DNA from: Deferribacterales bacterium
GTDB taxonomy: Bacteria; Chrysiogenota; Deferribacteres; Deferribacterales; Geovibrionaceae
Direction of reading: 5' to 3'
Assembly: GCA_050253335.1 (NCBI GenBank)
Contig: JBFWJG010000004.1
Span: 1-64,000 of the forward strand
DNA: 64,000 bases
Positions 1-64,000 of this stretch are shown piece after piece. How positions within the stretch are numbered: the first letter of the stretch is position 1; every line of letters starts with the position of its first letter. Position numbers and translations under genes: made by a program. The notes beneath the pieces are model-generated. The model did no database searches, had not been told where the DNA came from, and saw only the letters and a program-made list of their open reading frames with translations.

Positions 1-262
1 CAAGCATGATAACCCTTGTTGCAGGGTCGGTTTTTTTGAGCGCCCTTACTGATTCAACAACTGGTTCAGCCTTCATAACAAGACCGTGTCCGCCGCCGAA
101 CTGGCAGTCATCTGTTTTGCGGTGTTTATCGTAGGCGTGTTCTCTTATATCAAATGCATTTATTTCGAGTATGCCTTTTTCTGCGGCTTTGGAGATTACT
201 CCGAAGGAAAATGGGGCTTTAGCCATTTCCGGAAAGATTGTGAGGATGTTATATCTCTTCAC
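1..262 (-). CDS. trmD: tRNA (guanine-N1)-methyltransferase, 5' part (runs off window start)
   Basis: Manual translation from GTG at 262: MKRYNILTIFPEM...DIREHAYDKHRKTDDCQFGGGHGLVMKAEP, the TrmD N-terminal signature; follows rimM. Confidence 0.95.
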   Translation of the reverse strand, partial: MKRYNILTIFPEMAKAPFSFGVISKAAEKGILEINAFDIREHAYDKHRKTDDCQFGGGHGLVMKAEPVVESVRALKKTDPATRVIML

Positions 263-761
263 TTATAAGTCCTGCGCTGTTGACTGTGATCCGTCTGTTT
301 GCGGTATCTATTTTAAGCACGTGATGTTCATTGTTGGATACCATCCAGCTTTTACTGCCTTCGGTAATAATGAATACATCATTGCTGCCTGTTTCCATGT
401 AATCGGTGAGCCTGCCTATGTAGTTTCCGTTTTCATCCACTACTTCGGCGTTTTCTATTTTATGCCAGTAGACGTTTCCTTCATCCTCTTCGGGAAGGAC
501 ATCTTCAGGTATAACAACATCAAGCCCTTTGAGAGCCTGAGCCTGTTCCTTTGTTTCGATACCTTTGACCTGAACAAGGATCGCACTGCCGTGTTCGTGC
601 ATGTATTCTATCTCATATGAGCCTTTTATGACTCCGTCACGGGCTGTCATAAGGTACAGCATATCCCCGTAAAGCTGCGGATTATCCGTATTTGGGGCAA
701 TTCTGATTGTTCCGTCCAGTCCGTGTGAACCGGTTATGAACCCGACTCTTACAAAATTCAT
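249..761 (-). CDS. rimM: 16S rRNA processing protein RimM
   Basis: VGFITGSHGLDG, YWH and ETGSNDV motifs; rpsP-khpA-rimM-trmD synteny. Confidence 0.95.
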   Translation of the reverse strand: MNFVRVGFITGSHGLDGTIRIAPNTDNPQLYGDMLYLMTARDGVIKGSYEIEYMHEHGSAILVQVKGIETKEQAQALKGLDVVIPEDVLPEEDEGNVYWHKIENAEVVDENGNYIGRLTDYMETGSNDVFIITEGSKSWMVSNNEHHVLKIDTANRRITVNSAGLISEEI

Positions 762-822
762 TTTTTACCTTGGAATATTCAAAGACTTTTTTTTATAAAA
801 GAGGAAGCCGCTTTCTTTAAAG

Positions 823-858
823 AAAAAAATTCAGCCGGAGTTTGCTCCGGCCGAATTT
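823..858 (-). terminator. Intrinsic terminator/attenuator between khpA and rimM
   Basis: Minus strand hairpin AAATTCGGCCGGAG-CAAA-CTCCGGCTGAATTT running into a T tract. Confidence 0.65.
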
Positions 859-934
859 CCGGATTTTGTTCAAATGCCGTAACCCTTCTTATGTTTTCGA
901 TCCCGCCGACCAAAAAAAGAAAGGGGGTTCGGTA

Positions 935-1168
935 TTAATCTTCGAGGATTTCAAGAACCACTTTTTTGCCTGCCTTAACACCTGAGGCGTTAAGGATAGT
1001 TCTGATGGCTTTAGCGGTTCTGCCCTGCTTTCCGATTACCTTACCGAGGTCGCCGTTGTCCACGCGAAGTTCAATGATTGATGCTTTTTCCCCTTCAACT
1101 TCTTCGATTCTGACGGCGTCCGGTTTGTCCACGAGCGATTTGACGATGAATTCTACGAGTTCCTTCAC
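935..1168 (-). CDS. khpA: KH-domain RNA-binding protein KhpA (UPF0109)
   Basis: 77 aa, [19 protein letters not shown] motif, downstream of rpsP. Confidence 0.92.
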
Positions 1169-1196
1169 GGCTTCACCTCTTCTGATATAAATTTAC

Positions 1197-1463
1197 TCAG
1201 GCACCGGTTTCGTGGAATTTTTTTATAATGCCTTCTTTTGAAAGAAGATTTTTAGCTGTGTCAGTAGGCACTGCGCCGACTTTAAGCCATTTTATGGCTT
1301 TTTCTTCATCAATTTTAACCTCTGCGGGTTCAGTTACGGGGTTGTAGTACCCGAGGATTTCGATGAAGTTTCCGTCTCTTCTCTCTCTGCTGTCTGCCAC
1401 TACTATTCTGTAGAAAGGTCTTTTTTTGCGACCCATTCTCATGAGTCTGATCTTTGTTGCCAC
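1197..1463 (-). CDS. rpsP: 30S ribosomal protein S16
   Basis: [23 protein letters not shown]...DG.FIE.LGYYNP. Confidence 0.98.
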
Positions 1464-1481
1464 TAGATGTACCTCCGTGAT

Positions 1482-2831
1482 TTACATATTTTTAAAAATA
1501 TCTTTCATATTCATTTTGCTCAGGTCTTTGCCGGAGCCTAATTTCTGTTTCATGCGCTTCATCATTTTGTTCATCTGCTCAAGCTGAGTGCAGAGCTTGT
1601 TGATTTCGCTGACAGATGAGCCGCTGCCCCTTGCAATGCGCTTTTTCCTGCTGGAGTTGAGGATCTTCGCGTTTTTGCGTTCATGGGGCGTCATGGACTG
1701 GATGATAGCCTCAATGCGTTTAATCTGCTTGTCGTCAACGTTCATCGGACCCGCAGCCGAGAGTCCGGGTATGAGCCGCATAATGCTTTCGAGGGAGCCC
1801 ATACGTTTTATCATCTTAAACTGCTTCAGCATATCTTCAAAATCCATACCTTTTTTCTGGATCTTGCTGGCGAGGTCGTCCGCCTCGTCAGGGTCTATGG
1901 CGTCCTGAGCTCTTTCCACAAGGGAGACAATGTCGCCCATGCCGAGAATTCTGGATGCCATTCTGTCCGGATAGAACTGTTCAAAGTCTTCCAGTTTTTC
2001 GCCTATGGCTATGAATTTAAGGGGCTTGCCCGTAACTTCCTTGATAGAGAGAGCGGCGCCGCCTCTTGCGTCACCGTCCATTTTGGTGAGGATTATGCCT
2101 GTCGCGTCGAGCTTGTCATTGAAGGTCTTGGCGACTGTAACTGCATCCTGACCGGTCATGGCGTCCGCGACGAAAAGGATTTCATCGGGATTAACCGCGT
2201 CTTTTGTTCTCACAAGCTCGTCCATGAGTGTTTCATCAATATGGAGACGGCCTGCGGTATCTATGATCATGAGATCTTTTGCTGTTTTTTTTGCGTAGGC
2301 AAGAGCATCAACGGCGATCTTCACCACATCTTTTGTGCTTCTGTCGGTGTAGACATCGGCCTTGATCTGTCTGCCCAGAACCTCAAGCTGATCGATCGCC
2401 GCGGGTCTGTAGACATCCGCCGCAACGAGAAGAACAGATTTGCCGCTTTTCATGAAGAAGCGTGCCAGCTTGCCGGATGTTGTTGTTTTTCCCGCACCCT
2501 GCAAACCCGCCATCATTATTATTGTGGGCGGTTTAGAGTTAAGGTTTATTTTGGCGGCGGGATCATCGCCGCCAAGAACGTTAACCAGCTCGTCGTGGAC
2601 TATCTTTATGAAAACCTGATCAGGGGTGAGGCTTTTGAGAACCGCTTCACCGAGGGCTTTTTCACGGACATTTTCTATGAATCTCTTAACTACCTTGAAG
2701 TTTACATCCGCTTCGAGAAGAGCGATGCGCACCTGCTTCAGCGCTTCCTGTATGTTCTCTTCAGATATACGGATCTGCTTGCGCATACCCTTGAATACCG
2801 CGGTGAGTTTCTCATTCAAAGTGTTGAACAT
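1482..2831 (-). CDS. ffh: Signal recognition particle protein Ffh
   Basis: GLQGAGKTT, DTAGR, TKMDGDARGG, Met-rich M domain. Confidence 0.98.
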   Translation of the reverse strand: MFNTLNEKLTAVFKGMRKQIRISEENIQEALKQVRIALLEADVNFKVVKRFIENVREKALGEAVLKSLTPDQVFIKIVHDELVNVLGGDDPAAKINLNSKPPTIIMMAGLQGAGKTTTSGKLARFFMKSGKSVLLVAADVYRPAAIDQLEVLGRQIKADVYTDRSTKDVVKIAVDALAYAKKTAKDLMIIDTAGRLHIDETLMDELVRTKDAVNPDEILFVADAMTGQDAVTVAKTFNDKLDATGIILTKMDGDARGGAALSIKEVTGKPLKFIAIGEKLEDFEQFYPDRMASRILGMGDIVSLVERAQDAIDPDEADDLASKIQKKGMDFEDMLKQFKMIKRMGSLESIMRLIPGLSAAGPMNVDDKQIKRIEAIIQSMTPHERKNAKILNSSRKKRIARGSGSSVSEINKLCTQLEQMNKMMKRMKQKLGSGKDLSKMNMKDIFKNM

Positions 2832-2986
2832 TGTCCGTTTTTACCTTCCTGACGCTTGAGGGCGCGAAAATACGCACCTTTCCCGTGTGTATGCGGGAAC
2901 TAAAATTTATATGTGAAAGGGGCGGGTCTGTCAACCGCTTTTTATGCCGCCCTCCGGAGGGCGGCATTTTGCGGTTAAAGGCGGGT

Positions 2987-4654
2987 TTACACTTTATTTA
3001 TGATCGCCTCAGCCCTGATGAGAGCCTTGGAGATATGATCTGTTACGTTCTCGGCGCCTATTTCGTCCAGAAAACCGAACTTTTTCAGAGCCCGGCAAGG
3101 CTGCTCCTGAACCCCTGAAAGCACAAGGGGAACATTATTTTTCATGCACTTGTGATGAAACTCCTCAAGGGCGTGTATCCCTGTTGCGTCAATGGCGGGA
3201 ACCTTGCGCATCCTTAATATAAATACCTTCGGAGATTTCTGAAGGTAGGCGAGCATCCCCGCCAGCCTGTCCGCCACGCCGAAGAAGAACGGGCCGTCTA
3301 TCTCGTATATTTCGACTCCGTCAGGGACGTTATAAAGAGAGATTCTGTCGGGATCGTATTTGTCCTCATTCCCTCCGTTTCCGGTGAGGTAATCCACATG
3401 GGTGACATCGCTCATGCGCTTCATGAAAAGAAGAGCGGCGAGAACAACGCCCACCTGAACGGCGACTGTCAGATCCACCAGTACGGTGAGCAGGAAAGTG
3501 AGCACAAGCACGCCGCTGTCGCTTTTCGGAGCGTTGAGCAGTCTTCGGAAGCTTTTAAGCTCGCTCATGTCCCAAGCCACAACAAAGAGAACGCCGGAGA
3601 GAGCGGCAAGGGGGATTTTTTCCGCGACACCTGAAAGGAACATGACGAAAATAAGCACCGTCAGGGCGTGGATTAAGCCCGAAACAGGAGTTCTGGCTCC
3701 GGTTTTGATGTTTGTGGCTGTTCGGGCTATTGCTCCGGTCGCGGGCATTCCGCCGAAGAACGCGGACATAATGTTCGCCGTTCCCTGCGCCACAAGCTCG
3801 GTGTTTGACCTGTGCCTGCTGCCCGTCATGCCGTCCGCGACCACTGCGGAAAGGAGCGATTCAACTCCGGCGAGAAGCGCTATTGTTATGGCGTCGGGGA
3901 AAACCGCGCGGACTTTTTCAAGGCTCCATGCGGGTATCTCAGGCATGGGGAAAGCGGAAGGGAGCGTTCCGAAGCGGTCTCCCACGGTTTCAGCGGGAAT
4001 GCCGAATATCCATGCCGCTGCGGTGAGAGTGAAAATAGCCGCCACATGAGCGGGAATCTTCGGCGTGAATCTGCGGACGGAAACAATAATTGCCACAGTC
4101 GCAAGACCCACTGCCGTTGCCGCGGGGCTGAGTGTGTGGAAATTGATGAAGTATTCCATCCATTTTTCATGGAACTCAGGGGGCAGCTTCTCAATGGATA
4201 GCCCGAAGAAGTCTTTTACCTGAGTGGAGAAAATCACCAGAGCAATGCCAGCGGTGAAGCCTGTTGTGACGGGGTAAGGGATAAACTTGATGTATGAACC
4301 CACCCTGATAAGCCCCAGTATAATAAGGAGTATTCCCGCTATTACAGTGGCGAGTATCAGCCCGTCATAACCGTGCTTCTCTATCACGGCATAAATAATA
4401 ATGACAAACGCTCCGGTGGGGCCGCCTATCTGATAGCGGCTGCCGCCCAGAAGCGAGATGAAGAAACCTGCGATAACTGCGGTGAAGAGCCCTTTATCGG
4501 GCGTGGTACCGCTGGCGATTGCAAACGCCATGGCAAGGGGGATCGCAACGATGCCTACAGTGAGTCCGGAGAAGAAGTCCCGTCTCAGTGTCTCTGCGCC
4601 GTAACCTTTTTTAAGTTCGATGAGCAGACTGGGTTTGAGTGATGTACTGTCCAT
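2987..4654 (-). CDS. SulP family anion permease with STAS domain
   Basis: GLTVGIVAIPLAMAFA, GPTGA, TGAIART, C-terminal STAS (GPFFFG...DATG). Confidence 0.95.
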   Translation of the reverse strand: MDSTSLKPSLLIELKKGYGAETLRRDFFSGLTVGIVAIPLAMAFAIASGTTPDKGLFTAVIAGFFISLLGGSRYQIGGPTGAFVIIIYAVIEKHGYDGLILATVIAGILLIILGLIRVGSYIKFIPYPVTTGFTAGIALVIFSTQVKDFFGLSIEKLPPEFHEKWMEYFINFHTLSPAATAVGLATVAIIVSVRRFTPKIPAHVAAIFTLTAAAWIFGIPAETVGDRFGTLPSAFPMPEIPAWSLEKVRAVFPDAITIALLAGVESLLSAVVADGMTGSRHRSNTELVAQGTANIMSAFFGGMPATGAIARTATNIKTGARTPVSGLIHALTVLIFVMFLSGVAEKIPLAALSGVLFVVAWDMSELKSFRRLLNAPKSDSGVLVLTFLLTVLVDLTVAVQVGVVLAALLFMKRMSDVTHVDYLTGNGGNEDKYDPDRISLYNVPDGVEIYEIDGPFFFGVADRLAGMLAYLQKSPKVFILRMRKVPAIDATGIHALEEFHHKCMKNNVPLVLSGVQEQPCRALKKFGFLDEIGAENVTDHISKALIRAEAIINKV

Positions 4655-4782
4655 AGCTGCACCTGAAGTTGTATTATAAGTTGAGAAGCATACTCCTCAT
4701 TATTTGAAACTGCAACTGTCTAAAAGAGTATAATCTCATAACTCCCGTTGAAAAAGACGCGGGGAGCATTATTATTAATTAT

Positions 4783-5190
4783 ATGAAAAAGCTTGTTATT
4801 ATTCCTCTGCTGTTTTTTATGCTGTCATGCGCGGCTAAAGAGCCGGAAACAGCCGCTTTCGGTTCTGCATATGAAATCCGCGGTTTTTCTCTCAGGCTGG
4901 AGAACGGAGTTCTCAGCGTGAGGAATACCTATTTTGAGAAGGTTTCACGTCTTCAGATAAAAGCGGAATACATCAAAGACGGAAGCATAGCGGGAACATT
5001 TGTAAGCGTAGGTCTTGCACTTAAACCCGGGGATGTCAGGGAATACAGGCTCGTGATTCCCGCCGGTACGGAGAAAGTCAGGGTCATTTACAGAGAATAC
5101 CCTTACGGAGAGGGCGACGAGGCCTTCTTTCTGCCGAATACGGGCAGGGTCGGTACAACAGGTTCGGTTTATTTTCTGCTTAACGAATAA
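4783..5190 (+). CDS. Hypothetical lipoprotein
   Basis: MKK, hydrophobic stretch and LSC lipobox. Confidence 0.7.
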   Translation: MKKLVIIPLLFFMLSCAAKEPETAAFGSAYEIRGFSLRLENGVLSVRNTYFEKVSRLQIKAEYIKDGSIAGTFVSVGLALKPGDVREYRLVIPAGTEKVRVIYREYPYGEGDEAFFLPNTGRVGTTGSVYFLLNE

Positions 5191-5221
5191 TCAAATTTTC
5201 AGTTCTGTTTTTAGTCAGTAA

Positions 5222-5240
5222 GTGATTAAAAAATAGTCAC
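5222..5240 (+). promoter_or_regulatory. Putative NtrC-type enhancer (UAS) for glnK-amtB
   Basis: Imperfect palindrome GTGATTA-AAAAA-TAGTCAC ~65 bp upstream of the sigma54 site; a second TTTTTAGTCA half-site lies just upstream. Confidence 0.45.
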
Positions 5241-5303
5241 CATTCTTTCTTCAGATTTTCTAATGTATATTTAAGTTCTTCCTGAATCAGTAAAAACTCT
5301 TCT

Positions 5304-5319
5304 TGGCACATTCGTTGCT
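5304..5319 (+). promoter_or_regulatory. Sigma54 (-24/-12) promoter of glnK-amtB
   Basis: TGGCAC-ATTCG-TTGCT matches TGGCAC-N5-TTGC exactly. Confidence 0.85.
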
Positions 5320-5343
5320 GTTCATAAGGCAACACCGGAATAA

Positions 5344-5694
<351 letters not shown>

Positions 5695-5722
5695 TCTGCG
5701 GAAACAGGTGCAAGGAGGATAT

Positions 5723-7051
5723 ATGAGAAAAATTATTATAATGCTCGGACTGGTGCTTATGGCAGCTTCCGGCTTCGCCGAGGACGAACCGCTCACCCTG
5801 GAAGGCGTTCAGGCCTCTGTGGATGCGGTACAGGCAAACGCGGACTGGCTCTGGACACTTATAGCGGCATTCATGGTCTTTTTTATGCAGCTTGGTTTCG
5901 CAATGGTTGAAACAGGCTTCACCAGAGCAAAAAACGCAGTCAACATAATCATGAAAAACCTTCTGGACTTTTCGATGGGCGCAATCGGATTCTGGGCAGT
6001 GGGTTTCGCGCTTATGTTCGGCGCTACAACAACAGGATTCTTCGGCACGGAGGGCTTTTTCCTCTCAAACTGGGATATGCAGGACAACTGGACGCTCGCT
6101 TTCTGGATTTTTCAGACAGTTTTCTGCGCCACAGCGGCTACGATTGTTTCAGGAGCTATGGCAGAGAGAACTAACCTTAAAGCTTACCTCCTTTTCAGCC
6201 TCGCAATGACAACCGTTATCTACCCCATATACGGCAGCTGGGCGTGGGGCTCTCTCTTCCACGGTGAAGGCTGGCTTGAGGGCTTCGGCTTCATAGACTT
6301 TGCAGGTTCAACAGTTGTTCACTCAGTGGGCGGCTGGGCAGCGCTCGCCGGTGCTATAGTTGTGGGACCGAGGCTTGGAAAATACGCCAAGGACGGTTCA
6401 GTCAGAGCCATCCCCGGCCACAACATACCCCTTGCCACAATAGGCGTTTTCATACTCTGGTTCGGCTGGTACGGCTTCAATGTGGGTTCTGAAACCGCCG
6501 CTGATACTGCTCTTCCCCTTATAGCGGTTAACACAACCCTTGCTCCGGCTGCGGGCGTTCTTGTGGCTCTTTTTACAACTGTCGTTCTTTATAAGAAATT
6601 TGACGCGGGCATGTCTCTCAACGGTGCTCTCGCCGGTCTCGTGGGGATAACCGCAGGATGTGCGAATGTCACTCCCGCTTATGCGGCGCTCATCGGCGCT
6701 GTGGCGGGACTGCTTGTTGTCTTCAGCGTAATATTCTTTGACAAAATCAGAATCGATGACCCCGTGGGCGCAATATCCGTGCACGGCGTATGCGGCGCGT
6801 GGGGAACCCTCGCGGCGGGCATATTCAACTATGATTTTGAGGCGGGCGGTTTAAGCCCTGTGATACTTCCCCAGCTCATAGGCATAGCCGCGGCGTTCGT
6901 ATGGGCGTTCGGTGTGTCCTTCGTTGTCTTCAAACTTATCAACCTGCTTATAGGTCTCAGAGTTTCCGAAACTGAGGAGCTTGAGGGTCTTGATAAGCAC
7001 GAACACGGCATAGACGCTTATCCCGAGTATGCCAAGTCACTCATAAAATAA
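5723..7051 (+). CDS. amtB: Ammonium transporter
   Basis: FFMQLGF, DFAGSTVVH, DDPVGAISVHG; ATG at 5723 after AGGAGG. Confidence 0.96.
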   Translation: MRKIIIMLGLVLMAASGFAEDEPLTLEGVQASVDAVQANADWLWTLIAAFMVFFMQLGFAMVETGFTRAKNAVNIIMKNLLDFSMGAIGFWAVGFALMFGATTTGFFGTEGFFLSNWDMQDNWTLAFWIFQTVFCATAATIVSGAMAERTNLKAYLLFSLAMTTVIYPIYGSWAWGSLFHGEGWLEGFGFIDFAGSTVVHSVGGWAALAGAIVVGPRLGKYAKDGSVRAIPGHNIPLATIGVFILWFGWYGFNVGSETAADTALPLIAVNTTLAPAAGVLVALFTTVVLYKKFDAGMSLNGALAGLVGITAGCANVTPAYAALIGAVAGLLVVFSVIFFDKIRIDDPVGAISVHGVCGAWGTLAAGIFNYDFEAGGLSPVILPQLIGIAAAFVWAFGVSFVVFKLINLLIGLRVSETEELEGLDKHEHGIDAYPEYAKSLIK

Positions 7052-7105
7052 AAGAATAATATAGAATAGTCTGCCCTGCGGGGCAGGCTACCTGACCGTT
7101 ACATT

Positions 7106-7138
7106 GCCCTCTTTCCGCCACGGAGAGAGGGCTTTTTT
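7106..7138 (+). terminator. Intrinsic terminator after amtB
   Basis: GCCCTCTTTCCG-CCA-CGGAGAGAGGGC followed by TTTTTT. Confidence 0.75.
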
Positions 7139-7144
7139 GTGCTT

Positions 7145-8293
7145 TCAGGGTGCTGAAGGAAGGGACAGCGTGAACAATGCTCCGGAGGCTGAGGCTTCTG
7201 CGGTTAGCTTTCCGTGCATTTTATCTTCGATTATTTTTTTGGCCAGATACAGGCCGATTCCGGTTCCGTTGTCATTTTTTGTGGTGAAGTAGGGTCTGAA
7301 GAGCTTTTTCATTACTTTCGGGCTTATTCCGCTGCCGTTATCCCTGATGCTGATTCTGCATGTTCCGCTTTCGTTGATAACGCTGATAATTATTAAGCCC
7401 TGTTCCGTGCGGAAAGCTTCGTCTGTCTCTCTCCTCTGTATGACCGCGTCTTTCGCGTTCACCATCAGGTTGAGGATAACCTGCTTAAACTCATTTATGT
7501 AGCCCACTATCTCCGTGCTGTCATCATCCGTGTGAAGGCTTGCCGTGATGTTGCATGTTTTAAGCTGCGGTTCCATGAGGGATATTATTTCTTCGGCGGA
7601 TTTTTTCACGCTGAACTTCTGAGGTGTTTTCTGCGGGATGAAGAAGCGTCTGAAGTCATCCACAGTGGAGCTCATGAAAAGAATCTGCGAGTTGATTGCA
7701 TTTATGTGCTCCTCCACAGCGGATTCATTCAGGTCGCCGTGGTCGAAGTCATCGCCTATCGTCTGCGCAATGAGCGCCAGATTGTTCAGAGGCTGTTTCC
7801 ACTGATGGGCTATAACGCCCAGCATCTCGCCTATGGCGGCCATTTTAGACTGCTGAATAAGCAGTTTTTCCTGTTTTTTATGTTTCTTTCTGAGTTTTTT
7901 GAGTTTTGAGTCATTTTCAAAGAAAACCGCGGACAGTCTTCCTTCTGAAGCGCCGAGAGGAGAGACGCGCGCTTTAAGGGGCAGTTTCTCCCCGTTTTCC
8001 GAACAGGTTTTTACCCGCTTTGTTCCGGCTGTTTGGGTGCTGAAGAGTTTTTCCAGCCTTGCAAAGCTTTTAGACGTCAGCAGATTCTTGATATTACAGA
8101 AGGAGAGGGCGGCTTCATATTCGGGAAAGAACTTTGCGAAGCGGGTGTTCGAGCGGAGGATATTTCCTTTATCATCAATGACACAGAAGGCGGGAGCCGT
8201 GAGCCGGAAATACTCTGCCGCCGCTGAAGCGGTGAAATCATCCGGCATTTTGTCAGAGTATATGGAACTGTGCGCTTCTATGTTGCTTTTCAA
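7145..8293 (-). CDS. Cytoplasmic PAS-like sensor histidine kinase
   Basis: H-box IAHQWKQPLN, N-box NLMVNAKDA, DNGSGI, GTGIGL. Confidence 0.92.
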   Translation of the reverse strand: MKSNIEAHSSIYSDKMPDDFTASAAAEYFRLTAPAFCVIDDKGNILRSNTRFAKFFPEYEAALSFCNIKNLLTSKSFARLEKLFSTQTAGTKRVKTCSENGEKLPLKARVSPLGASEGRLSAVFFENDSKLKKLRKKHKKQEKLLIQQSKMAAIGEMLGVIAHQWKQPLNNLALIAQTIGDDFDHGDLNESAVEEHINAINSQILFMSSTVDDFRRFFIPQKTPQKFSVKKSAEEIISLMEPQLKTCNITASLHTDDDSTEIVGYINEFKQVILNLMVNAKDAVIQRRETDEAFRTEQGLIIISVINESGTCRISIRDNGSGISPKVMKKLFRPYFTTKNDNGTGIGLYLAKKIIEDKMHGKLTAEASASGALFTLSLPSAP

Positions 8294-8522
8294 TGAAATG
8301 CTCCGTCTTTCATCGGGTAGTTAGATAAGGGCTAACTTATTATTTATAAATATCATAATGTCAAGTCAGTTAATATAAAGAAAATTAAAGAATAAGCCAG
8401 AATATAATGATTTTTGCGTGATAAAAAATCCGGTTTACATATGCGTATAAAAAAACTTGACACAGACAGACTAAGATATATTTTTTATATTGTTGAAACA
8501 CGATACCTATGGAGGTGGAAAA

Positions 8523-8966
8523 ATGCTTAAAAAACGTGATGAAATTTTTTTCTCTCCCTTCAGAAGCCTTCTGGATCTCAACAGGGAGATGGGCAGGTTT
8601 ATGGACAGGTTTGGTGACGGCGAGTCCATGCCCGGCGGGTTCAGACCTGACGTGGACATTGTGGAAAAGAACGGACAGGTTGTTGTTACGGCGGATCTCC
8701 CCGGAATGGAGGAGAAGGATATCGAAGTCACAATCAACGACGGAGTTCTCATCGTCAGGGGTGAAAGAACCGAAGAAAAAGAGGAAACCGAAAAAGGATT
8801 TCACAGGCGTGAAAGAGTTTTCGGCAAATTTGTCAGACAGTTCACCCTGCCCAAAGGCACGGATTCCGAGAATGTTAAAGCCGTGTTTAAAAAAGGCGTT
8901 CTCGAAGTGAGGATCCCTCTGAAAGCCGCTGCCGAGGAAAAGAAAATACAGATTGAAGCGAAGTAA
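8523..8966 (+). CDS. Hsp20/alpha-crystallin small heat shock protein
   Basis: PDVDI.E, ADLPG, ER.FG.F.R.F.LP, GVLEVRIP; ATG at 8523 after GGAGG. Confidence 0.95.
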   Translation: MLKKRDEIFFSPFRSLLDLNREMGRFMDRFGDGESMPGGFRPDVDIVEKNGQVVVTADLPGMEEKDIEVTINDGVLIVRGERTEEKEETEKGFHRRERVFGKFVRQFTLPKGTDSENVKAVFKKGVLEVRIPLKAAAEEKKIQIEAK

Positions 8967-8973
8967 AGAAAAT

Positions 8974-8998
8974 AAGCCCCCGAAGAAACGGGGGCTTT
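8974..8998 (+). terminator. Terminator after hsp20
   Basis: AAGCCCCCG-AAGAAA-CGGGGGCTTT. Confidence 0.7.
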
Positions 8999-9100
8999 CT
9001 GATTTCTGCTCAAATGCTTAAAAATCGGAGACTGTCGCGCCGGTTTGCCTAAACCTCTGTCATTGCGGACGAAGCGGTCAGTCTCCCTTATATCTTAATC

Positions 9101-11518
9101 TTATGCATGCTTTTCTGCTGATTTCCTGTTTGCTCTCGGTTTTTTCACCGCCGGAGCCGCTTTTTCCTCAGCAGGCTTGGGCGGAGCGGGGAGAAGCGCT
9201 ATTTCGGCGACCTCTTCAAATTTTTCCACCGGAACAATTTCCAGAGAGCTTTTAACATATTTCGGCATAGCGGTAATATCCTTCTCGTTCTTTTTGGGTA
9301 TTATCACCTTTGTTATGCCGTGTCTTTTCGCGGCGAGAAGTTTTTCCTTCAGTCCGCCTATGGGGAGCACCTTGCCTGTGATCGTTATCTCACCTGTCAT
9401 GGCAACAGACTTATTGATAGGCCTGCCCGTGAAAACGGAGAGAAGGGCCGTTCCCATTGTAATCCCTGCCGAGGGGCCGTCTTTGGGGATGGCTCCCGCG
9501 GGAACATGGACATGTATGTCAAATTTGTTGAAGTCTTCCGGATCCACGCCGTAATTGGAGGCGATCGTACGCACATATGTGTATGCCGCGCGGGAGGATT
9601 CCTTCATTACATCACCCAGCTGGCCGGTTACAAGAAGATTCCCCTTGCCCTGATACTTTGTGCACTCAATGAAGAGAACATCTCCGCCGACGGGTGTCCA
9701 TGCGAGGCCGGTTGCAGTTCCGATTTCGTTATCCTTGAGCTCGTCTTCACCTATGTATTTCACTGCGCCGAGAAATTTTTCGGCCAGCTTGGGGGTTACA
9801 TGGAAAACACTGCCGTTCCCTTCCACAATTTTGCGTCCGACTTTGCGGCAGACTGTTCCTATGCTGCGTTCGAGGTTTCTCAGTCCGGATTCGCGGGTGT
9901 AGCTTTTGATAATGTGCATCACAGCCGCTTTTGAGAATTTTATCTGCTCCGGCGTGAGGCCGTTTTCTTTTATCTGTCTGGGGATCAGGTATTTTTCTGT
10001 TATCCTGAGCTTCTCTTCCTCTGTGTAGCCTGGGATCTGGATTATCTCCATCCTGTCGCGCAGGGCGTGGGGGATGGGGTCAAGGTAGTTCGCCGTTGTG
10101 ATGAACAGAACCTTGGACAGATCAAAGGGCACGCCGAGGAAATGATCCACGAAGTTAACGTTCTGCACGGGGTCAAGGACTTCAAGGAGGGCTGACGCAG
10201 GGTCGCCCCTGAAGTCGCTGCCGAGCTTGTCTATCTCGTCCAGCATGATAAGCGGGTTGTTGGTTCCTGCTGTTTTCATGCTCTGAATTATCTTGCCCGG
10301 CAGAGCGCCGATGTATGTTCTTCTGTGCCCTCTTATTTCCGCTTCATCTCTCATTCCGCCGAGGCTCATGCGGACATATTCCCTGCCCATTGCGCTGGCG
10401 ATTGATTTTCCCAGTGATGTTTTGCCCACTCCGGGAGGGCCCACAAAGCAGAGGATGGGACTTTTCATATCCTTTTTCAGTTTGCGCAGTGCGAGGAAGT
10501 CAAGGATGCGCTCCTTCACTTCTTCCAGTCCGAAGTGGTCGTCATTCAGGATCTGCTTGGCGGTTTTGAGATCCAGCTTCTCCTTGCTTGCCTTGCTCCA
10601 CGGAAGCTCCACAAGCCAGTCGAGGAAGGTTCTCGCCACTGTCGATTCCGCTGAGTCGGGGTGCATACGGGCAAGGCGCTTGAGCTGCTTGTCCGCTTCC
10701 TCCGCTATGGCTTTGGGCATTTTGGCTTTTTTGATCTTCTTTTCGTATTCCTCTATCTCGATCTGAAAATCGTCCTCTTCGCCGAGCTCTTTCTTGATCG
10801 CTTTAAGCTGTTCGCGGAGGAAGTATTCCTTCTGGCTTTTGTCTATCTCGCCTCTGGCTTCGTTCATTATCTTCTGCTGAACCTCGAGGATCGAGATCTC
10901 GCGGGTGAGGAACTCGCTGACTTTTTTGAGCCTTTCAATGGTATCGTCCTCTTCAAGAACCTCCTGCGCCTCTTCCATTTTGAGACCGAGGTTGGAGACA
11001 ATAATATCGGCGAGCTTTCCGGCATCGTCTATGGTCTCTATCACGGCGAGGAGATCGGGCAGCATCGGTTTTCCGAGGCTTACAGCGTTATGGAGCTGTT
11101 CCTTGACATGCCTTATCAGGGCTTCGGAGGCAAGGTTGTCCTCCGATGGTTCTTCCTTGAACGTGCTGATCCTGACTTTGGCGAAAGGCTTCATCTGGAT
11201 GAATTCTTCCGCAGTTGCTCTCTTAACGCCCTGAACAAGGATTTTGATCCTTTCATCAGGTAGTTTGAGCATACGGAGAATAACCGCCACTGTTCCTGTT
11301 TTGTTTATCTCATCCTCAGCGGGTTCCTCCTGAGAGGCATCCTTCTGGCAGGCAAGGAAAATGAGCCTGTCCGCGCTGAGGGCATCGTTCACTGCCGCAA
11401 TGCTGCTTTCTCTGCCGACAAAAAGCGGCAGAACCATATATGGGAAAACAACTATGTCCCTTACAGGCAGCAAGGGCAATTGTTCCGGTATTTTTACATC
11501 CGATTCAAACTGTTCCAC
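9101..11518 (-). CDS. lon: Lon (La) ATP-dependent protease
   Basis: Lon N domain, GPPGVGKT, DEIDK, PKDGPSAG catalytic Ser. Confidence 0.98.
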   Translation of the reverse strand: MEQFESDVKIPEQLPLLPVRDIVVFPYMVLPLFVGRESSIAAVNDALSADRLIFLACQKDASQEEPAEDEINKTGTVAVILRMLKLPDERIKILVQGVKRATAEEFIQMKPFAKVRISTFKEEPSEDNLASEALIRHVKEQLHNAVSLGKPMLPDLLAVIETIDDAGKLADIIVSNLGLKMEEAQEVLEEDDTIERLKKVSEFLTREISILEVQQKIMNEARGEIDKSQKEYFLREQLKAIKKELGEEDDFQIEIEEYEKKIKKAKMPKAIAEEADKQLKRLARMHPDSAESTVARTFLDWLVELPWSKASKEKLDLKTAKQILNDDHFGLEEVKERILDFLALRKLKKDMKSPILCFVGPPGVGKTSLGKSIASAMGREYVRMSLGGMRDEAEIRGHRRTYIGALPGKIIQSMKTAGTNNPLIMLDEIDKLGSDFRGDPASALLEVLDPVQNVNFVDHFLGVPFDLSKVLFITTANYLDPIPHALRDRMEIIQIPGYTEEEKLRITEKYLIPRQIKENGLTPEQIKFSKAAVMHIIKSYTRESGLRNLERSIGTVCRKVGRKIVEGNGSVFHVTPKLAEKFLGAVKYIGEDELKDNEIGTATGLAWTPVGGDVLFIECTKYQGKGNLLVTGQLGDVMKESSRAAYTYVRTIASNYGVDPEDFNKFDIHVHVPAGAIPKDGPSAGITMGTALLSVFTGRPINKSVAMTGEITITGKVLPIGGLKEKLLAAKRHGITKVIIPKKNEKDITAMPKYVKSSLEIVPVEKFEEVAEIALLPAPPKPAEEKAAPAVKKPRANRKSAEKHA

Positions 11519-11536
11519 TTTACCCTCTCCTGTATC

Positions 11537-11947
11537 TCAATTTTCTGTTTTTTTCAGCGTAACTGTGAGAACACCGTTCTTCAGTACAGCCTGTGTGTTA
11601 TCCTTATCCACGGGGAACGGAAGCTGCATTATCCTTTTAAAAGGCGCAAACTCCCTTTCAGCGCGGATGAAGAAGATTTGCTTATCCGTGCAGTATCTTT
11701 TTCTTATTCCTTCTATTATAAGAAGATTTTCGTAAAGATACACTGTAAAGTCATTAGACGTCAAACCGGGTAATTCGGCGGTAATGATCACTTCTGTGTC
11801 TCTGATCATAGCGTCCAGAGCGGGTGTTCCCGTTTCGGCTATGGGGCTTTTGGTACGCTCCATAACTTTAAGAAGCTCCTCCACTTCCTTTTTCATGAGG
11901 CCGTGGATAAAGCGTATCTTCGATATAGAGTCGTTTTCGCTGCTCAT
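11537..11947 (-). CDS. Hsp20 family protein (divergent), upstream of lon
   Basis: AELPG, ERE.APF.R...LP, LKNGVLTVTL. Confidence 0.85.
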   Translation of the reverse strand: MSSENDSISKIRFIHGLMKKEVEELLKVMERTKSPIAETGTPALDAMIRDTEVIITAELPGLTSNDFTVYLYENLLIIEGIRKRYCTDKQIFFIRAEREFAPFKRIMQLPFPVDKDNTQAVLKNGVLTVTLKKTEN

Positions 11948-11951
11948 TGTT

Positions 11952-12821
11952 TCACCTTGTTCTGCAAAGAACCGACATTAAGTCCATCATGGCGTCTTTC
12001 GTGTCTTCCCTTGAAAGGGCGAAGTGCACTGTGGCTTCGATCAGGCCGTGCTTGTTGCCGCAGTCAAACCTCTGCCCTTCGAAGCGGTAGCCGTAAACGC
12101 CGCTTTTTTCAGCAACAGCATGTATCGCGTCTGTGAGCTGGATTTCGTTTCCCGCTCCTGCCGCTGTGGTTTCCAGTTCGTCCATTATTTCAGGCGTCAG
12201 AATGTATCTGCCTATTATGGCAAGGTCGCTGGGCGGATCTGCTTTCGGTTTTTCCACCATATATCCGAGTTTATAGAGTCGTTCATCTATCTGCTTTTCA
12301 ACTTTTACTATCCCGTACTTGTGGGTATCCGCGAGGGGAACCTGCATTATGGAGATCACAGGCGCCTTCACTTTGTCAAACTCTTTTGTCATTTCGCCTA
12401 TTACCGACTTCTGAGCAAGTATTATATCATCCGGCAGGATCACGGCAAAAGGCTCACGCCCTACAATGTCCTTGGCGCAGAGGACAGCGTGCCCCAGACC
12501 TCTGGGCTCCTTCTGGCGGATATAAACCACATCGCACATATCGGAGATTTTACGCACCTCTTTCAGCAGATCCTCTTTGCCGGCCTCCGCAAGCGCGGTC
12601 TCAAGGTTAGGGTCACGGTCGAAGTGATCCTCCATGGACTTCTTTGTGCGCCCCGTGACGAAGATAATCCGTTCTATCCCGCCGTTCAGCGCTTCTTCCA
12701 CGCCGTACTGGATAAGAGGCTTGTCGATCAGAGTCACCATCTCCTTGGGGATAGCCTTTGTTGCCGGCAGGAGTCTTGTGCCGAAACCTGCCACGGGAAA
12801 AACAGCGCTTTTAACCTTCAT
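11952..12821 (-). CDS. galU: UTP-glucose-1-phosphate uridylyltransferase
   Basis: AGFGTRLLPATKAIPKEM, GLGHAV, VEKP, EIQLTDA. Confidence 0.97.
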   Translation of the reverse strand: MKVKSAVFPVAGFGTRLLPATKAIPKEMVTLIDKPLIQYGVEEALNGGIERIIFVTGRTKKSMEDHFDRDPNLETALAEAGKEDLLKEVRKISDMCDVVYIRQKEPRGLGHAVLCAKDIVGREPFAVILPDDIILAQKSVIGEMTKEFDKVKAPVISIMQVPLADTHKYGIVKVEKQIDERLYKLGYMVEKPKADPPSDLAIIGRYILTPEIMDELETTAAGAGNEIQLTDAIHAVAEKSGVYGYRFEGQRFDCGNKHGLIEATVHFALSREDTKDAMMDLMSVLCRTR

Positions 12822-12836
12822 TACATCATCCTTGAT

Positions 12837-13628
12837 TTATTTATGAAAAATAACGCCGGCGTAGCCGACAACTCTGTCATAGTCTCCGCTGACATGACCG
12901 CTGTGGGTGTGTTCCACAAGCTCGGTTCCTGAGCAGCCCTTCAGCCTGCAGCAGGTGATGGCGGCAGAGGCGGGAACAGCCCCGCACATAGAAATATTCA
13001 TCCCTGACACTGTTCTGGCAAGGGCTTTTTCATCAAGCGCCAGAACAGCTTGAAGAGCCGCCTCATCTTTTCTTTCAGTTATTGCCGCACTCTCAAAGTG
13101 GTTCATGTCGGAGCTCACTGCCAGAAGCGTCTCATCATCGCAAACGGATGCCAGTATCTCGCCCAGCTCCCTGCATGTTTCCGTGTTCAGCCCCATAAGG
13201 GTCACGGGGACAATCCTGACATCAGGGTTAAGATATTTTAGTACAGGAACAATTACTTCCAGAGAATGTTCATTGATGTGAGCCGCCGTGTCCGCCGTGC
13301 AGAGTCGGGATGCGGTGAGCTTTGACGCTGTTTCGGAGTCGATTTCGGCGTCTCCGAACGGCGTTTCCCAGCTTCCTTCCGGAAAAACCGAGATTCTAGC
13401 CCCCATTCCCGTATGGTTGGGTCCCATGAGTATCACTTTGTCAGGGATTTTCACCATTGACGCGGTTCTGACCGCTGTGCTGCCGGAGTATATCCAGCCT
13501 GCGTGGGGGAGCATAACGGCAAGAGCCTCTGCCGGCGGGGTGCCTGCGAGGTTTTTTTTAATGAACCTTTCAGCCTCTTTTGGGGATGCGGGATAAAAAA
13601 GTCCCTTTACCGCAGCTTTTCTGAACAT
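12837..13628 (-). CDS. amrB: AmmeMemoRadiSam system protein B (MEMO1 family)
   Basis: PHAGW.YSG, GPNH, EHSLEV, SSDMNH, SMCG, VVGYA. Confidence 0.92.
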   Translation of the reverse strand: MFRKAAVKGLFYPASPKEAERFIKKNLAGTPPAEALAVMLPHAGWIYSGSTAVRTASMVKIPDKVILMGPNHTGMGARISVFPEGSWETPFGDAEIDSETASKLTASRLCTADTAAHINEHSLEVIVPVLKYLNPDVRIVPVTLMGLNTETCRELGEILASVCDDETLLAVSSDMNHFESAAITERKDEAALQAVLALDEKALARTVSGMNISMCGAVPASAAITCCRLKGCSGTELVEHTHSGHVSGDYDRVVGYAGVIFHK

Positions 13629-14422
13629 AACAGCCTGCCTGCCTTTTCATACCATAAATCAGGCAGCTTGAGGGAAAGGCTGAAATAGCTGAAATCATTC
13701 AGCAGTATAATGCGCTTGTCGATCACCTTGTAAGCCCAGGGCTGCCTGTTTCTTGATATTACCAGTTCTTTAACTCTCTTGAAAGAGAACTGTTTCAGCA
13801 TGGGGAATGATTCTTCCAGCGTGTTGATATGCTCGGTGTTTTTCCGGCCTACTGTTATCAGCCTGTTGCCGTGGGCGCAGACCTCTATTCTGTCATTCCC
13901 TGTGAAAACCACAAAGAAATCGTTCCCGAAGGCTTCCTTCAGGCTGAAGTCTGTGTCGTACATCTGCATTTTTTCATTTCCGCTCAGAGATTCCATGCAG
14001 CCGGTGACTATGAATGAGTCAGGATATTCGCTCAGCAGTGTCTGGTGAGTGACTGCTTCATCCTGAGCATTTTTTATATCGTGGGAGTAAACCCCGAGGG
14101 TTTTCATAAGACAGAGATCGGTTATGTTGCCCTGCTCAAAGCCGCTTCCAAGCCCTGCGAGCTCCCCGCGGATTTTTCCGCCGTAGAGGAAGTTGAAGAT
14201 ATTTTTCTTCATTTTCATGCAGTAGTCAGCCGGAATCTCCTTCGGGTTCGCGCTTTTTCTCGCGGTTGTGTATGTGCCGCCGTGAAAAACATGGATGTTG
14301 GAGGAGGATATGGGCGGAAACTGATTGTTTGAGGCGATTCTCACGCTTCTGCCGGAGAATTTGACATAATCCGCTACTTTCAGCAGGTTCGGTGTGGGGT
14401 TGAGGAAAATGAATCCGGCCAT
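13607..14422 (-). CDS. Hypothetical protein
   Basis: 271 aa ORF filling the gap between mqnE and amrB, abutting one and overlapping the other. Confidence 0.7.
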   Translation of the reverse strand: MAGFIFLNPTPNLLKVADYVKFSGRSVRIASNNQFPPISSSNIHVFHGGTYTTARKSANPKEIPADYCMKMKKNIFNFLYGGKIRGELAGLGSGFEQGNITDLCLMKTLGVYSHDIKNAQDEAVTHQTLLSEYPDSFIVTGCMESLSGNEKMQMYDTDFSLKEAFGNDFFVVFTGNDRIEVCAHGNRLITVGRKNTEHINTLEESFPMLKQFSFKRVKELVISRNRQPWAYKVIDKRIILLNDFSYFSLSLKLPDLWYEKAGRLLCSEKLR

Positions 14423-14424
14423 GT

Positions 14425-15426
14425 TCAGCTTATCGTCCTGTAGAAAGCGTCACGTTTCACAGGCTCAAGCCCCGCCGAGATTATCATATTTTTCAGTTCG
14501 TCCTCCGTCAGCCCCGCGCTGCTTGTCGCTCCGGCGGCGTGGGTTATGTTCTCTTTTATTATGGTTCCGTCAAGATCGTCCGCGCCGAAACGGAGGGCAA
14601 CCTGAGCTGTTTTCTCACCCAGCATAACCCAGTACGCCTTGATATGGGGCACATTGTCCAGAACAATGCGGCTGACAGCCGCTGTCATCAGGTCTTCAAT
14701 GCCTGTTGCCGGTTTTATATGGCTGAGGAAAGTGTTCTGCGGGTGAAATGACAGAGGGATAAAGGCGAGAAAGCCTCCGGTTTTTTCCTGAAGATCGCGG
14801 ATTTTTTCCAGATGGCGCATCTTCTCCTCCCCTGTTTCGATGTGGCCGTAGAGCATGGTGGCATTGGTGAGAATCCCTTCTTTATGCGCGGTTTCGTGCA
14901 CCTCAAGCCATCTTTCCGCGGGGATCTTTTCTGGGCAAATCTCTTTGCGCACCCTAGGTTCAAAGATCTCAGCCCCGCCGCCCGGCATCATCTCAAGTCC
15001 TGCGTTTTTGAGTTTTCTGAGCACTTCCGTCAGCGAAAGTCCGGATATGGAAGCGAAATAGTCAATCTCTACAGCGCTGAAGCCTTTGATTGTTTTTTCG
15101 GGGAAAGCGGTTTTCAGCCCTTTCACCATATCGGTGTAGTAGCTGAATTTTTTCGAAGGGTGCAGACCGCCGACAATGTGAAGCTCGCTTGCGTTCGGAG
15201 CCTTGGAAGCGGCGTATTTTATGATGTCGTCCACATCCATGAACACCGCCGTTTCGTCTCCTTCATCCTTGGCAAAGGCGCAGAAGCGGCACTTGCTCAC
15301 GCATATGTCAGTGTAGTTTATATGGAGGTTATTGACATAAAAAACCTTTTTGCCCCACATCTTCTGCCGGAGCGCATCGGCCTTTTCGCCCGTAACCAGA
15401 AAATCTTCTTTGAAAAGATTGTACAT
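14425..15426 (-). CDS. mqnE: CofH/MqnE family radical SAM enzyme, likely aminofutalosine synthase
   Basis: CVSKCRFC, ELHIVGGLHP, MPGGGAEIF, HIKAYWVMLG. Confidence 0.8.
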   Translation of the reverse strand: MYNLFKEDFLVTGEKADALRQKMWGKKVFYVNNLHINYTDICVSKCRFCAFAKDEGDETAVFMDVDDIIKYAASKAPNASELHIVGGLHPSKKFSYYTDMVKGLKTAFPEKTIKGFSAVEIDYFASISGLSLTEVLRKLKNAGLEMMPGGGAEIFEPRVRKEICPEKIPAERWLEVHETAHKEGILTNATMLYGHIETGEEKMRHLEKIRDLQEKTGGFLAFIPLSFHPQNTFLSHIKPATGIEDLMTAAVSRIVLDNVPHIKAYWVMLGEKTAQVALRFGADDLDGTIIKENITHAAGATSSAGLTEDELKNMIISAGLEPVKRDAFYRTIS

Positions 15427-15512
15427 ACGGCTTAGATTTCCTTATCAGCAGATTATCTTACGGAAGAAAAATACAGTCTGAAAATTAACACACCTTGGTG
15501 TTTCGGGCAACC

Positions 15513-16469
15513 TTATTTATCCCGCCTGTATTTAATTCCTTTTTCATACATTTCCTTCCAGACCCTCAGCCCGTCAACCTCCACGGGATCCTTTTCCTTT
15601 GCTATATGTTCATTTATGAGTGCGGCCGCTTTGTCAAACTCATCATTTTCAGCATAGGCCGCCGCCAGCCTTTCGGCATTTGTGTTATCCGGCCGGAGAG
15701 AGTATGCCCTTCGTCCGTAGAGCACTGCCTTTGCCCCGTCTCTGAAATACGGGTCAGGATGGGTGGAGAGGATCCACGCCGCCTGAGAAAAGGCCTTTTC
15801 CATGGAGCTGTCCAGGATTGCCGCTGTTTCGAGATCTTTGATGCCGTCTCCGGTTTTTGAAACAGCAAAAAGCACCTGCGCCCGCTGGAAATAGCTTCCG
15901 GCATTTTTGGGTTCAAGCTCTATGGCGCGGGTCACGTCCACTATGGCCTGTTCGGGGCTCCCCGCTTTCAGGTATGCCTTTGCCCTGCCGAGGTAGGCCT
16001 CCGCGCTTTCGCCCTGCGCCTCTATCCCTCTGTTCAGATAGAAGAACGCCTGTTTTGTGTTCCCCAGTTCGGCATATGCGAGGCCGATCAGGGTATTTGC
16101 GCGGGCATAGGTTCTGGGCTTCTGAGTCAGCGCCTCATCCAGTTCCATTACCGCGTCATTGTATTTTCCGAGTAAGAAAAGGATTTCCCCTCTTCTGTAG
16201 TGCAGGTAAGCGGTGTTTTTATTTCTGCCCAGTGCTCTTGTGTATTCATAAAAGGCCCTGTCGTATTCCTTCATTGCGAAATAGGCATCCCCGAGAAGGG
16301 TTCTGTTTTCGCCTGAGTCATGTTCCTGAACGGCTTTTTCAAGATATCCGGCCGCCAGCGGCGCGTTTCCCGATTCAAGGGCGCTCAGGCCGCTTTTCCG
16401 CAGTTCAACGGCGGCTTTGGGCGCGCACGCCGCAAGGGCTGCTGCTGTGATCAATATATAAAGTCTCAT
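15513..16469 (-). CDS. TPR-repeat lipoprotein
   Basis: Start MRLYILITAAALAAC (lipobox) after GGAG; multiple TPRs. Confidence 0.85.
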   Translation of the reverse strand: MRLYILITAAALAACAPKAAVELRKSGLSALESGNAPLAAGYLEKAVQEHDSGENRTLLGDAYFAMKEYDRAFYEYTRALGRNKNTAYLHYRRGEILFLLGKYNDAVMELDEALTQKPRTYARANTLIGLAYAELGNTKQAFFYLNRGIEAQGESAEAYLGRAKAYLKAGSPEQAIVDVTRAIELEPKNAGSYFQRAQVLFAVSKTGDGIKDLETAAILDSSMEKAFSQAAWILSTHPDPYFRDGAKAVLYGRRAYSLRPDNTNAERLAAAYAENDEFDKAAALINEHIAKEKDPVEVDGLRVWKEMYEKGIKYRRDK

Positions 16470-16631
16470 GATATCTCCATAGTCGGCTTCATTAATAATA
16501 TTACTCCCTGAACACAAATAACAGAAGTTTTTTATGAAAAGAGCCACAGTTATTTTTTGTAATTATTACACACTATAACAAGTTTTATTTGTTAAATGTT
16601 TATATTCCCTCATCGGCTAAGGAGGAATGTG

Positions 16632-17315
16632 ATGATTCTTGAAATGGCTAAAACAGGCAGATACGGCGAGGTAACGCTTACCGAGGCGGATCTGGAGCAG
16701 ATGGAGAAAAGCTTCGGCGGAAAAGTGCCCGTAACTGTGGGGCACGAGATAGCCGGAAATATGCCCGCTGCCGGATGGGTTAAAAACATCTGGGCGGAGA
16801 AGGGCGTTCTCATGGGCGAGGCGGAGCTGGGGGACTGGCTCACGGAAGCCTACGAAAAAGGGGAATACCGCAACTGGTCAATAGGCGCGAAGAGGGACGC
16901 GGACGGCAGGCTTTACCTGCACCACCTTGCGTTTCTGGGAGCTCTGCCGCCTAAGATACGCGGCCTTGAGGTTGTGGAGATGGGCGACAGCGGCGATTTC
17001 CTGACCTTTTCAGGATCCATACCCGCTTATTTCAGCGAGCTTGAAGCGCTCCGCAGGGAAAAGAGGGAGAAAAAACTCAGTGAACTCAGATCCGCATGCG
17101 AAGGGAAAATTCCCGCCGCCAAGCTGGAGCTTGTGATGGAGTTTGCTGAAAACCTTGAGGGTACGGTGAATTTCGCAGACGGAAACGAGGCGGACGCTGT
17201 GAGCGTGCTGAAGGATGTTTTTTCGTCCCTGCCGGAGCCTGTGAAGGCGGGAAAAATGAACCTGCCCGAAAGGAGCGTTTCGGCGGAGCAGAAGGGAATC
17301 TTCGGGAAAATTTAA
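16632..17315 (+). CDS. Mu-like prohead protease/scaffold (gpI-like)
   Basis: VPVTVGH, PAAGWV, EYRNWS, LHHLAFLGALPP; ATG at 16632 after AAGGAGG; precedes decoration and capsid genes. Confidence 0.8.
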   Translation: MILEMAKTGRYGEVTLTEADLEQMEKSFGGKVPVTVGHEIAGNMPAAGWVKNIWAEKGVLMGEAELGDWLTEAYEKGEYRNWSIGAKRDADGRLYLHHLAFLGALPPKIRGLEVVEMGDSGDFLTFSGSIPAYFSELEALRREKREKKLSELRSACEGKIPAAKLELVMEFAENLEGTVNFADGNEADAVSVLKDVFSSLPEPVKAGKMNLPERSVSAEQKGIFGKI

Positions 17316-17327
17316 GGAGGGGAGAAG

Positions 17328-17690
17328 ATGGCAAAGTATGACGGAGTAATCGACAGGCGCGACATGGGTTCCGCCGGAATAATCGACGGCCGCCACCCTG
17401 CGGTGGTGAAGGTAATGCCTTTTAAGGCGGACAACGGAAAAATCGAAGCGGGGGAAATAGTCGTCCTCAATGCAGACGGGAAGGCGGACTTTTATGACGC
17501 ACAGGACGGAGGCACGCTCTCCGTTCCGGTGGGTGTCAGCATCTTCACCGTTGATACGGCAAAAGACAGCCTCGGGAGTGTTCTTGTGCACGGAACGGTC
17601 ATCAGAAGCGCCCTGAAAAACGGCGGAGCCAAGGCTGAGTCTGCCGCTGTGAAGGCGTTGGAAACAAATACGCAGATCTGGGCGTTTTAA
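17328..17690 (+). CDS. Head decoration protein (lambda gpD-like)
   Basis: 120 aa between protease and capsid; G.I.AG.IV...PVGV...VLVHGTV pattern. Confidence 0.65.
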   Translation: MAKYDGVIDRRDMGSAGIIDGRHPAVVKVMPFKADNGKIEAGEIVVLNADGKADFYDAQDGGTLSVPVGVSIFTVDTAKDSLGSVLVHGTVIRSALKNGGAKAESAAVKALETNTQIWAF

Positions 17691-17703
17691 GGAGGTTTGA
17701 AAC

Positions 17704-18690
17704 ATGCTTCAGTTTGACATAAACAGCTTTTTTTCAAGGGATTCTCTCATAAGAACCCTCACGGACATGCCGGAGCTTAAATCTCCCGTGCTTGATTCGG
17801 TTTACAGAACGGAGAAGAGGAGGAACCACCCTCTTCCCACGGTTGCGGTGAGCGACCTCCAGCAGCCCATAACAAATATAGCCATCAGCAGAAGAGGCTC
17901 CGCGCCCACGCCCCTTTACGGCGACACAGGGCAGATAACCCACATAGAACCCCAGCCGTTCAGACCTTCGGAGAGGCTTAACGGCGTTGAGGTGAATAAC
18001 TTCAAGCTCCTTGACAGGACAGGGGTTCAGCTTCTCATCAATAACAAGATAGACAGACTCAGAAGAGTTGTGCGCGCCTCCACGGAGGCACTGGCGGCTC
18101 AGAGCCTCACAGGGAAAATAAGCTACCCGATGATTATGGACGGCGGCTACGGCACATACGAAGTGGACTTCGGCTCCACTCTTTCCTACTCGCCTTCGGT
18201 TCTCTGGGATGATTCTCAGGTTGCGATAGACGACATCCTCGAAACCCTCATCGAAATGGAAGCGGACATTCAGGAAACAAGCAGATACGGCGAAGGCGTT
18301 AAGTTCTGGGCAGGCAAAAAAGCGTTTATGGCGCTTTCCAAACTTGTTCAGGCTTTTGAGGGGAAAAGCGTGATCGCTTCCATGGATGAAAAATCGATCC
18401 TCGTAGGCGGCTACAGAATCGAACTGATGAACTCCGCCTACATCGACCCCGCAACGGGCAGCCCCGTTAAGGTGGTGGAGGATGGAAAGCTTCTCGCTGT
18501 TGCGGCGGACGCGCCCTTCGAACTCATTTACGCTGTGCTGGACGATCTGGACAGCAACCTTGTCTCCATGCCCTTTTTCGTGAAGCCCGTGGAGGACAAA
18601 CGCACATCCTCAATCGAGCTTGTGGCGGAGAGCAAACCCCTCCCCGTGCCTTACACAAGGGCGATCAACTGGGCAACGGTAACGGAATAG
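17704..18690 (+). CDS. Major capsid protein (Phage_cap_E-like, HK97 fold)
   Basis: 328 aa; RRG, TE.LAAQ.LTGKI.YP, VDFG, C-terminal ESKPLPVP; strong RBS. Confidence 0.85.
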   Translation: MLQFDINSFFSRDSLIRTLTDMPELKSPVLDSVYRTEKRRNHPLPTVAVSDLQQPITNIAISRRGSAPTPLYGDTGQITHIEPQPFRPSERLNGVEVNNFKLLDRTGVQLLINNKIDRLRRVVRASTEALAAQSLTGKISYPMIMDGGYGTYEVDFGSTLSYSPSVLWDDSQVAIDDILETLIEMEADIQETSRYGEGVKFWAGKKAFMALSKLVQAFEGKSVIASMDEKSILVGGYRIELMNSAYIDPATGSPVKVVEDGKLLAVAADAPFELIYAVLDDLDSNLVSMPFFVKPVEDKRTSSIELVAESKPLPVPYTRAINWATVTE

Positions 18691-18694
18691 CGCC

Positions 18695-19039
18695 ATGGAA
18701 CTTACGGTTGACGAACTGAAACAGCATATTCAGCCGGAGGACTTTGACGCTATAACAGGCGGGGATGACGCAGTGGCCGAAACCTTTCTGGAAAACGGAA
18801 GGGAAAGGGTTAAGGGGATAATCGCGGGCTACGGTGTGGATTTTGACGAATCCGACTCCGTGATACGCCTCGCCGTGGTGAAGGCCGCGCTGAGCGAGCT
18901 TTACTCGTATTCGGCGGACTGGGTGACGGCGGAGCATTACCGTGATGAGGCTGTTCTTGTGCTCAGGCCTCTTTCTCCCGCTGTTTATCCGGACGCGGCT
19001 TCGGTTAACGGGGCAGAAAGCTGGAAAGGTTTTGACTGA
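18695..19039 (+). CDS. Head-tail connector (Mu gp36/DUF1320-like)
   Basis: 114 aa helical protein directly after capsid; LTVDELK...ELYS...YRDEA pattern. Confidence 0.6.
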   Translation: MELTVDELKQHIQPEDFDAITGGDDAVAETFLENGRERVKGIIAGYGVDFDESDSVIRLAVVKAALSELYSYSADWVTAEHYRDEAVLVLRPLSPAVYPDAASVNGAESWKGFD

Positions 19040-19061
19040 TAAAGGAAAAGGTTGAGGAACT

Positions 19062-19442
19062 ATGGTTTATGAAACGGCACGGATGATAGCGGAGCTTCTG
19101 GAGGCTGAAGGAATATTCAGGCATGTGTTTGTTCACGGCGGGCCGCCCGATAAGGCGGCGGAGGAAATCCTGAGGGAACCGGGGGCCGTCGTGGTTTACA
19201 CGGGGGAGGAGGGGCAGCCTTCGGGAAGCGCGTTCAGGCGTGAACCGGTCTTCTCCGTGGTTCTGAAGACCTCCGCCCAGAGCAGGGGGGAGATTCCTGT
19301 GAAGACCGCTGGCGATGCCCTTGACGGGGTTTTCAGCGCTTTGCGGGGGCTCTCCCCTGCTTCATGGCGGGTTTCAGGCCTCTCCTCCGGCAGGGGAGGC
19401 AATTTCTACAGAATAGACCTCAGACTGAGACTAAAGGAATAA
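19062..19442 (+). CDS. Putative head completion/tail terminator (Mu gp37-like)
   Basis: Size and position; PGAVVVY.G motif. Confidence 0.45.
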   Translation: MVYETARMIAELLEAEGIFRHVFVHGGPPDKAAEEILREPGAVVVYTGEEGQPSGSAFRREPVFSVVLKTSAQSRGEIPVKTAGDALDGVFSALRGLSPASWRVSGLSSGRGGNFYRIDLRLRLKE

Positions 19443-19446
19443 GAAA

Positions 19447-20103
19447 ATGGCGATTGTTCTGAAAAATACCAATTTCGCGGTGAGCACTCTGGCATATGAG
19501 CTGGATCAGGCGGGTCAGCCCGCCCAGCTCACACTCACCGATTACACGGACTTTTCGCAGGCAGGCAGATTCAAAGTGGTGATTTGGGGCGGAGGTTTTG
19601 CTTCTCCTCTGGATGATCCTCAGCGGGAGATTGCTGAACTTGTTCCCGCGGGTATTCCCGGATTTGAGAACACATTTAACTGCTACGGCGGCAAAGAGGG
19701 GACGGAAAAGAGAAACTGGCCTGCGGGCAGCCGTATAGCTCATGTGATTACCGCAGGAAAACTGAACGAGCTTGAGGCTGAGATAGGGCTCAAGGCGGAT
19801 GCGGCGGATACTGAGCGCATCGGCACGGTGAGCGTTAAATCCGCCGACTGCTCAATGACCGGAGCGGAAAGAGCCGTGATGGTGAATGCCGGAGTATCTG
19901 ACATAAGAATAACCCTGCCCTCTCCGGCCGAAAATGCCGGACGTGTTTTTATAATAAAGCGCATTGACGCGGGCGTTGCGGCGGTGCGGGTGTCCGCCGG
20001 TTCGGGTGAGCTGATAGACACACAGAGTGCTGATATTCTGCTCTCCGCCCAGTGGGACAGGGTGCAGATAATCTCAGACGGCACAGACTGGTACACGGTT
20101 TAG
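19447..20103 (+). CDS. Tail fibre/baseplate-like structural protein
   Basis: N-terminal N.AVSTLA...EI...G.EGT...W.AG motif and C-terminal ITLP...G....IK...IDT...I.SDGTDW domain typical of phage fibre proteins. Confidence 0.55.
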   Translation: MAIVLKNTNFAVSTLAYELDQAGQPAQLTLTDYTDFSQAGRFKVVIWGGGFASPLDDPQREIAELVPAGIPGFENTFNCYGGKEGTEKRNWPAGSRIAHVITAGKLNELEAEIGLKADAADTERIGTVSVKSADCSMTGAERAVMVNAGVSDIRITLPSPAENAGRVFIIKRIDAGVAAVRVSAGSGELIDTQSADILLSAQWDRVQIISDGTDWYTV

Positions 20104-20112
20104 GGGGCGGGG

Positions 20113-20487
20113 ATGGTTTATCTGTGCGGCATACACCTTGAGGGGATGGTTTGGACAAATGAGTTTTCGGCGGGGCTTCCCGCCGCCGTTTCTGTTCCGT
20201 GCGCGGACGGAACATCGGCAGTATTCACTGAGACCGCAGGGAGCTTCGGCATAGATCTCGAATCCGCGGAGGATGACGGATGGCTCAGTCCGGCTGAGGC
20301 TCAGCAGCTCAAGGAAGCGGCATCAGACGCGGGCGCTGTTTATCTGTTTTCTCACAGAGGCAGGGAGTTCAGAGTCCGCTTCCGCCATGAGGACGCGCCC
20401 GCTCTGGAACTGAGGCCCGTCCGCCCCGCAGACGGCTGCGGGGAGAATGACTGCTTTTACGGAAAAATAAGGCTGAAAACAGTTTAG
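20113..20487 (+). CDS. Putative distal-tail (Dit-like) protein
   Basis: W.NEF...I.L....GWL...F.V.FRH.D.PA.E.RP...I.L.TV pattern resembling tail-tip genes of Mu-like siphophages. Confidence 0.5.
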   Translation: MVYLCGIHLEGMVWTNEFSAGLPAAVSVPCADGTSAVFTETAGSFGIDLESAEDDGWLSPAEAQQLKEAASDAGAVYLFSHRGREFRVRFRHEDAPALELRPVRPADGCGENDCFYGKIRLKTV

Positions 20488-20495
20488 GGGGAAAT

Positions 20496-21455
20496 ATGCA
20501 GACCGGAGACATAAAGTTCTACCGCTCAAAAACCGTCACGGACACGGCGGAAAACGGCGGGCATATGGATATATCAAGGGAGATTGTGAGCGGGGTGAAG
20601 TTTAATCTTTTTCCAAGAGTGACCGCCTTTGAGCGCACGAACGGAAAAACACGCCTGCGCAAGGCCTACATCGCCAACAGGGCGGCAGGGGCGGAACCCG
20701 CTTTTGACGCGGCTGTGGCGCTCACAGTGCCCAGCACCGGAGGGGACAGGTTTTACATAAAGACAGCCCAGAACCATGCGGAGACCGAAGGGGAGCTCAC
20801 CGCAGAAGGCTGGACAGGCGGCGGAAGGCTGTATGCGGACATCACAGCGGGGGATGCTTCCGTTCAGGTACTTTTCGAGCACAGCGACTACGCGGTGCCC
20901 GCGGGCGCGCTTCTCATGGTCAAGGCGGATTCGGGAAATATGTTCACCGCAAGGATTACAGGGGCTGACTGGACAGGGAATGTGGCTCTGATAGGGCTTG
21001 CCTCTCAGGCTCCGGATAACTTTGCCGCATCGGAAACCCACGCGGGAATATGCGTTGAGCTTGGGAATCTGGAAGCAAAGGCGGAGAACATAAGCGCAGT
21101 TTCAGCAGGCGGAACCTTCGCCTCCGAGGGGATATCGGTGTCCAACTGCGGCGCGGCTGAGGATGAATGGACTATAACCTTTGTTTCATCATCGGCGTTT
21201 AATGTGGCTGGAGCACAGGCAGGGAGTCTGCCTTCCGGAAGCATAACGGCAAATTATCAGCCTATGAACGCGGCTTCGGGCGATTTTTATTTTTCAATAG
21301 CTCACCAGAGCTGGGGCGGTTCGTGGCAGGCGGGGGACAGGCTCACCTTCAGCACCCGCGCCTCGGCGAAGGGTTTCTGGCTGAAAGAGATTGTGCCCGC
21401 CGGAACGGAACGTGAGGCGGATAACTTCATCCGCCTTGACTGGATAACGGACTAG
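20496..21455 (+). CDS. Phage tail-tip/baseplate protein
   Basis: DIKFY.S....DT..NGG.M...NLFP.V...ER..G..R.RK N-terminus resembling prophage tail proteins. Confidence 0.6.
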   Translation: MQTGDIKFYRSKTVTDTAENGGHMDISREIVSGVKFNLFPRVTAFERTNGKTRLRKAYIANRAAGAEPAFDAAVALTVPSTGGDRFYIKTAQNHAETEGELTAEGWTGGGRLYADITAGDASVQVLFEHSDYAVPAGALLMVKADSGNMFTARITGADWTGNVALIGLASQAPDNFAASETHAGICVELGNLEAKAENISAVSAGGTFASEGISVSNCGAAEDEWTITFVSSSAFNVAGAQAGSLPSGSITANYQPMNAASGDFYFSIAHQSWGGSWQAGDRLTFSTRASAKGFWLKEIVPAGTEREADNFIRLDWITD

Positions 21456-21458
21456 TCC

Positions 21459-23129
21459 ATGTACAGGACTGCGGGAGCCTTTGTTCCCGGAACAGACGGC
21501 TTTTCATCATCCGGCCTGAGCTTAAACGGTGCGCTTTATCTGCGGTTTCCCACAGGATGCGGGTCATCGTCAGAGCTGAAAGGGGCTTTGTCCTCCGGCG
21601 GTTTGTCCGAGCTGGCACAGCCTGCCGGACTGGACGATTGCTGTTATGTAACAAGTTCATACAGCGCAGAGCTGAAAGGCGGGATCATCTTTTCCGGCGC
21701 AGTGACTGACGCTGCTGAGGGAAACCTGAAAGCAGAAAGCGCTGTTTCACTGGGAGGCTCTCTGGAAGCTTGTTTGAGTATTTCCGGCGGGCTTTCTGGA
21801 CAGATTAAAGGCGCAAACACGATAGGCGACTCTGCCCTTTGCGGCATGGTGTCCCTGAGGGGTGAGATCTCCTTAAACTCCCTTTGCGGTTCGCTTTTTC
21901 TCAAATCATCAGTAGATGATGACATCGGCATAATTCAGTGTTCGTTCCGCTTTCTGCTGAACGGAAAGGATCTTACAGGCAAACTCGTAAGTGCCGTGAT
22001 CGGTTTTTACGGCAAAGACCCTTTCGCATCTTTCAGCGCCGTTGTCACGGAACCTGCGGAAAAGGGATCAGGAGCGGAATTTGTCATAGAGGGCTCTTCA
22101 TACTTTTTTGTGATCGAAAAAATAAAGAGAGCCGGACACACGTTGAAAATCAGCGGGCGCGCCGCCAAGGTTATGGATGAACCGCCCTATGGGGGCAGGA
22201 GATCGGTTTTCATGGCTGATACATCCGCATCTGCTCTGGCAGGGAGCGCTGTCTGGAGTGTGCCGGATTTCTCTGTTCCTCTGGTAAGGGGCAGTTTCTC
22301 AGAATCCGAGCTTCTGCGGGCGCTTGCTGATGAATGCGGAGCATCGGTGCGCATAGGCGCGGACGGACTTACCCGCGTTGTCAATCCGTATTCGGCGGAA
22401 AACAGCCTTAGTCCCGGCACATTTTTTGAGGCGGTGAGAACCTGCGAACAGCCGAAATACGGCGGAATCAGGGTGGTGTCGGGCTTATCTGCTGATCCTG
22501 TGATAGAGCCTGATGCGAAGAAGACAGCCCGCGGGAATTTCGTCACCGTATCGGTTTATGCCAACGGGGATGTGAAGATAAGTACCGATGCCGCCTTTTT
22601 TAAGCCGGACGGGCTGAGGGTTATCGAAAAGGAAGAGAAGATCCGTTTTTCAGACGGTGCGGGCAAGGCTTCCTATCCTGTTCTCAGGCTCCTGAGCGGA
22701 GCGGACGCGGCGGAAGGGCGCAGTGTTTATGTGCGTGAGGGGGGCAGTTTCGTCAGGAATGTCAGGTATGAAACCATCCGGCGTGACTGCCTGCTTTACG
22801 AAGAGGTAGAAAAAGATGCGGTTCTGCGTGCCGAAGCGGTGAAAACCGTTTTTTGCGCAGGTTCCGGCACGGCGGTAAAGGAGTTCCGGCAGAAGCTGAC
22901 AGGTGATCCGCTTGCTGCGGCAGCAAGGGCGCAGAATCTTAAACGCGGTCTCTGCGGCGGGGTTTATCTGGAAGTTGCACACCTTTTCAGTCCGGAGGCG
23001 GCTTCGGGGGATGCGCTTCTGATGCGTACATCCGCAGGCGAAGGGTACTGTGTTTCCTCATCAGTTGAGATAACATCCGCCCCGCTGAAAATAATCCAGA
23101 AAACAAAGCTTTACCTGAGGGAGGAATAA
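21459..23129 (+). CDS. Phage tail hub-like structural protein
   Basis: 556 aa; Gly/Ser-rich repetitive N-terminus, hub-like middle (L..LADECGA.V....DG...V); position in tail module. Confidence 0.45.
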   Translation: MYRTAGAFVPGTDGFSSSGLSLNGALYLRFPTGCGSSSELKGALSSGGLSELAQPAGLDDCCYVTSSYSAELKGGIIFSGAVTDAAEGNLKAESAVSLGGSLEACLSISGGLSGQIKGANTIGDSALCGMVSLRGEISLNSLCGSLFLKSSVDDDIGIIQCSFRFLLNGKDLTGKLVSAVIGFYGKDPFASFSAVVTEPAEKGSGAEFVIEGSSYFFVIEKIKRAGHTLKISGRAAKVMDEPPYGGRRSVFMADTSASALAGSAVWSVPDFSVPLVRGSFSESELLRALADECGASVRIGADGLTRVVNPYSAENSLSPGTFFEAVRTCEQPKYGGIRVVSGLSADPVIEPDAKKTARGNFVTVSVYANGDVKISTDAAFFKPDGLRVIEKEEKIRFSDGAGKASYPVLRLLSGADAAEGRSVYVREGGSFVRNVRYETIRRDCLLYEEVEKDAVLRAEAVKTVFCAGSGTAVKEFRQKLTGDPLAAAARAQNLKRGLCGGVYLEVAHLFSPEAASGDALLMRTSAGEGYCVSSSVEITSAPLKIIQKTKLYLREE

Positions 23130-23633
23130 ATGGCTGAGGTAACAGTTAGTTTTGTAACGCCCGCAAAAAGCGGGGAGAAGACGGTAATAGAGCTGGATGA
23201 AGATATGAATCTCGATTCCTCAGGCAGTGCGAAGAAATTTTTCCGCTACGGCGAAACGGCATATTTCAGGGCTTACGCCCCTTTGCCCGCTTCCCTGAGG
23301 GCTGTCTCATCCGACGGAAGCATCACTGAACACGGACTGGGCACTGCGACAATAAGCGGCGAGTTCATTCCCTTCACCGAATCAGCCGAGGCAGGGGCGA
23401 AATATCCCGTAAGGGAAATTGTCTCCTCCGTGTGGCTTGGGAGATCCCTCGGCAATGTAAAGAAAAGCGGCGCTTACTCTGTTTCATGCGAAATTGAGCC
23501 GGATGCCGCAGGTGAAAGCGGAGTGGGGCTTCTTGAACTTACATATTCATCAGGCTTTAAAAGGTTCGGCATAACACTGCCGAAGAAAAGCAGGCCTGAG
23601 TGCCCCGTGCTTATTTACGTTTTTCAGGAATAG
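23130..23633 (+). CDS. Phage structural protein, unknown
   Basis: Abuts upstream ORF; shares motif with the next ORF. Confidence 0.5.
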   Translation: MAEVTVSFVTPAKSGEKTVIELDEDMNLDSSGSAKKFFRYGETAYFRAYAPLPASLRAVSSDGSITEHGLGTATISGEFIPFTESAEAGAKYPVREIVSSVWLGRSLGNVKKSGAYSVSCEIEPDAAGESGVGLLELTYSSGFKRFGITLPKKSRPECPVLIYVFQE

Positions 23634-23636
23634 CTT

Positions 23637-24353
23637 ATGGGCTCATTCATTGTCGGCTTCGGCGCGGAAAAGAAGGAAGGGGAGCTCCTCCTGACAGAAG
23701 ATCACGAACGGAGCGGAAACAAAAGCCTCTACTCAGCCGGAGAAAAGTCATATGTGCGTATATATCCCGCCGGACTGAATGCGGAGATAACTGTCTCAGG
23801 CGGTTCGTGGAGATATTCGGCATACGGTCTCAGCGAAATGCACACGGAGCATATCCCTTTTGCGGATCAGACCGAAGGCAGGCTGAAATATCCTGTGGTG
23901 CGGGTGCTGAATGTTTCCCGCGCGGCGGACGGCTCCTCCCCCTTTGTGGGCGGGCGTTCAGTGAGGTTCAGAGAAAACAGGCTGGATTCTGTTTCCGTTG
24001 AATATGAAACGTCCTATGATCTCATCGAAATCACAGGGTTTTCCGCACGGTACGTGATCCTGAAAGTCTCCTGCGCCGCTGGAACTGCTTACCTTGAGCT
24101 GGACTACACTGGGGAAGAGACTGATCTCTCCTCCCGCATGGTGATACTCACGGCGAGGGATGCGGCTTCAAGGGAGATCATCCCCCATGCGCAGGTTTTC
24201 ATGAACGGTACTTTCAGGGGCGTGACAGACGGCGGAGGAATGCTGAATCTGGGCAGGCTGAAGAAGGGGCAGTACAGCCTCCTTGTGCGCAAGGACGGCT
24301 ATCTGGACACTGATAAGGACAACCTCAAAAATGACAGTTTCAGGATCGAATAA
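23637..24353 (+). CDS. Phage structural protein with C-terminal PEGA/carboxypeptidase-regulatory-like domain
   Basis: A.VFMNG...G.TD..G...LG.L..G.Y.L.VRKDGY. Confidence 0.55.
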   Translation: MGSFIVGFGAEKKEGELLLTEDHERSGNKSLYSAGEKSYVRIYPAGLNAEITVSGGSWRYSAYGLSEMHTEHIPFADQTEGRLKYPVVRVLNVSRAADGSSPFVGGRSVRFRENRLDSVSVEYETSYDLIEITGFSARYVILKVSCAAGTAYLELDYTGEETDLSSRMVILTARDAASREIIPHAQVFMNGTFRGVTDGGGMLNLGRLKKGQYSLLVRKDGYLDTDKDNLKNDSFRIE

Positions 24354-25228
24354 TGGAACTGAACCTATATCTCAGCAGAGAAAACTGGCGGCCGGAGGGG
24401 CTCTGCACCGTAAAAGGGCGGAGCGCGGGGATTGAGTTTGACGATACGGACGGGATTCCGGGGCTGGTTTTGCCTCTGTTTATGGATGTGTACATGGATC
24501 AGGACGGCACAGCCCATGCGGACGCGATGACTGTTCTCCTCTCTGACGGAACGGAGAGCGAGGAGTTTCTCCTGCATAATCCGCCATGCGCCAAGTCGCC
24601 CCTGCGCAAGGGGGCACTGAGCTATTCCGCGGAGGATGGGGAGCTTGTTTTCAGCTTTCCCCGACTGGCGTTCAGCGGGTTCGGCGGTTATGTGATACGG
24701 ACGGGCGGCGGCTCTGTCAGCTATCTTACCCCGGGGAGAATAGGGGAGATAATCCGTACTGTGCCGGAGTATACGGGCTCAAGCCCCGAAAATTTCAGAC
24801 TGATGTTCAGCGATACGTCAGTTGCTCCGGGGGAAACCGTGTCGGTGATGTTCACCCTTGCCGGAAGTGCTGAGGAGTTCATGTACCGTTCGTCCGTTTT
24901 TGAAACATCAGTGTGGACATCGGCAGTGATTGCCGGATGCGGTCTTTACCGTGACGGAGCCTTTTATGAAGGCGGGGAAGGAGCAGAGTTTGAGCCGGAA
25001 AGGTTTGCCCATTCTGATTTCCGCTGGGCTGTGGAGTTCAGGGGACAGGCTTATGCCCTGAAAGCGGCGGACTTCACCCGCTTCTTAATCGGCGAGCGGG
25101 CGGCAGTTGTTAAAAACGGACTGGACGGAAATGCGCTGACCACGGGCAAGGCTTCTCAGGCTTCCGCAAGGGATACCCTTGATGAGGATGACATCATAGT
25201 TCCGTTCAAATTTTACGGAGGGGCGTGA
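24353..25228 (+). CDS. Phage structural protein, unknown
   Basis: TAATG overlap with upstream ORF; inside tail module. Confidence 0.5.
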   Translation: MELNLYLSRENWRPEGLCTVKGRSAGIEFDDTDGIPGLVLPLFMDVYMDQDGTAHADAMTVLLSDGTESEEFLLHNPPCAKSPLRKGALSYSAEDGELVFSFPRLAFSGFGGYVIRTGGGSVSYLTPGRIGEIIRTVPEYTGSSPENFRLMFSDTSVAPGETVSVMFTLAGSAEEFMYRSSVFETSVWTSAVIAGCGLYRDGAFYEGGEGAEFEPERFAHSDFRWAVEFRGQAYALKAADFTRFLIGERAAVVKNGLDGNALTTGKASQASARDTLDEDDIIVPFKFYGGA

Positions 25229-26241
25229 TGGAAAAATATCCTCTGCGGAACATAGGTGAGGCTGTCACAGGCACAGAGTTCAGGAAAGGGGTGATCCTCT
25301 CCGTTAATGCGGAGGCGGATAAGGCTGATGTGGATGCGGACTCGGCAGTTTATCAGGGCGTGCCTCTGTTTTACCGATGCAAGGGGGACGAGGAGGCGCA
25401 TCCGGACGGCTCGGTTAAGGGCGCCGGCGGGGTGTTCACAGCCGGAGATGAGGTCATAGTCTGCTTTATCGGCGGTGTGCCTCTGGTTGTGGGCTTCGCA
25501 GGCGGGGCAAGACCCTGTTTCACATACAGGGCGGCGTATCACGCTGATGGCGGATGGTACATAGCGGGTGACGGGGAGATAGTTCCCGATGAATTTGTCA
25601 CGGAGGCTGAGTTTGAAGAGCGCTACATAATAGCTGAACCGCTCCCCGACAGCGGCGGCTACGGAATCGAATCCGAAAAAATTCAGCAGGATGCGTGTCT
25701 GAGCATAACCTCGCACAAATTCAGCCTGAACGGCGGGCTAATTTCGGAGGAGAGCGAATATTACGATTTCTGCGTGTTGGACACGTGGGGAGGCTGGTTC
25801 ACTCTTTTCAGCCAGTCCGCATACGCCGGATTCAGCGCTTGTTTTTATGAACATACCGCTCAGGCAGTCATAGACGGGGACAGATGGACAGTGGAGCGCT
25901 CATACCGTTTCGGTTTCGGTTCGGAATATGACGAAACCGCCCGTTTGCGGGAGGACTGGTTTGTTTATCCGCTATACAGCGGGGAGAAGATACGCTCATT
26001 CGGCGGATTTTACGGCGGGAGGAACAGCGGCGGCGAATTTCTGCTGGCTTCATGCGTAACCGGAACAGAGACGGAGGACAGCGGATTTGCGGTGTATCTC
26101 TTCAACAGGGAGGGTTTGAAAAAGCACATCTTCCCTTGTTCGGCGGGGAATGCGGATCTGGGCTTGGGTTTTTCGGCGGCGGAAGCGGTTCTGATTAAAG
26201 TAAAAAACGGGGGAGGAAATAATGATATGGAAGAATCTTAA
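25225..26241 (+). CDS. Putative tail spike-like protein (N-terminal OB-fold-like)
   Basis: G.I.SV......A.V...VP.FY.C...F..GDEV.V.F....P.VVGF resembles gp5/gpV OB-fold N-termini. Confidence 0.45.
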   Translation: MMEKYPLRNIGEAVTGTEFRKGVILSVNAEADKADVDADSAVYQGVPLFYRCKGDEEAHPDGSVKGAGGVFTAGDEVIVCFIGGVPLVVGFAGGARPCFTYRAAYHADGGWYIAGDGEIVPDEFVTEAEFEERYIIAEPLPDSGGYGIESEKIQQDACLSITSHKFSLNGGLISEESEYYDFCVLDTWGGWFTLFSQSAYAGFSACFYEHTAQAVIDGDRWTVERSYRFGFGSEYDETARLREDWFVYPLYSGEKIRSFGGFYGGRNSGGEFLLASCVTGTETEDSGFAVYLFNREGLKKHIFPCSAGNADLGLGFSAAEAVLIKVKNGGGNNDMEES

Positions 26242-26650
26242 ATATTTTACCGAGAAGGAGAAATGGGGAAATGCAGAGAAGATGAACCCTGCGCTGCTCC
26301 TGCTCCTTGACAGGCTCAGAGAAAAGGTGGGCAGGCCTTTTGTAATCCATTGCGGCTATGAGGAAGGGGGGCACGCCTCCGGCAGCAGACACTACAGAGG
26401 GGATGCCGTGGATTTTCATATCGAAGGGATGAGGTTTCCGGAGGCCGCGGACAGCCTTCTCAGAGCACTGCACGAGACTGAACTTCTGGGGCAGGTAAGC
26501 GCCGCTTATGTGGGTCTCGGAATTTATCCCGACTGGAACACGCCGGGCTTTCATCTGGATATAAGGGGCTATTCCGCCCGCTGGGGAAGAATAGGCGGGG
26601 AATATGTGAGTTTTGAAAAAGCGTATAAGCACGCAGGAGGGGTGAAATGA
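26222..26650 (+). CDS. Peptidase M15 family endolysin
   Basis: LD.LRE..G.P..I..GY, SRHYRGDAVD (SxHxxGxAxD), FHLD. Confidence 0.8.
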   Translation: MIWKNLKYFTEKEKWGNAEKMNPALLLLLDRLREKVGRPFVIHCGYEEGGHASGSRHYRGDAVDFHIEGMRFPEAADSLLRALHETELLGQVSAAYVGLGIYPDWNTPGFHLDIRGYSARWGRIGGEYVSFEKAYKHAGGVK

Positions 26651-26856
26651 TTTCTATACTGGTTAAGATGTTCTCGGGCGCGATGCTCGGTGTGGCGAAG
26701 GCTTTTCTTACGGAAAAAATAATTACTCTGGTTGTGGTGGAGGTGCTCAAAGAGCTCGCCGCTTCAACAAAAACGACCATAGACGACCGCATAGTGAGTG
26801 AGGTTGCCGCTTCTCTTGGAATGGTGGATCTCTCCGAAATCAAAAAGAAGCTTTAA
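26647..26856 (+). CDS. Putative holin
   Basis: 69 aa, hydrophobic N-half, T.T.IDD motif, basic C-terminus, ATGA overlap with endolysin. Confidence 0.5.
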   Translation: MISILVKMFSGAMLGVAKAFLTEKIITLVVVEVLKELAASTKTTIDDRIVSEVAASLGMVDLSEIKKKL

Positions 26857-26868
26857 GCGGGGGACAGC

Positions 26869-28050
26869 ATGGGAAAGAGAAGAACATCGGCTGAGATACT
26901 GAACAGCGTTTTTGAATCGGCTGACCAAAGCCTTAAAGCAAAATACAAAACAGAGGACGAAGTGCTGAACCTTGTTTTTGACCGGCAGTCCGGCAGGCTT
27001 AAAGTCGATCTGGAAGGGGGCGGTGGAAGCAAGCCTTACTCCAATCCCCTTGAAACATACGCCTCAACAGATCCTGCGGGGGTATTGGGCGGCGGACTGC
27101 TGTTCGGGAATCTGAGCGGCTCCAAGAAATGGATTGGCGGAGCTCTGGCGCAGAACGGGAAGGTTTACTGCGCGCCTAATGATGCCTCCCAGATACTTGA
27201 AATAGACCCTGTGACCCGTGAAACATCTCTCTTCGGCTCATTCAGCGGTTCCAATAAATGGATTGGCGGCGCTCTTGCGCCAAATGGAAAGATATACTGC
27301 GCGCCTTATAATTCGCCTCAGGTTCTGGAGATTGACCCCGTGGCAAAGACGGGAACTCTCTTCGGAGCCCTGAGCGGTTCGTCCAAGTGGTACGGAGCCG
27401 TGCTTGCTCCCAACGGGAAAATATACTGTGCGCCTTATAATTCGACTCAGGTTCTGGAAATTGATCCGGCGACACAGGGCACAAGGCTTTTCGGCAGTAT
27501 AAACGGAGCAAGCAAATATGTCGGCGGTGTCCTCGCCCCTGACGGGAAGATATATTTTATCCCGCTTTCAGCAGGGCAGATTATGGTTCTTGACCCGACG
27601 GCAGACTCGGTGGAGTTCTTCGGCACACTGCCTGATGATGTGCTGTATAAATGGGCATCAGGCGCTCTTGCGCCAAACGGAAAGATATACTGCGCGCCGT
27701 ATCAGGAAACACGGGTGCTTGAGATAGACCCTCTGACTCGTGAGACTGTTCTCTTCGGAGAACTGAGTGCAGGGAGCGGGAAGTGGAGCGGCGGTGCTCT
27801 CGCGCCGGACGGCAGAATATATTTTGCTCCGCTTAATTCCTCTCAGATTCTCTCTGTTGACCCTTCGTCAAGGGAAGCGAGCTTGTTCGGGAATGTCGGC
27901 GGTTCGGTGAATATGTTTGCGGGTGCGGTTGTTTCCCCGTCCGGCGGGGTAATTTTTGTTCCGAATTCATCGGCAAAGGTGCTTGAGATTCGTCAGGGCG
28001 CTCACGGCAGTCAGTGGTGGGCGCTGAACGCATACACCAATAAGTTTTAA
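26869..28050 (+). CDS. Seven-repeat beta-propeller protein (putative receptor-binding fibre)
   Basis: Seven ~43-aa repeats LFG..SGS.KW.GG.LAPNGKIYCAP.N..QVLEIDP after a short helical N-terminus and GGGGS linker. Confidence 0.75.
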   Translation: MGKRRTSAEILNSVFESADQSLKAKYKTEDEVLNLVFDRQSGRLKVDLEGGGGSKPYSNPLETYASTDPAGVLGGGLLFGNLSGSKKWIGGALAQNGKVYCAPNDASQILEIDPVTRETSLFGSFSGSNKWIGGALAPNGKIYCAPYNSPQVLEIDPVAKTGTLFGALSGSSKWYGAVLAPNGKIYCAPYNSTQVLEIDPATQGTRLFGSINGASKYVGGVLAPDGKIYFIPLSAGQIMVLDPTADSVEFFGTLPDDVLYKWASGALAPNGKIYCAPYQETRVLEIDPLTRETVLFGELSAGSGKWSGGALAPDGRIYFAPLNSSQILSVDPSSREASLFGNVGGSVNMFAGAVVSPSGGVIFVPNSSAKVLEIRQGAHGSQWWALNAYTNKF

Positions 28051-28058
28051 AGGGGCGG

Positions 28059-28337
28059 ATGATGGAAGTTTTTGAAAAATGGCTTGAGAACCTTGCGGCC
28101 TCAATGACGGATGAAGAGATAAACGGGGCAATTGCGGCGCATCTGACGGCATATGACGATGACGGGAATATAGTTTATGAGCCTTCGGCAGAGGATATTG
28201 AGGCAGTGCGGTTTGAGCATTATGCCGCGCTCCGCAGGGGTTCATACGGCTCATGGCAGGAACAGCTTGATAAACAGTATGCCGGAACATGGGAAAGCCA
28301 CGTGGCGGCAGTGAAGGCGAGGTTCGGGAAAATGTAA
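28059..28337 (+). CDS. Small phage protein, tail-fibre-associated type
   Basis: C-terminal RR..Y.SW.EQLD.QY..TW..HV.AVK.RF.K resembles small proteins encoded after phage fibres. Confidence 0.55.
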   Translation: MMEVFEKWLENLAASMTDEEINGAIAAHLTAYDDDGNIVYEPSAEDIEAVRFEHYAALRRGSYGSWQEQLDKQYAGTWESHVAAVKARFGKM

Positions 28338-28396
28338 AAAGGTCGCAAAATTGGTTGAACGCTGTAGTAAACTCCCGTTCTCGTCTCTCTGTAAAT

Positions 28397-28433
28397 AAAA
28401 AAGGCCTCTGATAAAAAATCAGAGGCCTTTTTT
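28397..28433. terminator. Bidirectional intrinsic terminator between phage-like operon and tRNA
   Basis: AAAAAA-GGCCTCTGAT-AAAAA-ATCAGAGGCC-TTTTTT. Confidence 0.9.
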
Positions 28434-28436
28434 AAG

Positions 28437-28521
28437 TGCCGGGGGGGGGACTCGAACCCCCACAGGATTAACTCCCACAGGATCCTTAGTCCTGCGTGTC
28501 TACCAATTCCACCACCTCGGC
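28437..28521 (-). tRNA. tRNA-Leu, anticodon AAG
   Basis: Cloverleaf GCCGAGG-TG-GTGGAATTGGTAGACAC-G-CAGGA-CTAAGGA-TCCTG-long variable arm-GGGGG-TTCGAGT-CCCCC-CCCCGGC-A; CCA not encoded. Confidence 0.93.
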
Positions 28522-28638
28522 GAGTTATAATCTCTCAAGCGAGAACGAATTTTTATCAGCTTTATCCTTTCGTGTCAACAATAAAATTTAAAAAAAATTT
28601 CAAATGCTTAAACCGTCTTTTTTACTTACAGACTTAAC

Positions 28639-28664
28639 AAAAAACCCCGCCTGAAAAGCGGGGT
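28639..28664 (-). terminator. Terminator after the MCP gene
   Basis: Minus strand ACCCCGC-TTTTCAG-GCGGGGT followed by T tract. Confidence 0.75.
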
Positions 28665-28672
28665 CCGTGTTC

Positions 28673-30310
28673 TTATTTTTTATTCATTTTCGGAGCGAGG
28701 TGTCTGCTGTATTCCTTGTCCTCGTGCATTATATGGTTTTTCAGCCAGTCCTGCAGAAAGCTCATCAGGTTGAAGCCTATAACCTCTTTCCCTTTCTTGT
28801 AATTGTCAAGGAACTGCCCGACAGCTTCTTTCAGCTTGTCGTGGGATTTTATGTGGTTTGCGCTCTGGGGAAAGCCGTATTTCTGAAATGCTTTTTCCTC
28901 TGAGTCGAAGTGGTACACAGTGTATTCAACAAGCTCGTTCAGGGTGCGCTCAAGCATCTGTTTGCCTTTGTCCTGCCTGATAGCGTTGTAGAGGTTATTA
29001 ATGATGCTCACAAGCTTCTTGTGCTGCTCGTCGAACTGGTGAACCCCTGTTTCAAGGCTTTTTGACCATTTGATGAACTCGTCCCCGCCGGATGTTTTGA
29101 ACCCTGACACGCTCCCTGCAAGGCTTTTGGTTACATCCAGAAGGTTGCCGCCCGCTATGACCGATTCGTTGGCCATGTGAAGGATGTTTGCCGACATATC
29201 AGAGATTTCCACCGTACTGCTGGAAACTTCTCCGAGGGCGAGGTTTTCCTCCTCCATGGCGCGCACTATGCCGTTAAGCTGGCTTGTGAGCTCGTTTATG
29301 CTTTCCGATATTATATTGATTGAGTTAACCGATTCTCCGGAGAACTCTATTCCTTTCTCAACATTTTCCACACCTTCCTGAACCTTGCCGAAGACATCGT
29401 TAATCTTGTACTGAAGCTCCCTGATAACAGCGCCTATCTGCTCTGTGGAGTCTGTTGTTTTTCCGGCAAGCTTGCGCACTTCGTCCGCTACAACGGCAAA
29501 GCCTCTGCCGTGTTCGCCCGCTCTTGCCGCCTCGATTGCGGCGTTAAGGGCGAGAAGGTTGGTCTGATCCGCTATTTCCTTGATGGAAACGACAATATTC
29601 TCAATCTTTTCAGACTGCTTGAGAAATTCCTCCACCACCGCGGAGATAGAAGAGATGCTGGAGGATATGTTCTCCATGCTTTTGCGGTTGCTGTTTATAA
29701 CGCTGATGCCGGACTTAACTCTCGCACTGCAGTCCTCAACAAGCTCGAATGAGACCTTGCATGTGGAGAGAACGCTCTGCCCTGTTGAGGTGAGCTCTTC
29801 CGCCGCGCTTGAAACATTATTTACGTTGTCATTGATTATATTTATCTGCCCGTTCACTTCGGAGTTTACTGATGAGAGGTTGTCTGCGAGGCTTCTTATG
29901 TTGTTTGCCGCATGGTAAAACTCTGAAATTGTGTTATCGAGTTTATCCAGAAGCTCATTGAGCCCGCCGCCCAGCTCCTTCATCTCCCCCTGACATTCAG
30001 AAAGAGCGACTCTCTTTGTGAAATCCCCGCCGAGAGCGGCTTTCAGCGTGCCGGCGAATTCCCTCACACCGCTGCTTACTCTTCTGAACGCAGTAAAGGG
30101 TATTACAAATGCGAGAACAATAGAGGTGAATATGCATATAAGTGAAATGGTGAGGCCGGTGGAGGCGAGCTCCATTGCCCTTTCCGTTCCCTCTCCGCCG
30201 GGCATTATCTGCCTGAAGAAAAAATAGTTTTTGATGCCTACGAATCCTGCCGCTATGCCGGGTACGGCGGCAGCGATAATGAAAATGACGTGTTTTAATG
30301 AAAGGCGCAT
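28673..30310 (-). CDS. Methyl-accepting chemotaxis protein with C-terminal bacteriohemerythrin domain
   Basis: Two [43 protein letters not shown]; hemerythrin D.QH, HF..EE, H...H, WL.NHI...D. Confidence 0.95.
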
Positions 30311-30508
30311 AAGATTGACCCCCGAATAATCTGCAGGCCTGAATAATGACAGTCTGTTCAGATTTTTCTACAGCGTTTAAAAAGACAAATTAATATTGAA
30401 GCCAGGGCAGCCCGCACAGCGCAAACCGCTGGTGCGCTGTGCTAAAACCCCTAATCCTATCAGGATTATATATATAACTTAAATTGTTATGCCTAATTGT
30501 AATCTTTG

Positions 30509-31561
30509 TCAATTGAAAAAAGCTGCAAACTGCTCCGCAAAGTCAATATAATCATAGCTTTTACTGTAAATTTTGTAATCTCTTATACGGTTTTTGATCG
30601 ACTGAACATCGCCTGCTTTGAAAATATTTGAGGGAGGGATGATCTCGGGGATTACGCCGACATCGGAACCAATTACAGGGATTCCGCAGGAGAGCATCTC
30701 CATTCCGACACGGCAGACAGCTTCGGAACCGAGGGAGGGTATGACCCCCAGATCCATGGCGCAGATTACTTCAGACACATCGTCTCTTTTGCCGGTGACG
30801 GCTGTTATGTCTCGTATTCCTCTGTCTTCCAGCATTATTTTGATATCTGATTCGCTCATTCGGGCATCAACACCCGCGACTATGAGGCGCAGATTGTCCA
30901 TCCCTTCCTTTCTGAGTTCGCTCACTGCGCGGAACAGGGATTCATGCCCTTTAACCGTGTCGTATCTGCCGAGAATTCCCAGAACAAAATCGTTGTCCTT
31001 AAAACCGAATTCGCTCCTGACTCTCTGTCTGCCTTCCTGAGTGCAGGTGAAACGTTCTGTTTCAACTCCGCCGTAGAGGGTGACAGCTTTGGTGGGGCTG
31101 AGTTTGAGATTACCCAGATAAAACCTGCGCATGGCTTCCGACGAGGTTACCACCTTGTCCACTGCGTTGTGGTAAAGCCAGCGGGAGAGGGCATCCGCCT
31201 TGGGGGGTCTGCGGTCGCCCCTCACCCTGACCAGCTTCCACTTCGGTTTTTCCCAGAAACGTATATGGGTGAAGTAGAAGAAAAACTCACCTCTGTGGCA
31301 GACAACCACATCGGGCTTAAATTCCTTGACAGCTTTTTTGAATACCGATGCGGAAAGAGCCATTTTCAGGGGGTTCAGGCTGTTCAGTTCCGCTTCGTAG
31401 GTCTGAAGTCCCGCCTCTCTTGCCTTGATGACGGGAGGCGTGCCGGGCAGGCCGAGCACTGCTGTTTTGTGCCCAAGAGCCTCAAGCCCGAGAGAAAGCA
31501 TGTGGGCGTACCACGCGGTGGCGTTGTACCACCTCACATTTATGACGTTCAGAACCTTCAT
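30509..31561 (-). CDS. Glycosyltransferase family 4
   Basis: GT-B pattern GR....KG, SE.......E....G.PV..SDVG..PE. Confidence 0.88.
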   Translation of the reverse strand: MKVLNVINVRWYNATAWYAHMLSLGLEALGHKTAVLGLPGTPPVIKAREAGLQTYEAELNSLNPLKMALSASVFKKAVKEFKPDVVVCHRGEFFFYFTHIRFWEKPKWKLVRVRGDRRPPKADALSRWLYHNAVDKVVTSSEAMRRFYLGNLKLSPTKAVTLYGGVETERFTCTQEGRQRVRSEFGFKDNDFVLGILGRYDTVKGHESLFRAVSELRKEGMDNLRLIVAGVDARMSESDIKIMLEDRGIRDITAVTGKRDDVSEVICAMDLGVIPSLGSEAVCRVGMEMLSCGIPVIGSDVGVIPEIIPPSNIFKAGDVQSIKNRIRDYKIYSKSYDYIDFAEQFAAFFN

Positions 31562-31576
31562 GAGCCGTGCTTTTCC

Positions 31577-32713
31577 TTAATCCTGCTGATACCTGAGATA
31601 TGCCGGAATATCAAATTCCTCTTCCTTTGCATCGCTTACTGTTTTGAGAGAATGGTCTCTCTCGGTTATTTTCGCCACTTTCTCCTTAAAGCTGGAGACA
31701 TGTTTGGGCTGTTTATTCAGAAAGCTTTCGAGATCGGGGCTCTTGGCCTGTTTCTTTTCCTTTTTGCCGAGACCTGTGGCGACAACGGTAACTCTGATGG
31801 AGCCGTTGAAGTTGGGGTCTATGACCACGCCTTCGTAAATGTTGGCGTTGTCTCCTGCGCAGTCATGTATTTTGGTGGCGATGTTCTGCACCTCATGCAT
31901 TTTAAGATCTCTGCCGCAGGCTATGTTCACAAGCAGACCTTCCGCTCCGTTTATGCTGATATCAGCGAGAAGGGGAGATTTAAGCGCGCGTTCCGCCGCC
32001 TCGATATCCCTGTTTTCGCCGGAGGCTTCGCCGATTCCCATGAGAGCCATGCCTTTAGACTCCATGATTGAGCGTATGTCCGCGAAATCCACGTTGATAT
32101 AGCCGTTTCCGTTGATGGAGTCGCTGATACCCTGAACGCCCTGTCTGAGAACATCGTCAGCCATTCTGAACGCGTCCTCGAAGAGAGTGTTGTCCTTGCA
32201 TTCCGCAGTGATTCTGTCGTTGGGAACCACAATGTAGGTATCAACGTGATTTTTCAGAAACTCCAGGCCCTGCTCGGCGTTGCTGTTTCTCTTTTTTCCT
32301 TCCCATGAGAAGGGTTTGGAAACAACAGCCACTGTGAGCGCACCGAGTTCCTTCGCCACGCTGGCGATAACCGGAGCTGCGCCCGTGCCTGTTCCGCCGC
32401 CCATTCCGGCGGCTATGAATACAAGATCTGCTCCTCTGAGCTGAGCTTCTATAGCCTCTAAATCCTCAATGGCGGCTTTTTTCCCCTGTTCGGGTATTCC
32501 GCCTGCGCCGAGCCCTTTGGTCAGCGTTGTACCGAGCTGGATTTTGTTCGGAGCTTTATTGCTGCGCAGCGCCTGCTGGTCAGTGTTTGCCGCGATAAAT
32601 TCCACGCCTTCGATACCGTGTTCGATCATGTTGTTGATTGCGTTTCCGCCTGCTCCGCCGACGCCGATCACTTTGATGCACGCGCCCTGCTTGACATCTA
32701 CGAATTCAAACAT
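31577..32713 (-). CDS. ftsZ: Cell division protein FtsZ
   Basis: [16 protein letters not shown]-terminal DIPAYLR. Confidence 0.99.
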
Positions 32714-32731
32714 ACAAACCCCCTGATATGC

Positions 32732-33967
32732 TTAAAAGAACTCTTTTAACCATCCTTTCATTCTTTGAAAAATACTTCCGAAAACCTTTTCCTCGCTGCC
32801 TCTTGAAAGCTTGGCGCCCGCCTTCCCTTTTCTGGTGGCGTATATGGCAAGCCCAACGGCAGTGGCATATCTCGGGTCTGAAACCAGATCCGTGAGTCCG
32901 CCTATATTTGTGGGTCTTCCGACCCTTACCGGCGTATTGAAAACATTCGTGGCAAGCTCTTCGATCCCTTCGAAGTTGCTTAAACCGCCCGTAACCACTA
33001 TTCCCGCGCCCATGAGCTCAAGGAGCTTGTGCTTCTGGAGTTCGCCCTTGAACATCTGGAAGATCTCCTCGCCTCTGGCCTGAAGAATCTGCGTGAGGAC
33101 GGGTTTGCTTATCTTGCGTGGAGGTCTGCCGCCCACTGTGGTAACGTTTACCATTTCATCATCGGACACCATGGGCATCCACACGCATCCGTGCTTGATC
33201 TTGAGCCTTTCGGCTTCTGATTCCGGCGTGCTCAGACCAATGGAGAGATCCTTGGTGAAGTGGTTGCCGCCTATCTGGAGGATTGCGGTGTGGTATACCG
33301 CTCCCTGCTTGTAGACTGCCATGTCGCAGGTTCCGCCGCCTCCGTCAATGAGGCAGACGCCTATCTCCATTTCGTCCTCGTTGAGGACAGCCTTTGCGGA
33401 GGCGAACTGCTCAAGTATTATATCATCAACCACCAGTCCTGCCTTTTCGCAGCATTTTACAATGTTGGTGGCGGAAGAAACCTGTCCGGTGACAATGTGC
33501 ACATCCACTTCAAGCCTGACGCCGCTCATGCCCACCGGATATTTTATTTCTGTCTGGCCGTCCAGTATGTACTGCTGAGGGATGACATCCAGTATCTCCT
33601 CGCCGAGCTGCATATTGTAAGCGGAGGCGGACTCTATGACCCTGTCCACATCCTGCTGGGTGACTTCCTTGTTTTTTACCGCGATCGTGCCTCTGGTGTT
33701 GAAGCTTTTTATATGTCCGCTGGCAAGGCCTGCGGTAACGCTTTTGATCTCAACGCCGGACATTCTTTCAGCCTCTTCCTTGGCTTTCTGAATGCAGGCC
33801 ACGGTCTCTTCTATATTGACGACCACGCCTTTGCGGACGCCTTTTGAGGGAACACTGCTAATACCCAGAATGTCTATACTTCTGTCAGCGTTCTTTCTGG
33901 CAACGACAATGCAGACTTTTGTCGTTCCAAGGTCAAGTCCGACATAAATATTGTTATCCTGAGACAT
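32732..33967 (-). CDS. ftsA: Cell division protein FtsA
   Basis: GLDLGTTK, P.GMSGVRLE, YATAVGL. Confidence 0.98.
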   Translation of the reverse strand: MSQDNNIYVGLDLGTTKVCIVVARKNADRSIDILGISSVPSKGVRKGVVVNIEETVACIQKAKEEAERMSGVEIKSVTAGLASGHIKSFNTRGTIAVKNKEVTQQDVDRVIESASAYNMQLGEEILDVIPQQYILDGQTEIKYPVGMSGVRLEVDVHIVTGQVSSATNIVKCCEKAGLVVDDIILEQFASAKAVLNEDEMEIGVCLIDGGGGTCDMAVYKQGAVYHTAILQIGGNHFTKDLSIGLSTPESEAERLKIKHGCVWMPMVSDDEMVNVTTVGGRPPRKISKPVLTQILQARGEEIFQMFKGELQKHKLLELMGAGIVVTGGLSNFEGIEELATNVFNTPVRVGRPTNIGGLTDLVSDPRYATAVGLAIYATRKGKAGAKLSRGSEEKVFGSIFQRMKGWLKEFF

Positions 33968-34643
33968 TTTTCACCCCGTTCACGTATATTTTTCCGCGCA
34001 GCCTCATGTCGACATAGTCCACCCGGGCGTATCTGCCGCTTATCCTGCTGTTGTAAATCCTGAACATATCGGTTATGCCTTCGTCATAGCCGCATTTGTA
34101 CAGAACTCCGTCCACCACAAGCTCAAAGTGCATGGGTTTAAGCAGGGCACGGCTGCCGTGTATTTCCGGTGTCTTGTCGTATATTTTAAGGAAACTGACC
34201 AGCTGCTCTTTCTCTGTTCCCTTGTACATTACAGTTTCGCTTCCGGAACATTTGTCCGGTATGAGCGTGCCGCTCGCCGCCGCTATGAAGCATTCTTTTC
34301 CTATCCGCACGGGAGCGATGGGTCTTTCTTCAAAAATTATGACCTTTACCGTATCGGGGAAGATCTTTTTGATTTCTATTTTCTCAACCCATATGTCATC
34401 TATACGGGGAAGCTTTTTTTCTTCGAGTTCAAACATATTTCTTCCGGCAAGGGCTCTGGCGAAAGTGTCCACCTTTTCCCTGTCGGTGCGGATAACACCC
34501 TGAACGTTTACGGTTTTCACGAGGAAATATTTGCTTCCTCCTGTCATTTTGACGACTCCCGCCGCTGCCCAGACGACACCGCCTGTCAGAATTGCAAAAA
34601 CCGCCGCAATAAGGGCTGCCTTGAGAAAACCGCTCTTTTTCAT
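33954..34643 (-). CDS. ftsQ: Cell division protein FtsQ/DivIB
   Basis: TM plus POTRA (WV....IKK.FPD.V.....EE.P), YVDMR; between ddl and ftsA. Confidence 0.85.
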   Translation of the reverse strand: MKKSGFLKAALIAAVFAILTGGVVWAAAGVVKMTGGSKYFLVKTVNVQGVIRTDREKVDTFARALAGRNMFELEEKKLPRIDDIWVEKIEIKKIFPDTVKVIIFEERPIAPVRIGKECFIAAASGTLIPDKCSGSETVMYKGTEKEQLVSFLKIYDKTPEIHGSRALLKPMHFELVVDGVLYKCGYDEGITDMFRIYNSRISGRYARVDYVDMRLRGKIYVNGVKNVSG

Positions 34644-34647
34644 AGTA

Positions 34648-35535
34648 TTACCTCAGCGCATCGCCTATCATAGCCGTTACGAGTTCGGGAAAGCTTATTC
34701 CCGTTTTTGCCGCCGCCTGAGGAAGAAGGCTTGTCTCCGTGAGGCCGGGGAGGGTGTTAATCTCCAGAACCCACGGTGTTCTGCCGTCGTACATTATGTC
34801 CACTCTTCCGTACGAGGCACATCCCAGACTCTCAAAAGCCTGCAAAGCAGTGCTTTTTATCAGTCTGTCCTCGTCTTCGGTCAGCTCAGTTTCAAATACA
34901 TACTCGGTTGCCCCTTTGGTGTATTTGGACTGATAGTCGTAAAAACCTGATTTAGGTCTTATCCATATTATCGGCAATACTTTAGAAGACAATATGCCTA
35001 TTGTTAGTTCTTTTCCGTTTATGAAGCGTTCGGCTATTACTCTTTCGTCATATTCAAACGCCTCTTTTTTCCCTTTTTCAAACTCTTCTTCTGTTCTAGC
35101 AACTGTAATGCCTATGGTTGAGCCCTGTCGGCACGGCTTTATCACGCAGGGGAGAAAGGGAGCTTTTGTATCTCTCGTGAGCTGAGCATATTCGGGCGTG
35201 GGCACATTGTTCAGCGCGAAGATCACCTTGCTCAGGAGCTTGTCGAAGGCGATTGTGCTTGACTGGCTGTCTGAGCCTGTGCAGGGGATGTTCATGAGCT
35301 CAAGCATCCCCTGAATGCGTCCGTCCTCGCCGAATGTTCCGTGGAGGCTGTTGAAGCAGACATCAGGCCTGAGTTCAAGCAGACGCGCGGGCAGGTCGTG
35401 TCCTGCGTCAATGAGAGTCACATCAGTGAATCCCGCTTCCTGCAATGCCTTCGCCGCCGCTGATCCGCTTCTTAGTGAAACTTCCCTTTCCGCGGACAGT
35501 CCGCCGTAGAGCACGGCGATTTTTTTATTTTTCAT
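34648..35535 (-). CDS. ddl: D-alanine--D-alanine ligase
   Basis: GG.SAEREVSL.SG, LHG..GEDG, YDY..KY, LEINTLPG. Confidence 0.97.
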   Translation of the reverse strand: MKNKKIAVLYGGLSAEREVSLRSGSAAAKALQEAGFTDVTLIDAGHDLPARLLELRPDVCFNSLHGTFGEDGRIQGMLELMNIPCTGSDSQSSTIAFDKLLSKVIFALNNVPTPEYAQLTRDTKAPFLPCVIKPCRQGSTIGITVARTEEEFEKGKKEAFEYDERVIAERFINGKELTIGILSSKVLPIIWIRPKSGFYDYQSKYTKGATEYVFETELTEDEDRLIKSTALQAFESLGCASYGRVDIMYDGRTPWVLEINTLPGLTETSLLPQAAAKTGISFPELVTAMIGDALR

Positions 35536-36919
35536 GCTTCTGCTCCAGCCATGCGGCAAGCTCCCCTGAAAATCTGGTTATGCTTCCCGCCCCCTGAGTG
35601 AGTATGAGGCTGTTGTCGCAGCCTGATTCCTCAAGGTATCTGTAAATATCATCGAAGGAGGGGAGATAGTGCACATCTTTGAAGCCTCTCTCCTTTATCT
35701 CCTTCACAAGCGTCTGAGCGGTTATGCCCTCTATGGGCTCCTCGCTGGCGGCGTATATATCTGTTATGAAGAGCCTGTCCGCATCGAAGAAGCATGTGGA
35801 AAACTCATTCATAAGCGTCTGCGTTCTGGAATACCTGTGCGGCTGGAAGACAACAACAATCCTCCTGCTGCCGTATGCCTCCCTGATGGCCTTCAGGGTG
35901 GTTTTTATCTCTGTCGGGTGGTGGCCGTAGTCGTCAAGCACCGTACAGCAGTTGCTGTCATAGCGTACGGTGAGCCTTCTCTGCACACCCTCGAATTCCT
36001 CAAGAGCCTTCTTGCACACACGGAAGGGTATATCAAACTCCGCCGCCACGGCGATTGCCGCCAGAGCGTTCTGCACGTTGTGCTCGCCGGGGAAGTTCAG
36101 GTTGATTCTTCCCATGTTTTTGCCGTTTATCACCACGCCGAAGGAAACGGCGAATCCGTGCTTTTCGATATCCGCGCTGTGCACGTCCGCCTGAGCGGAG
36201 AGGCCGTATGTCACGAAGCGGCGGTCAATGCGTTTTATGAGCTCCGCAGTGTTAGCATCATCCAGACAAAGAACGTTCAGACCGTAGAAAGGCACTCTGG
36301 AAGCGAAGTCGCGGAAGCTGTCCTTAACCTCGTCCATTGTGGCGTAGGTGTCCGTGTGTTCGAAATCTATGTTGGTGATCACCGCCACTGTGGGCTGAAG
36401 CATGAGGAAGCTTTTGTCGGATTCGTCCGCTTCTGCGATCATTATATTGCTGTTCCCTTTGAGGGCGTTGGAGTCCCTTCTGTTGAGTATGCCGCCCACA
36501 ACCACGGTGGGGTCAAGCTCGGCCTTATTGAAGATTTCCGCAACCATTGATGTTGTTGTGGTTTTGCCGTGACTGCCCGCAATCGCTATGGAATATTTCA
36601 TCCTCATGAGCTCAGCCAGCATCTCGCCCCGTTTTATCACTGGGATGAAATTATCTCTGGCGTATATAAGTTCGGGGTTGCTGCTTTTCACCGCGGAGGA
36701 ATATACAACAGCGTCCGCACCGACGGCGTTTTCCGCCAGATGTCCCACGAACACTTTTATCCCCATGGCGCGGAGGCGTTTGCAGTTTGCGCTGTCCGCT
36801 ATGTCCGAGCCTGTTATCTTAAAGCCCATGGAGTGGAGGATTTCGGCAAGACCGCTCATGCCGATTCCGCCTATACCTACAAAATGTATATTCCGTACTT
36901 TCCCGAATACCTCAGTCAA
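35525..36919 (-). CDS. murC: UDP-N-acetylmuramate--L-alanine ligase
   Basis: GIGGIGMSG, GSHGKTTT, EADESD, DDYGHHPTE, FQPHRYSR. Confidence 0.98.
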   Translation of the reverse strand: MTEVFGKVRNIHFVGIGGIGMSGLAEILHSMGFKITGSDIADSANCKRLRAMGIKVFVGHLAENAVGADAVVYSSAVKSSNPELIYARDNFIPVIKRGEMLAELMRMKYSIAIAGSHGKTTTTSMVAEIFNKAELDPTVVVGGILNRRDSNALKGNSNIMIAEADESDKSFLMLQPTVAVITNIDFEHTDTYATMDEVKDSFRDFASRVPFYGLNVLCLDDANTAELIKRIDRRFVTYGLSAQADVHSADIEKHGFAVSFGVVINGKNMGRINLNFPGEHNVQNALAAIAVAAEFDIPFRVCKKALEEFEGVQRRLTVRYDSNCCTVLDDYGHHPTEIKTTLKAIREAYGSRRIVVVFQPHRYSRTQTLMNEFSTCFFDADRLFITDIYAASEEPIEGITAQTLVKEIKERGFKDVHYLPSFDDIYRYLEESGCDNSLILTQGAGSITRFSGELAAWLEQKHEK

Positions 36920-37982
36920 GTTCCATACCTCTTGCTATTATTTCAGGGCTGTTCAGATATTTTATACCCGCCAGCCTGTCTTTTACTTCCTGTTTCTGTG
37001 ACCACTCAATCATTTCTTTAAGCCTTTCCGGATTTGACCCGCTCTCCGTCATAACCTTCGCTATGCCGAGTTTTTCGGCGAAGAGGGCATTGTAAAGCTG
37101 GTGTTCGTCCGCGGCCTGCGCGAATGGAACAAAAACAGCGGGACGGCGCGCGTACATGGTTTCAAAAACAGTGCCTGAACCCGCGCGGGCTATGACCACA
37201 TCCGCTTTTTCGTATTCATCCGCCACGTTCTCTATGTAGCTCCGCACATCCGCCTCTGCGCCTGCATTGCGGTAGTCCTCAAGAGCTTCGTCATAAAGCT
37301 TCGCGCCCGCCTGATGGGTTATGCTCCATCCTGCGTCCTTCAGCGTTTTTGCCGATTTCGCCATGAGCCTGTTTAGAAACCTGCTCCCCTGACTTCCGCC
37401 GAGAACCAGAATCCGCTTGGTCTGCTCAGCCTTCGGTGTGCAGGAGGCAAACTCAGTCCTGACAGGATTGCCCGCGTGCACCGTGTTCCCTTTCGCCTTG
37501 AGCGTTCCCTCAAATGAGAGGAAAACCTTTCTGCTGAAAACGGCGAATATTCTGTTGGTAAGCCCCATCACACTGTTCTGCTCGTGCAGATACAGCCTTG
37601 CACCCTTAAGCACTGCGGCTACTGCGGGTGCTGCCGCGGCGAAACCGCCTGTGAGGAGCACAGTGTCTGTCTTCTTTATTTTTTTAAGCATCCTGAAGAC
37701 TTCCCTGACAAGGAGCATGACGGAGCGTATTCTGCCCGCCGTGCCTATTCCTTTGAGGGGAGTCTGCGGCTGTTCGTAAAAGTCATATCCTTTTGCCGAA
37801 AGTATCTTTTTCTCGATCCCTCTGTCTGAGACCATGAAAAATACTTCCACATCCTTATCCCTCAGATAATCCGCAACGGCGATTCCCGGATAAAGATGTC
37901 CGCCCGTACCGCCGCCGGCTATCACTAGTCTTCTTGCTTTGCGCACGGCGAATCTCCCTCCGTGGAGTTTTTCTTCATTCAT
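36912..37982 (-). CDS. murG: MurG glycosyltransferase
   Basis: GGGTGGH.YP, HEQN, GNPVR, GGSQG, HQ..NA. Confidence 0.97.
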   Translation of the reverse strand: MNEEKLHGGRFAVRKARRLVIAGGGTGGHLYPGIAVADYLRDKDVEVFFMVSDRGIEKKILSAKGYDFYEQPQTPLKGIGTAGRIRSVMLLVREVFRMLKKIKKTDTVLLTGGFAAAAPAVAAVLKGARLYLHEQNSVMGLTNRIFAVFSRKVFLSFEGTLKAKGNTVHAGNPVRTEFASCTPKAEQTKRILVLGGSQGSRFLNRLMAKSAKTLKDAGWSITHQAGAKLYDEALEDYRNAGAEADVRSYIENVADEYEKADVVIARAGSGTVFETMYARRPAVFVPFAQAADEHQLYNALFAEKLGIAKVMTESGSNPERLKEMIEWSQKQEVKDRLAGIKYLNSPEIIARGMELD

Positions 37983-39064
37983 GAGCCCGCCTCCTCTGCA
38001 CTGCGCAGAAGAACGCCGACCATAAGAAGGGAGATCATCATGTTCGAACCGCCGTAGCTGACCAGCGGGAGGCCGATTCCCTTTGTGGGAAGGAGACCCG
38101 TAACCACTGATATATGAAGCAGAGCCTGAACAAACAGGCTGAAAGCCAGCCCGAATGTGAGCAGTTTATAGAAAAGCTCCTTGTGCCTGAGAGCCACCTT
38201 CACGCTTATTATAAAAAAGGCCGTCACCGTAACAAGAACCGCGAGGGAGCCCAGAAGCCCTGTTTCCTCTGCGATTATCGCGTATATGAAGTCCGTATGC
38301 GCCTCGGGGAGAAAGTAAAGCTTCTGGGAGGAGTTGCCCACTCCCTTGCCGAATATCCCGCCGCTGCCCACTGCAGTGAGCGACTGCACAAGCTGATAGC
38401 CTGTTCCGTAGCGGTCTTCCCATGGGTCCAGGAAGCTCATTATCCTGCCCTTCCTGTAACCCATGAAAAGCCCTGCGGTTATAATAGGAGCGATGAACCC
38501 TATGACGCCGATCATGTGGCGCATGTGGGCACCGCCTATCAGAAACAGCGTGAATGACACGCAGATTATAAGCAGTGTTGTTCCGTAGTCCGGCTCGCTA
38601 AGTATAAGCGCGCCGATTATCCCCAGCATTATGGAAGCGGGGAGGAAGCCTGTGGTAAAGTCGTTGAGCCTGCCTTCCTTCTTGTCCAGATAGTGGGCAA
38701 GATAAAGTATGCAGGTGAATTTTGCCAGTTCCGAAGGCTGAAGGCTGAACCCGGGGAGAAGGATCCACCTGTGCGAACCGTTCAGCTTGGGGAAAAAGAA
38801 CACGGAAATCAGCAGTATCAGTGTCAGGAAATAGAGCGCCGGCACAAATCTGCGCCATGTTTTCAGCGGGATGCTGTATGCGCCGTACATGAGCCCCAGA
38901 CCTATGAAGACCGCCAGAAGCTGCTTGTTGAAGAAGTAAAGCTCGCCTTTGTCCAGCCTGAGAGCCTGTATTGAGCCCGCAGAGAACACGAATATCAGCC
39001 CCAAGGTTATGAGGACTGAGGCGATTATCAGAATTTGCAGCCGTTCGTCTTTAATCTGAAACAC
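37979..39064 (-). CDS. ftsW: Peptidoglycan glycosyltransferase FtsW
   Basis: QPSE.AK, PD.G, PEAHTDFI, LP..SYGGS. Confidence 0.96.
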   Translation of the reverse strand: MFQIKDERLQILIIASVLITLGLIFVFSAGSIQALRLDKGELYFFNKQLLAVFIGLGLMYGAYSIPLKTWRRFVPALYFLTLILLISVFFFPKLNGSHRWILLPGFSLQPSELAKFTCILYLAHYLDKKEGRLNDFTTGFLPASIMLGIIGALILSEPDYGTTLLIICVSFTLFLIGGAHMRHMIGVIGFIAPIITAGLFMGYRKGRIMSFLDPWEDRYGTGYQLVQSLTAVGSGGIFGKGVGNSSQKLYFLPEAHTDFIYAIIAEETGLLGSLAVLVTVTAFFIISVKVALRHKELFYKLLTFGLAFSLFVQALLHISVVTGLLPTKGIGLPLVSYGGSNMMISLLMVGVLLRSAEEAGS

Positions 39065-39065
39065 T

Positions 39066-40325
39066 TTATTTTCCGCCGAGTTCCTTTACTATCTGCATGA
39101 ATCTCTCTCCGCGCTCCTCGAAATTGTTGAAGCTGTCGTAGCTTGAGCATGCTGGTGTGAGTATAACGTTGCTCCCTTTCGGGGCTACGTTAAGGCCTGT
39201 TTTTATTGCCTGCTCCATGGTGGGAGCGGTTACAAAGTCGCATGTGAGAAGCCCTTTAAGCTTATCCTTTATCACGCCCGCCGCTTCGCCGTAGGCTATC
39301 ACGGTGCTTGCCGCCCTGTTGAGCTCGTCGGCCAGAAGACCGAAGTCCCCGTTCTTGTCCCGCCCGCCGAGTATGATAACGTTCCCCGCCTTTGCGCCTT
39401 TAAGGCAGGCGAGGGTGGAGTAAACATTTGTGGCTTTTGAGTCGTTTATGAAACTGACCCCGTCAATCGTGCCGGAATACTCGCACCTGTGCGGAAGTCC
39501 TCTGAGGTTTTCCACCGCAGGGGTTATATCGCCTTTGAAGTTCAGCAGGCTGTCCGCTGAAACAAGGGAAAAGGCGAGATTAAGGAGGTTGTGAGTTCCG
39601 AACAGCGGAAATCTTGCCGTGTCCAGACTGTACGCTCCGAAATCCATCGTTTTCCCTGTGAGTTTCGGGAAGCCGTTCATGGCCTCGTTTATTATAATTC
39701 TTCTGCCTTTGTAGTATTCAGCGTGCTTCAGAAGCTCGGCCTCATCGGGCAGAACGGCAAAGCCGTCATCTTTCACGAACCTGAGCACGTCCATTTTCGC
39801 TTTTATGTAGGCTTCATAGCTCGGATATCTGTCCAGATGATCCGGAGCGAGGTTGGTAACCGCCGCCATATCAGCCTTAAAATTGCGCAGAAGCTCGATC
39901 TGGAAGCTGGAAAGTTCCAGAACAAACACATCGTACCCGCCTTTCAGCACCACTTCGCCGAACGGGATGCCTATGTTGCCGCATGCAACGGCTCTGAGCC
40001 CTGCGTTTTCCAGTATCTGCGCTGTGAGATAGGTCACTGTGGACTTGCCGTTTGTGCCTGTCATCACCATTATTTTTCCTTTTCCGGCGAGAGCTTCGTA
40101 AGCAAGTTCTATCTCGCTGGTAAGGTTATCTATTTTCAGCCCCCGCTTGATTATGTCGATGCCGGGGCTCACAGCCACCCTGTCATACCCGTTTTTAAAT
40201 TCGGATATGGAAGGATACGCGTTGTTTTTATCCTCAAAAATGTCAACCTGCACTGCGCCTGCGTGTCTGAGAAGGGTTTCAGCCGCTTTGCCGCTTTTGC
40301 CGTAGCCTAGTACTGCCGCTTTCAT
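39066..40325 (-). CDS. murD: UDP-MurNAc-L-Ala--D-Glu ligase
   Basis: TGTNGKST, ELSSFQ, DHLDR, NDSKATN, FEERG. Confidence 0.97.
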   Translation of the reverse strand: MKAAVLGYGKSGKAAETLLRHAGAVQVDIFEDKNNAYPSISEFKNGYDRVAVSPGIDIIKRGLKIDNLTSEIELAYEALAGKGKIMVMTGTNGKSTVTYLTAQILENAGLRAVACGNIGIPFGEVVLKGGYDVFVLELSSFQIELLRNFKADMAAVTNLAPDHLDRYPSYEAYIKAKMDVLRFVKDDGFAVLPDEAELLKHAEYYKGRRIIINEAMNGFPKLTGKTMDFGAYSLDTARFPLFGTHNLLNLAFSLVSADSLLNFKGDITPAVENLRGLPHRCEYSGTIDGVSFINDSKATNVYSTLACLKGAKAGNVIILGGRDKNGDFGLLADELNRAASTVIAYGEAAGVIKDKLKGLLTCDFVTAPTMEQAIKTGLNVAPKGSNVILTPACSSYDSFNNFEERGERFMQIVKELGGK

Positions 40326-40331
40326 AGTTCT

Positions 40332-41417
40332 TTACCTCAGTTTAAGCGTACTGAGCGCAATGAGCGCCAGAACGAAGGAAATAATCCAGAACCGCACGGT
40401 TATTTTCGTTTCGCTCCATCCTTTGAGCTCGAAGTGGTGATGAATGGGCGCCATTCTGAAAAGACGCTTTCCGTGAGTGGCCTTGTAAAAGCCCACCTGA
40501 AGGATAACGCTTACCGTTTCGATGACAAACACGCCTCCGACTATGGCAAGCACAAGCTCATGCTTGGAGATAACGGACACTATGCCCATTGCTCCGCCTA
40601 TGGAGAGGCTTCCCACATCCCCCATGAACACGCTCGCGGGGAAGGCGTTGTACCAGAGAAAGCCCAGTCCCGCGCCGACCATAGCGCCGCAGAATACCGC
40701 AAGCTCCCCCGAACCTTTTACATAAATGATGTTCAGATAGTGCGCAAACTCGCTGTGTCCCGTGAAGTAAACAAAAAAACACAGTGTGCCGAACGAGATA
40801 ACCGAAGGCGCTATGGCAAGTCCGTCCAGCCCGTCCGTGATGTTCACCGCGTTTGATGTGCCCACTATGACAAACAGGGCGAACACAAAATAGAATATCG
40901 AAAGGTCTATCACCGCGGTTTTCAGGAAGGGCATGGCGAGAACTGTCGCCGTTTTCCCTTTATCCACATATATGATAAGCGCTATGGCTATTACTCCGGT
41001 AAAAACCTGCCCCCAGAACTTTGTCCTTGCCTTGAGCCCCTTGGGGTTCTTTTTTACTGTTTTAATATAGTCGTCCACGAAGCCTATGACACCGTATGAG
41101 ACGAAGGTGAATATTGTGATCCAAATGTACGGGTTGGTGAGATCCGCCCAGAGGAGGGTGGACACGCTGCCTGCGATCACTATCATTATTCCGCCCATTG
41201 TAGGCGTGCCTTCCTTAACCTTGTGGGTGGCGGGCTCAAAGCCTTTTGACTTCATGGAAAAGGCCATCTCCTTCAGCTTTCTTATGATGAACGGAGCGAT
41301 AATAAGCGTAATGACCAGAGCGGTAAGGGTCGCATACGCCGTGCGGAATGTGATGTAGCGGAAGACGTTGAAAATGCTCCAGACGTCTGATAACGGAACC
41401 AGCAGGTTATACAGCAC
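40332..41417 (-). CDS. mraY: Phospho-N-acetylmuramoyl-pentapeptide transferase
   Basis: GTPTMGG, NAVN.TDGLDGL, FMGD.GS, MAPIHHHFE. Confidence 0.98.
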   Translation of the reverse strand: MLYNLLVPLSDVWSIFNVFRYITFRTAYATLTALVITLIIAPFIIRKLKEMAFSMKSKGFEPATHKVKEGTPTMGGIMIVIAGSVSTLLWADLTNPYIWITIFTFVSYGVIGFVDDYIKTVKKNPKGLKARTKFWGQVFTGVIAIALIIYVDKGKTATVLAMPFLKTAVIDLSIFYFVFALFVIVGTSNAVNITDGLDGLAIAPSVISFGTLCFFVYFTGHSEFAHYLNIIYVKGSGELAVFCGAMVGAGLGFLWYNAFPASVFMGDVGSLSIGGAMGIVSVISKHELVLAIVGGVFVIETVSVILQVGFYKATHGKRLFRMAPIHHHFELKGWSETKITVRFWIISFVLALIALSTLKLR

Positions 41418-42762
41418 GCTTCTTTCTCTCCTGTTCCAGAAAGCTTATAAAGTCCTCGAACTTCCTTGCTCTGGACGCTTTTATAAGAACCAGACCCTCC
41501 TCTATGAGAGCCACGGTTTCGTTAGCTTTTTCCTTTGTGGGCGCTGTTGTTATGTTCGCTGTTTCGGCGAATTTGCAGTAGCTCTGCCCCACGAATATGA
41601 AGTTTATTTCTGTCAGGCTTTTGGCCAGCTTATAAAGCTTGAGGTAAAGCATCTCCTCGAAGCCTTCTATTTCGCCCATTTCGCCTATTATGGCGTATTT
41701 TTTGGGTGCGTTTATCTCGGCAAGGTTTTTAACCGCGCTCATTATGGATTCGAACCCTGCATTGTAGGTGTCGTCTATTACCTTGATGCCGCCGACGCTT
41801 ACCATCGCCCCTCTGCCCGTTACGGGTTTGAAGGCGAGTATGCCCGTCATCACATCCTGATAGTCAAGTCCGGCTTCAAAGCCGATGCCTATAGCCGCCA
41901 GTGAGTTGGCTATGAAGTGGTCATAGGGGTGGTTCAGCATAAAGCAGTAGGGCACACCCCTGTAAACCGCCGTGAAGTAGAACTGCTCCCTGTTGTTTCG
42001 CCCTGCGTCCGCGAGGATCACGTCGGCGTTCATGCCTTCTCCGAAGTATTTCACGTCAACCGCGCCCATAACCCGCTCATCCAGATACATGCGGCATGAT
42101 TCATGCACCCAGAGGGTTCCGCCGTTCATGCCGTTTATGATGGAGAGCTTCTCCTCGGCGAGTTTTTCCATGCTCCCCATTCTGCCTATGTGGGCGTGGC
42201 CTATGCCTGTGAGCACAGCCACATCCGGCTTGAGGTACATGGAGAGCTGTCCTATCTCCCCGGGGGAGTTTGTGCCGAATTCGAAAACGGCGCAGCTTGT
42301 CCTCATGTTGAGGTTGGCGGCGCAGATGGCAACCCCCAGTTCGTTGTTGTAATTGCCGTATGCGGTGTAAACCTTTTTACGGGTGCGCAGAACGGAGCTT
42401 ATCAGCTCCTTGGTGCTGGTTTTGCCCATGCTGCCCGTAATGGCTATTTTTGTTCCCTTGTAGTTTTTGAGCTTATATGCGCCCAGTGCTTTTATGGCGC
42501 TCAGCCCGTCACGGACAAGCACCTTGTTTCCGTTCAGGGTTTCATATATTTTGCCGTCGTCCACTATGACCAGAGACGCGCCCGCGTCCAGAGCCTTCTG
42601 TGCGTAAAGGTTTCCGTCGGTGTTCTCGCCGGAAAGAGCCGTAAAAATATCGCCTTCCTCGACATTTCTGCTGTCGATAACAAGTTTTTTCACGTGCAGA
42701 TCAAAAGGTGTGTCCGCTTTGATTACGCCGCCGAGGGCGTTTACGATCTCTTTCAGCTTCAT
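41407..42762 (-). CDS. murF: UDP-MurNAc-tripeptide--D-Ala-D-Ala ligase
   Basis: TGS.GKT, GN.NNE.G, DDTYNA. Confidence 0.95.
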   Translation of the reverse strand: MKLKEIVNALGGVIKADTPFDLHVKKLVIDSRNVEEGDIFTALSGENTDGNLYAQKALDAGASLVIVDDGKIYETLNGNKVLVRDGLSAIKALGAYKLKNYKGTKIAITGSMGKTSTKELISSVLRTRKKVYTAYGNYNNELGVAICAANLNMRTSCAVFEFGTNSPGEIGQLSMYLKPDVAVLTGIGHAHIGRMGSMEKLAEEKLSIINGMNGGTLWVHESCRMYLDERVMGAVDVKYFGEGMNADVILADAGRNNREQFYFTAVYRGVPYCFMLNHPYDHFIANSLAAIGIGFEAGLDYQDVMTGILAFKPVTGRGAMVSVGGIKVIDDTYNAGFESIMSAVKNLAEINAPKKYAIIGEMGEIEGFEEMLYLKLYKLAKSLTEINFIFVGQSYCKFAETANITTAPTKEKANETVALIEEGLVLIKASRARKFEDFISFLEQERKKRAV

Positions 42763-42782
42763 CCATTTCCTCCGGGTCTGTC

Positions 42783-44228
42783 TTAATCCTGTTTAAGGAA
42801 CTTTCTGACTTCTTCCCTGTCGTCAAAATGAATTTTCTCTTTTCCTATAACCATGTAATCCTCATGCCCCTTTCCGGCTATGAGGATGATGTCGTTCGGC
42901 TCCGCCTTCATGAGGGCGCTTTTGATCGCTTCTCCCCTGTCGGGACAGATAACGACCTTTTCGGCGTTCTCAAATCCTTTGAGAATATCCTCTATAATCT
43001 GCTGAGGGTCTTCCGTTCTGGGGTTGTCGCTGGTCACTATTATTTCGTCCGAGCAGTTCTCGGCCGCTTTTGCCATTCTGGGGCGCTTTGTCCTATCACG
43101 GTCTCCGCCGCAGCCGAAGATTGTTGTTATCTTCGTCTTCTTAAAGGGCGTAAGGGCTTCAAGCACGTTTATGAGTGCATCGTCAGTGTGTGCGTAGTCA
43201 ACAAAAACGAATGCACCGTTCACTTCAAATTTTTCCAGCCTGCCCGGTACATTTTTGAGGTTTTCTATCCCCGCCGCTATGGCTTCATCGTTTATGCCGA
43301 GGGCTATGGCCGCTGAAACAGCCGCCAGTATGTTTTCAAGGTTGTGCAGTCCCACAAGGGTTGTGCGTATGTTGAACGTGTTGCCCGGGTAGCGCACTCT
43401 GGCGGTTATGCCGTTAAGGGTGAAGCCTATCTCCTCCGCGGAGATTTCCGCTCTTTCGCTGACTCCGTATTTTATGGTGTCTATGCTTTTTTCTTTTATC
43501 AGCCTCATGCCGTAGTCATTGTCCATATTCACCACGGCTATGTTGGCGTAATCCTCCTGGAAGAGCCTGCGCTTTGCGGTGAAGTACTCCTCCATTGTGT
43601 GGTGGTAGTCCAAATGATCGCCCGAGAGGTTGGTGAACAGGGCAACGTCAAACTTTGTGCCGTAGAGCCTCTGCTGGTCGAGCGCGTGTGAGGAAACCTC
43701 GACAGCCAGAGCGTCGCACCCGTCTGCGGCGGCGTCTGCCAGCACCTTGTAGTAATCGTATGATGAAGGCGTGGTGACGTTCGAGGGAACATCCTTGCCT
43801 GCGTATCTGTGTCCTGTGGTTCCCATTCTCAGGGGCTTTTTGCCTGCGGCCGCCATGATGGATTCCAGCAGGTATGTCACTGTTGTTTTACCGTTTGTTC
43901 CGGTTACGCCTACCTTCTCCATCTTCTCGTCCGGCCTGCCGAAGAAGTTTCTGCATGCAAGAGCAAGCGCCTTTCTTCCGTCAGCTACGATTACAGTGGG
44001 GATGTTCTCAAGCTTCCTCTCAGCGGCGACAAACAGCACCTTTCCTTCCGCGTAAACCTTTTCCGCCACGCTGTGGGAGTCGAAAGTGGAGCCGGAATAG
44101 GCGAAGAACACACAGCCTTCCCTTATATCTCTGCTGTCGAAGCATACCGCCTTAACATCCGCCTCAAAATTGACATCGGCGTCAAATCCGGTAATTGATA
44201 TTCCGTCAAAAAGGTTAAATGCTTTCAT
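42783..44228 (-). CDS. murE: UDP-MurNAc-dipeptide--meso-DAP ligase
   Basis: TGTNGKTT, EVSSH, DYAHT, DNPR (DAP-specific), AGKGHE; start at 44228 or 44234. Confidence 0.97.
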   Translation of the reverse strand: MKAFNLFDGISITGFDADVNFEADVKAVCFDSRDIREGCVFFAYSGSTFDSHSVAEKVYAEGKVLFVAAERKLENIPTVIVADGRKALALACRNFFGRPDEKMEKVGVTGTNGKTTVTYLLESIMAAAGKKPLRMGTTGHRYAGKDVPSNVTTPSSYDYYKVLADAAADGCDALAVEVSSHALDQQRLYGTKFDVALFTNLSGDHLDYHHTMEEYFTAKRRLFQEDYANIAVVNMDNDYGMRLIKEKSIDTIKYGVSERAEISAEEIGFTLNGITARVRYPGNTFNIRTTLVGLHNLENILAAVSAAIALGINDEAIAAGIENLKNVPGRLEKFEVNGAFVFVDYAHTDDALINVLEALTPFKKTKITTIFGCGGDRDRTKRPRMAKAAENCSDEIIVTSDNPRTEDPQQIIEDILKGFENAEKVVICPDRGEAIKSALMKAEPNDIILIAGKGHEDYMVIGKEKIHFDDREEVRKFLKQD

Positions 44229-45894
44229 CGACATCTTTCCCCTGTAGGCCGAGATAAAGCGAAGTAAGCTCAGCAAGCCTTCTGAAAGTTACCGCGGCTG
44301 TGGAGCCGCCGTAGATGCTGAGTTTCGGGCTGTCGTAAACGACCACCATCGCAACTCCCGGATTTTGCGCAGGGTAGAATCCGGCAAAGCTCGCCGTGTA
44401 TTCCCTGCTGCTGTACGCTCCCGAGGCCTTGTCAAATTTCTGCCCCGTGCCTGTTTTGCCTGCTATCTCCACGAACGAGGATTTAGCCTTCTGCCCTGTT
44501 CCTTCCCTGACAACATCCGCGAGGAGAGCCCGCATCGCAGCCGAGGTTGCTTCGGACATAACCGGCGTTTTCTGAGGTTCGGGAGATTCCTCACGTCCGT
44601 TTTTTTCCACCTTCTCAACTATGGAAGGTGTAACGAGAAAACCGCCGTTAGCCACGGCGGCGTAAAATCTTGCCATCTGAAGAGGTGTTACAAGTATCTC
44701 TTGCCCCATGGAAAGGGAGGGCCGCGACAGTCCCGACCATTGCTTATAATTCCGCAGGAGCCCGTCCTCTTCGCTTATTCCGCTTATTCCGGTTTTCTGT
44801 CCGAAACCGGCGCTGCGCATATAATCGTAAAAATCTCTCCGGTCGACCTTGTCCGTGAGCTTTATCATTCCTATGTTGCTGGATTTAACCAGAACCTCTT
44901 TTGCTGTTGCCATGCCAAGCGGCTTAACGTCTTTTACCGTGTGTCCGTGGATTTTAAACTTTCCGTTTTCGCAGTTGACTGTTTTTGCAAGGTCAAGCCC
45001 CTGTTTTTCCAGAAGGTAGGAAAAGGCAACGGGCTTATATATGGACCCGGGTTCAAAAAGGAAAGTAGCTACATCGTTTTTCCATGTTTTGTCGCTGTAG
45101 CGGCTGTAGTTGTTGGGATCGTAGTTGTCGCTGGAGGCGGCGAATATCACGTCTCCTGTTTTTATGTCTATGCCCACCGCTATGCCGCGCTCGGCGTTGA
45201 ACTCCTCCACGCCTTTGCGGAGAAGGTATTCCGCAGTACCCTGAAGGTAGGTGTCTATTGTCACGTAGAGGGCGCTTTCCGCATGGGTTTTCGCCTTGTT
45301 GTCCTCAAAAAGGATAAGGTGTCCTTTGTTGTCCTTGAGTGTCACAAGGTTTATCTTCTCGCCTTTGAGCACATCGTCATATCTGTTTTCAAGTCCCCAG
45401 AGCCCCTGATTGTCAACCCCTGTGAAGCCGATGATTGACGCGGCGAGATGCCGTTCGGGGTAGAATCTGTTTTCGCTGAGGGTGTACTCTATCTCCGGCA
45501 CAAGCTCCTTCACCTTTCTGGCGAGAGCTATGTTCACATTTCTCTCCACCCAGACGAAGCCTTCATTCTTGAGCAGTCTTGTTCTGGTGGTTTTGGAGAG
45601 CTTGATTCCCGCCTTGTTCAGTCTGTTTATGAAATCCTTTCTGTTTTTGAGGTTTGATGCAAAAACATAAAGGGACGCAACTTTCTTGTTCACCGCAAGG
45701 GGTTTTCCGTTGCGGTCATAAATTGTGCCTCTTCCTTTGTAGGCGGCGTATTCGCTTTCGGCCTGAGAGCCTGCGATTTCAGCGAAAAAGTCCCCTTTTA
45801 CCACCTGCAGAAAAAAAAGACGCCCCGAGATTATCACCCCGAGGACTATGGAAAGATAAATAAAGAATCTTATCCTGCTTCGTTCACTGAACAT
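44215..45894 (-). CDS. ftsI: Penicillin-binding protein FtsI/PBP3
   Basis: RG.IYDRNG, EPGSIYK (SxxK), SSN, KTGT. Confidence 0.95.
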   Translation of the reverse strand: MFSERSRIRFFIYLSIVLGVIISGRLFFLQVVKGDFFAEIAGSQAESEYAAYKGRGTIYDRNGKPLAVNKKVASLYVFASNLKNRKDFINRLNKAGIKLSKTTRTRLLKNEGFVWVERNVNIALARKVKELVPEIEYTLSENRFYPERHLAASIIGFTGVDNQGLWGLENRYDDVLKGEKINLVTLKDNKGHLILFEDNKAKTHAESALYVTIDTYLQGTAEYLLRKGVEEFNAERGIAVGIDIKTGDVIFAASSDNYDPNNYSRYSDKTWKNDVATFLFEPGSIYKPVAFSYLLEKQGLDLAKTVNCENGKFKIHGHTVKDVKPLGMATAKEVLVKSSNIGMIKLTDKVDRRDFYDYMRSAGFGQKTGISGISEEDGLLRNYKQWSGLSRPSLSMGQEILVTPLQMARFYAAVANGGFLVTPSIVEKVEKNGREESPEPQKTPVMSEATSAAMRALLADVVREGTGQKAKSSFVEIAGKTGTGQKFDKASGAYSSREYTASFAGFYPAQNPGVAMVVVYDSPKLSIYGGSTAAVTFRRLAELTSLYLGLQGKDVDESI

Positions 45895-46195
45895 TAAATG
45901 TCCTGTCCATATCAGGCAGAACCAGTCCCATGTTTTCCCCCATCTTGTAGAGGCTTGCAGTGTCCCGCATTTCGGACTGCTTTTCCTGCATGAGCTGATA
46001 CTGGATCTCCATTTCGTTTAAGTCCGCCGCCAGCCTGCTTATGGCGTAGCCTTCACGGACGCAGAGGTGTCTGACATATACTATGAGAAAGACCGATATA
46101 ATGAGCAGGGCCCACAAAAGAACCTTTCCGGTGCTTAGGGTGTTTTCGCCGTTTGATTCATAAACCTTGTCCCAGTAAATCGTTTTAGCTCTCAT
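45884..46195 (-). CDS. ftsL: Cell division protein FtsL
   Basis: Single TM plus coiled coil, between rsmH and ftsI. Confidence 0.75.
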   Translation of the reverse strand: MRAKTIYWDKVYESNGENTLSTGKVLLWALLIISVFLIVYVRHLCVREGYAISRLAADLNEMEIQYQLMQEKQSEMRDTASLYKMGENMGLVLPDMDRTFNVQ

Positions 46196-46272
46196 AGGTT
46201 CCTTCCCATGTCTGATAGTTTTATTAAGGCTCCCCGGACGGCGTACCCCGCCCGAGGAAACCTGCCTCTAAT

Positions 46273-47205
46273 TCAAGAGGATGACACCCTTTGTGCTGCT
46301 CTGAGCTTCGCGCTTCTGCTTAATGGATTTTCAGCCACTTCGGCCTCAGACGGAACCAGAGGTTTTCTTGTTAGCTGGCGGAATGTTCTCTTCTTTCCGC
46401 AGCGGCATAAAATCTGTTCAACAGGACAGATGCACTCTTTCTCAAAGTAGCGGAATTTCTCTTTCACCAGTCTGTCTTCCAGAGAGTGAAACGAAATAAA
46501 GGCAGCAATTCCGCCCGTCTCTACTCTTTCCTCAAGTTTGGAGAGCATGGTCTCAATCTCTTCCAGCTCTCCGTTCACATATATCCTGACCGCCTGAAAA
46601 GTCTGCGTGGCGGGGTGAAAACCTTTTTTGTGGAACTTAGCCGGAACAGCCTTGAACACTGTGTCCGCAAGTTCTTTTGTGGTGGAGAAGGGCTTTATGT
46701 CCCGCGCGCTGACTATAGCTCCTGCTATTCTCCATGCGAAGCGGTCCTCTCCGTACTTGTCGATGATGGAGGAAATCTCCTCCCTTGAGAATGTGTTTAC
46801 AACATCGGCGGCGGTGATGCCTTCCGTGTTGTCCATTCTCATGTCCAGCGGACCGTCCTCGCGGAAGGAAAAACCCCTCGCGCCGTCTCTCACCTGCATG
46901 GTGGAAACTCCGAAGTCCGCCAGTATTCCGTCAACTTTTTCGATGCCCAGTTCATCGAGCACTTCGTCAAAGCTTCCGAAGTTTTTATGGAACACCTGCA
47001 CATTGGAGCAGGATTTAAATCTTTCCCTGAGCCTCGCCACTGATTCCGGATCTCTGTCCAGAATTATGTGTCTGGCTTCCGGGGCGAGTCTTTCGTTCAT
47101 CGCGGCGGAGTGTCCGCCGAAGCCTCCTGTGAGGTCGAGAAGCACTCCTTCCCTCTTGGCCGGAAGAAACGAGAGCACCTCGTTAAGCAGAACGGATTTG
47201 TGCAT
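46273..47205 (-). CDS. rsmH: 16S rRNA m4C1402 methyltransferase
   Basis: H.SVLL.E, GGHS, RGFSF, PLDMRM, FHSLEDR, NP.SRSAKLR. Confidence 0.98.
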   Translation of the reverse strand: MHKSVLLNEVLSFLPAKREGVLLDLTGGFGGHSAAMNERLAPEARHIILDRDPESVARLRERFKSCSNVQVFHKNFGSFDEVLDELGIEKVDGILADFGVSTMQVRDGARGFSFREDGPLDMRMDNTEGITAADVVNTFSREEISSIIDKYGEDRFAWRIAGAIVSARDIKPFSTTKELADTVFKAVPAKFHKKGFHPATQTFQAVRIYVNGELEEIETMLSKLEERVETGGIAAFISFHSLEDRLVKEKFRYFEKECICPVEQILCRCGKKRTFRQLTRKPLVPSEAEVAENPLSRSAKLRAAQRVSSS

Positions 47206-47217
47206 TTTCCGCCCTCC

Positions 47218-47658
47218 TTAGAAGCTGTCCGCGAATTTGGCAAACAATGCTTCGAGCTTTTCGCCTCCGGTTGCTGATTCCCAGGCCGCCCTGTCCCATA
47301 TTTCCATACGGTTGCGGAAGCCGTTTATTATGCAGTCCCCTTCGAGGGAGTTATATTTTCTTACGTCCTGTGTTATTACTATGCGGCCGTTTTTGTCAAT
47401 GGAGCATTCATCCATCATTGAGTACAAACGGCGGAGAAATTCGTTTAATTCGGGGTTGCCGGACTGCTCCTGCTCCCAGCGCGCTTCCTGCTTTTCCCAC
47501 TCGGCGGCGGGGTACACACGGAGATGGCTTCCCATTGAGAGCAGAACGAGATCATCACTCTCATACTTGGAGCGGAGGATGTCCCGGAACTTTGACGGAA
47601 CGCTTATTCTGCCCGTCTCGCTGATTTTGTGTTCGTATTTTCCTTTGAAGCTGCCCAT
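47218..47658 (-). CDS. mraZ: Transcriptional regulator MraZ
   Basis: F.G.YEH....GR..VP..FR, D..GR, EIWD; first gene of dcw. Confidence 0.93.
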   Translation of the reverse strand: MGSFKGKYEHKISETGRISVPSKFRDILRSKYESDDLVLLSMGSHLRVYPAAEWEKQEARWEQEQSGNPELNEFLRRLYSMMDECSIDKNGRIVITQDVRKYNSLEGDCIINGFRNRMEIWDRAAWESATGGEKLEALFAKFADSF

Positions 47659-47668
47659 CTCACTTATG

Positions 47669-47713
47669 CCAAATTAAACCAATTTATGATCTTATCGATC
47701 CAATCCATGCCAA
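47669..47713 (-). promoter_or_regulatory. Putative MraZ-binding repeats
   Basis: TTGG (CCAA on + at 47669, 47679, 47700, 47710) with ~10-bp phasing directly upstream of mraZ. Confidence 0.45.
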
Positions 47714-47934
47714 ACTTTAGCAGAACCATATATAAGCGTCAAGGGAAATTAAAAAAACTTTATTGTCTGAAAGCCTGTTCAATTAAGGCTTTCAGGTAAT
47801 TTTCACGTAAAGGGCGCAGGCAGACATGAAAAAAATAATCAGCAGGCAAATAAAAATAAATAAGGCGGACACGAAAGAGGAAACTTGGAAAATATGTTCA
47901 TATGGAATATGATAGACTTTATCAAAGGTGAAAA

Positions 47935-48657
47935 ATGAAGTTCAGTACAACAGATTCCATCAAGATCAACGATGCGGGCACAGACGGACACGTGCTTCCG
48001 GAGGCTCTTTTCAGGATTTTTCAGGAAGCGGCGATAAACCATTCCGACAGCGTGGGCTTCACCCACGGCAGATATTTGGGCATGAACAGGCTCTGGATGC
48101 TCCACAGGCTGGCCTACAGACTTCAGGACGGGATCAGCCTCTATGATGTTCTTAACACGGAAACATGGTCCAGAGGGATGCAGAGATTCAAGGGTTTCAG
48201 GGAGTTTGAGCTTTCAAGGGGAGGGCAGACAGTCTGCACCGCCTCTTCGGTCTGGCTGTTCATTGATACGGACAGGAAACGCCCTGCGAAGATTGAACCC
48301 GAAATTCCCGAGGCGTACAAGCCTGTTGAGGAAATGACAAACGGCACGGTTATTGAGGACTGGCAGCCTGAAACCCCTTCTGAGCATGCCGAAAGCTACG
48401 TTATTCAGACGCGCATAAGCGATTTTGACATAAACTCGCACCTGAACAACACGGTTTACTCAGCTTATGTCTTTCAGGCTTTTGCGGAAATAAACGGCGG
48501 AAAGAAAGACTTCCGTGAGTTCTGCATTGAGTTCTCCCACGAGCTTACCCTAGGCACTAAGGAAGCCCAAGTGAGGATTGAGCAGAAAGGCGGGGACTAT
48601 ATCTTTTCCGTCTCTGACGGGGCACGGACCAACGCCGCGGGCTTTTTCAGGATATAA
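47935..48657 (+). CDS. Acyl-ACP thioesterase (double hotdog)
   Basis: FQEAA..H, R.SDFD.N.H.NN..Y. Confidence 0.88.
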   Translation: MKFSTTDSIKINDAGTDGHVLPEALFRIFQEAAINHSDSVGFTHGRYLGMNRLWMLHRLAYRLQDGISLYDVLNTETWSRGMQRFKGFREFELSRGGQTVCTASSVWLFIDTDRKRPAKIEPEIPEAYKPVEEMTNGTVIEDWQPETPSEHAESYVIQTRISDFDINSHLNNTVYSAYVFQAFAEINGGKKDFREFCIEFSHELTLGTKEAQVRIEQKGGDYIFSVSDGARTNAAGFFRI

Positions 48658-48660
48658 ATT

Positions 48661-49764
48661 CTATCTGCCGAAGAGTATCTCCCTGTTGAGGGTGTACTCT
48701 TCGTTCCCGTTTTCTTTGATCAGTCCCAGTTCGCTGAGCCTTACAATGTCTCTTCTCACAGTTGTGCGGCTGACTCCGCCGTAGAGCGCGGTGAATTCCT
48801 TCATAAGCTGAAGCTCGCTCTGGCGGAAAGAGCCTCTCTTTTTCAGAATATCCGCAAGCCCCGCCAGACGCTCGTTTATCTCCTTCGCGTCAAGAAGCCT
48901 GCGGATGTAGCTGTCAAACATCACTTCGTTTATGGCTTCCAGACTTTTATCCTGAACCCCGCCGAGGGACGAGCTGACTAAACCGCACACCATGTTTATG
49001 TATTCGCCCGGGTCGCCTGATGCGGTGAATCTTTCGAGAACGGGATGGTAATCCTTTGAATCCCTCTGGAACACGCTGAGCAGAAAGGGGATGTATCCCG
49101 CGCCCGCTGCTTTGTAAATGAAGCTTTCGGTGAGCCTCGCCAGTGTTTCGGATGAGCCAGGGAAAGGGTAGATGCGGATCAGGCTGAGGTGGGCGAGCGA
49201 TGCTCTTGTGATTACTCCGAGGGAGATTATCTCCGGCGAATTTATCCACTCCACAAACGACTTCATAAGGAGGTTTACATCAAGCTTGGTCTCAGGCGGA
49301 CTGTAGGGTTTTGTGAACTGTTTTTCAAAAGCGCTCACGGGATGGTTCCGGTAGTTGGCGGGTTCGGCGCTGAGCCTTTTTTCAAGCACGGAGTTGAGAC
49401 CGGTTATGAACTTTTCATCAACTGAGAAGTTTTCACACTTCTCCTGAGCCGCTAGAGCCGCATAAGCCCTTCCCAGATTAAAAAGCCTGACGGCTCTGGA
49501 ATCCTCGCCGAAGAGTGATTCATCGCTGTTTACAATGCTCATTGTCTCAGAAACGTTTAAAGTGTTTCCGGCAAGTTCGGAAGCGGCGTAAAGGGAGCGC
49601 TGCTCAAGGTTAAGAAATTCCTCCCCCAGCATATCGGGGAAAACGGGCAGCCTGCCCGCAAGGAAAAGGATTCCCTCCGCCTCGGCAAGTTTTGTTCTGT
49701 TAACTGAGCCTTCGGAGTTAAATATAAATCTGCCTGCGTGAAATGTGCTGACTTCTTTGTTCAT
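48661..49764 (-). CDS. Fic-fold protein with degenerate active site and C-terminal HTH
   Basis: GNTL, YR, AHL....IYPFPGSSETLAR in place of HPFxDGNGRxxR; VSRTTVRRDI..L.ELGLI. Confidence 0.75.
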   Translation of the reverse strand: MNKEVSTFHAGRFIFNSEGSVNRTKLAEAEGILFLAGRLPVFPDMLGEEFLNLEQRSLYAASELAGNTLNVSETMSIVNSDESLFGEDSRAVRLFNLGRAYAALAAQEKCENFSVDEKFITGLNSVLEKRLSAEPANYRNHPVSAFEKQFTKPYSPPETKLDVNLLMKSFVEWINSPEIISLGVITRASLAHLSLIRIYPFPGSSETLARLTESFIYKAAGAGYIPFLLSVFQRDSKDYHPVLERFTASGDPGEYINMVCGLVSSSLGGVQDKSLEAINEVMFDSYIRRLLDAKEINERLAGLADILKKRGSFRQSELQLMKEFTALYGGVSRTTVRRDIVRLSELGLIKENGNEEYTLNREILFGR

Positions 49765-49796
49765 TGAGCTACCTGCCGAAAATTTAAGGGAATGAT

Positions 49797-50579
49797 TCAG
49801 ATATTTTTTTCCGCCGCTTTTGCCTCGTTCCAGAGGGCGTCCATCTCTTCCAGAGAGGAATCCTCATAGGAAAGGCCTTTTTCGGCAAGCTTTCTGCCTA
49901 TGTATTCAAACCTTGCGGTAAATCTTTTATTGCATTTTCTCAGCGCCTCGTCCGGATTAACGTCCAGAAAACGGGAAACGTTCACAAGGGCGAACAGCAT
50001 GTCGCCCAGTTCATGCTCGATGTGTTCTCTGTCCGCCTCTCTGACAGCTTCTTCGAACTCGGCGAACTCCTCACGGACTTTCTCCATGCAGTCTTTGAGT
50101 TCCGGCCAGTCGAATCCGGCCTTGCGCGCCTTTTTCTGAAGCTTTTCCGCCCTGCGCAGAGAAGGATAGGAAACCGGTATGCCGTCAAAAAAAGCTCTGG
50201 GGGCGTTTTTCTTTTCCTCCGCCTTTATCCTGTCCCAGTTCACAATGACTTCGTCGGTTCCGTTGACTGTCTCTGTTCCGAATACGTGCGGGTGGCGCCT
50301 TATGAGTTTGCTGTTAATCTCCTGAAGCACATCGTCTATGCTGAACTTATCTTCATCCTCAGCCATGACCGAATGAAACACAACATGGAAAACGACATCC
50401 CCCAGTTCCTCGCGGATGTTTTCCGTGTCTTTGTTGTCAAGTGCGTCCAGAAGCTCGTAGGCTTCCTCTATGAAGTGCTCTTTTATGGAATACAGGTTCT
50501 GTTCCCTGTCCCACGGGCAGCCCTCGGGGCTTCTGAGTTTGCGGACTGTTTCCACAAGTCTGTCAAAGTTTAAGCTCAT
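49797..50579 (-). CDS. mazG: Nucleoside triphosphate pyrophosphohydrolase MazG
   Basis: GCPWDREQ, EEAYE, EELGD, RRHPHVF, GFDW. Confidence 0.97.
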   Translation of the reverse strand: MSLNFDRLVETVRKLRSPEGCPWDREQNLYSIKEHFIEEAYELLDALDNKDTENIREELGDVVFHVVFHSVMAEDEDKFSIDDVLQEINSKLIRRHPHVFGTETVNGTDEVIVNWDRIKAEEKKNAPRAFFDGIPVSYPSLRRAEKLQKKARKAGFDWPELKDCMEKVREEFAEFEEAVREADREHIEHELGDMLFALVNVSRFLDVNPDEALRKCNKRFTARFEYIGRKLAEKGLSYEDSSLEEMDALWNEAKAAEKNI

Positions 50580-50871
50580 AAAATAACTGCTCCGTCTGCC
50601 AGAAAATCACTGAAAATATAATATCAGATACTAAATCAGGGGATGTTAAAAATCAACGGAATAAGATGATGCGTCTCCTGTTTACGGTGTTTCACCAGAT
50701 GTTAAAACTTTCTTTTTTTATTGATGCAGACCGCAGTCCGCAGGCTGTTCTGAGGAGTACAGGCGTTTAATAATGCTTTCAGGATGTATAAATAGCTTGA
50801 AACCCCTCAAACTAAAGTCAATACTAACTAAAGACAAAAACAAAACATAATTTTTCATTTAAAGGTCGCTT

Positions 50872-53800
50872 ATGGGTTTTATTTCAGGCAACAGGATTTT
50901 CCTGCTGGTGTCTGCTGTGGCTGTTGCGGTTATCACGCTGATAATGACTGATTATCTGCGTGTGAGGAAAATTGAGCCGGACATGGAAGAGTTCAGCCGC
51001 TCAAGGAATATCCTCAGAGCTTCGGCATTGGTGGCGGAAGGGAGCGGGGCATACCAGAAGGCATATCTGCAGAAGGACTTCGCCTCGCTTGACAAGGCTG
51101 TCAAAAGCTTTGACAACGCACTTTATTATCTGAAATACGCAGGAGAAGACATAAGCGGATGCATGGACTCCGTTAAATCCGGTCTGGAGTCGTATCTGGG
51201 CAGTTTTTACGGAGGTGCGGATCTGCTCACTGAGGAGTTTGCCTCTGATATAGGCCGCTTTTCCTCATTCTCCTCCAGATGCATGGAACAGGCAGAAACC
51301 GCCGGATGGTCGGGCATCGCCTCATACATGGCGGACATAAAAACCGAACACAGAAGGGCGGACAGGCTGATGATCGCCTTTTCATTCGTCATAAGCTTCC
51401 TTTTCATATCTCTTCTCTGGCTTTATACCGCCAATTCAAAAAATCTCGGGAAACTCAGGAAGGAGCGCACTTTTAAATACCGCCTTCTTGACATGCTTCC
51501 CACAATGGTGAGCGTGACCGACGGCAGAAGAATGATCACCTGCAACAAGCGCGTTCTGGATTTTCTGAACTTTGCCTCCGTGGAGGACTTTCAGAAAAAG
51601 CATGACTGTCTCTGCGAGTTTTTTCTGAACGAACCCGGCTACATCTTTCACAGAGAGGACGACCCGTGGCTTAATCAGGTCTACAGAAACGATGAGAACG
51701 GGCATGAGAGCAAGGTGAAGATGAGAGACACCGCCACAGGAAAAAGCAGGGTGCTCCTGATCAATCACAGCTCTTTTGATCCTTCCGAGGGCACGCTGGC
51801 TATAACTTTCACTGACATCACAGAGATTGAGCGGATGCGTCTGTACCTGAAGGAGAGTGAAAATAAGTTCAGGGTGCTTTTCAACGGGCACAGCGCCGTG
51901 ATGCTTCTCATTGATCCTGAAACCAAACTAATCAGGGACGCGAACGCGGCGGCGGTTAATTTTTACGGTTACAGCCTTGAAAGACTCAAAAATATGCATA
52001 TATGCGATATCAATATAGATCCAAAAGCTGAGTGCCGCATGTCCGAGGCGCTCAGGGGTGAGCGGAACTCCTTTGAATTCCGCCACATGCTCAGCGGCGG
52101 GGAGATAAAGGATGTGAGCGTTTTTTCCAGCCCGGTGAACATAGAGGGGAGAGAGTATCTTTTCTCAATCATCACGGATATTTCAGACAGAAAACTTGTG
52201 GAAAGGGAGCTTGAACAGCAGACCGAGCTTCTTCGCGCTGTGCTGAAAAACGCTCCGGTGTGGATCTGGTTTGTCTCCGGAGACGGCAGTCTTAAAATCG
52301 CGAATGACGCTTTCTGCGGTGCAACGGGGATAGGCGAGAGCGAGGTCTGCGGGCTCCGCCGTTATTATGAAAAAATGCCTGCGGGCTTTGAACAGCTCAC
52401 AGAGGATGACATGGATACCCTGCTTAATTCCGGCTTCTCTGTCAGGGAGTGCGGGGTTCAGCTTTCAGACGGCAGCAGGCTTTATCTGAATGTGACAAAA
52501 GTCCGTGTCAAGTGTCCGTCAGGGCTCAACAGCGGGCTGATCTGCATAGCCACCGACATGACGGAGCAGAAAAGTCTGGAAAAAGAGCTCAGGCGGATAA
52601 ACGAATATCTGGCGGAGTCGGTGGAAAAAGAGCTTGCCGTGCGCTTGGGCAACGAAATGAAGCTCAAGGGCGTTTTCAACAGTATAAACGATGCGATGAT
52701 TATCTTCGCGGTGAATAAGGACGGAGCCCCCGGCAGGATTATCGACGTAAACAACAGGCTTCTTCAGCTTACAGGCCGCTCCCGCCACGAAGTGCACACA
52801 ATGCATCCGGACGAGCTTTATGAAGCTCAGGAACTTGCGGCAGGAATGGACATAGGGCGTCTGGTTTCCGAAGGCAAGCATTTCATTTATGAAAGCAGGC
52901 TGAAAAAGGCTTCCGGAGGCTTTGTAACCGTTGAGGTGAGCAGTTCATATGTGGAGATAAACGGCACTCCGCTGTGCATTGTCTCCATGAGGGATATCGA
53001 CAGTCTGATCAGGCTCGAGAAGGAGAAAAAGGACAGCGAAACCCTCACGGAAGCTACTTTCAACGCTGCCGGAGTCGGTATCTGTCTCAGTGATGACACG
53101 GGAGTTTTGTGCAAAGTGAACAACACCTTCGCCAATATGCACGAATATTCCGCCGAAGAGCTCACAGGAGCGCACTATTCCATGCTTGTTTCCGTGAAAT
53201 GCAGGGAAAAGGTGGTTGGCGAGATAGCGGAATTTGCCAAAGGAGCAGCGGGGCATTTCAGCAGCGAGCATGTTGATGTGACATCCTCGGGCAGGGAAAT
53301 ACTTGTTTCGGTTTATGTCACAAAAATCAGGCTGGGCGAAAAAATAATGTTTGTTACCAGTGTTCAGGACATAACCGGATTAAAACGCCTCGAGGAGATA
53401 CGCGAGGTGCAGGAGCAGATGCTTATTCAGCAGTCCAAGATGGCCGCTATGGGAGAGATGATAGGCGTCATAGCCCACCAGTGGAAGCAGCCGCTGAATG
53501 TTATATATATTATGGCTCAGTATCTGTCCGAACTTACGGACGGCAGTGACGAGGAAAAGGAAAAAGAGCTTCCCGAAATATCCGAAGGGATAATGAAGCA
53601 GGTTGAGTTTATGAACGAGACCATGAACAACTTCCGCAGTTTCTTCAAGCCCGGGAAAGAGCCCGAGATTTTCGGCATCGAACCTGCGGTGGAGGAGATT
53701 GTGGAGATGCTCACCCCTCAGCTCCGCCAGAGTGATATAAATGTGAAAGTCCTTATCGACGGCGAGCACAGTGTAAGAGGCTTCAGAAATGAGTTCAAGC

Positions 53801-54144
53801 AGGTGATCATGAACATAATCTCAAACGCCAGAGATGCCGTTATTCAGCGCAGAGAGACAGACGGAGAATTTTTCAGCGGGAAGATAAACATTGATATAAG
53901 AAGAGACGAGGATAATATCGCCCTCACTGTATGCGACAACGGAGGCGGCATCCACGGCGATATACTTGATGAACTGTTCAAGCCTTATGTTACCACGAAA
54001 GGCGACAAGGGGACGGGAATAGGCCTCAGCACCGCAAAGACAATCATAGAGGAGAAGATGGACGGAACCATAACCGCCTATAATACCGGAAAAGGAGCCT
54101 GTTTCACCGTTTATCTGCCTGAATACTGCGAAAGGCAGGCCTGA
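50872..54144 (+). CDS. Membrane multi-PAS sensor histidine kinase
   Basis: Two TM, about five PAS/PAC units, IAHQWKQPLN, DNGGGI, GTGIGL. Confidence 0.93.
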   Translation: MGFISGNRIFLLVSAVAVAVITLIMTDYLRVRKIEPDMEEFSRSRNILRASALVAEGSGAYQKAYLQKDFASLDKAVKSFDNALYYLKYAGEDISGCMDSVKSGLESYLGSFYGGADLLTEEFASDIGRFSSFSSRCMEQAETAGWSGIASYMADIKTEHRRADRLMIAFSFVISFLFISLLWLYTANSKNLGKLRKERTFKYRLLDMLPTMVSVTDGRRMITCNKRVLDFLNFASVEDFQKKHDCLCEFFLNEPGYIFHREDDPWLNQVYRNDENGHESKVKMRDTATGKSRVLLINHSSFDPSEGTLAITFTDITEIERMRLYLKESENKFRVLFNGHSAVMLLIDPETKLIRDANAAAVNFYGYSLERLKNMHICDINIDPKAECRMSEALRGERNSFEFRHMLSGGEIKDVSVFSSPVNIEGREYLFSIITDISDRKLVERELEQQTELLRAVLKNAPVWIWFVSGDGSLKIANDAFCGATGIGESEVCGLRRYYEKMPAGFEQLTEDDMDTLLNSGFSVRECGVQLSDGSRLYLNVTKVRVKCPSGLNSGLICIATDMTEQKSLEKELRRINEYLAESVEKELAVRLGNEMKLKGVFNSINDAMIIFAVNKDGAPGRIIDVNNRLLQLTGRSRHEVHTMHPDELYEAQELAAGMDIGRLVSEGKHFIYESRLKKASGGFVTVEVSSSYVEINGTPLCIVSMRDIDSLIRLEKEKKDSETLTEATFNAAGVGICLSDDTGVLCKVNNTFANMHEYSAEELTGAHYSMLVSVKCREKVVGEIAEFAKGAAGHFSSEHVDVTSSGREILVSVYVTKIRLGEKIMFVTSVQDITGLKRLEEIREVQEQMLIQQSKMAAMGEMIGVIAHQWKQPLNVIYIMAQYLSELTDGSDEEKEKELPEISEGIMKQVEFMNETMNNFRSFFKPGKEPEIFGIEPAVEEIVEMLTPQLRQSDINVKVLIDGEHSVRGFRNEFKQVIMNIISNARDAVIQRRETDGEFFSGKINIDIRRDEDNIALTVCDNGGGIHGDILDELFKPYVTTKGDKGTGIGLSTAKTIIEEKMDGTITAYNTGKGACFTVYLPEYCERQA

Positions 54145-54148
54145 AGTA

Positions 54149-54868
54149 TTACACCGAGTTTCTGAACTCCGCAGTGAAAATCTGCAGTGTTTCCCTGAGG
54201 CGGCTGTATAGAAGTTCGTAATCTCTGGAGGCGTTTGCCCGGGCGCTTTTTTCTATCGCCTCTGCTGCTTCCGCGATGTTTTTAAGCCCCATGTTTCTGG
54301 CTGCGCCTTTGATGTAGTGCGCCTCCGCTGATACACGGGGTATATCCTTGTCTGCTACCGCCTCATGGAGATATTCCAGATGAAGTGCGGAATCCTCCAC
54401 AAATTCGCTGAGAAGTTCAGTGACTATCTCCCGTTCCAATCCGAGCTGGCTGAAAACATAGCTGATGCAGGCTTCCACGCTGTCCGTGCTTTTGCTGGCG
54501 GAGGTGCTTTCTGCCGTTTTTCTGCATCCGTTTATAATTGCTTCAATTTTGGATATATTCACCGGTTTTGATATGAAATCGGTCATCCCGCAGTTGGCAA
54601 GCTCCTCCGTCATGTTTTCGGAATCAGCCGTGAGCGCCACGATAGGCATTGTGTAGCCCAGTCTGCGTATCTCCGCCGATGCGTCCCCCCCGTTCATCAC
54701 GGGCATATTGACATCCATCAGAACAAGAGCGTAGCTTTCCTGCTGAACCATTGTCACAGCCTCACGCCCGTTGTTTGCGACATCGACCTTTGTCCCGAGC
54801 TTTTCCACAATTTTCCGCGTAATCATCTGATTAACGGGGTTGTCTTCCGCGAGAAGAATTCTCATCAT
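54149..54868 (-). CDS. Response regulator receiver plus Hpt domain protein
   Basis: ILLAEDN, MDVNMP, KP; Hpt AHYIKGAA. Confidence 0.9.
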   Translation of the reverse strand: MMRILLAEDNPVNQMITRKIVEKLGTKVDVANNGREAVTMVQQESYALVLMDVNMPVMNGGDASAEIRRLGYTMPIVALTADSENMTEELANCGMTDFISKPVNISKIEAIINGCRKTAESTSASKSTDSVEACISYVFSQLGLEREIVTELLSEFVEDSALHLEYLHEAVADKDIPRVSAEAHYIKGAARNMGLKNIAEAAEAIEKSARANASRDYELLYSRLRETLQIFTAEFRNSV

Positions 54869-54972
54869 AATCAATATTCCTTTTGAGAAAAAATGTATTT
54901 GATAATACCATAGTATAGAAAAAATTATCACCGAAAGCAATTTTTTAACGGAATCCGTGCGGAGGTGTCCGG

Positions 54973-55407
54973 TTGGAAACAAGAAAGGAAAAAGCTGTGG
55001 AAATTTTTAAGAGCGGATTTAACTGCTCTCAGGGAGTCTTTACCGCTTTCGCGGCTGATTTCGGGCTGGATGAAAAAACGGCGCTGATGCTGGGCACTCC
55101 TTTCGGCGGCGGAGTCGGCGGACGAGGGGAAACCTGCGGCGCGGTGTCCGGAGCTTATATGGTTATCGGCCTCAGGCACGGCAGAAGCGAACTGAACGAC
55201 AGCGGGGCAAAGGAGAAGGTCTACTCCCTTATGGAGGAGTTCCGCGGCAGATTTAGCGAAAGGTTCGGAACTCTTTGCTGTTCGGAGCTTGTCGGAGTTG
55301 ACATGTCCGACCACCTGATGCGCACAAAGGCAAGAGAGGACGGAAAACTCGAACGCTGTAAAGAGTTTGTCGGGTATGCCGCGGAGATTTTGGAGGATAT
55401 TCTTTGA
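54973..55407 (+). CDS. C_GCAxxG_C_C family putative redox protein
   Basis: FNCSQ, FGGG, CGAVSG, CSEL, final C; TTG start after GGAGG. Confidence 0.9.
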   Translation: METRKEKAVEIFKSGFNCSQGVFTAFAADFGLDEKTALMLGTPFGGGVGGRGETCGAVSGAYMVIGLRHGRSELNDSGAKEKVYSLMEEFRGRFSERFGTLCCSELVGVDMSDHLMRTKAREDGKLERCKEFVGYAAEILEDIL

Positions 55408-55889
55408 AAAAGTTTCTGCTCAGTTCCTGTCTCGCGGGGGAGAATGTCCGCTATGACGGCGGAAATAACAGGATAGAAAACGAGGCCTTCAGAAAGCTTG
55501 TTGATGAGGGGCGGGCTGTCCTTGTCTGTCCCGAGGTTGACGCAGGGCTTTCCGCTCCCCGCAGACCCTGCGAAATTAAGGGCGAAGGCGGAGGAAAGGC
55601 TGTTCTGGAAGGCCGAGCCTGCGTTTACGGCGATGACGGGCAAAACTTCACCGAGCCCTTTGTGAAAGGAGCATACATGACACTGGAAAAGGCCCGTGAA
55701 CATGACTGCACAGCGGCTATGCTCAAGCATAGAAGCCCTTCATGCGGCTCAACCCTTATTTATGACGGCTCATTCAGCGGAGTGAAAATCAGCGGAAGAG
55801 GGGTTACGGCAGAACTCCTTGCCTCAGAGGGAATAAGGCTTTTCAGTGAGGAAACTCTGGAAGAATTTTTGCAGTATATGAAAGAGTAA
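55404..55889 (+). CDS. DUF523 / 2-thiouracil desulfurase (TudS-like) protein
   Basis: SSCL.G..VRYDG, CPEV..GL..PR, SPSCG, G.GVTA. Confidence 0.9.
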   Translation: MKKFLLSSCLAGENVRYDGGNNRIENEAFRKLVDEGRAVLVCPEVDAGLSAPRRPCEIKGEGGGKAVLEGRACVYGDDGQNFTEPFVKGAYMTLEKAREHDCTAAMLKHRSPSCGSTLIYDGSFSGVKISGRGVTAELLASEGIRLFSEETLEEFLQYMKE

Positions 55890-55893
55890 TTGC

Positions 55894-56838
55894 TTGGGCT
55901 ACATAGATATTTTAAAAACAGTAATGCCTTATTTCGGCGTATTTGCAGTGGGGTTCGTATTAAAGCGCGGTTTCGCTCTGCCCCCTCAGGCTGATAAATT
56001 CCTTTTCCGCCTGTTCATACACCTCTTCTTCCCCTGCCTTGTGGTTAACTTCATAACGGGAAACGAAAATCTGAGGGATATAAGCTCCTCTCTGTCGCTT
56101 CCTCTCTGGGGGATGCTTTCTGTGGCGTCCGGTTTTGCGGCGGCATACTTTCTGGCTCCTTTCATCGGCCTGAACGAGTCGAAAGAGAGACGCTCTTTCG
56201 CTTTTTCAACAGGTGTTTACAATTACGGCTTCTTCACTCTTCCCGTGATAATGCATCTCTTCGGCAGAGACGCGGCGGGACAGCTTCTGCTTTTTAATTT
56301 CGGAATAGATTTTATCTACTGGACAGCGGGGATAATGATTCTGACTGGTTCATACAAGGCAGGGGTCGTGAAGCTCGCCTCCAGCACGCCGGTTTACGCC
56401 CTGATACTTTCGGTCGCTTTTAATTCCCTTTTTTCTCCGGAACCTATCGGCGGCACAGCGGGAAGGGTTCTTGACGCTGTGTCTTTCCTGACTATGCCTC
56501 TTGGGCTTTTTGTCAGCGGGCTGGCTCTGGGCGAGGGGCTGAGGGGCGCAAGCCTTGCGGGAACCTTCAGAATCGGCGCGGCTGGGATACTCCTGCGTAT
56601 GGTGGGCATGGCGTTTATTTTCCTGTTGGCAGCGAAATACGCAGTGAATGACAGAGGTCTCAGGATAATTCTTGCGGCGCAGTCCGCAATGCCTGCGGGG
56701 ATGATGAACCTTGCCATGGTTAAATATTATATGGGCGAAACAAGGGTGACTTCGGCGGTGATAGTTTTCACAATAGCAGCATCTCTGGTATCCATGCCTT
56801 TCTGGCTTGAATTTGCCTTCCGCTTTGTAGGGGTGTGA
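55894..56838 (+). CDS. AEC (auxin efflux carrier) family transporter
   Basis: Multi-TM; NYGF..LP, P.GLF..G, AMP motifs. Confidence 0.85.
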   Translation: MGYIDILKTVMPYFGVFAVGFVLKRGFALPPQADKFLFRLFIHLFFPCLVVNFITGNENLRDISSSLSLPLWGMLSVASGFAAAYFLAPFIGLNESKERRSFAFSTGVYNYGFFTLPVIMHLFGRDAAGQLLLFNFGIDFIYWTAGIMILTGSYKAGVVKLASSTPVYALILSVAFNSLFSPEPIGGTAGRVLDAVSFLTMPLGLFVSGLALGEGLRGASLAGTFRIGAAGILLRMVGMAFIFLLAAKYAVNDRGLRIILAAQSAMPAGMMNLAMVKYYMGETRVTSAVIVFTIAASLVSMPFWLEFAFRFVGV

Positions 56839-56860
56839 CATACTGCGTATCACGCATGGT

Positions 56861-57077
56861 AGCGCACCGTGTGAAGCGAAGCCGTGTTTATCACGGCGCG
56901 AGCGTGTGGGTAAATCAGACAGGATGTGCTGATTTAGCCTGTCATATGTTGTCTCATGGTTTGTCTGTGTCTCACGCTCCCAAGGAGGGGAGCGCACCGT
57001 GTGAAGCGAAGCCGTGTTTATCACGGCGCGAGCGTGTGGGTAAATCAGACAGGATGTACTGATTTACCCTGTCATAT
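56861..57077. repeat. Two 87-bp direct repeats (56861-56947, 56991-57077) of a structured REP-like element
   Basis: Copies differ at 2 positions; each has GCCGTG-TTTAT-CACGGC and TAAATCAG...CTGATTTA hairpins. Confidence 0.9.
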
Positions 57078-58516
57078 TAGTCGCTGTAGTGCCCTGAATC
57101 CCTGTACTCATTAAGTTTGTTGCGCAGCGTGCGCACTGTTATGCCCAGAAGATCCGCCGCCTTGGTGCGGTTTCCCCCCACTTCTTCGAGGGTCTTCAGG
57201 ATAAGCTCCCGCTCCATCTCCGCTATGGTTACACCCACTGAAGGGACGGAAGGAACAGTTCGGCAGACTTCTTCACCTGAAGCGTTTTCTGTGCATATTT
57301 CCGTTTTCGGTGCGGGCACATCCTTCTGAAAATCGCTCTCCAGAAGAAACTGCTTTATGGTTATGCCGTGGAGAAACAGATCACGTTCGCTTATCACCTT
57401 GTCTCGGCAGAGGACAACCGCCCTCTCGATGGTGTGTTCAAGCTCGCGGACATTTCCCGGCCAGTCATAATCTATGAGCGCCTGAAGCGCTTTTTCACCC
57501 AGAGAGCATGAGCCCTTGCGGTTTATTTCGGCGTATTTGATCATGAAGAATTCTGCCAGTTCCCGCACATCCTCTCTGCGTTCCCTGAGCGGGGGTAGTT
57601 CGATTGCGATAACGTTCAGCCTGTAGAACAGGTCTTCCCTGAAATTGCCTGCGGCCACCTCTTTTTTAAGCTCTCTGTTTGTGGTGGCCAGTATGCGGAC
57701 ATTTATCTTTTCAGGGCGCACGGAGCCGAGGCGCTCCACCTCCCGTTCCTGTAAAACCCTGAGCAGTTTAGCCTGTAAATGAATCGGAACTTCGCCTATT
57801 TCATCCAGCAGGATTGTTCCGCCGTCCGCCAGTTCAAACTTGCCCGCTTTGCGGTTGATTGCTCCGGTGAAGGCTCCTTTTTCAAACCCGAAGAGTTCGC
57901 TTTCTATGAGGTTTTCGGGTATGGCGGCGCAGTTCACCGCAACAAAGGGGCCGTCCGCTCTTGAGCTGTTGTCGTGGATATAGCGGGCGAGAACCTCTTT
58001 TCCCGTGCCGGATTCGCCTGTGATAAGCACAGTGGCCTCGCTGTCCGCCACATCTTTTGCCAGTGCGAACAGACGCGCCATGAAGGCACTGCGGAAAACA
58101 GCCTTGTTCTTCCTGCGTTTGCCCCCTTTGGTGAGGCTTTCTATCTCGAATGTGCGTCTTATGAGCTCTTCTATGACTTCCGGCGGGAACGGCTTGAGGA
58201 TATAGTCCGACGCGCCCAGCTTGAGCGCCTCCACGGCGTTTGCGACTGTGCCGAATGCGGTTATGAAGCATGTGGGGGTTTCAATGCCGGAGGAGCGCAT
58301 CATGTTGAACATGGAGAGGCCGTCTATCTCCGGCATCCTCATGTCGCTTATGATCAGGTCATAGGGGCGTGAGGAGGCCTTCTCGAACCCTTCGCGCCCG
58401 TTTTCGGCGGTCTCCACCGAAAGCCCCATGCGCCTGACAGTTTCCTTCAGCGCCTCGCGCATGTTGTCGTCGTCATCAACTATGAGAACTTTTCTGCTTT
58501 CGTTTTTATCGCTCAT
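57077..58516 (-). CDS. Sigma54-dependent response regulator (FlgR/FleR-like)
   Basis: REC domain, GESGTGKE, GAFTGA, WPGNVREL, Fis HTH LGITVRTLRNKL. Confidence 0.93.
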   Translation of the reverse strand: MSDKNESRKVLIVDDDDNMREALKETVRRMGLSVETAENGREGFEKASSRPYDLIISDMRMPEIDGLSMFNMMRSSGIETPTCFITAFGTVANAVEALKLGASDYILKPFPPEVIEELIRRTFEIESLTKGGKRRKNKAVFRSAFMARLFALAKDVADSEATVLITGESGTGKEVLARYIHDNSSRADGPFVAVNCAAIPENLIESELFGFEKGAFTGAINRKAGKFELADGGTILLDEIGEVPIHLQAKLLRVLQEREVERLGSVRPEKINVRILATTNRELKKEVAAGNFREDLFYRLNVIAIELPPLRERREDVRELAEFFMIKYAEINRKGSCSLGEKALQALIDYDWPGNVRELEHTIERAVVLCRDKVISERDLFLHGITIKQFLLESDFQKDVPAPKTEICTENASGEEVCRTVPSVPSVGVTIAEMERELILKTLEEVGGNRTKAADLLGITVRTLRNKLNEYRDSGHYSD

Positions 58517-58523
58517 TCAACAC

Positions 58524-59657
58524 CTATGCCGGAACCGCCACACGGAAGGCCGTGTAGGTTTTGCCGTCGCTGTCCGCCTCTATGCCGCCGCCGTGCGCCT
58601 TTACTATCTTATAGACAATGGCGAGCCCGAGTCCGGTTCCCTTTGCCTTGGTGGTCTGAAAGGGCATGAAAAGCTTGCCTGTCATGGACGGTTCAATGCC
58701 GCTGCCGTTATCTGTAATGGAAAACCAGCTTTCATTTTTGTCGGTTCCCGCGTCAATGCGGATTTCCCCGCCGCTTTTAACAGCGTCCACGGAATTGTGA
58801 ATCAGGTTCATCACCACCTGCTTAAACAGCTCGGCATCGCAGCTTATCTTCTGGTTTTCGCCTATGTTATTGATGAAGCGGACCTCTTTGTCCCGCATTA
58901 TGTGCTGTAAATAGAGTATAACATCATCCACAATGTCGGAGAGGAAATGCTCTTTTATCTCCAGCTGTATCTCTTTGGTGAAAAGCAGAATATTTGAAAT
59001 GATGGAGTTTATGGTGCGCACACCTTTGATTATGGAGTGCGTCAGGCGCTTCTTGTCAGGGGAGTCTTCAAGATCCCGCCCGAGGAGTGATGCAAAAAGT
59101 TCTATGCTTCCTAGAGGGTTGCGTATTTCGTGGGCAATATTCGCCGCCATCTCCCCCATGAGCATCAGTTTTTCATCCCTGTGCTTCTCTTTTTCAAGGG
59201 CTTTTAAGTCGCTAATGTCGTCTATGACGTAGACAGTGCCGGATATCCCCTCCGCGCTGAGCTCGCCGAGGCTTATTTTGAGGTAAACGCCCCGTTCGGG
59301 CTCGTGTTCGTAAAGCCCCGGCTCCATGAATCCCGAAAGCATGGCGAGGAATTTTTCCTGCCCGAAGGAGGCGGCCATTTTCTCCGCTTCCTTGTTCAGA
59401 GTGAGTATTGAGCCGTTCTTGCCGACTGCGATTATTGCGCTGCCGGAGTTCATCAGAACCCCTTCCAGAAGGTTGCTGAGGGCGGACAGACGTCGGTTTT
59501 TCTCTTCCACCTCTTCGCGCAGCTTGCGGGCTTCCTCCTGAATCACGCTGTAGGAGTCCTCAAGCTTTGTGGTGGCGAGGTTGAAAGACTCCATAAGGAG
59601 CTTCAGCTCATCTATTCTGCTGTCTTTGCTTTTCAGTTCGTCAGACTTTTCCGCCAC
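58524..59657 (-). CDS. Cytoplasmic sensor histidine kinase (FlgS/FleS-like)
   Basis: N-terminal coiled coil, AHEIRNPLGSIELFAS, GTGLGL; precedes the sigma54 regulator. Confidence 0.9.
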   Translation of the reverse strand: MAEKSDELKSKDSRIDELKLLMESFNLATTKLEDSYSVIQEEARKLREEVEEKNRRLSALSNLLEGVLMNSGSAIIAVGKNGSILTLNKEAEKMAASFGQEKFLAMLSGFMEPGLYEHEPERGVYLKISLGELSAEGISGTVYVIDDISDLKALEKEKHRDEKLMLMGEMAANIAHEIRNPLGSIELFASLLGRDLEDSPDKKRLTHSIIKGVRTINSIISNILLFTKEIQLEIKEHFLSDIVDDVILYLQHIMRDKEVRFINNIGENQKISCDAELFKQVVMNLIHNSVDAVKSGGEIRIDAGTDKNESWFSITDNGSGIEPSMTGKLFMPFQTTKAKGTGLGLAIVYKIVKAHGGGIEADSDGKTYTAFRVAVPA

Positions 59658-62254
59658 TGTATCTCCTCCAGTTCCGAACGGGCAGCGCTGGCGTAAACCG
59701 AGCCGGGAACGCTTTCCAGAAGTTCAATGTAGTTTTTGACCGCATTGTCGTTGTCTTTCAGCTTGATGTATGATTTGCCCATGTAGTAAAGCCCTTCGGC
59801 TCTCTTCTCGTCTCTGGGCGGGTAGTTTTTCAGGAAAACCCCGAGAGCCTCCACGGCGGGGCGGAAGCTGTTCTTCTTGTAGTAAAGTATTCCCATATCA
59901 AGGGAAACTTCCTCGTAGCCTTCGAACCGCTTTTTCGGGTCGCTGTTTACGTCCTGATATATCCTGACGAGAAGCTGCTCCCTTTTGGCGTCATCCGAAA
60001 TGTTTTTTGAGATTTTGAATTTCTGTCTCGCAGCCAGAGCGGGATCCTTTGTGTATTCATTAAGAAGCCTGACAGCGGTGTCGGGATTTTTCTTCTCCGC
60101 CTCATCAGCGAGGAAAATCAGTGTTTCCGCATCAAGGGAATTTACCTGAAAATTGATCTGGCCGTTGCCCAGCAGGAGGCTTGTAAGCCAGTAAACCGGG
60201 GTTTTTGTGGCTCCGACAGAGGAGAGAAGCTCAGCCGCTTTGTCCGGCATGGACATTTTATAAAGGGAAAAGGCGGCATAAGCCTTCACCGTGTCCCTGA
60301 AGGGCTGCTGTGCGGATGAATCTATTATCTGCTGATTGTCGGAGTATGCTTTTATCACTTCGAGAAACTTATTCTCCTCAAACCTGCGGCGGAGAACTGT
60401 CAGTATGAGCCGTTCCGCCATGTTTGTTATATCCCTGATATGAACTCCGTCACTGCCGAACTGGGCTATGTACTGCTTTGCGTTAACCAGTGCCTGATTC
60501 ACTCTGGCGGCGTCGAAGTCTTTTTTCACCATGTTGTAGTATGCGTTGTCAAGGAGGCGCTCCCACTTGGCGGGCTCGATGACTTCCGTTTCATCCGTGA
60601 GAAAGTTTTCGATGAAGTCAATCACCCCTTTGTAGTCGCCGCCGTTGTATCTTGCTTCCGTTTTGCCGAATGAGACGTTCTGGCTGATGGTTTTTGCCTC
60701 CCGCCTGTATGAGGAGTCGGGGAATTCCTTCAGAAGCATCCCCACATAATCCTGAGCCTGATCAAATCTTGTTTCGTCGTAGGCCTGTCTGGCCTGCTGA
60801 AGCCTTATCCTCTGCTTGATGTCGTAAACGGTTGTCATTAGAGGCGAACTGTAGCTCCGCTTGCCGAAACGGTCTATTCTTTCCAGTGTTTTGTCATGAT
60901 TTTTTTCATTGAACAGGGATTTTATTATCACCAGATCGGCCTGCTCAAGTATTTCAAAGTCCTTTGAGGCAAGGGCGGGGGCGAGGAATTTTTCCCAGTC
61001 CTGCGTGTTTTTCTCGCTCAGATGAGTGTCTGCGTATTTTATTGACGAGAGCATCCCTCCGGGCTCCTTGGGGTGTTTCTTGACAGTTTCAAGGAGGAGA
61101 GCTTCCGCGGCTTTTCTGTTGCTCATTTTCTCATACATCTGCGCGGCGCGGTACATAGCCATGTCCGCCTTTTCAAATGAGGGGTAAAACCCGTAAACCC
61201 TGCGGAAGGCGTTGAGCGCTTCCTCCGTTCTGCCCCGTTTGTCAAATACTTCGCCCATTGCGTACAGGGAATCGGGGGTGAATGCGGAATAGTCTATCTT
61301 CCTCCCCGTGAGCCCCTGAAAATAGCGGAAAGCAGTGTCGATATCCCCTTTATCGGAGTAAAGCATCCCGATTATTGCCGTCTGCGGATCCCTGTCGTCC
61401 TTGAAGCGCCTGAGATAGCTCTCCCTCGCTTCTATGGCGCGGTCTGTCTGCCCGAGGGTCTGATATATGTCTGCTATTTTTTTGTATGAGTTTTTCTGGA
61501 TTTTCTCATTCTGAACAAGGCGTATTATTTTTTCATGGGCGAAGATCGCCTCGTAGTACATATCCGCCTTTTCCTTTGAATCGGCGGATCTCACGAGGGC
61601 ATCCCTGAAAAGATATGAGTCGGGGTAAAGGTTTGTGAAATCATCATATATCTGGGAAGCGGTGATGTAGTTCTTGTAGGACTTGGCCCCCATTTCATAG
61701 TATGCGTTTCCGAGGCGGAAGAGAGCCTCCTGCCTGTAATAAGCGTTGATATCTGAGGCCAGAAGACCCTCAAGGGCAACCGCCGCCTGTTCGTGGGCGC
61801 CTTTTGCCATGAGTTCATCCGCTATGCCCAGCTGTCTGTCCGCCTCGGCGTTCTCGATTATGCCGCTGCCTTTTTTAATGAGGGCGTCCTCTATTCCGTA
61901 GCCGAGCTTTATATCATCCGCTTTTTTCTTGCGCGAGGCGACAATTTTTGCGTCCACCCCTTCCGTCATGAAGGTGAAGTCGGTGTCAGGGGCGAAGTCC
62001 AGAATCAGGCTGTCCCCTTTTACTGTGATTTTTGAAATGAAGCGGTCGTCCAGCCTGCCGGAAAAACCGGCCGAAAGGTTTTTAGCGAACGACAGAGTGA
62101 TGGTTCTTTCCCCTTTTTTCACGTCTTTGATGTTTTCCGCTGCTCCGGCTATTACCAGTTCGGTGAAAAACCTGTTCTTTTTCAGGTAAATATCCTGAGC
62201 GCCCGCGGCAAAGGCAATGAAAAGGGAGAAAAAAATAAAGCCGATATTTCTCAT
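59633..62254 (-). CDS. Large exported TPR-repeat protein
   Basis: Signal peptide, many BamD/YfiO-like TPRs (..YPDS..). Confidence 0.85.
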   Translation of the reverse strand: MRNIGFIFFSLFIAFAAGAQDIYLKKNRFFTELVIAGAAENIKDVKKGERTITLSFAKNLSAGFSGRLDDRFISKITVKGDSLILDFAPDTDFTFMTEGVDAKIVASRKKKADDIKLGYGIEDALIKKGSGIIENAEADRQLGIADELMAKGAHEQAAVALEGLLASDINAYYRQEALFRLGNAYYEMGAKSYKNYITASQIYDDFTNLYPDSYLFRDALVRSADSKEKADMYYEAIFAHEKIIRLVQNEKIQKNSYKKIADIYQTLGQTDRAIEARESYLRRFKDDRDPQTAIIGMLYSDKGDIDTAFRYFQGLTGRKIDYSAFTPDSLYAMGEVFDKRGRTEEALNAFRRVYGFYPSFEKADMAMYRAAQMYEKMSNRKAAEALLLETVKKHPKEPGGMLSSIKYADTHLSEKNTQDWEKFLAPALASKDFEILEQADLVIIKSLFNEKNHDKTLERIDRFGKRSYSSPLMTTVYDIKQRIRLQQARQAYDETRFDQAQDYVGMLLKEFPDSSYRREAKTISQNVSFGKTEARYNGGDYKGVIDFIENFLTDETEVIEPAKWERLLDNAYYNMVKKDFDAARVNQALVNAKQYIAQFGSDGVHIRDITNMAERLILTVLRRRFEENKFLEVIKAYSDNQQIIDSSAQQPFRDTVKAYAAFSLYKMSMPDKAAELLSSVGATKTPVYWLTSLLLGNGQINFQVNSLDAETLIFLADEAEKKNPDTAVRLLNEYTKDPALAARQKFKISKNISDDAKREQLLVRIYQDVNSDPKKRFEGYEEVSLDMGILYYKKNSFRPAVEALGVFLKNYPPRDEKRAEGLYYMGKSYIKLKDNDNAVKNYIELLESVPGSVYASAARSELEEIQWRKSLTN

Positions 62255-62430
62255 TACAATACTTTTAGACTAACATGGAATTAATATCAATGCGATTTTG
62301 GAATGTTATACGCCTTTTAGGTACGAAAAGGGCGTGTATTTTCCTTATAAGGTCATACGACTGTTAACAAAGGTAATATCTCTTGAAGTGCGTTGCAAAG
62401 CGTGTTAGTTTTTAGATAACCGGAGGAGAT

Positions 62431-63318
62431 ATGGCCCTTGATCACGGTATCCTGCTTGAGACAGGAACAAACGAATTTGAAATAGTCGAATTTATTGTCC
62501 GCGCCGAAAAGGAGCATCATTTCGGCATTAACGTTGCTAAAGTACGGGAAGTAATCAGGTTTCCCGAAATTGTCAAGGTTCCGGACGCTCACCCCGCTGT
62601 CATCGGAACCGCTAATATAAGGCAGAAGCTTGTGCCTCTTATAGATCTGGGAAACTGGCTGGATCTTAAATACGAGCAGGACTACGCTTCCAAAAAAATC
62701 ATAGTCACCTTCTTCAACCACCAGTACAACGGCTTTCTTGTGGATGAGGTTGTCAGGATTCACCGTATTACCTGGGCGGATATTAAAGATTATTCGGCAA
62801 TAACCGATTTCAGTCTTGCGGAGACTGTTCTCGGCGTTGTGGACATAGGCGGCAACCTTATCCAGCTTCTTGACTTTGAGAAGATTGTAGCGGAGCTCAA
62901 CCCCGCCACGGCTCTCAAGGAAATGGTTATAGACTATTCAAGAAGCGCGGCCCGCAGCAAAAGGCTTGTTTATCTTGCCGAGGACTCAACTGTTATCAGG
63001 CGTTTTCTGGCCTCCAATCTGGAAAACGCGGGCTACAGGGTCAAGGCTTTTGAAAACGGCAAGCTTCTTCTGGCGGCCACTGCCCTTGAAAAGCCCGATA
63101 TAATCATAACCGACCTTGAGATGCCCGTTGCAGACGGCGCTTATGTCGTTCGCACGCTCCGCGGAAAACCTGAGATGGCGAACCTGCCCATTCTGGTCTT
63201 CTCCTCACTTGCCAGCGAGGAGAACGAAAGAAAGGTTCTCAGCATCGGGGCTAATATGTTTGTGGGCAAGCCCGATACGGACATACTCATAAACAGCATT
63301 GACGAATACGTTTTATAA
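62431..63318 (+). CDS. cheV: Chemotaxis protein CheV (CheW-REC)
   Basis: LLETGTNEFEI.EF, FGINVAKVRE, AEDS, TDLEMP. Confidence 0.92.
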   Translation: MALDHGILLETGTNEFEIVEFIVRAEKEHHFGINVAKVREVIRFPEIVKVPDAHPAVIGTANIRQKLVPLIDLGNWLDLKYEQDYASKKIIVTFFNHQYNGFLVDEVVRIHRITWADIKDYSAITDFSLAETVLGVVDIGGNLIQLLDFEKIVAELNPATALKEMVIDYSRSAARSKRLVYLAEDSTVIRRFLASNLENAGYRVKAFENGKLLLAATALEKPDIIITDLEMPVADGAYVVRTLRGKPEMANLPILVFSSLASEENERKVLSIGANMFVGKPDTDILINSIDEYVL

Positions 63319-63332
63319 GGAGTCTTTAAACG

Positions 63333-64000
63333 ATGAAAAAAACAATGGCGATAATAACGCTCTCTTTTCTTGCATTTGCATGCTCGGATGAAACTCAGGT
63401 TATTAAACAGAGTATCAACAACATCAAAGATGAAATGGTCAGTATGCAGTCGGAAATGGCGGAGATGAAAATCTCCATTGAGGATGTGGACCGCAAAACC
63501 GAAGCCAACAAGGAAAGCATTAACGCCAATTCGAATGCCCTCGCTGAGATACGCTCTGAACTGAGCTTCATCGGCAGCGAGGTGACGCTTCTTAAAGATA
63601 AACAGAAAGCCCCCGCCGCGGCTCCGGCGGGAATGACCGCAGTTTCAGAACCCGGGGCTCAGCCTGAGGGCGAGAATCTTATCATCATTGAAGACGCCTT
63701 CACGGATAAAAGCAGCCTCTACAGCTATGCCTACGAGCTTTATAAAAACGGTAAATATCCCGAGAGCAGCGCGAAGTTTGACGAGTTTCTCGCTAAGTAC
63801 CCCGCTGACGAGCTTTCGGACAACGCTGTCTACTGGCAGGGAGAGATTCAGTACGCCCTGAAGGATTATGAAGGAGCAATTAAGCTTTTTCATAAACTGG
63901 TTACAGACTATCCGGACGGCAACAAGGTCTCCGACGGACTGCTTAAAATGGCATACTCATACGGAAACATAGGCAAAAGAGCCGAATCTGTGGTTACATT
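63333..64000 (+). CDS. cpoB: Tol-Pal associated CpoB/YbgF lipoprotein, 3' end beyond window
   Basis: Manual translation: lipobox LAFAC, coiled coil, F..FL.KYP...LSDNA.YW.GE, YPDGNKV.D.LLK. Confidence 0.85.
   Translation, partial: MKKTMAIITLSFLAFACSDETQVIKQSINNIKDEMVSMQSEMAEMKISIEDVDRKTEANKESINANSNALAEIRSELSFIGSEVTLLKDKQKAPAAAPAGMTAVSEPGAQPEGENLIIIEDAFTDKSSLYSYAYELYKNGKYPESSAKFDEFLAKYPADELSDNAVYWQGEIQYALKDYEGAIKLFHKLVTDYPDGNKVSDGLLKMAYSYGNIGKRAESVVT

Follow-up and report, generated by a model that had tools for sequence, protein, structure and literature searches.

The 64,000-nt stretch of Deferribacterales DNA analysed here (the window) contains at positions 16632–28337 a gene cluster that we regard, with somewhat better than even confidence, as the head–tail–lysis locus of a domesticated, vertically inherited, multi-locus and co-regulated phage-derived particle system that resembles gene transfer agents (GTAs, as defined in PMC9953437). 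No published description of this system was found in our literature search. The window was compared with 15 further genomes from its own Deferribacterales family, representing four genera (g1–g4), and with 52 other genomes of the phylum.

As claimed in the first-pass annotation, the cluster is formed by 17 tightly packed co-oriented ORFs on the + strand that abut or overlap, the inter-ORF gaps in the ORF listing of the window ranging from −20 to +22 nt. Its proposed start at 16632 was retained as well: the g01 ORF opens at 16596, the start bearing a ribosome-binding site is at 16632, and g01, g02 and g03 are each preceded by a site of the TAAGGAGG type. Both the AT-rich 5′ spacer and the 3′ terminator noted earlier are present. 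The spacer, 84 nt long, separates g01 from a divergent gene (15513..16547, − strand) whose product has TPR repeats (Pfam TPR families) and a hydrophobic segment at its N-terminus, and the terminator, a GC hairpin with a T-run read from the sequence (~28403..28432), lies between g17 and a tRNA-Leu(aag) gene (28436..28521, − strand; ARAGORN). This tRNA gene, the right-hand neighbour of the cluster, did not feature in the earlier description. The two junctions are not linked by an att-like direct repeat, the left one carries no att-type repeat of the tRNA-Leu gene, and the window sequence contains no N. Since the same TPR/protease junction is seen in 15/15 other family genomes, neither junction is due to misassembly. 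The TPR gene, divergent from the adjoining cluster in all these genomes (29–88% identity, dN/dS 0.06–0.09), could belong either to the host or to the system. Twelve of the 17 cluster proteins have no Pfam match at E<=0.01 and six have no PHROG match at E<=0.001; no match to a terminase, portal, integrase, transposase, repressor, tube or tape measure was obtained for any of the 17 in Pfam or PHROG.

The first five genes likely encode head and neck proteins. According to the profile matches, g01 (16632..17315) encodes a prohead protease of the Mu gpI type (227 aa) that ends in a short scaffold-like tail (phrog_976, 5.7e-24, residues 15–139; dN/dS 0.055–0.091), g02 (17328..17690), a 120-aa head decoration protein present in 15/15 other family genomes (phrog_49, 1.3e-7; the match to PF02924, 0.0044, is weak and below the curated cut-off), and g03 (17704..18690), a 328-aa major capsid protein of family E with the HK97 fold (PF03864, 7.7e-48; dN/dS 0.026–0.042), which is the sole capsid match of its kind in its own genome. 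Capsid relatives from viral contigs (37% identity) reside in Mu-like head modules that also encode Gam and a minor head protein of the Mu F type. Judging by position, g04 (18695..19039, 114 aa) is a putative head–tail adaptor and g05 (19062..19442, 126 aa), a putative neck protein. The former has no Pfam, PHROG or PDB-sequence match, its hhalign comparison with a Mu-like adaptor is non-significant (E 0.047), and it is conserved in 15/15 other family genomes; the latter has no match in protein-family searches including Pfam and PHROG, and its alignment extends to other genera at 19–31% identity.

The genes that follow are mostly assigned to the tail tip. The N-terminus of g06 (19447..20103, 218 aa), a predicted fibre or baseplate-attached protein, matches phrog_6427 and phrog_8469 (“tail fiber protein”); its ESM Atlas neighbours are viral, some of them with Phage_phiTE_241_C (31%) or T4_gp9_10_N (11%), and in two genera its counterpart is ~400 aa long and located after g08. 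Predicted tail-tip proteins are encoded by g07 (20113..20487, 124 aa; phrog_4408, 2e-16) and by the best-conserved tail gene, g08 (20496..21455, 319 aa), whose AF2 model (pLDDT 80) contains a Dit-type β-barrel domain: residues 72–188 resemble domains of phage tail proteins, namely, the N-part of K1 lyase (Z 11.6), the phage Chi tail tip (Z 10.2), the JBD30 baseplate (Z 9.3), and T5 Dit pb9 (Z 8.7). Instead of Mu genes, g07 and g08 resemble tail-tip genes of ~80-kb Vibrio siphophages (vB_VpS_PG28, MT735630), where their homologs are adjacent in the identical order, that of g07 directly 3′ of the tape-measure gene and that of g08 after it; in these phages they are preceded by a major tail protein, two genes in chaperone position and a 4.1-kb tape measure, all absent here.

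A tail hub with the gp27/Mu gp44/VgrG fold is predicted for residues 161–556 of g09 (21459..23129; AF2 pLDDT ~85), which follow a low-confidence G/S-rich N-terminal extension of 160 residues (pLDDT <30 for 1–160). Foldseek yielded 43 PDB matches at E<=1e-3, baseplate hubs first (phage 7-7-1, 1.8e-11), with Milano, Mu gp44, the pyocin R2 hub and T4 gp27 among the other hubs. The next predicted tail-tip protein, g10 (23130..23633, 167 aa; phrog_24905), lacks a PDB-sequence match and is paralogous to the N-terminal region of g11 (23637..24353, 238 aa); phrog_24905 matches g10 in 7/7 scanned genomes and the g11 N-terminus in 5/6 scanned relatives, and does not match the window's own g11. The C-terminal part of g11 is a putative CarboxypepD_reg-like β-sandwich (PF13620, 1e-3 to 2e-7 in the window and 5/6 relatives, all below the curated cut-off). 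Finally, g12 (24353..25228, 291 aa) and g13 (25225..26241, 338 aa) are conserved, predicted structural proteins with no fold assigned: g12 has no family or PDB-sequence match and occurs in 15/15 other family genomes, as two ORFs in one of them, and g13, with no significant match in searches including Pfam and PHROG, has an ortholog or positional equivalent in relatives. The earlier impression of a tail tip without a tube and tape measure holds: the system has no recognised gene for a tube, tape measure or sheath. One genus retains a tube-like gene, and a divergent tube-fold protein may be present among g04, g05, and g10–g13. The GTA of Rhodobacter capsulatus, Alphaproteobacteria (RcGTA), possesses a tube and a tape measure, whereas neither is recognisable in the present system.

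The lysis genes differ between the genera. A predicted endolysin of the M15 peptidoglycan peptidase family, g14 (26222..26650; phrog_894, 1.6e-10; PF08291, 1.8e-4, slightly below the cut-off), is found in the cluster of genera g1 and g3 only; it is followed by g15 (26647..26856), a holin-like protein of 69 aa in which a hydropathy script identified a single hydrophobic segment. A phage lysozyme gene (PF00959, 7.6e-12) with an adjacent holin-like ORF constitutes a third locus. This lysozyme is present in 11/11 genomes of g2 and g4 (the other five yield only one distant match, 39%), that is, in exactly the two genera lacking the cluster M15 endolysin, and the ORF after it in a g2 genome is 33% identical to g15 over 57 aa (E 2e-12).

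A predicted receptor-binding tail fibre, g16 (26869..28050; PF21959, 2.5e-10), contains five to six 129-nt repeats and is the fastest-evolving gene, with 59–60% identity within the genus and dN of 0.32–0.33. Across genera only the N-terminal ~50 aa (30–56 residues) are conserved and the C-terminus is exchangeable: it consists of DUF6923 repeats in the window, and of Beta_helix, Laminin_G_3 or Ig_Rha78A domains matching PHROG tail-fibre families in other genera. The 92-aa protein g17 (28059..28337; phrog_9114, 3.1e-7, function unknown), encoded 3′ of the fibre gene and conserved within the genus (84–85% identity), is possibly a fibre assembly factor.

The first-pass annotation described the packaging genes as missing and suggested looking for orphan terminase and portal genes elsewhere in the genome. 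They are indeed absent from the head–tail locus but not from the genome, as TerS, TerL and a Mu-type portal are encoded on contig C15, about 28–30 kb upstream; a genome search with terminase and portal queries revealed no others. TerL matches phrog_38 (1e-125), PF03237 and PF17289, and the portal covers the full profile of PF06074 (Portal_Mu, 2.9e-88), which, together with the Mu-like capsid relatives, bears out the suspected Mu-like origin of the head. The trio is found in 15/15 other family genomes, with dN/dS of 0.04–0.07; the Walker A, Walker B and nuclease motifs of TerL are invariant in 16/16 sequences, and 128 columns of a 15-sequence portal alignment are invariant. In genus g1, just ~30 kb separates the two main loci. 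No integrase, replication gene or att repeat was found at the loci.

The loci share a promoter-like box, TAACAA-N19-TATATT, situated 26 nt before the g01 start codon (16576..16606, + strand; pattern match). Genome-wide, this pattern matches twice, upstream of g01 and of TerS, the very two sites from which it was derived, the promoter boxes having been seen in these sequences before the pattern scans were run. It is kept at both loci in 3/3 other genomes of the genus; as for the background in genus g1, two out of eight matches of the 12-base pattern lie elsewhere, and the reversed control gives seven in the same three genomes. At the loci of the other genera, a related box, TTAAACATAT-N17-TAnnAT, is observed. 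A blind scan of five g2/g4 genomes with TTAAACATAT-N17-TANNAT yielded nine matches (none for the reversed control), eight before the two main loci and the ninth before the lysozyme, and thus led to the third locus, where the box precedes the lysozyme gene by ~100 nt in 11/11 copies. A family-specific XRE-type regulator gene is located near one of the loci; its S24-like domain lacks the catalytic serine motif, and hence SOS control is not supported.

That the packaging operon and the head genes are under the same promoter argues that DNA filling belongs to the function. A DNA-free capsid or protein-delivery particle, with the head acting as a compartment or carrier and packaging being vestigial, would agree with the lack of a tube and tape measure, but is disfavoured by the invariant ATPase and nuclease motifs of TerL (dN/dS 0.04–0.06) and by the invariant portal columns, and we consider it very improbable.

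PBSX, the domesticated defective prophages of Bacillus, are kept by a species group, package DNA and have a linked XRE-type regulator. A killer particle of this type, released to kill competitors on adsorption with the packaged DNA incidental, seems to us unlikely here, though it has several points to its credit: the fibre evolves fastest and its C-terminus is swapped between genera, suiting strain-specific killing; a tail without a tube or tape measure may bind and puncture with no DNA delivered; and the system, like PBSX, comes with a linked XRE-type regulator. However, a transfer agent is equally consistent with fibre diversification, no toxin-like or pore-forming domain was detected by Pfam in the tail genes, and a terminase would be dispensable for killing, whereas purifying selection on TerS, TerL and the portal is strong and the catalytic motifs are invariant. 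PBSX is one contiguous myovirus-like region with a sheath, tube and tape measure, whereas the present system is split over loci, lacks all three and is conserved over a four-genus family. A tail-tip bacteriocin alone was also considered and is disfavoured, as the head and packaging genes are conserved.

The initial proposal of a host-maintained particle rather than decay, to be checked by synteny, vertical inheritance and dN/dS, is supported by these orphan packaging genes and by the distribution of the system. The capsid, TerL and XRE regulator are each found in 15/15 other family genomes, whereas the 52 phylum genomes outside the family yielded one capsid match (40% identity), three weak TerL matches and no regulator match at E<=1e-20. 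The cluster is not patchy: it is syntenic and adjoins the same TPR gene in 15/15 family genomes, none of which has a full prophage at this site. It co-diverges with the host, the trees of the capsid, TerL, portal and g08 showing the (g1+g3)/(g2+g4) split identical to that of host Lon, with the Lon sub-groups also recovered for TerL and g08. The dN/dS values of the 17 cluster genes, 0.026–0.26, are not near 1 (0.015–0.14 for host flanking genes). A functionless prophage remnant persisting by chance thus appears hardly credible. Local damage does occur in 3/15 family genomes (one with an in-frame TGA within TerL, one with an IS separating g11 from g12 and no fibre gene, and one with a split g12 and no g06), but the genes are open and syntenic over four genera whose Lon proteins are only 73–81% identical to the window's, dN/dS stays at 0.03–0.26, and the promoter boxes are conserved at three loci.

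The genome also contains two Mu-type elements, on C1 and C9 (the latter examined by ORF listing), with MuA proteins 75% identical; the queries used revealed no capsid, portal or terminase gene belonging to either element, and the protease of the C1 element belongs to the g01 family (29% identity). The system could therefore supply capsids to such satellites, capsid-less mini-Mu elements of the same genome being its main present cargo. We find this quite improbable: such a MuA is restricted to 1/16 family genomes, the window's own, and two distant matches, located in the two genomes that have additional capsid matches, so that satellites cannot explain the 15/15 conservation.

Our preferred reading, a GTA-like system, invites comparison with RcGTA (PMC5026251, PMC7296036). 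In both, a clade vertically inherits phage-derived machinery for head, tail and packaging, the genes are distributed among several loci with those for lysis outside the structural cluster, and integrase and replication genes are lacking; in RcGTA, however, the terminase and portal are inside the main cluster rather than in a separate operon, and DNA transfer has been demonstrated, whereas it is a prediction for the present system. The latter is of independent origin: its head is of Mu type (Portal_Mu, gpI-type protease, family E capsid, decoration protein), and its regulator is XRE-type with a distinct promoter box. With Mu-like phages it shares the portal (PF06074), the protease (phrog_976) and a hub with the Mu gp44 fold, but the loci lack transposase, Gam, Mor and F-type minor head protein genes, and TerL belongs to phrog_38 rather than to phrog_2, as in the Mu-like capsid relatives.

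Taken together, the components would be the packaging operon on C15, the head–tail locus, the XRE-type regulator and, in two genera, the lysozyme/holin-like locus. The shared promoter would fire in some cells upon some signal; the protease/scaffold, capsid and decoration proteins would assemble a Mu-type head on the portal, and a headful-type terminase would fill it with DNA, which would be host DNA, as no phage genome is present. A very short tail (neck proteins, siphovirus-type tail tip, fibres) would dock on the neck, the endolysin and holin-like protein would let the particles out, and the variable fibre would bind related cells, DNA then being delivered, a step that may fail with a tail lacking a recognisable tube or tape measure. 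The particle machine is ancient and retained by a whole bacterial family; being kept family-wide, with packaging, lysis and regulator genes elsewhere, the system probably represents a novel type of GTA.

The head-tail cluster consists of 17 co-oriented ORFs (g01–g17), which run on the plus strand from 16596 or 16632 to 28337 in the ORF listing of the window, with inter-ORF gaps of −20 to +22 nt and ribosome-binding sites of the TAAGGAGG type before all three head genes; the window is free of N. Comparison with Pfam and PHROGs identified a Mu-type prohead protease (g01; phrog_976, 5.7e-24), a decoration protein (g02; phrog_49), a family E major capsid protein (g03; PF03864, 7.7e-48), an M15 endolysin (g14; phrog_894), and a DUF6923 repeat protein, while 12 out of 17 proteins have no Pfam match at E ≤ 0.01 and six out of 17 have no PHROG match. 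None of the 17 proteins matched terminase, portal, integrase, transposase, repressor, tube, sheath, or tape measure families in these two collections. The first-pass annotation, which had described tightly packed, co-oriented particle genes lacking recognisable packaging, integration, tube, and tape measure genes, thus proved correct. A search of 50,697 phage records with the capsid protein gave no match.

To the left of the cluster, an AT-rich spacer of 84 nt splits off a divergent TPR gene, beyond which lie host genes encoding a radical-SAM enzyme, a Memo-like protein, a nucleotidyltransferase, Hsp20, and Lon. On the right, the cluster ends in a hairpin with a T-run, followed by the tRNA-Leu(aag) gene (28436–28521, minus strand); a chemoreceptor gene comes next, and then the cell-division cluster with ftsZ and ftsA. 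The left and right junctions share no direct repeat, and no att repeat was found.

The nearest relatives of the capsid protein in viral contigs (37% identity) are placed in Mu-like head modules, whose gene set comprises TerL, a Mu-type portal, an F-type minor head protein, Gam, the protease, the decoration protein, and the capsid protein. A search of the whole genome with the portal of these viral relatives yielded a single match, on another contig (C15), where the minus strand encodes TerS (12224–12631), TerL (10840–12264; phrog_38, 1e-125; PF03237 and PF17289), the portal (9715–10830; PF06074 over the full profile, 2.9e-88), a secreted protein of 108 aa after the portal, p4, and a PilZ-domain protein (8897–9337; PF07238, 9.6e-14); three XRE-type regulator genes adjoin these packaging genes. 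Orphan terminase and portal genes, which it had been proposed to seek elsewhere in the genome, are thus present. In the three other genomes of the same genus, TerL is on the same strand as the capsid gene, ~30 kb upstream of it. As 10.8 kb of C15 and 17.7 kb of the window add up to 28.5 kb, contig C4, from which the window is taken, would appear to be preceded directly by C15 in reverse orientation.

Two further features of the packaging operon vary among the four genera of the family (g1, that of the window, to g4). The PilZ-domain protein closes the operon only in g1 and g3; a c-di-GMP input to particle production is conceivable. The protein p4, which follows the portal in g1 and g3, was considered as a part of the system and rejected: in g2 its homolog comes directly after an ftsY-like gene (13330–13856 of stretch L046), and therefore p4 may be a host gene that the packaging operon has picked up.

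The head-tail and packaging loci are linked by a promoter box. In genus g1, TAACAA-N19-TATATT stands shortly before the first gene of both loci, and in the window's genome it occurs at these two sites only, a count that by itself is weak as the pattern was derived from the same two sites. In the three congeners, the pattern was found at both loci every time, plus at two other places, with seven matches for the reversed control; hence, it has a background. The box of g2 and g4 is TTAAACATAT-N17-TAnnAT, followed by CC, and has nine matches over five whole genomes vs. none for the reversed control. Eight of the nine precede the head-tail or the packaging locus. The ninth is far from both, in a complete g2 genome, and is followed after ~100 nt by a phage lysozyme gene (PF00959, 7.6e-12). 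This lysozyme gene is present in all 11 g2 and g4 genomes, each time preceded by the box, and absent from g3 and g1 except for one distant match (39% identity). This distribution is the exact complement of that of the M15 endolysin, whose gene is part of the cluster in g1 and g3 alone. As the ORF after the lysozyme gene is homologous to the holin-like g15 (E 2e-12), the lysis cassette retains its holin-like partner, with both the type and the location of the endolysin varying. Ten of the 11 lysozyme genes (stretches L069–L079) also have a long inverted repeat between the box and the start codon (ATGAAGA, a GC-rich hairpin, TCTTCAT), which looks like a conserved 5′ leader structure; the eleventh (genome G036) has a much shorter leader and no inverted repeat.

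A candidate regulator of these loci is an XRE-type protein with two HTH domains and an S24-like domain. At E ≤ 1e-20 it occurs in 15 out of 15 other genomes of the family and in none of 52 others, the same distribution as that of the particle genes, and its gene is never more than ~10 kb away from one of the loci; between genera, the first HTH domain is almost invariant. A role as an SOS-cleavable repressor is not supported because the S24-like domain lacks the serine motif.

To trace the system, 68 genomes of the phylum were searched, namely, 15 other genomes of the family and 52 genomes outside it, together with that of the window. The capsid protein was found in all 15 family genomes, with identity to the window's copy of 94–97% within the genus, 73% in g3, and 62–67% in g2 and g4, and in one of the 52 outside genomes (40% identity). 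TerL likewise occurs in all 15, with three weak matches among the 52, and so does the TerS–TerL–portal trio. The head-tail locus adjoins the TPR gene in 15 out of 15 genomes, and its gene order is constant across them, except that g06 is moved and lengthened in g2 and g4. Maximum-likelihood trees of the capsid protein, TerL, the portal, and g08 share the main split of the host Lon tree, (g1+g3)|(g2+g4); the Lon sub-groups inside g4 are also recovered by the TerL and g08 trees, with g4 forming two unresolved groups in the capsid and portal trees. Synteny and vertical inheritance among relatives, named earlier as a check, are thus confirmed.

The same holds for selection. According to the Nei–Gojobori estimates against the three congeners, dN/dS is 0.026–0.26 for the cluster genes (all 17 compared with two congeners, 14 with the third), indicating purifying selection, and 0.04–0.07 for TerS, TerL, and the portal, with 0.015–0.14 for the flanking host genes; the Walker A, Walker B, and nuclease motifs of TerL are invariant in all 16 sequences. 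These data bear on several other identities of the locus. Both an empty capsid and a dead remnant are disfavoured, with the terminase and the selection data against them. An intact or recently decayed prophage is rejected given the low dN/dS, the family-wide presence, and the separation of the loci by host genes (Lon, Hsp20, and others); a tailocin, that is, a tail with neither capsid nor packaging genes, given that the capsid, portal, and terminase are conserved and under selection; and a phage satellite (a PICI or capsid-forming PICI), given the lack of an integrase and an att repeat and the fixed position in 15 out of 15 genomes.

Signs of erosion were seen in three of the 15 genomes. One has an in-frame TGA in TerL. 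In a complete g2 genome, an IS with a DDE transposase lies between g11 and g12 (11605–13005 of stretch L021), only 200 aa of g11 are left, and there is no fibre gene, so that the particle system of this strain is probably broken. In the third, g12 is split and g06 is lost. As a separate observation, dS between the window's genome and genome G027 is 0.22–0.61 within the head-tail cluster (16632–26856), compared with 0.50–1.12 in the host flanks and 1.2–2.4 in the packaging locus, the fibre gene being an exception at 1.48; the low values in the cluster hint at a recent recombinational exchange between the window's species and G027.

In the tail, the AlphaFold model of the hub, g09, has a pLDDT of ~85 over residues 161–556, and residues 1–160, rich in Gly and Ser, are modelled without confidence. 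A Foldseek search with this model gave 43 PDB matches at E ≤ 1e-3, foremost baseplate hubs, among them those of phages 7-7-1 and Milano, Mu gp44, the pyocin R2 hub, VgrG, T4 gp27, and the 80alpha tail tip. The g08 model has only partial-domain matches by Foldseek; VIA-align narrowed it to a beta-barrel domain shared by tail proteins, namely, the T5 distal tail protein and the tail-tip proteins of phages Chi and JBD30, and not to a function. For g08 and g06, the ESM Atlas returned viral hypothetical clusters only; the N-terminus of g06 is of the tail-fibre type. Searches of PDB sequence profiles with g04, g05, g08, g09, g10, g12, and g13 gave no match better than E 0.02, and hhalign showed no significant similarity of g04 and g05 to the viral relatives' Mu-like adaptor and neck proteins. 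The structural check suggested for the individual ORFs bore fruit for the hub fold of g09 and the beta-barrel domain of g08; g04, g05, g12, and g13 received no assignment.

The homologs of g07 and g08 are neighbours in ~80-kb Vibrio siphophages, where they directly follow the tape-measure gene. A podovirus-type tail was rejected based on this position and on the gp27 fold of g09, typical of long-tailed phages. Since g10 and g11 both belong to phrog_24905, they are paralogs, with only g10 matching it in the window's own copy. In g16, only the first ~50 residues are kept between genera, and the C-terminus carries beta-helix, laminin-G, Ig, or DUF6923 domains, which resemble those of receptor-binding fibres. 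In the window, the DUF6923 repeats of g16 form five to six diverged tandem copies of 129 nt (43 aa) at 27098–27890.

No cluster ORF in seven genomes matched a tube, sheath, or tape measure, and the window's genome has no match to six such families (PF10145, PF06791, PF06199, PF04630, PF04984, and phrog_807), a set that is not an exhaustive screen. The previously noted absence of tube and tape measure genes is borne out to this extent, with one addition. The sole g3 genome has an extra gene of 232 aa between g05 and g06 (12618–13316 of stretch L020, minus strand), which matches phrog_807, "major tail protein with Ig-like domain," over its full length (1.7e-19); no other tube-like gene was found in the 16 clusters. 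Its position is the one expected of a tube gene, so it may be an ancestral gene that the other clusters have lost.

Taken together, these data show a multi-locus phage-derived set of head, packaging, tail-tip, fibre, and lysis genes with a linked regulator and a common promoter box, fixed across the whole family, with co-divergence and purifying selection. PMC9953437 defines gene transfer agents (GTAs) by vertical inheritance, several loci, no self-propagation, and release by lysis. The gene set appears to match this definition; the functions that define a GTA are the carriage of largely random host DNA, in pieces smaller than the genome, and the transfer of markers to recipient cells. Phage head, tail, and packaging genes are encoded by the host (the capsid protein, protease, decoration protein, hub, fibre, TerS/TerL, and portal); vertical inheritance is seen in the 15 genomes, the synteny, and the four gene trees, and purifying selection on the structural genes in their dN/dS. 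Common control, another feature of GTAs, would be provided by the putative promoter box at the packaging, head-tail, and, in g2 and g4, lysis loci. No replication, integration, or excision genes, and no att repeat, were found in or beside the loci. We infer that the products of the cluster and the packaging genes would assemble into very short-tailed particles filled with DNA; these would be released by lysis and may deliver host DNA to related cells. A rival explanation is that the product is a PBSX-like killer particle.

Another rival concerns two Mu-type elements of the same genome, located at ~83.1–93.8 kb of contig C1 and ~46–52.5 kb of contig C9. Their MuA proteins are 75% identical, both carry MuB, Gam, and Mor-like genes, and the queries used detected neither a capsid gene nor a portal or terminase gene belonging to them. 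The domesticated system has the only Mu-type head genes found in the genome; thus, these capsid-less mini-Mu elements may ride in its capsids, and the system may be their capsid supplier. A reading that joins these strands, an independently evolved GTA, the first in Deferribacterota, with a tail devoid of tube and tape measure, a siphovirus-type tip docked on a Mu-type neck, and small Mu-type capsids that also carry the mini-Mu elements, i.e., a domesticated particle parasitised by transposable satellites, seems to us rather improbable as a whole.

Judged by titles and abstracts, full-text literature searches brought up no account of such a particle in this phylum. To our knowledge, only a handful of independently domesticated GTAs have been recognised, and most knowledge of GTAs comes from one alphaproteobacterial lineage. 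The system is GTA-like in its logic and independent in origin; its packaging operon stands apart, and its tail seems to have no tube. If true, it would add another independent case, from a phylum in which no GTA is known, differing in ancestry, with a Mu-type head joined to a siphovirus-type tail tip; in genome layout, the packaging, head-tail, lysis, and regulator genes being kept separate; in a regulon defined by a conserved promoter box; and in a tail seemingly without tube and tape measure. The genomes of the family include complete, high-quality assemblies, and the system would offer a natural comparison for establishing which features of GTAs are convergent.
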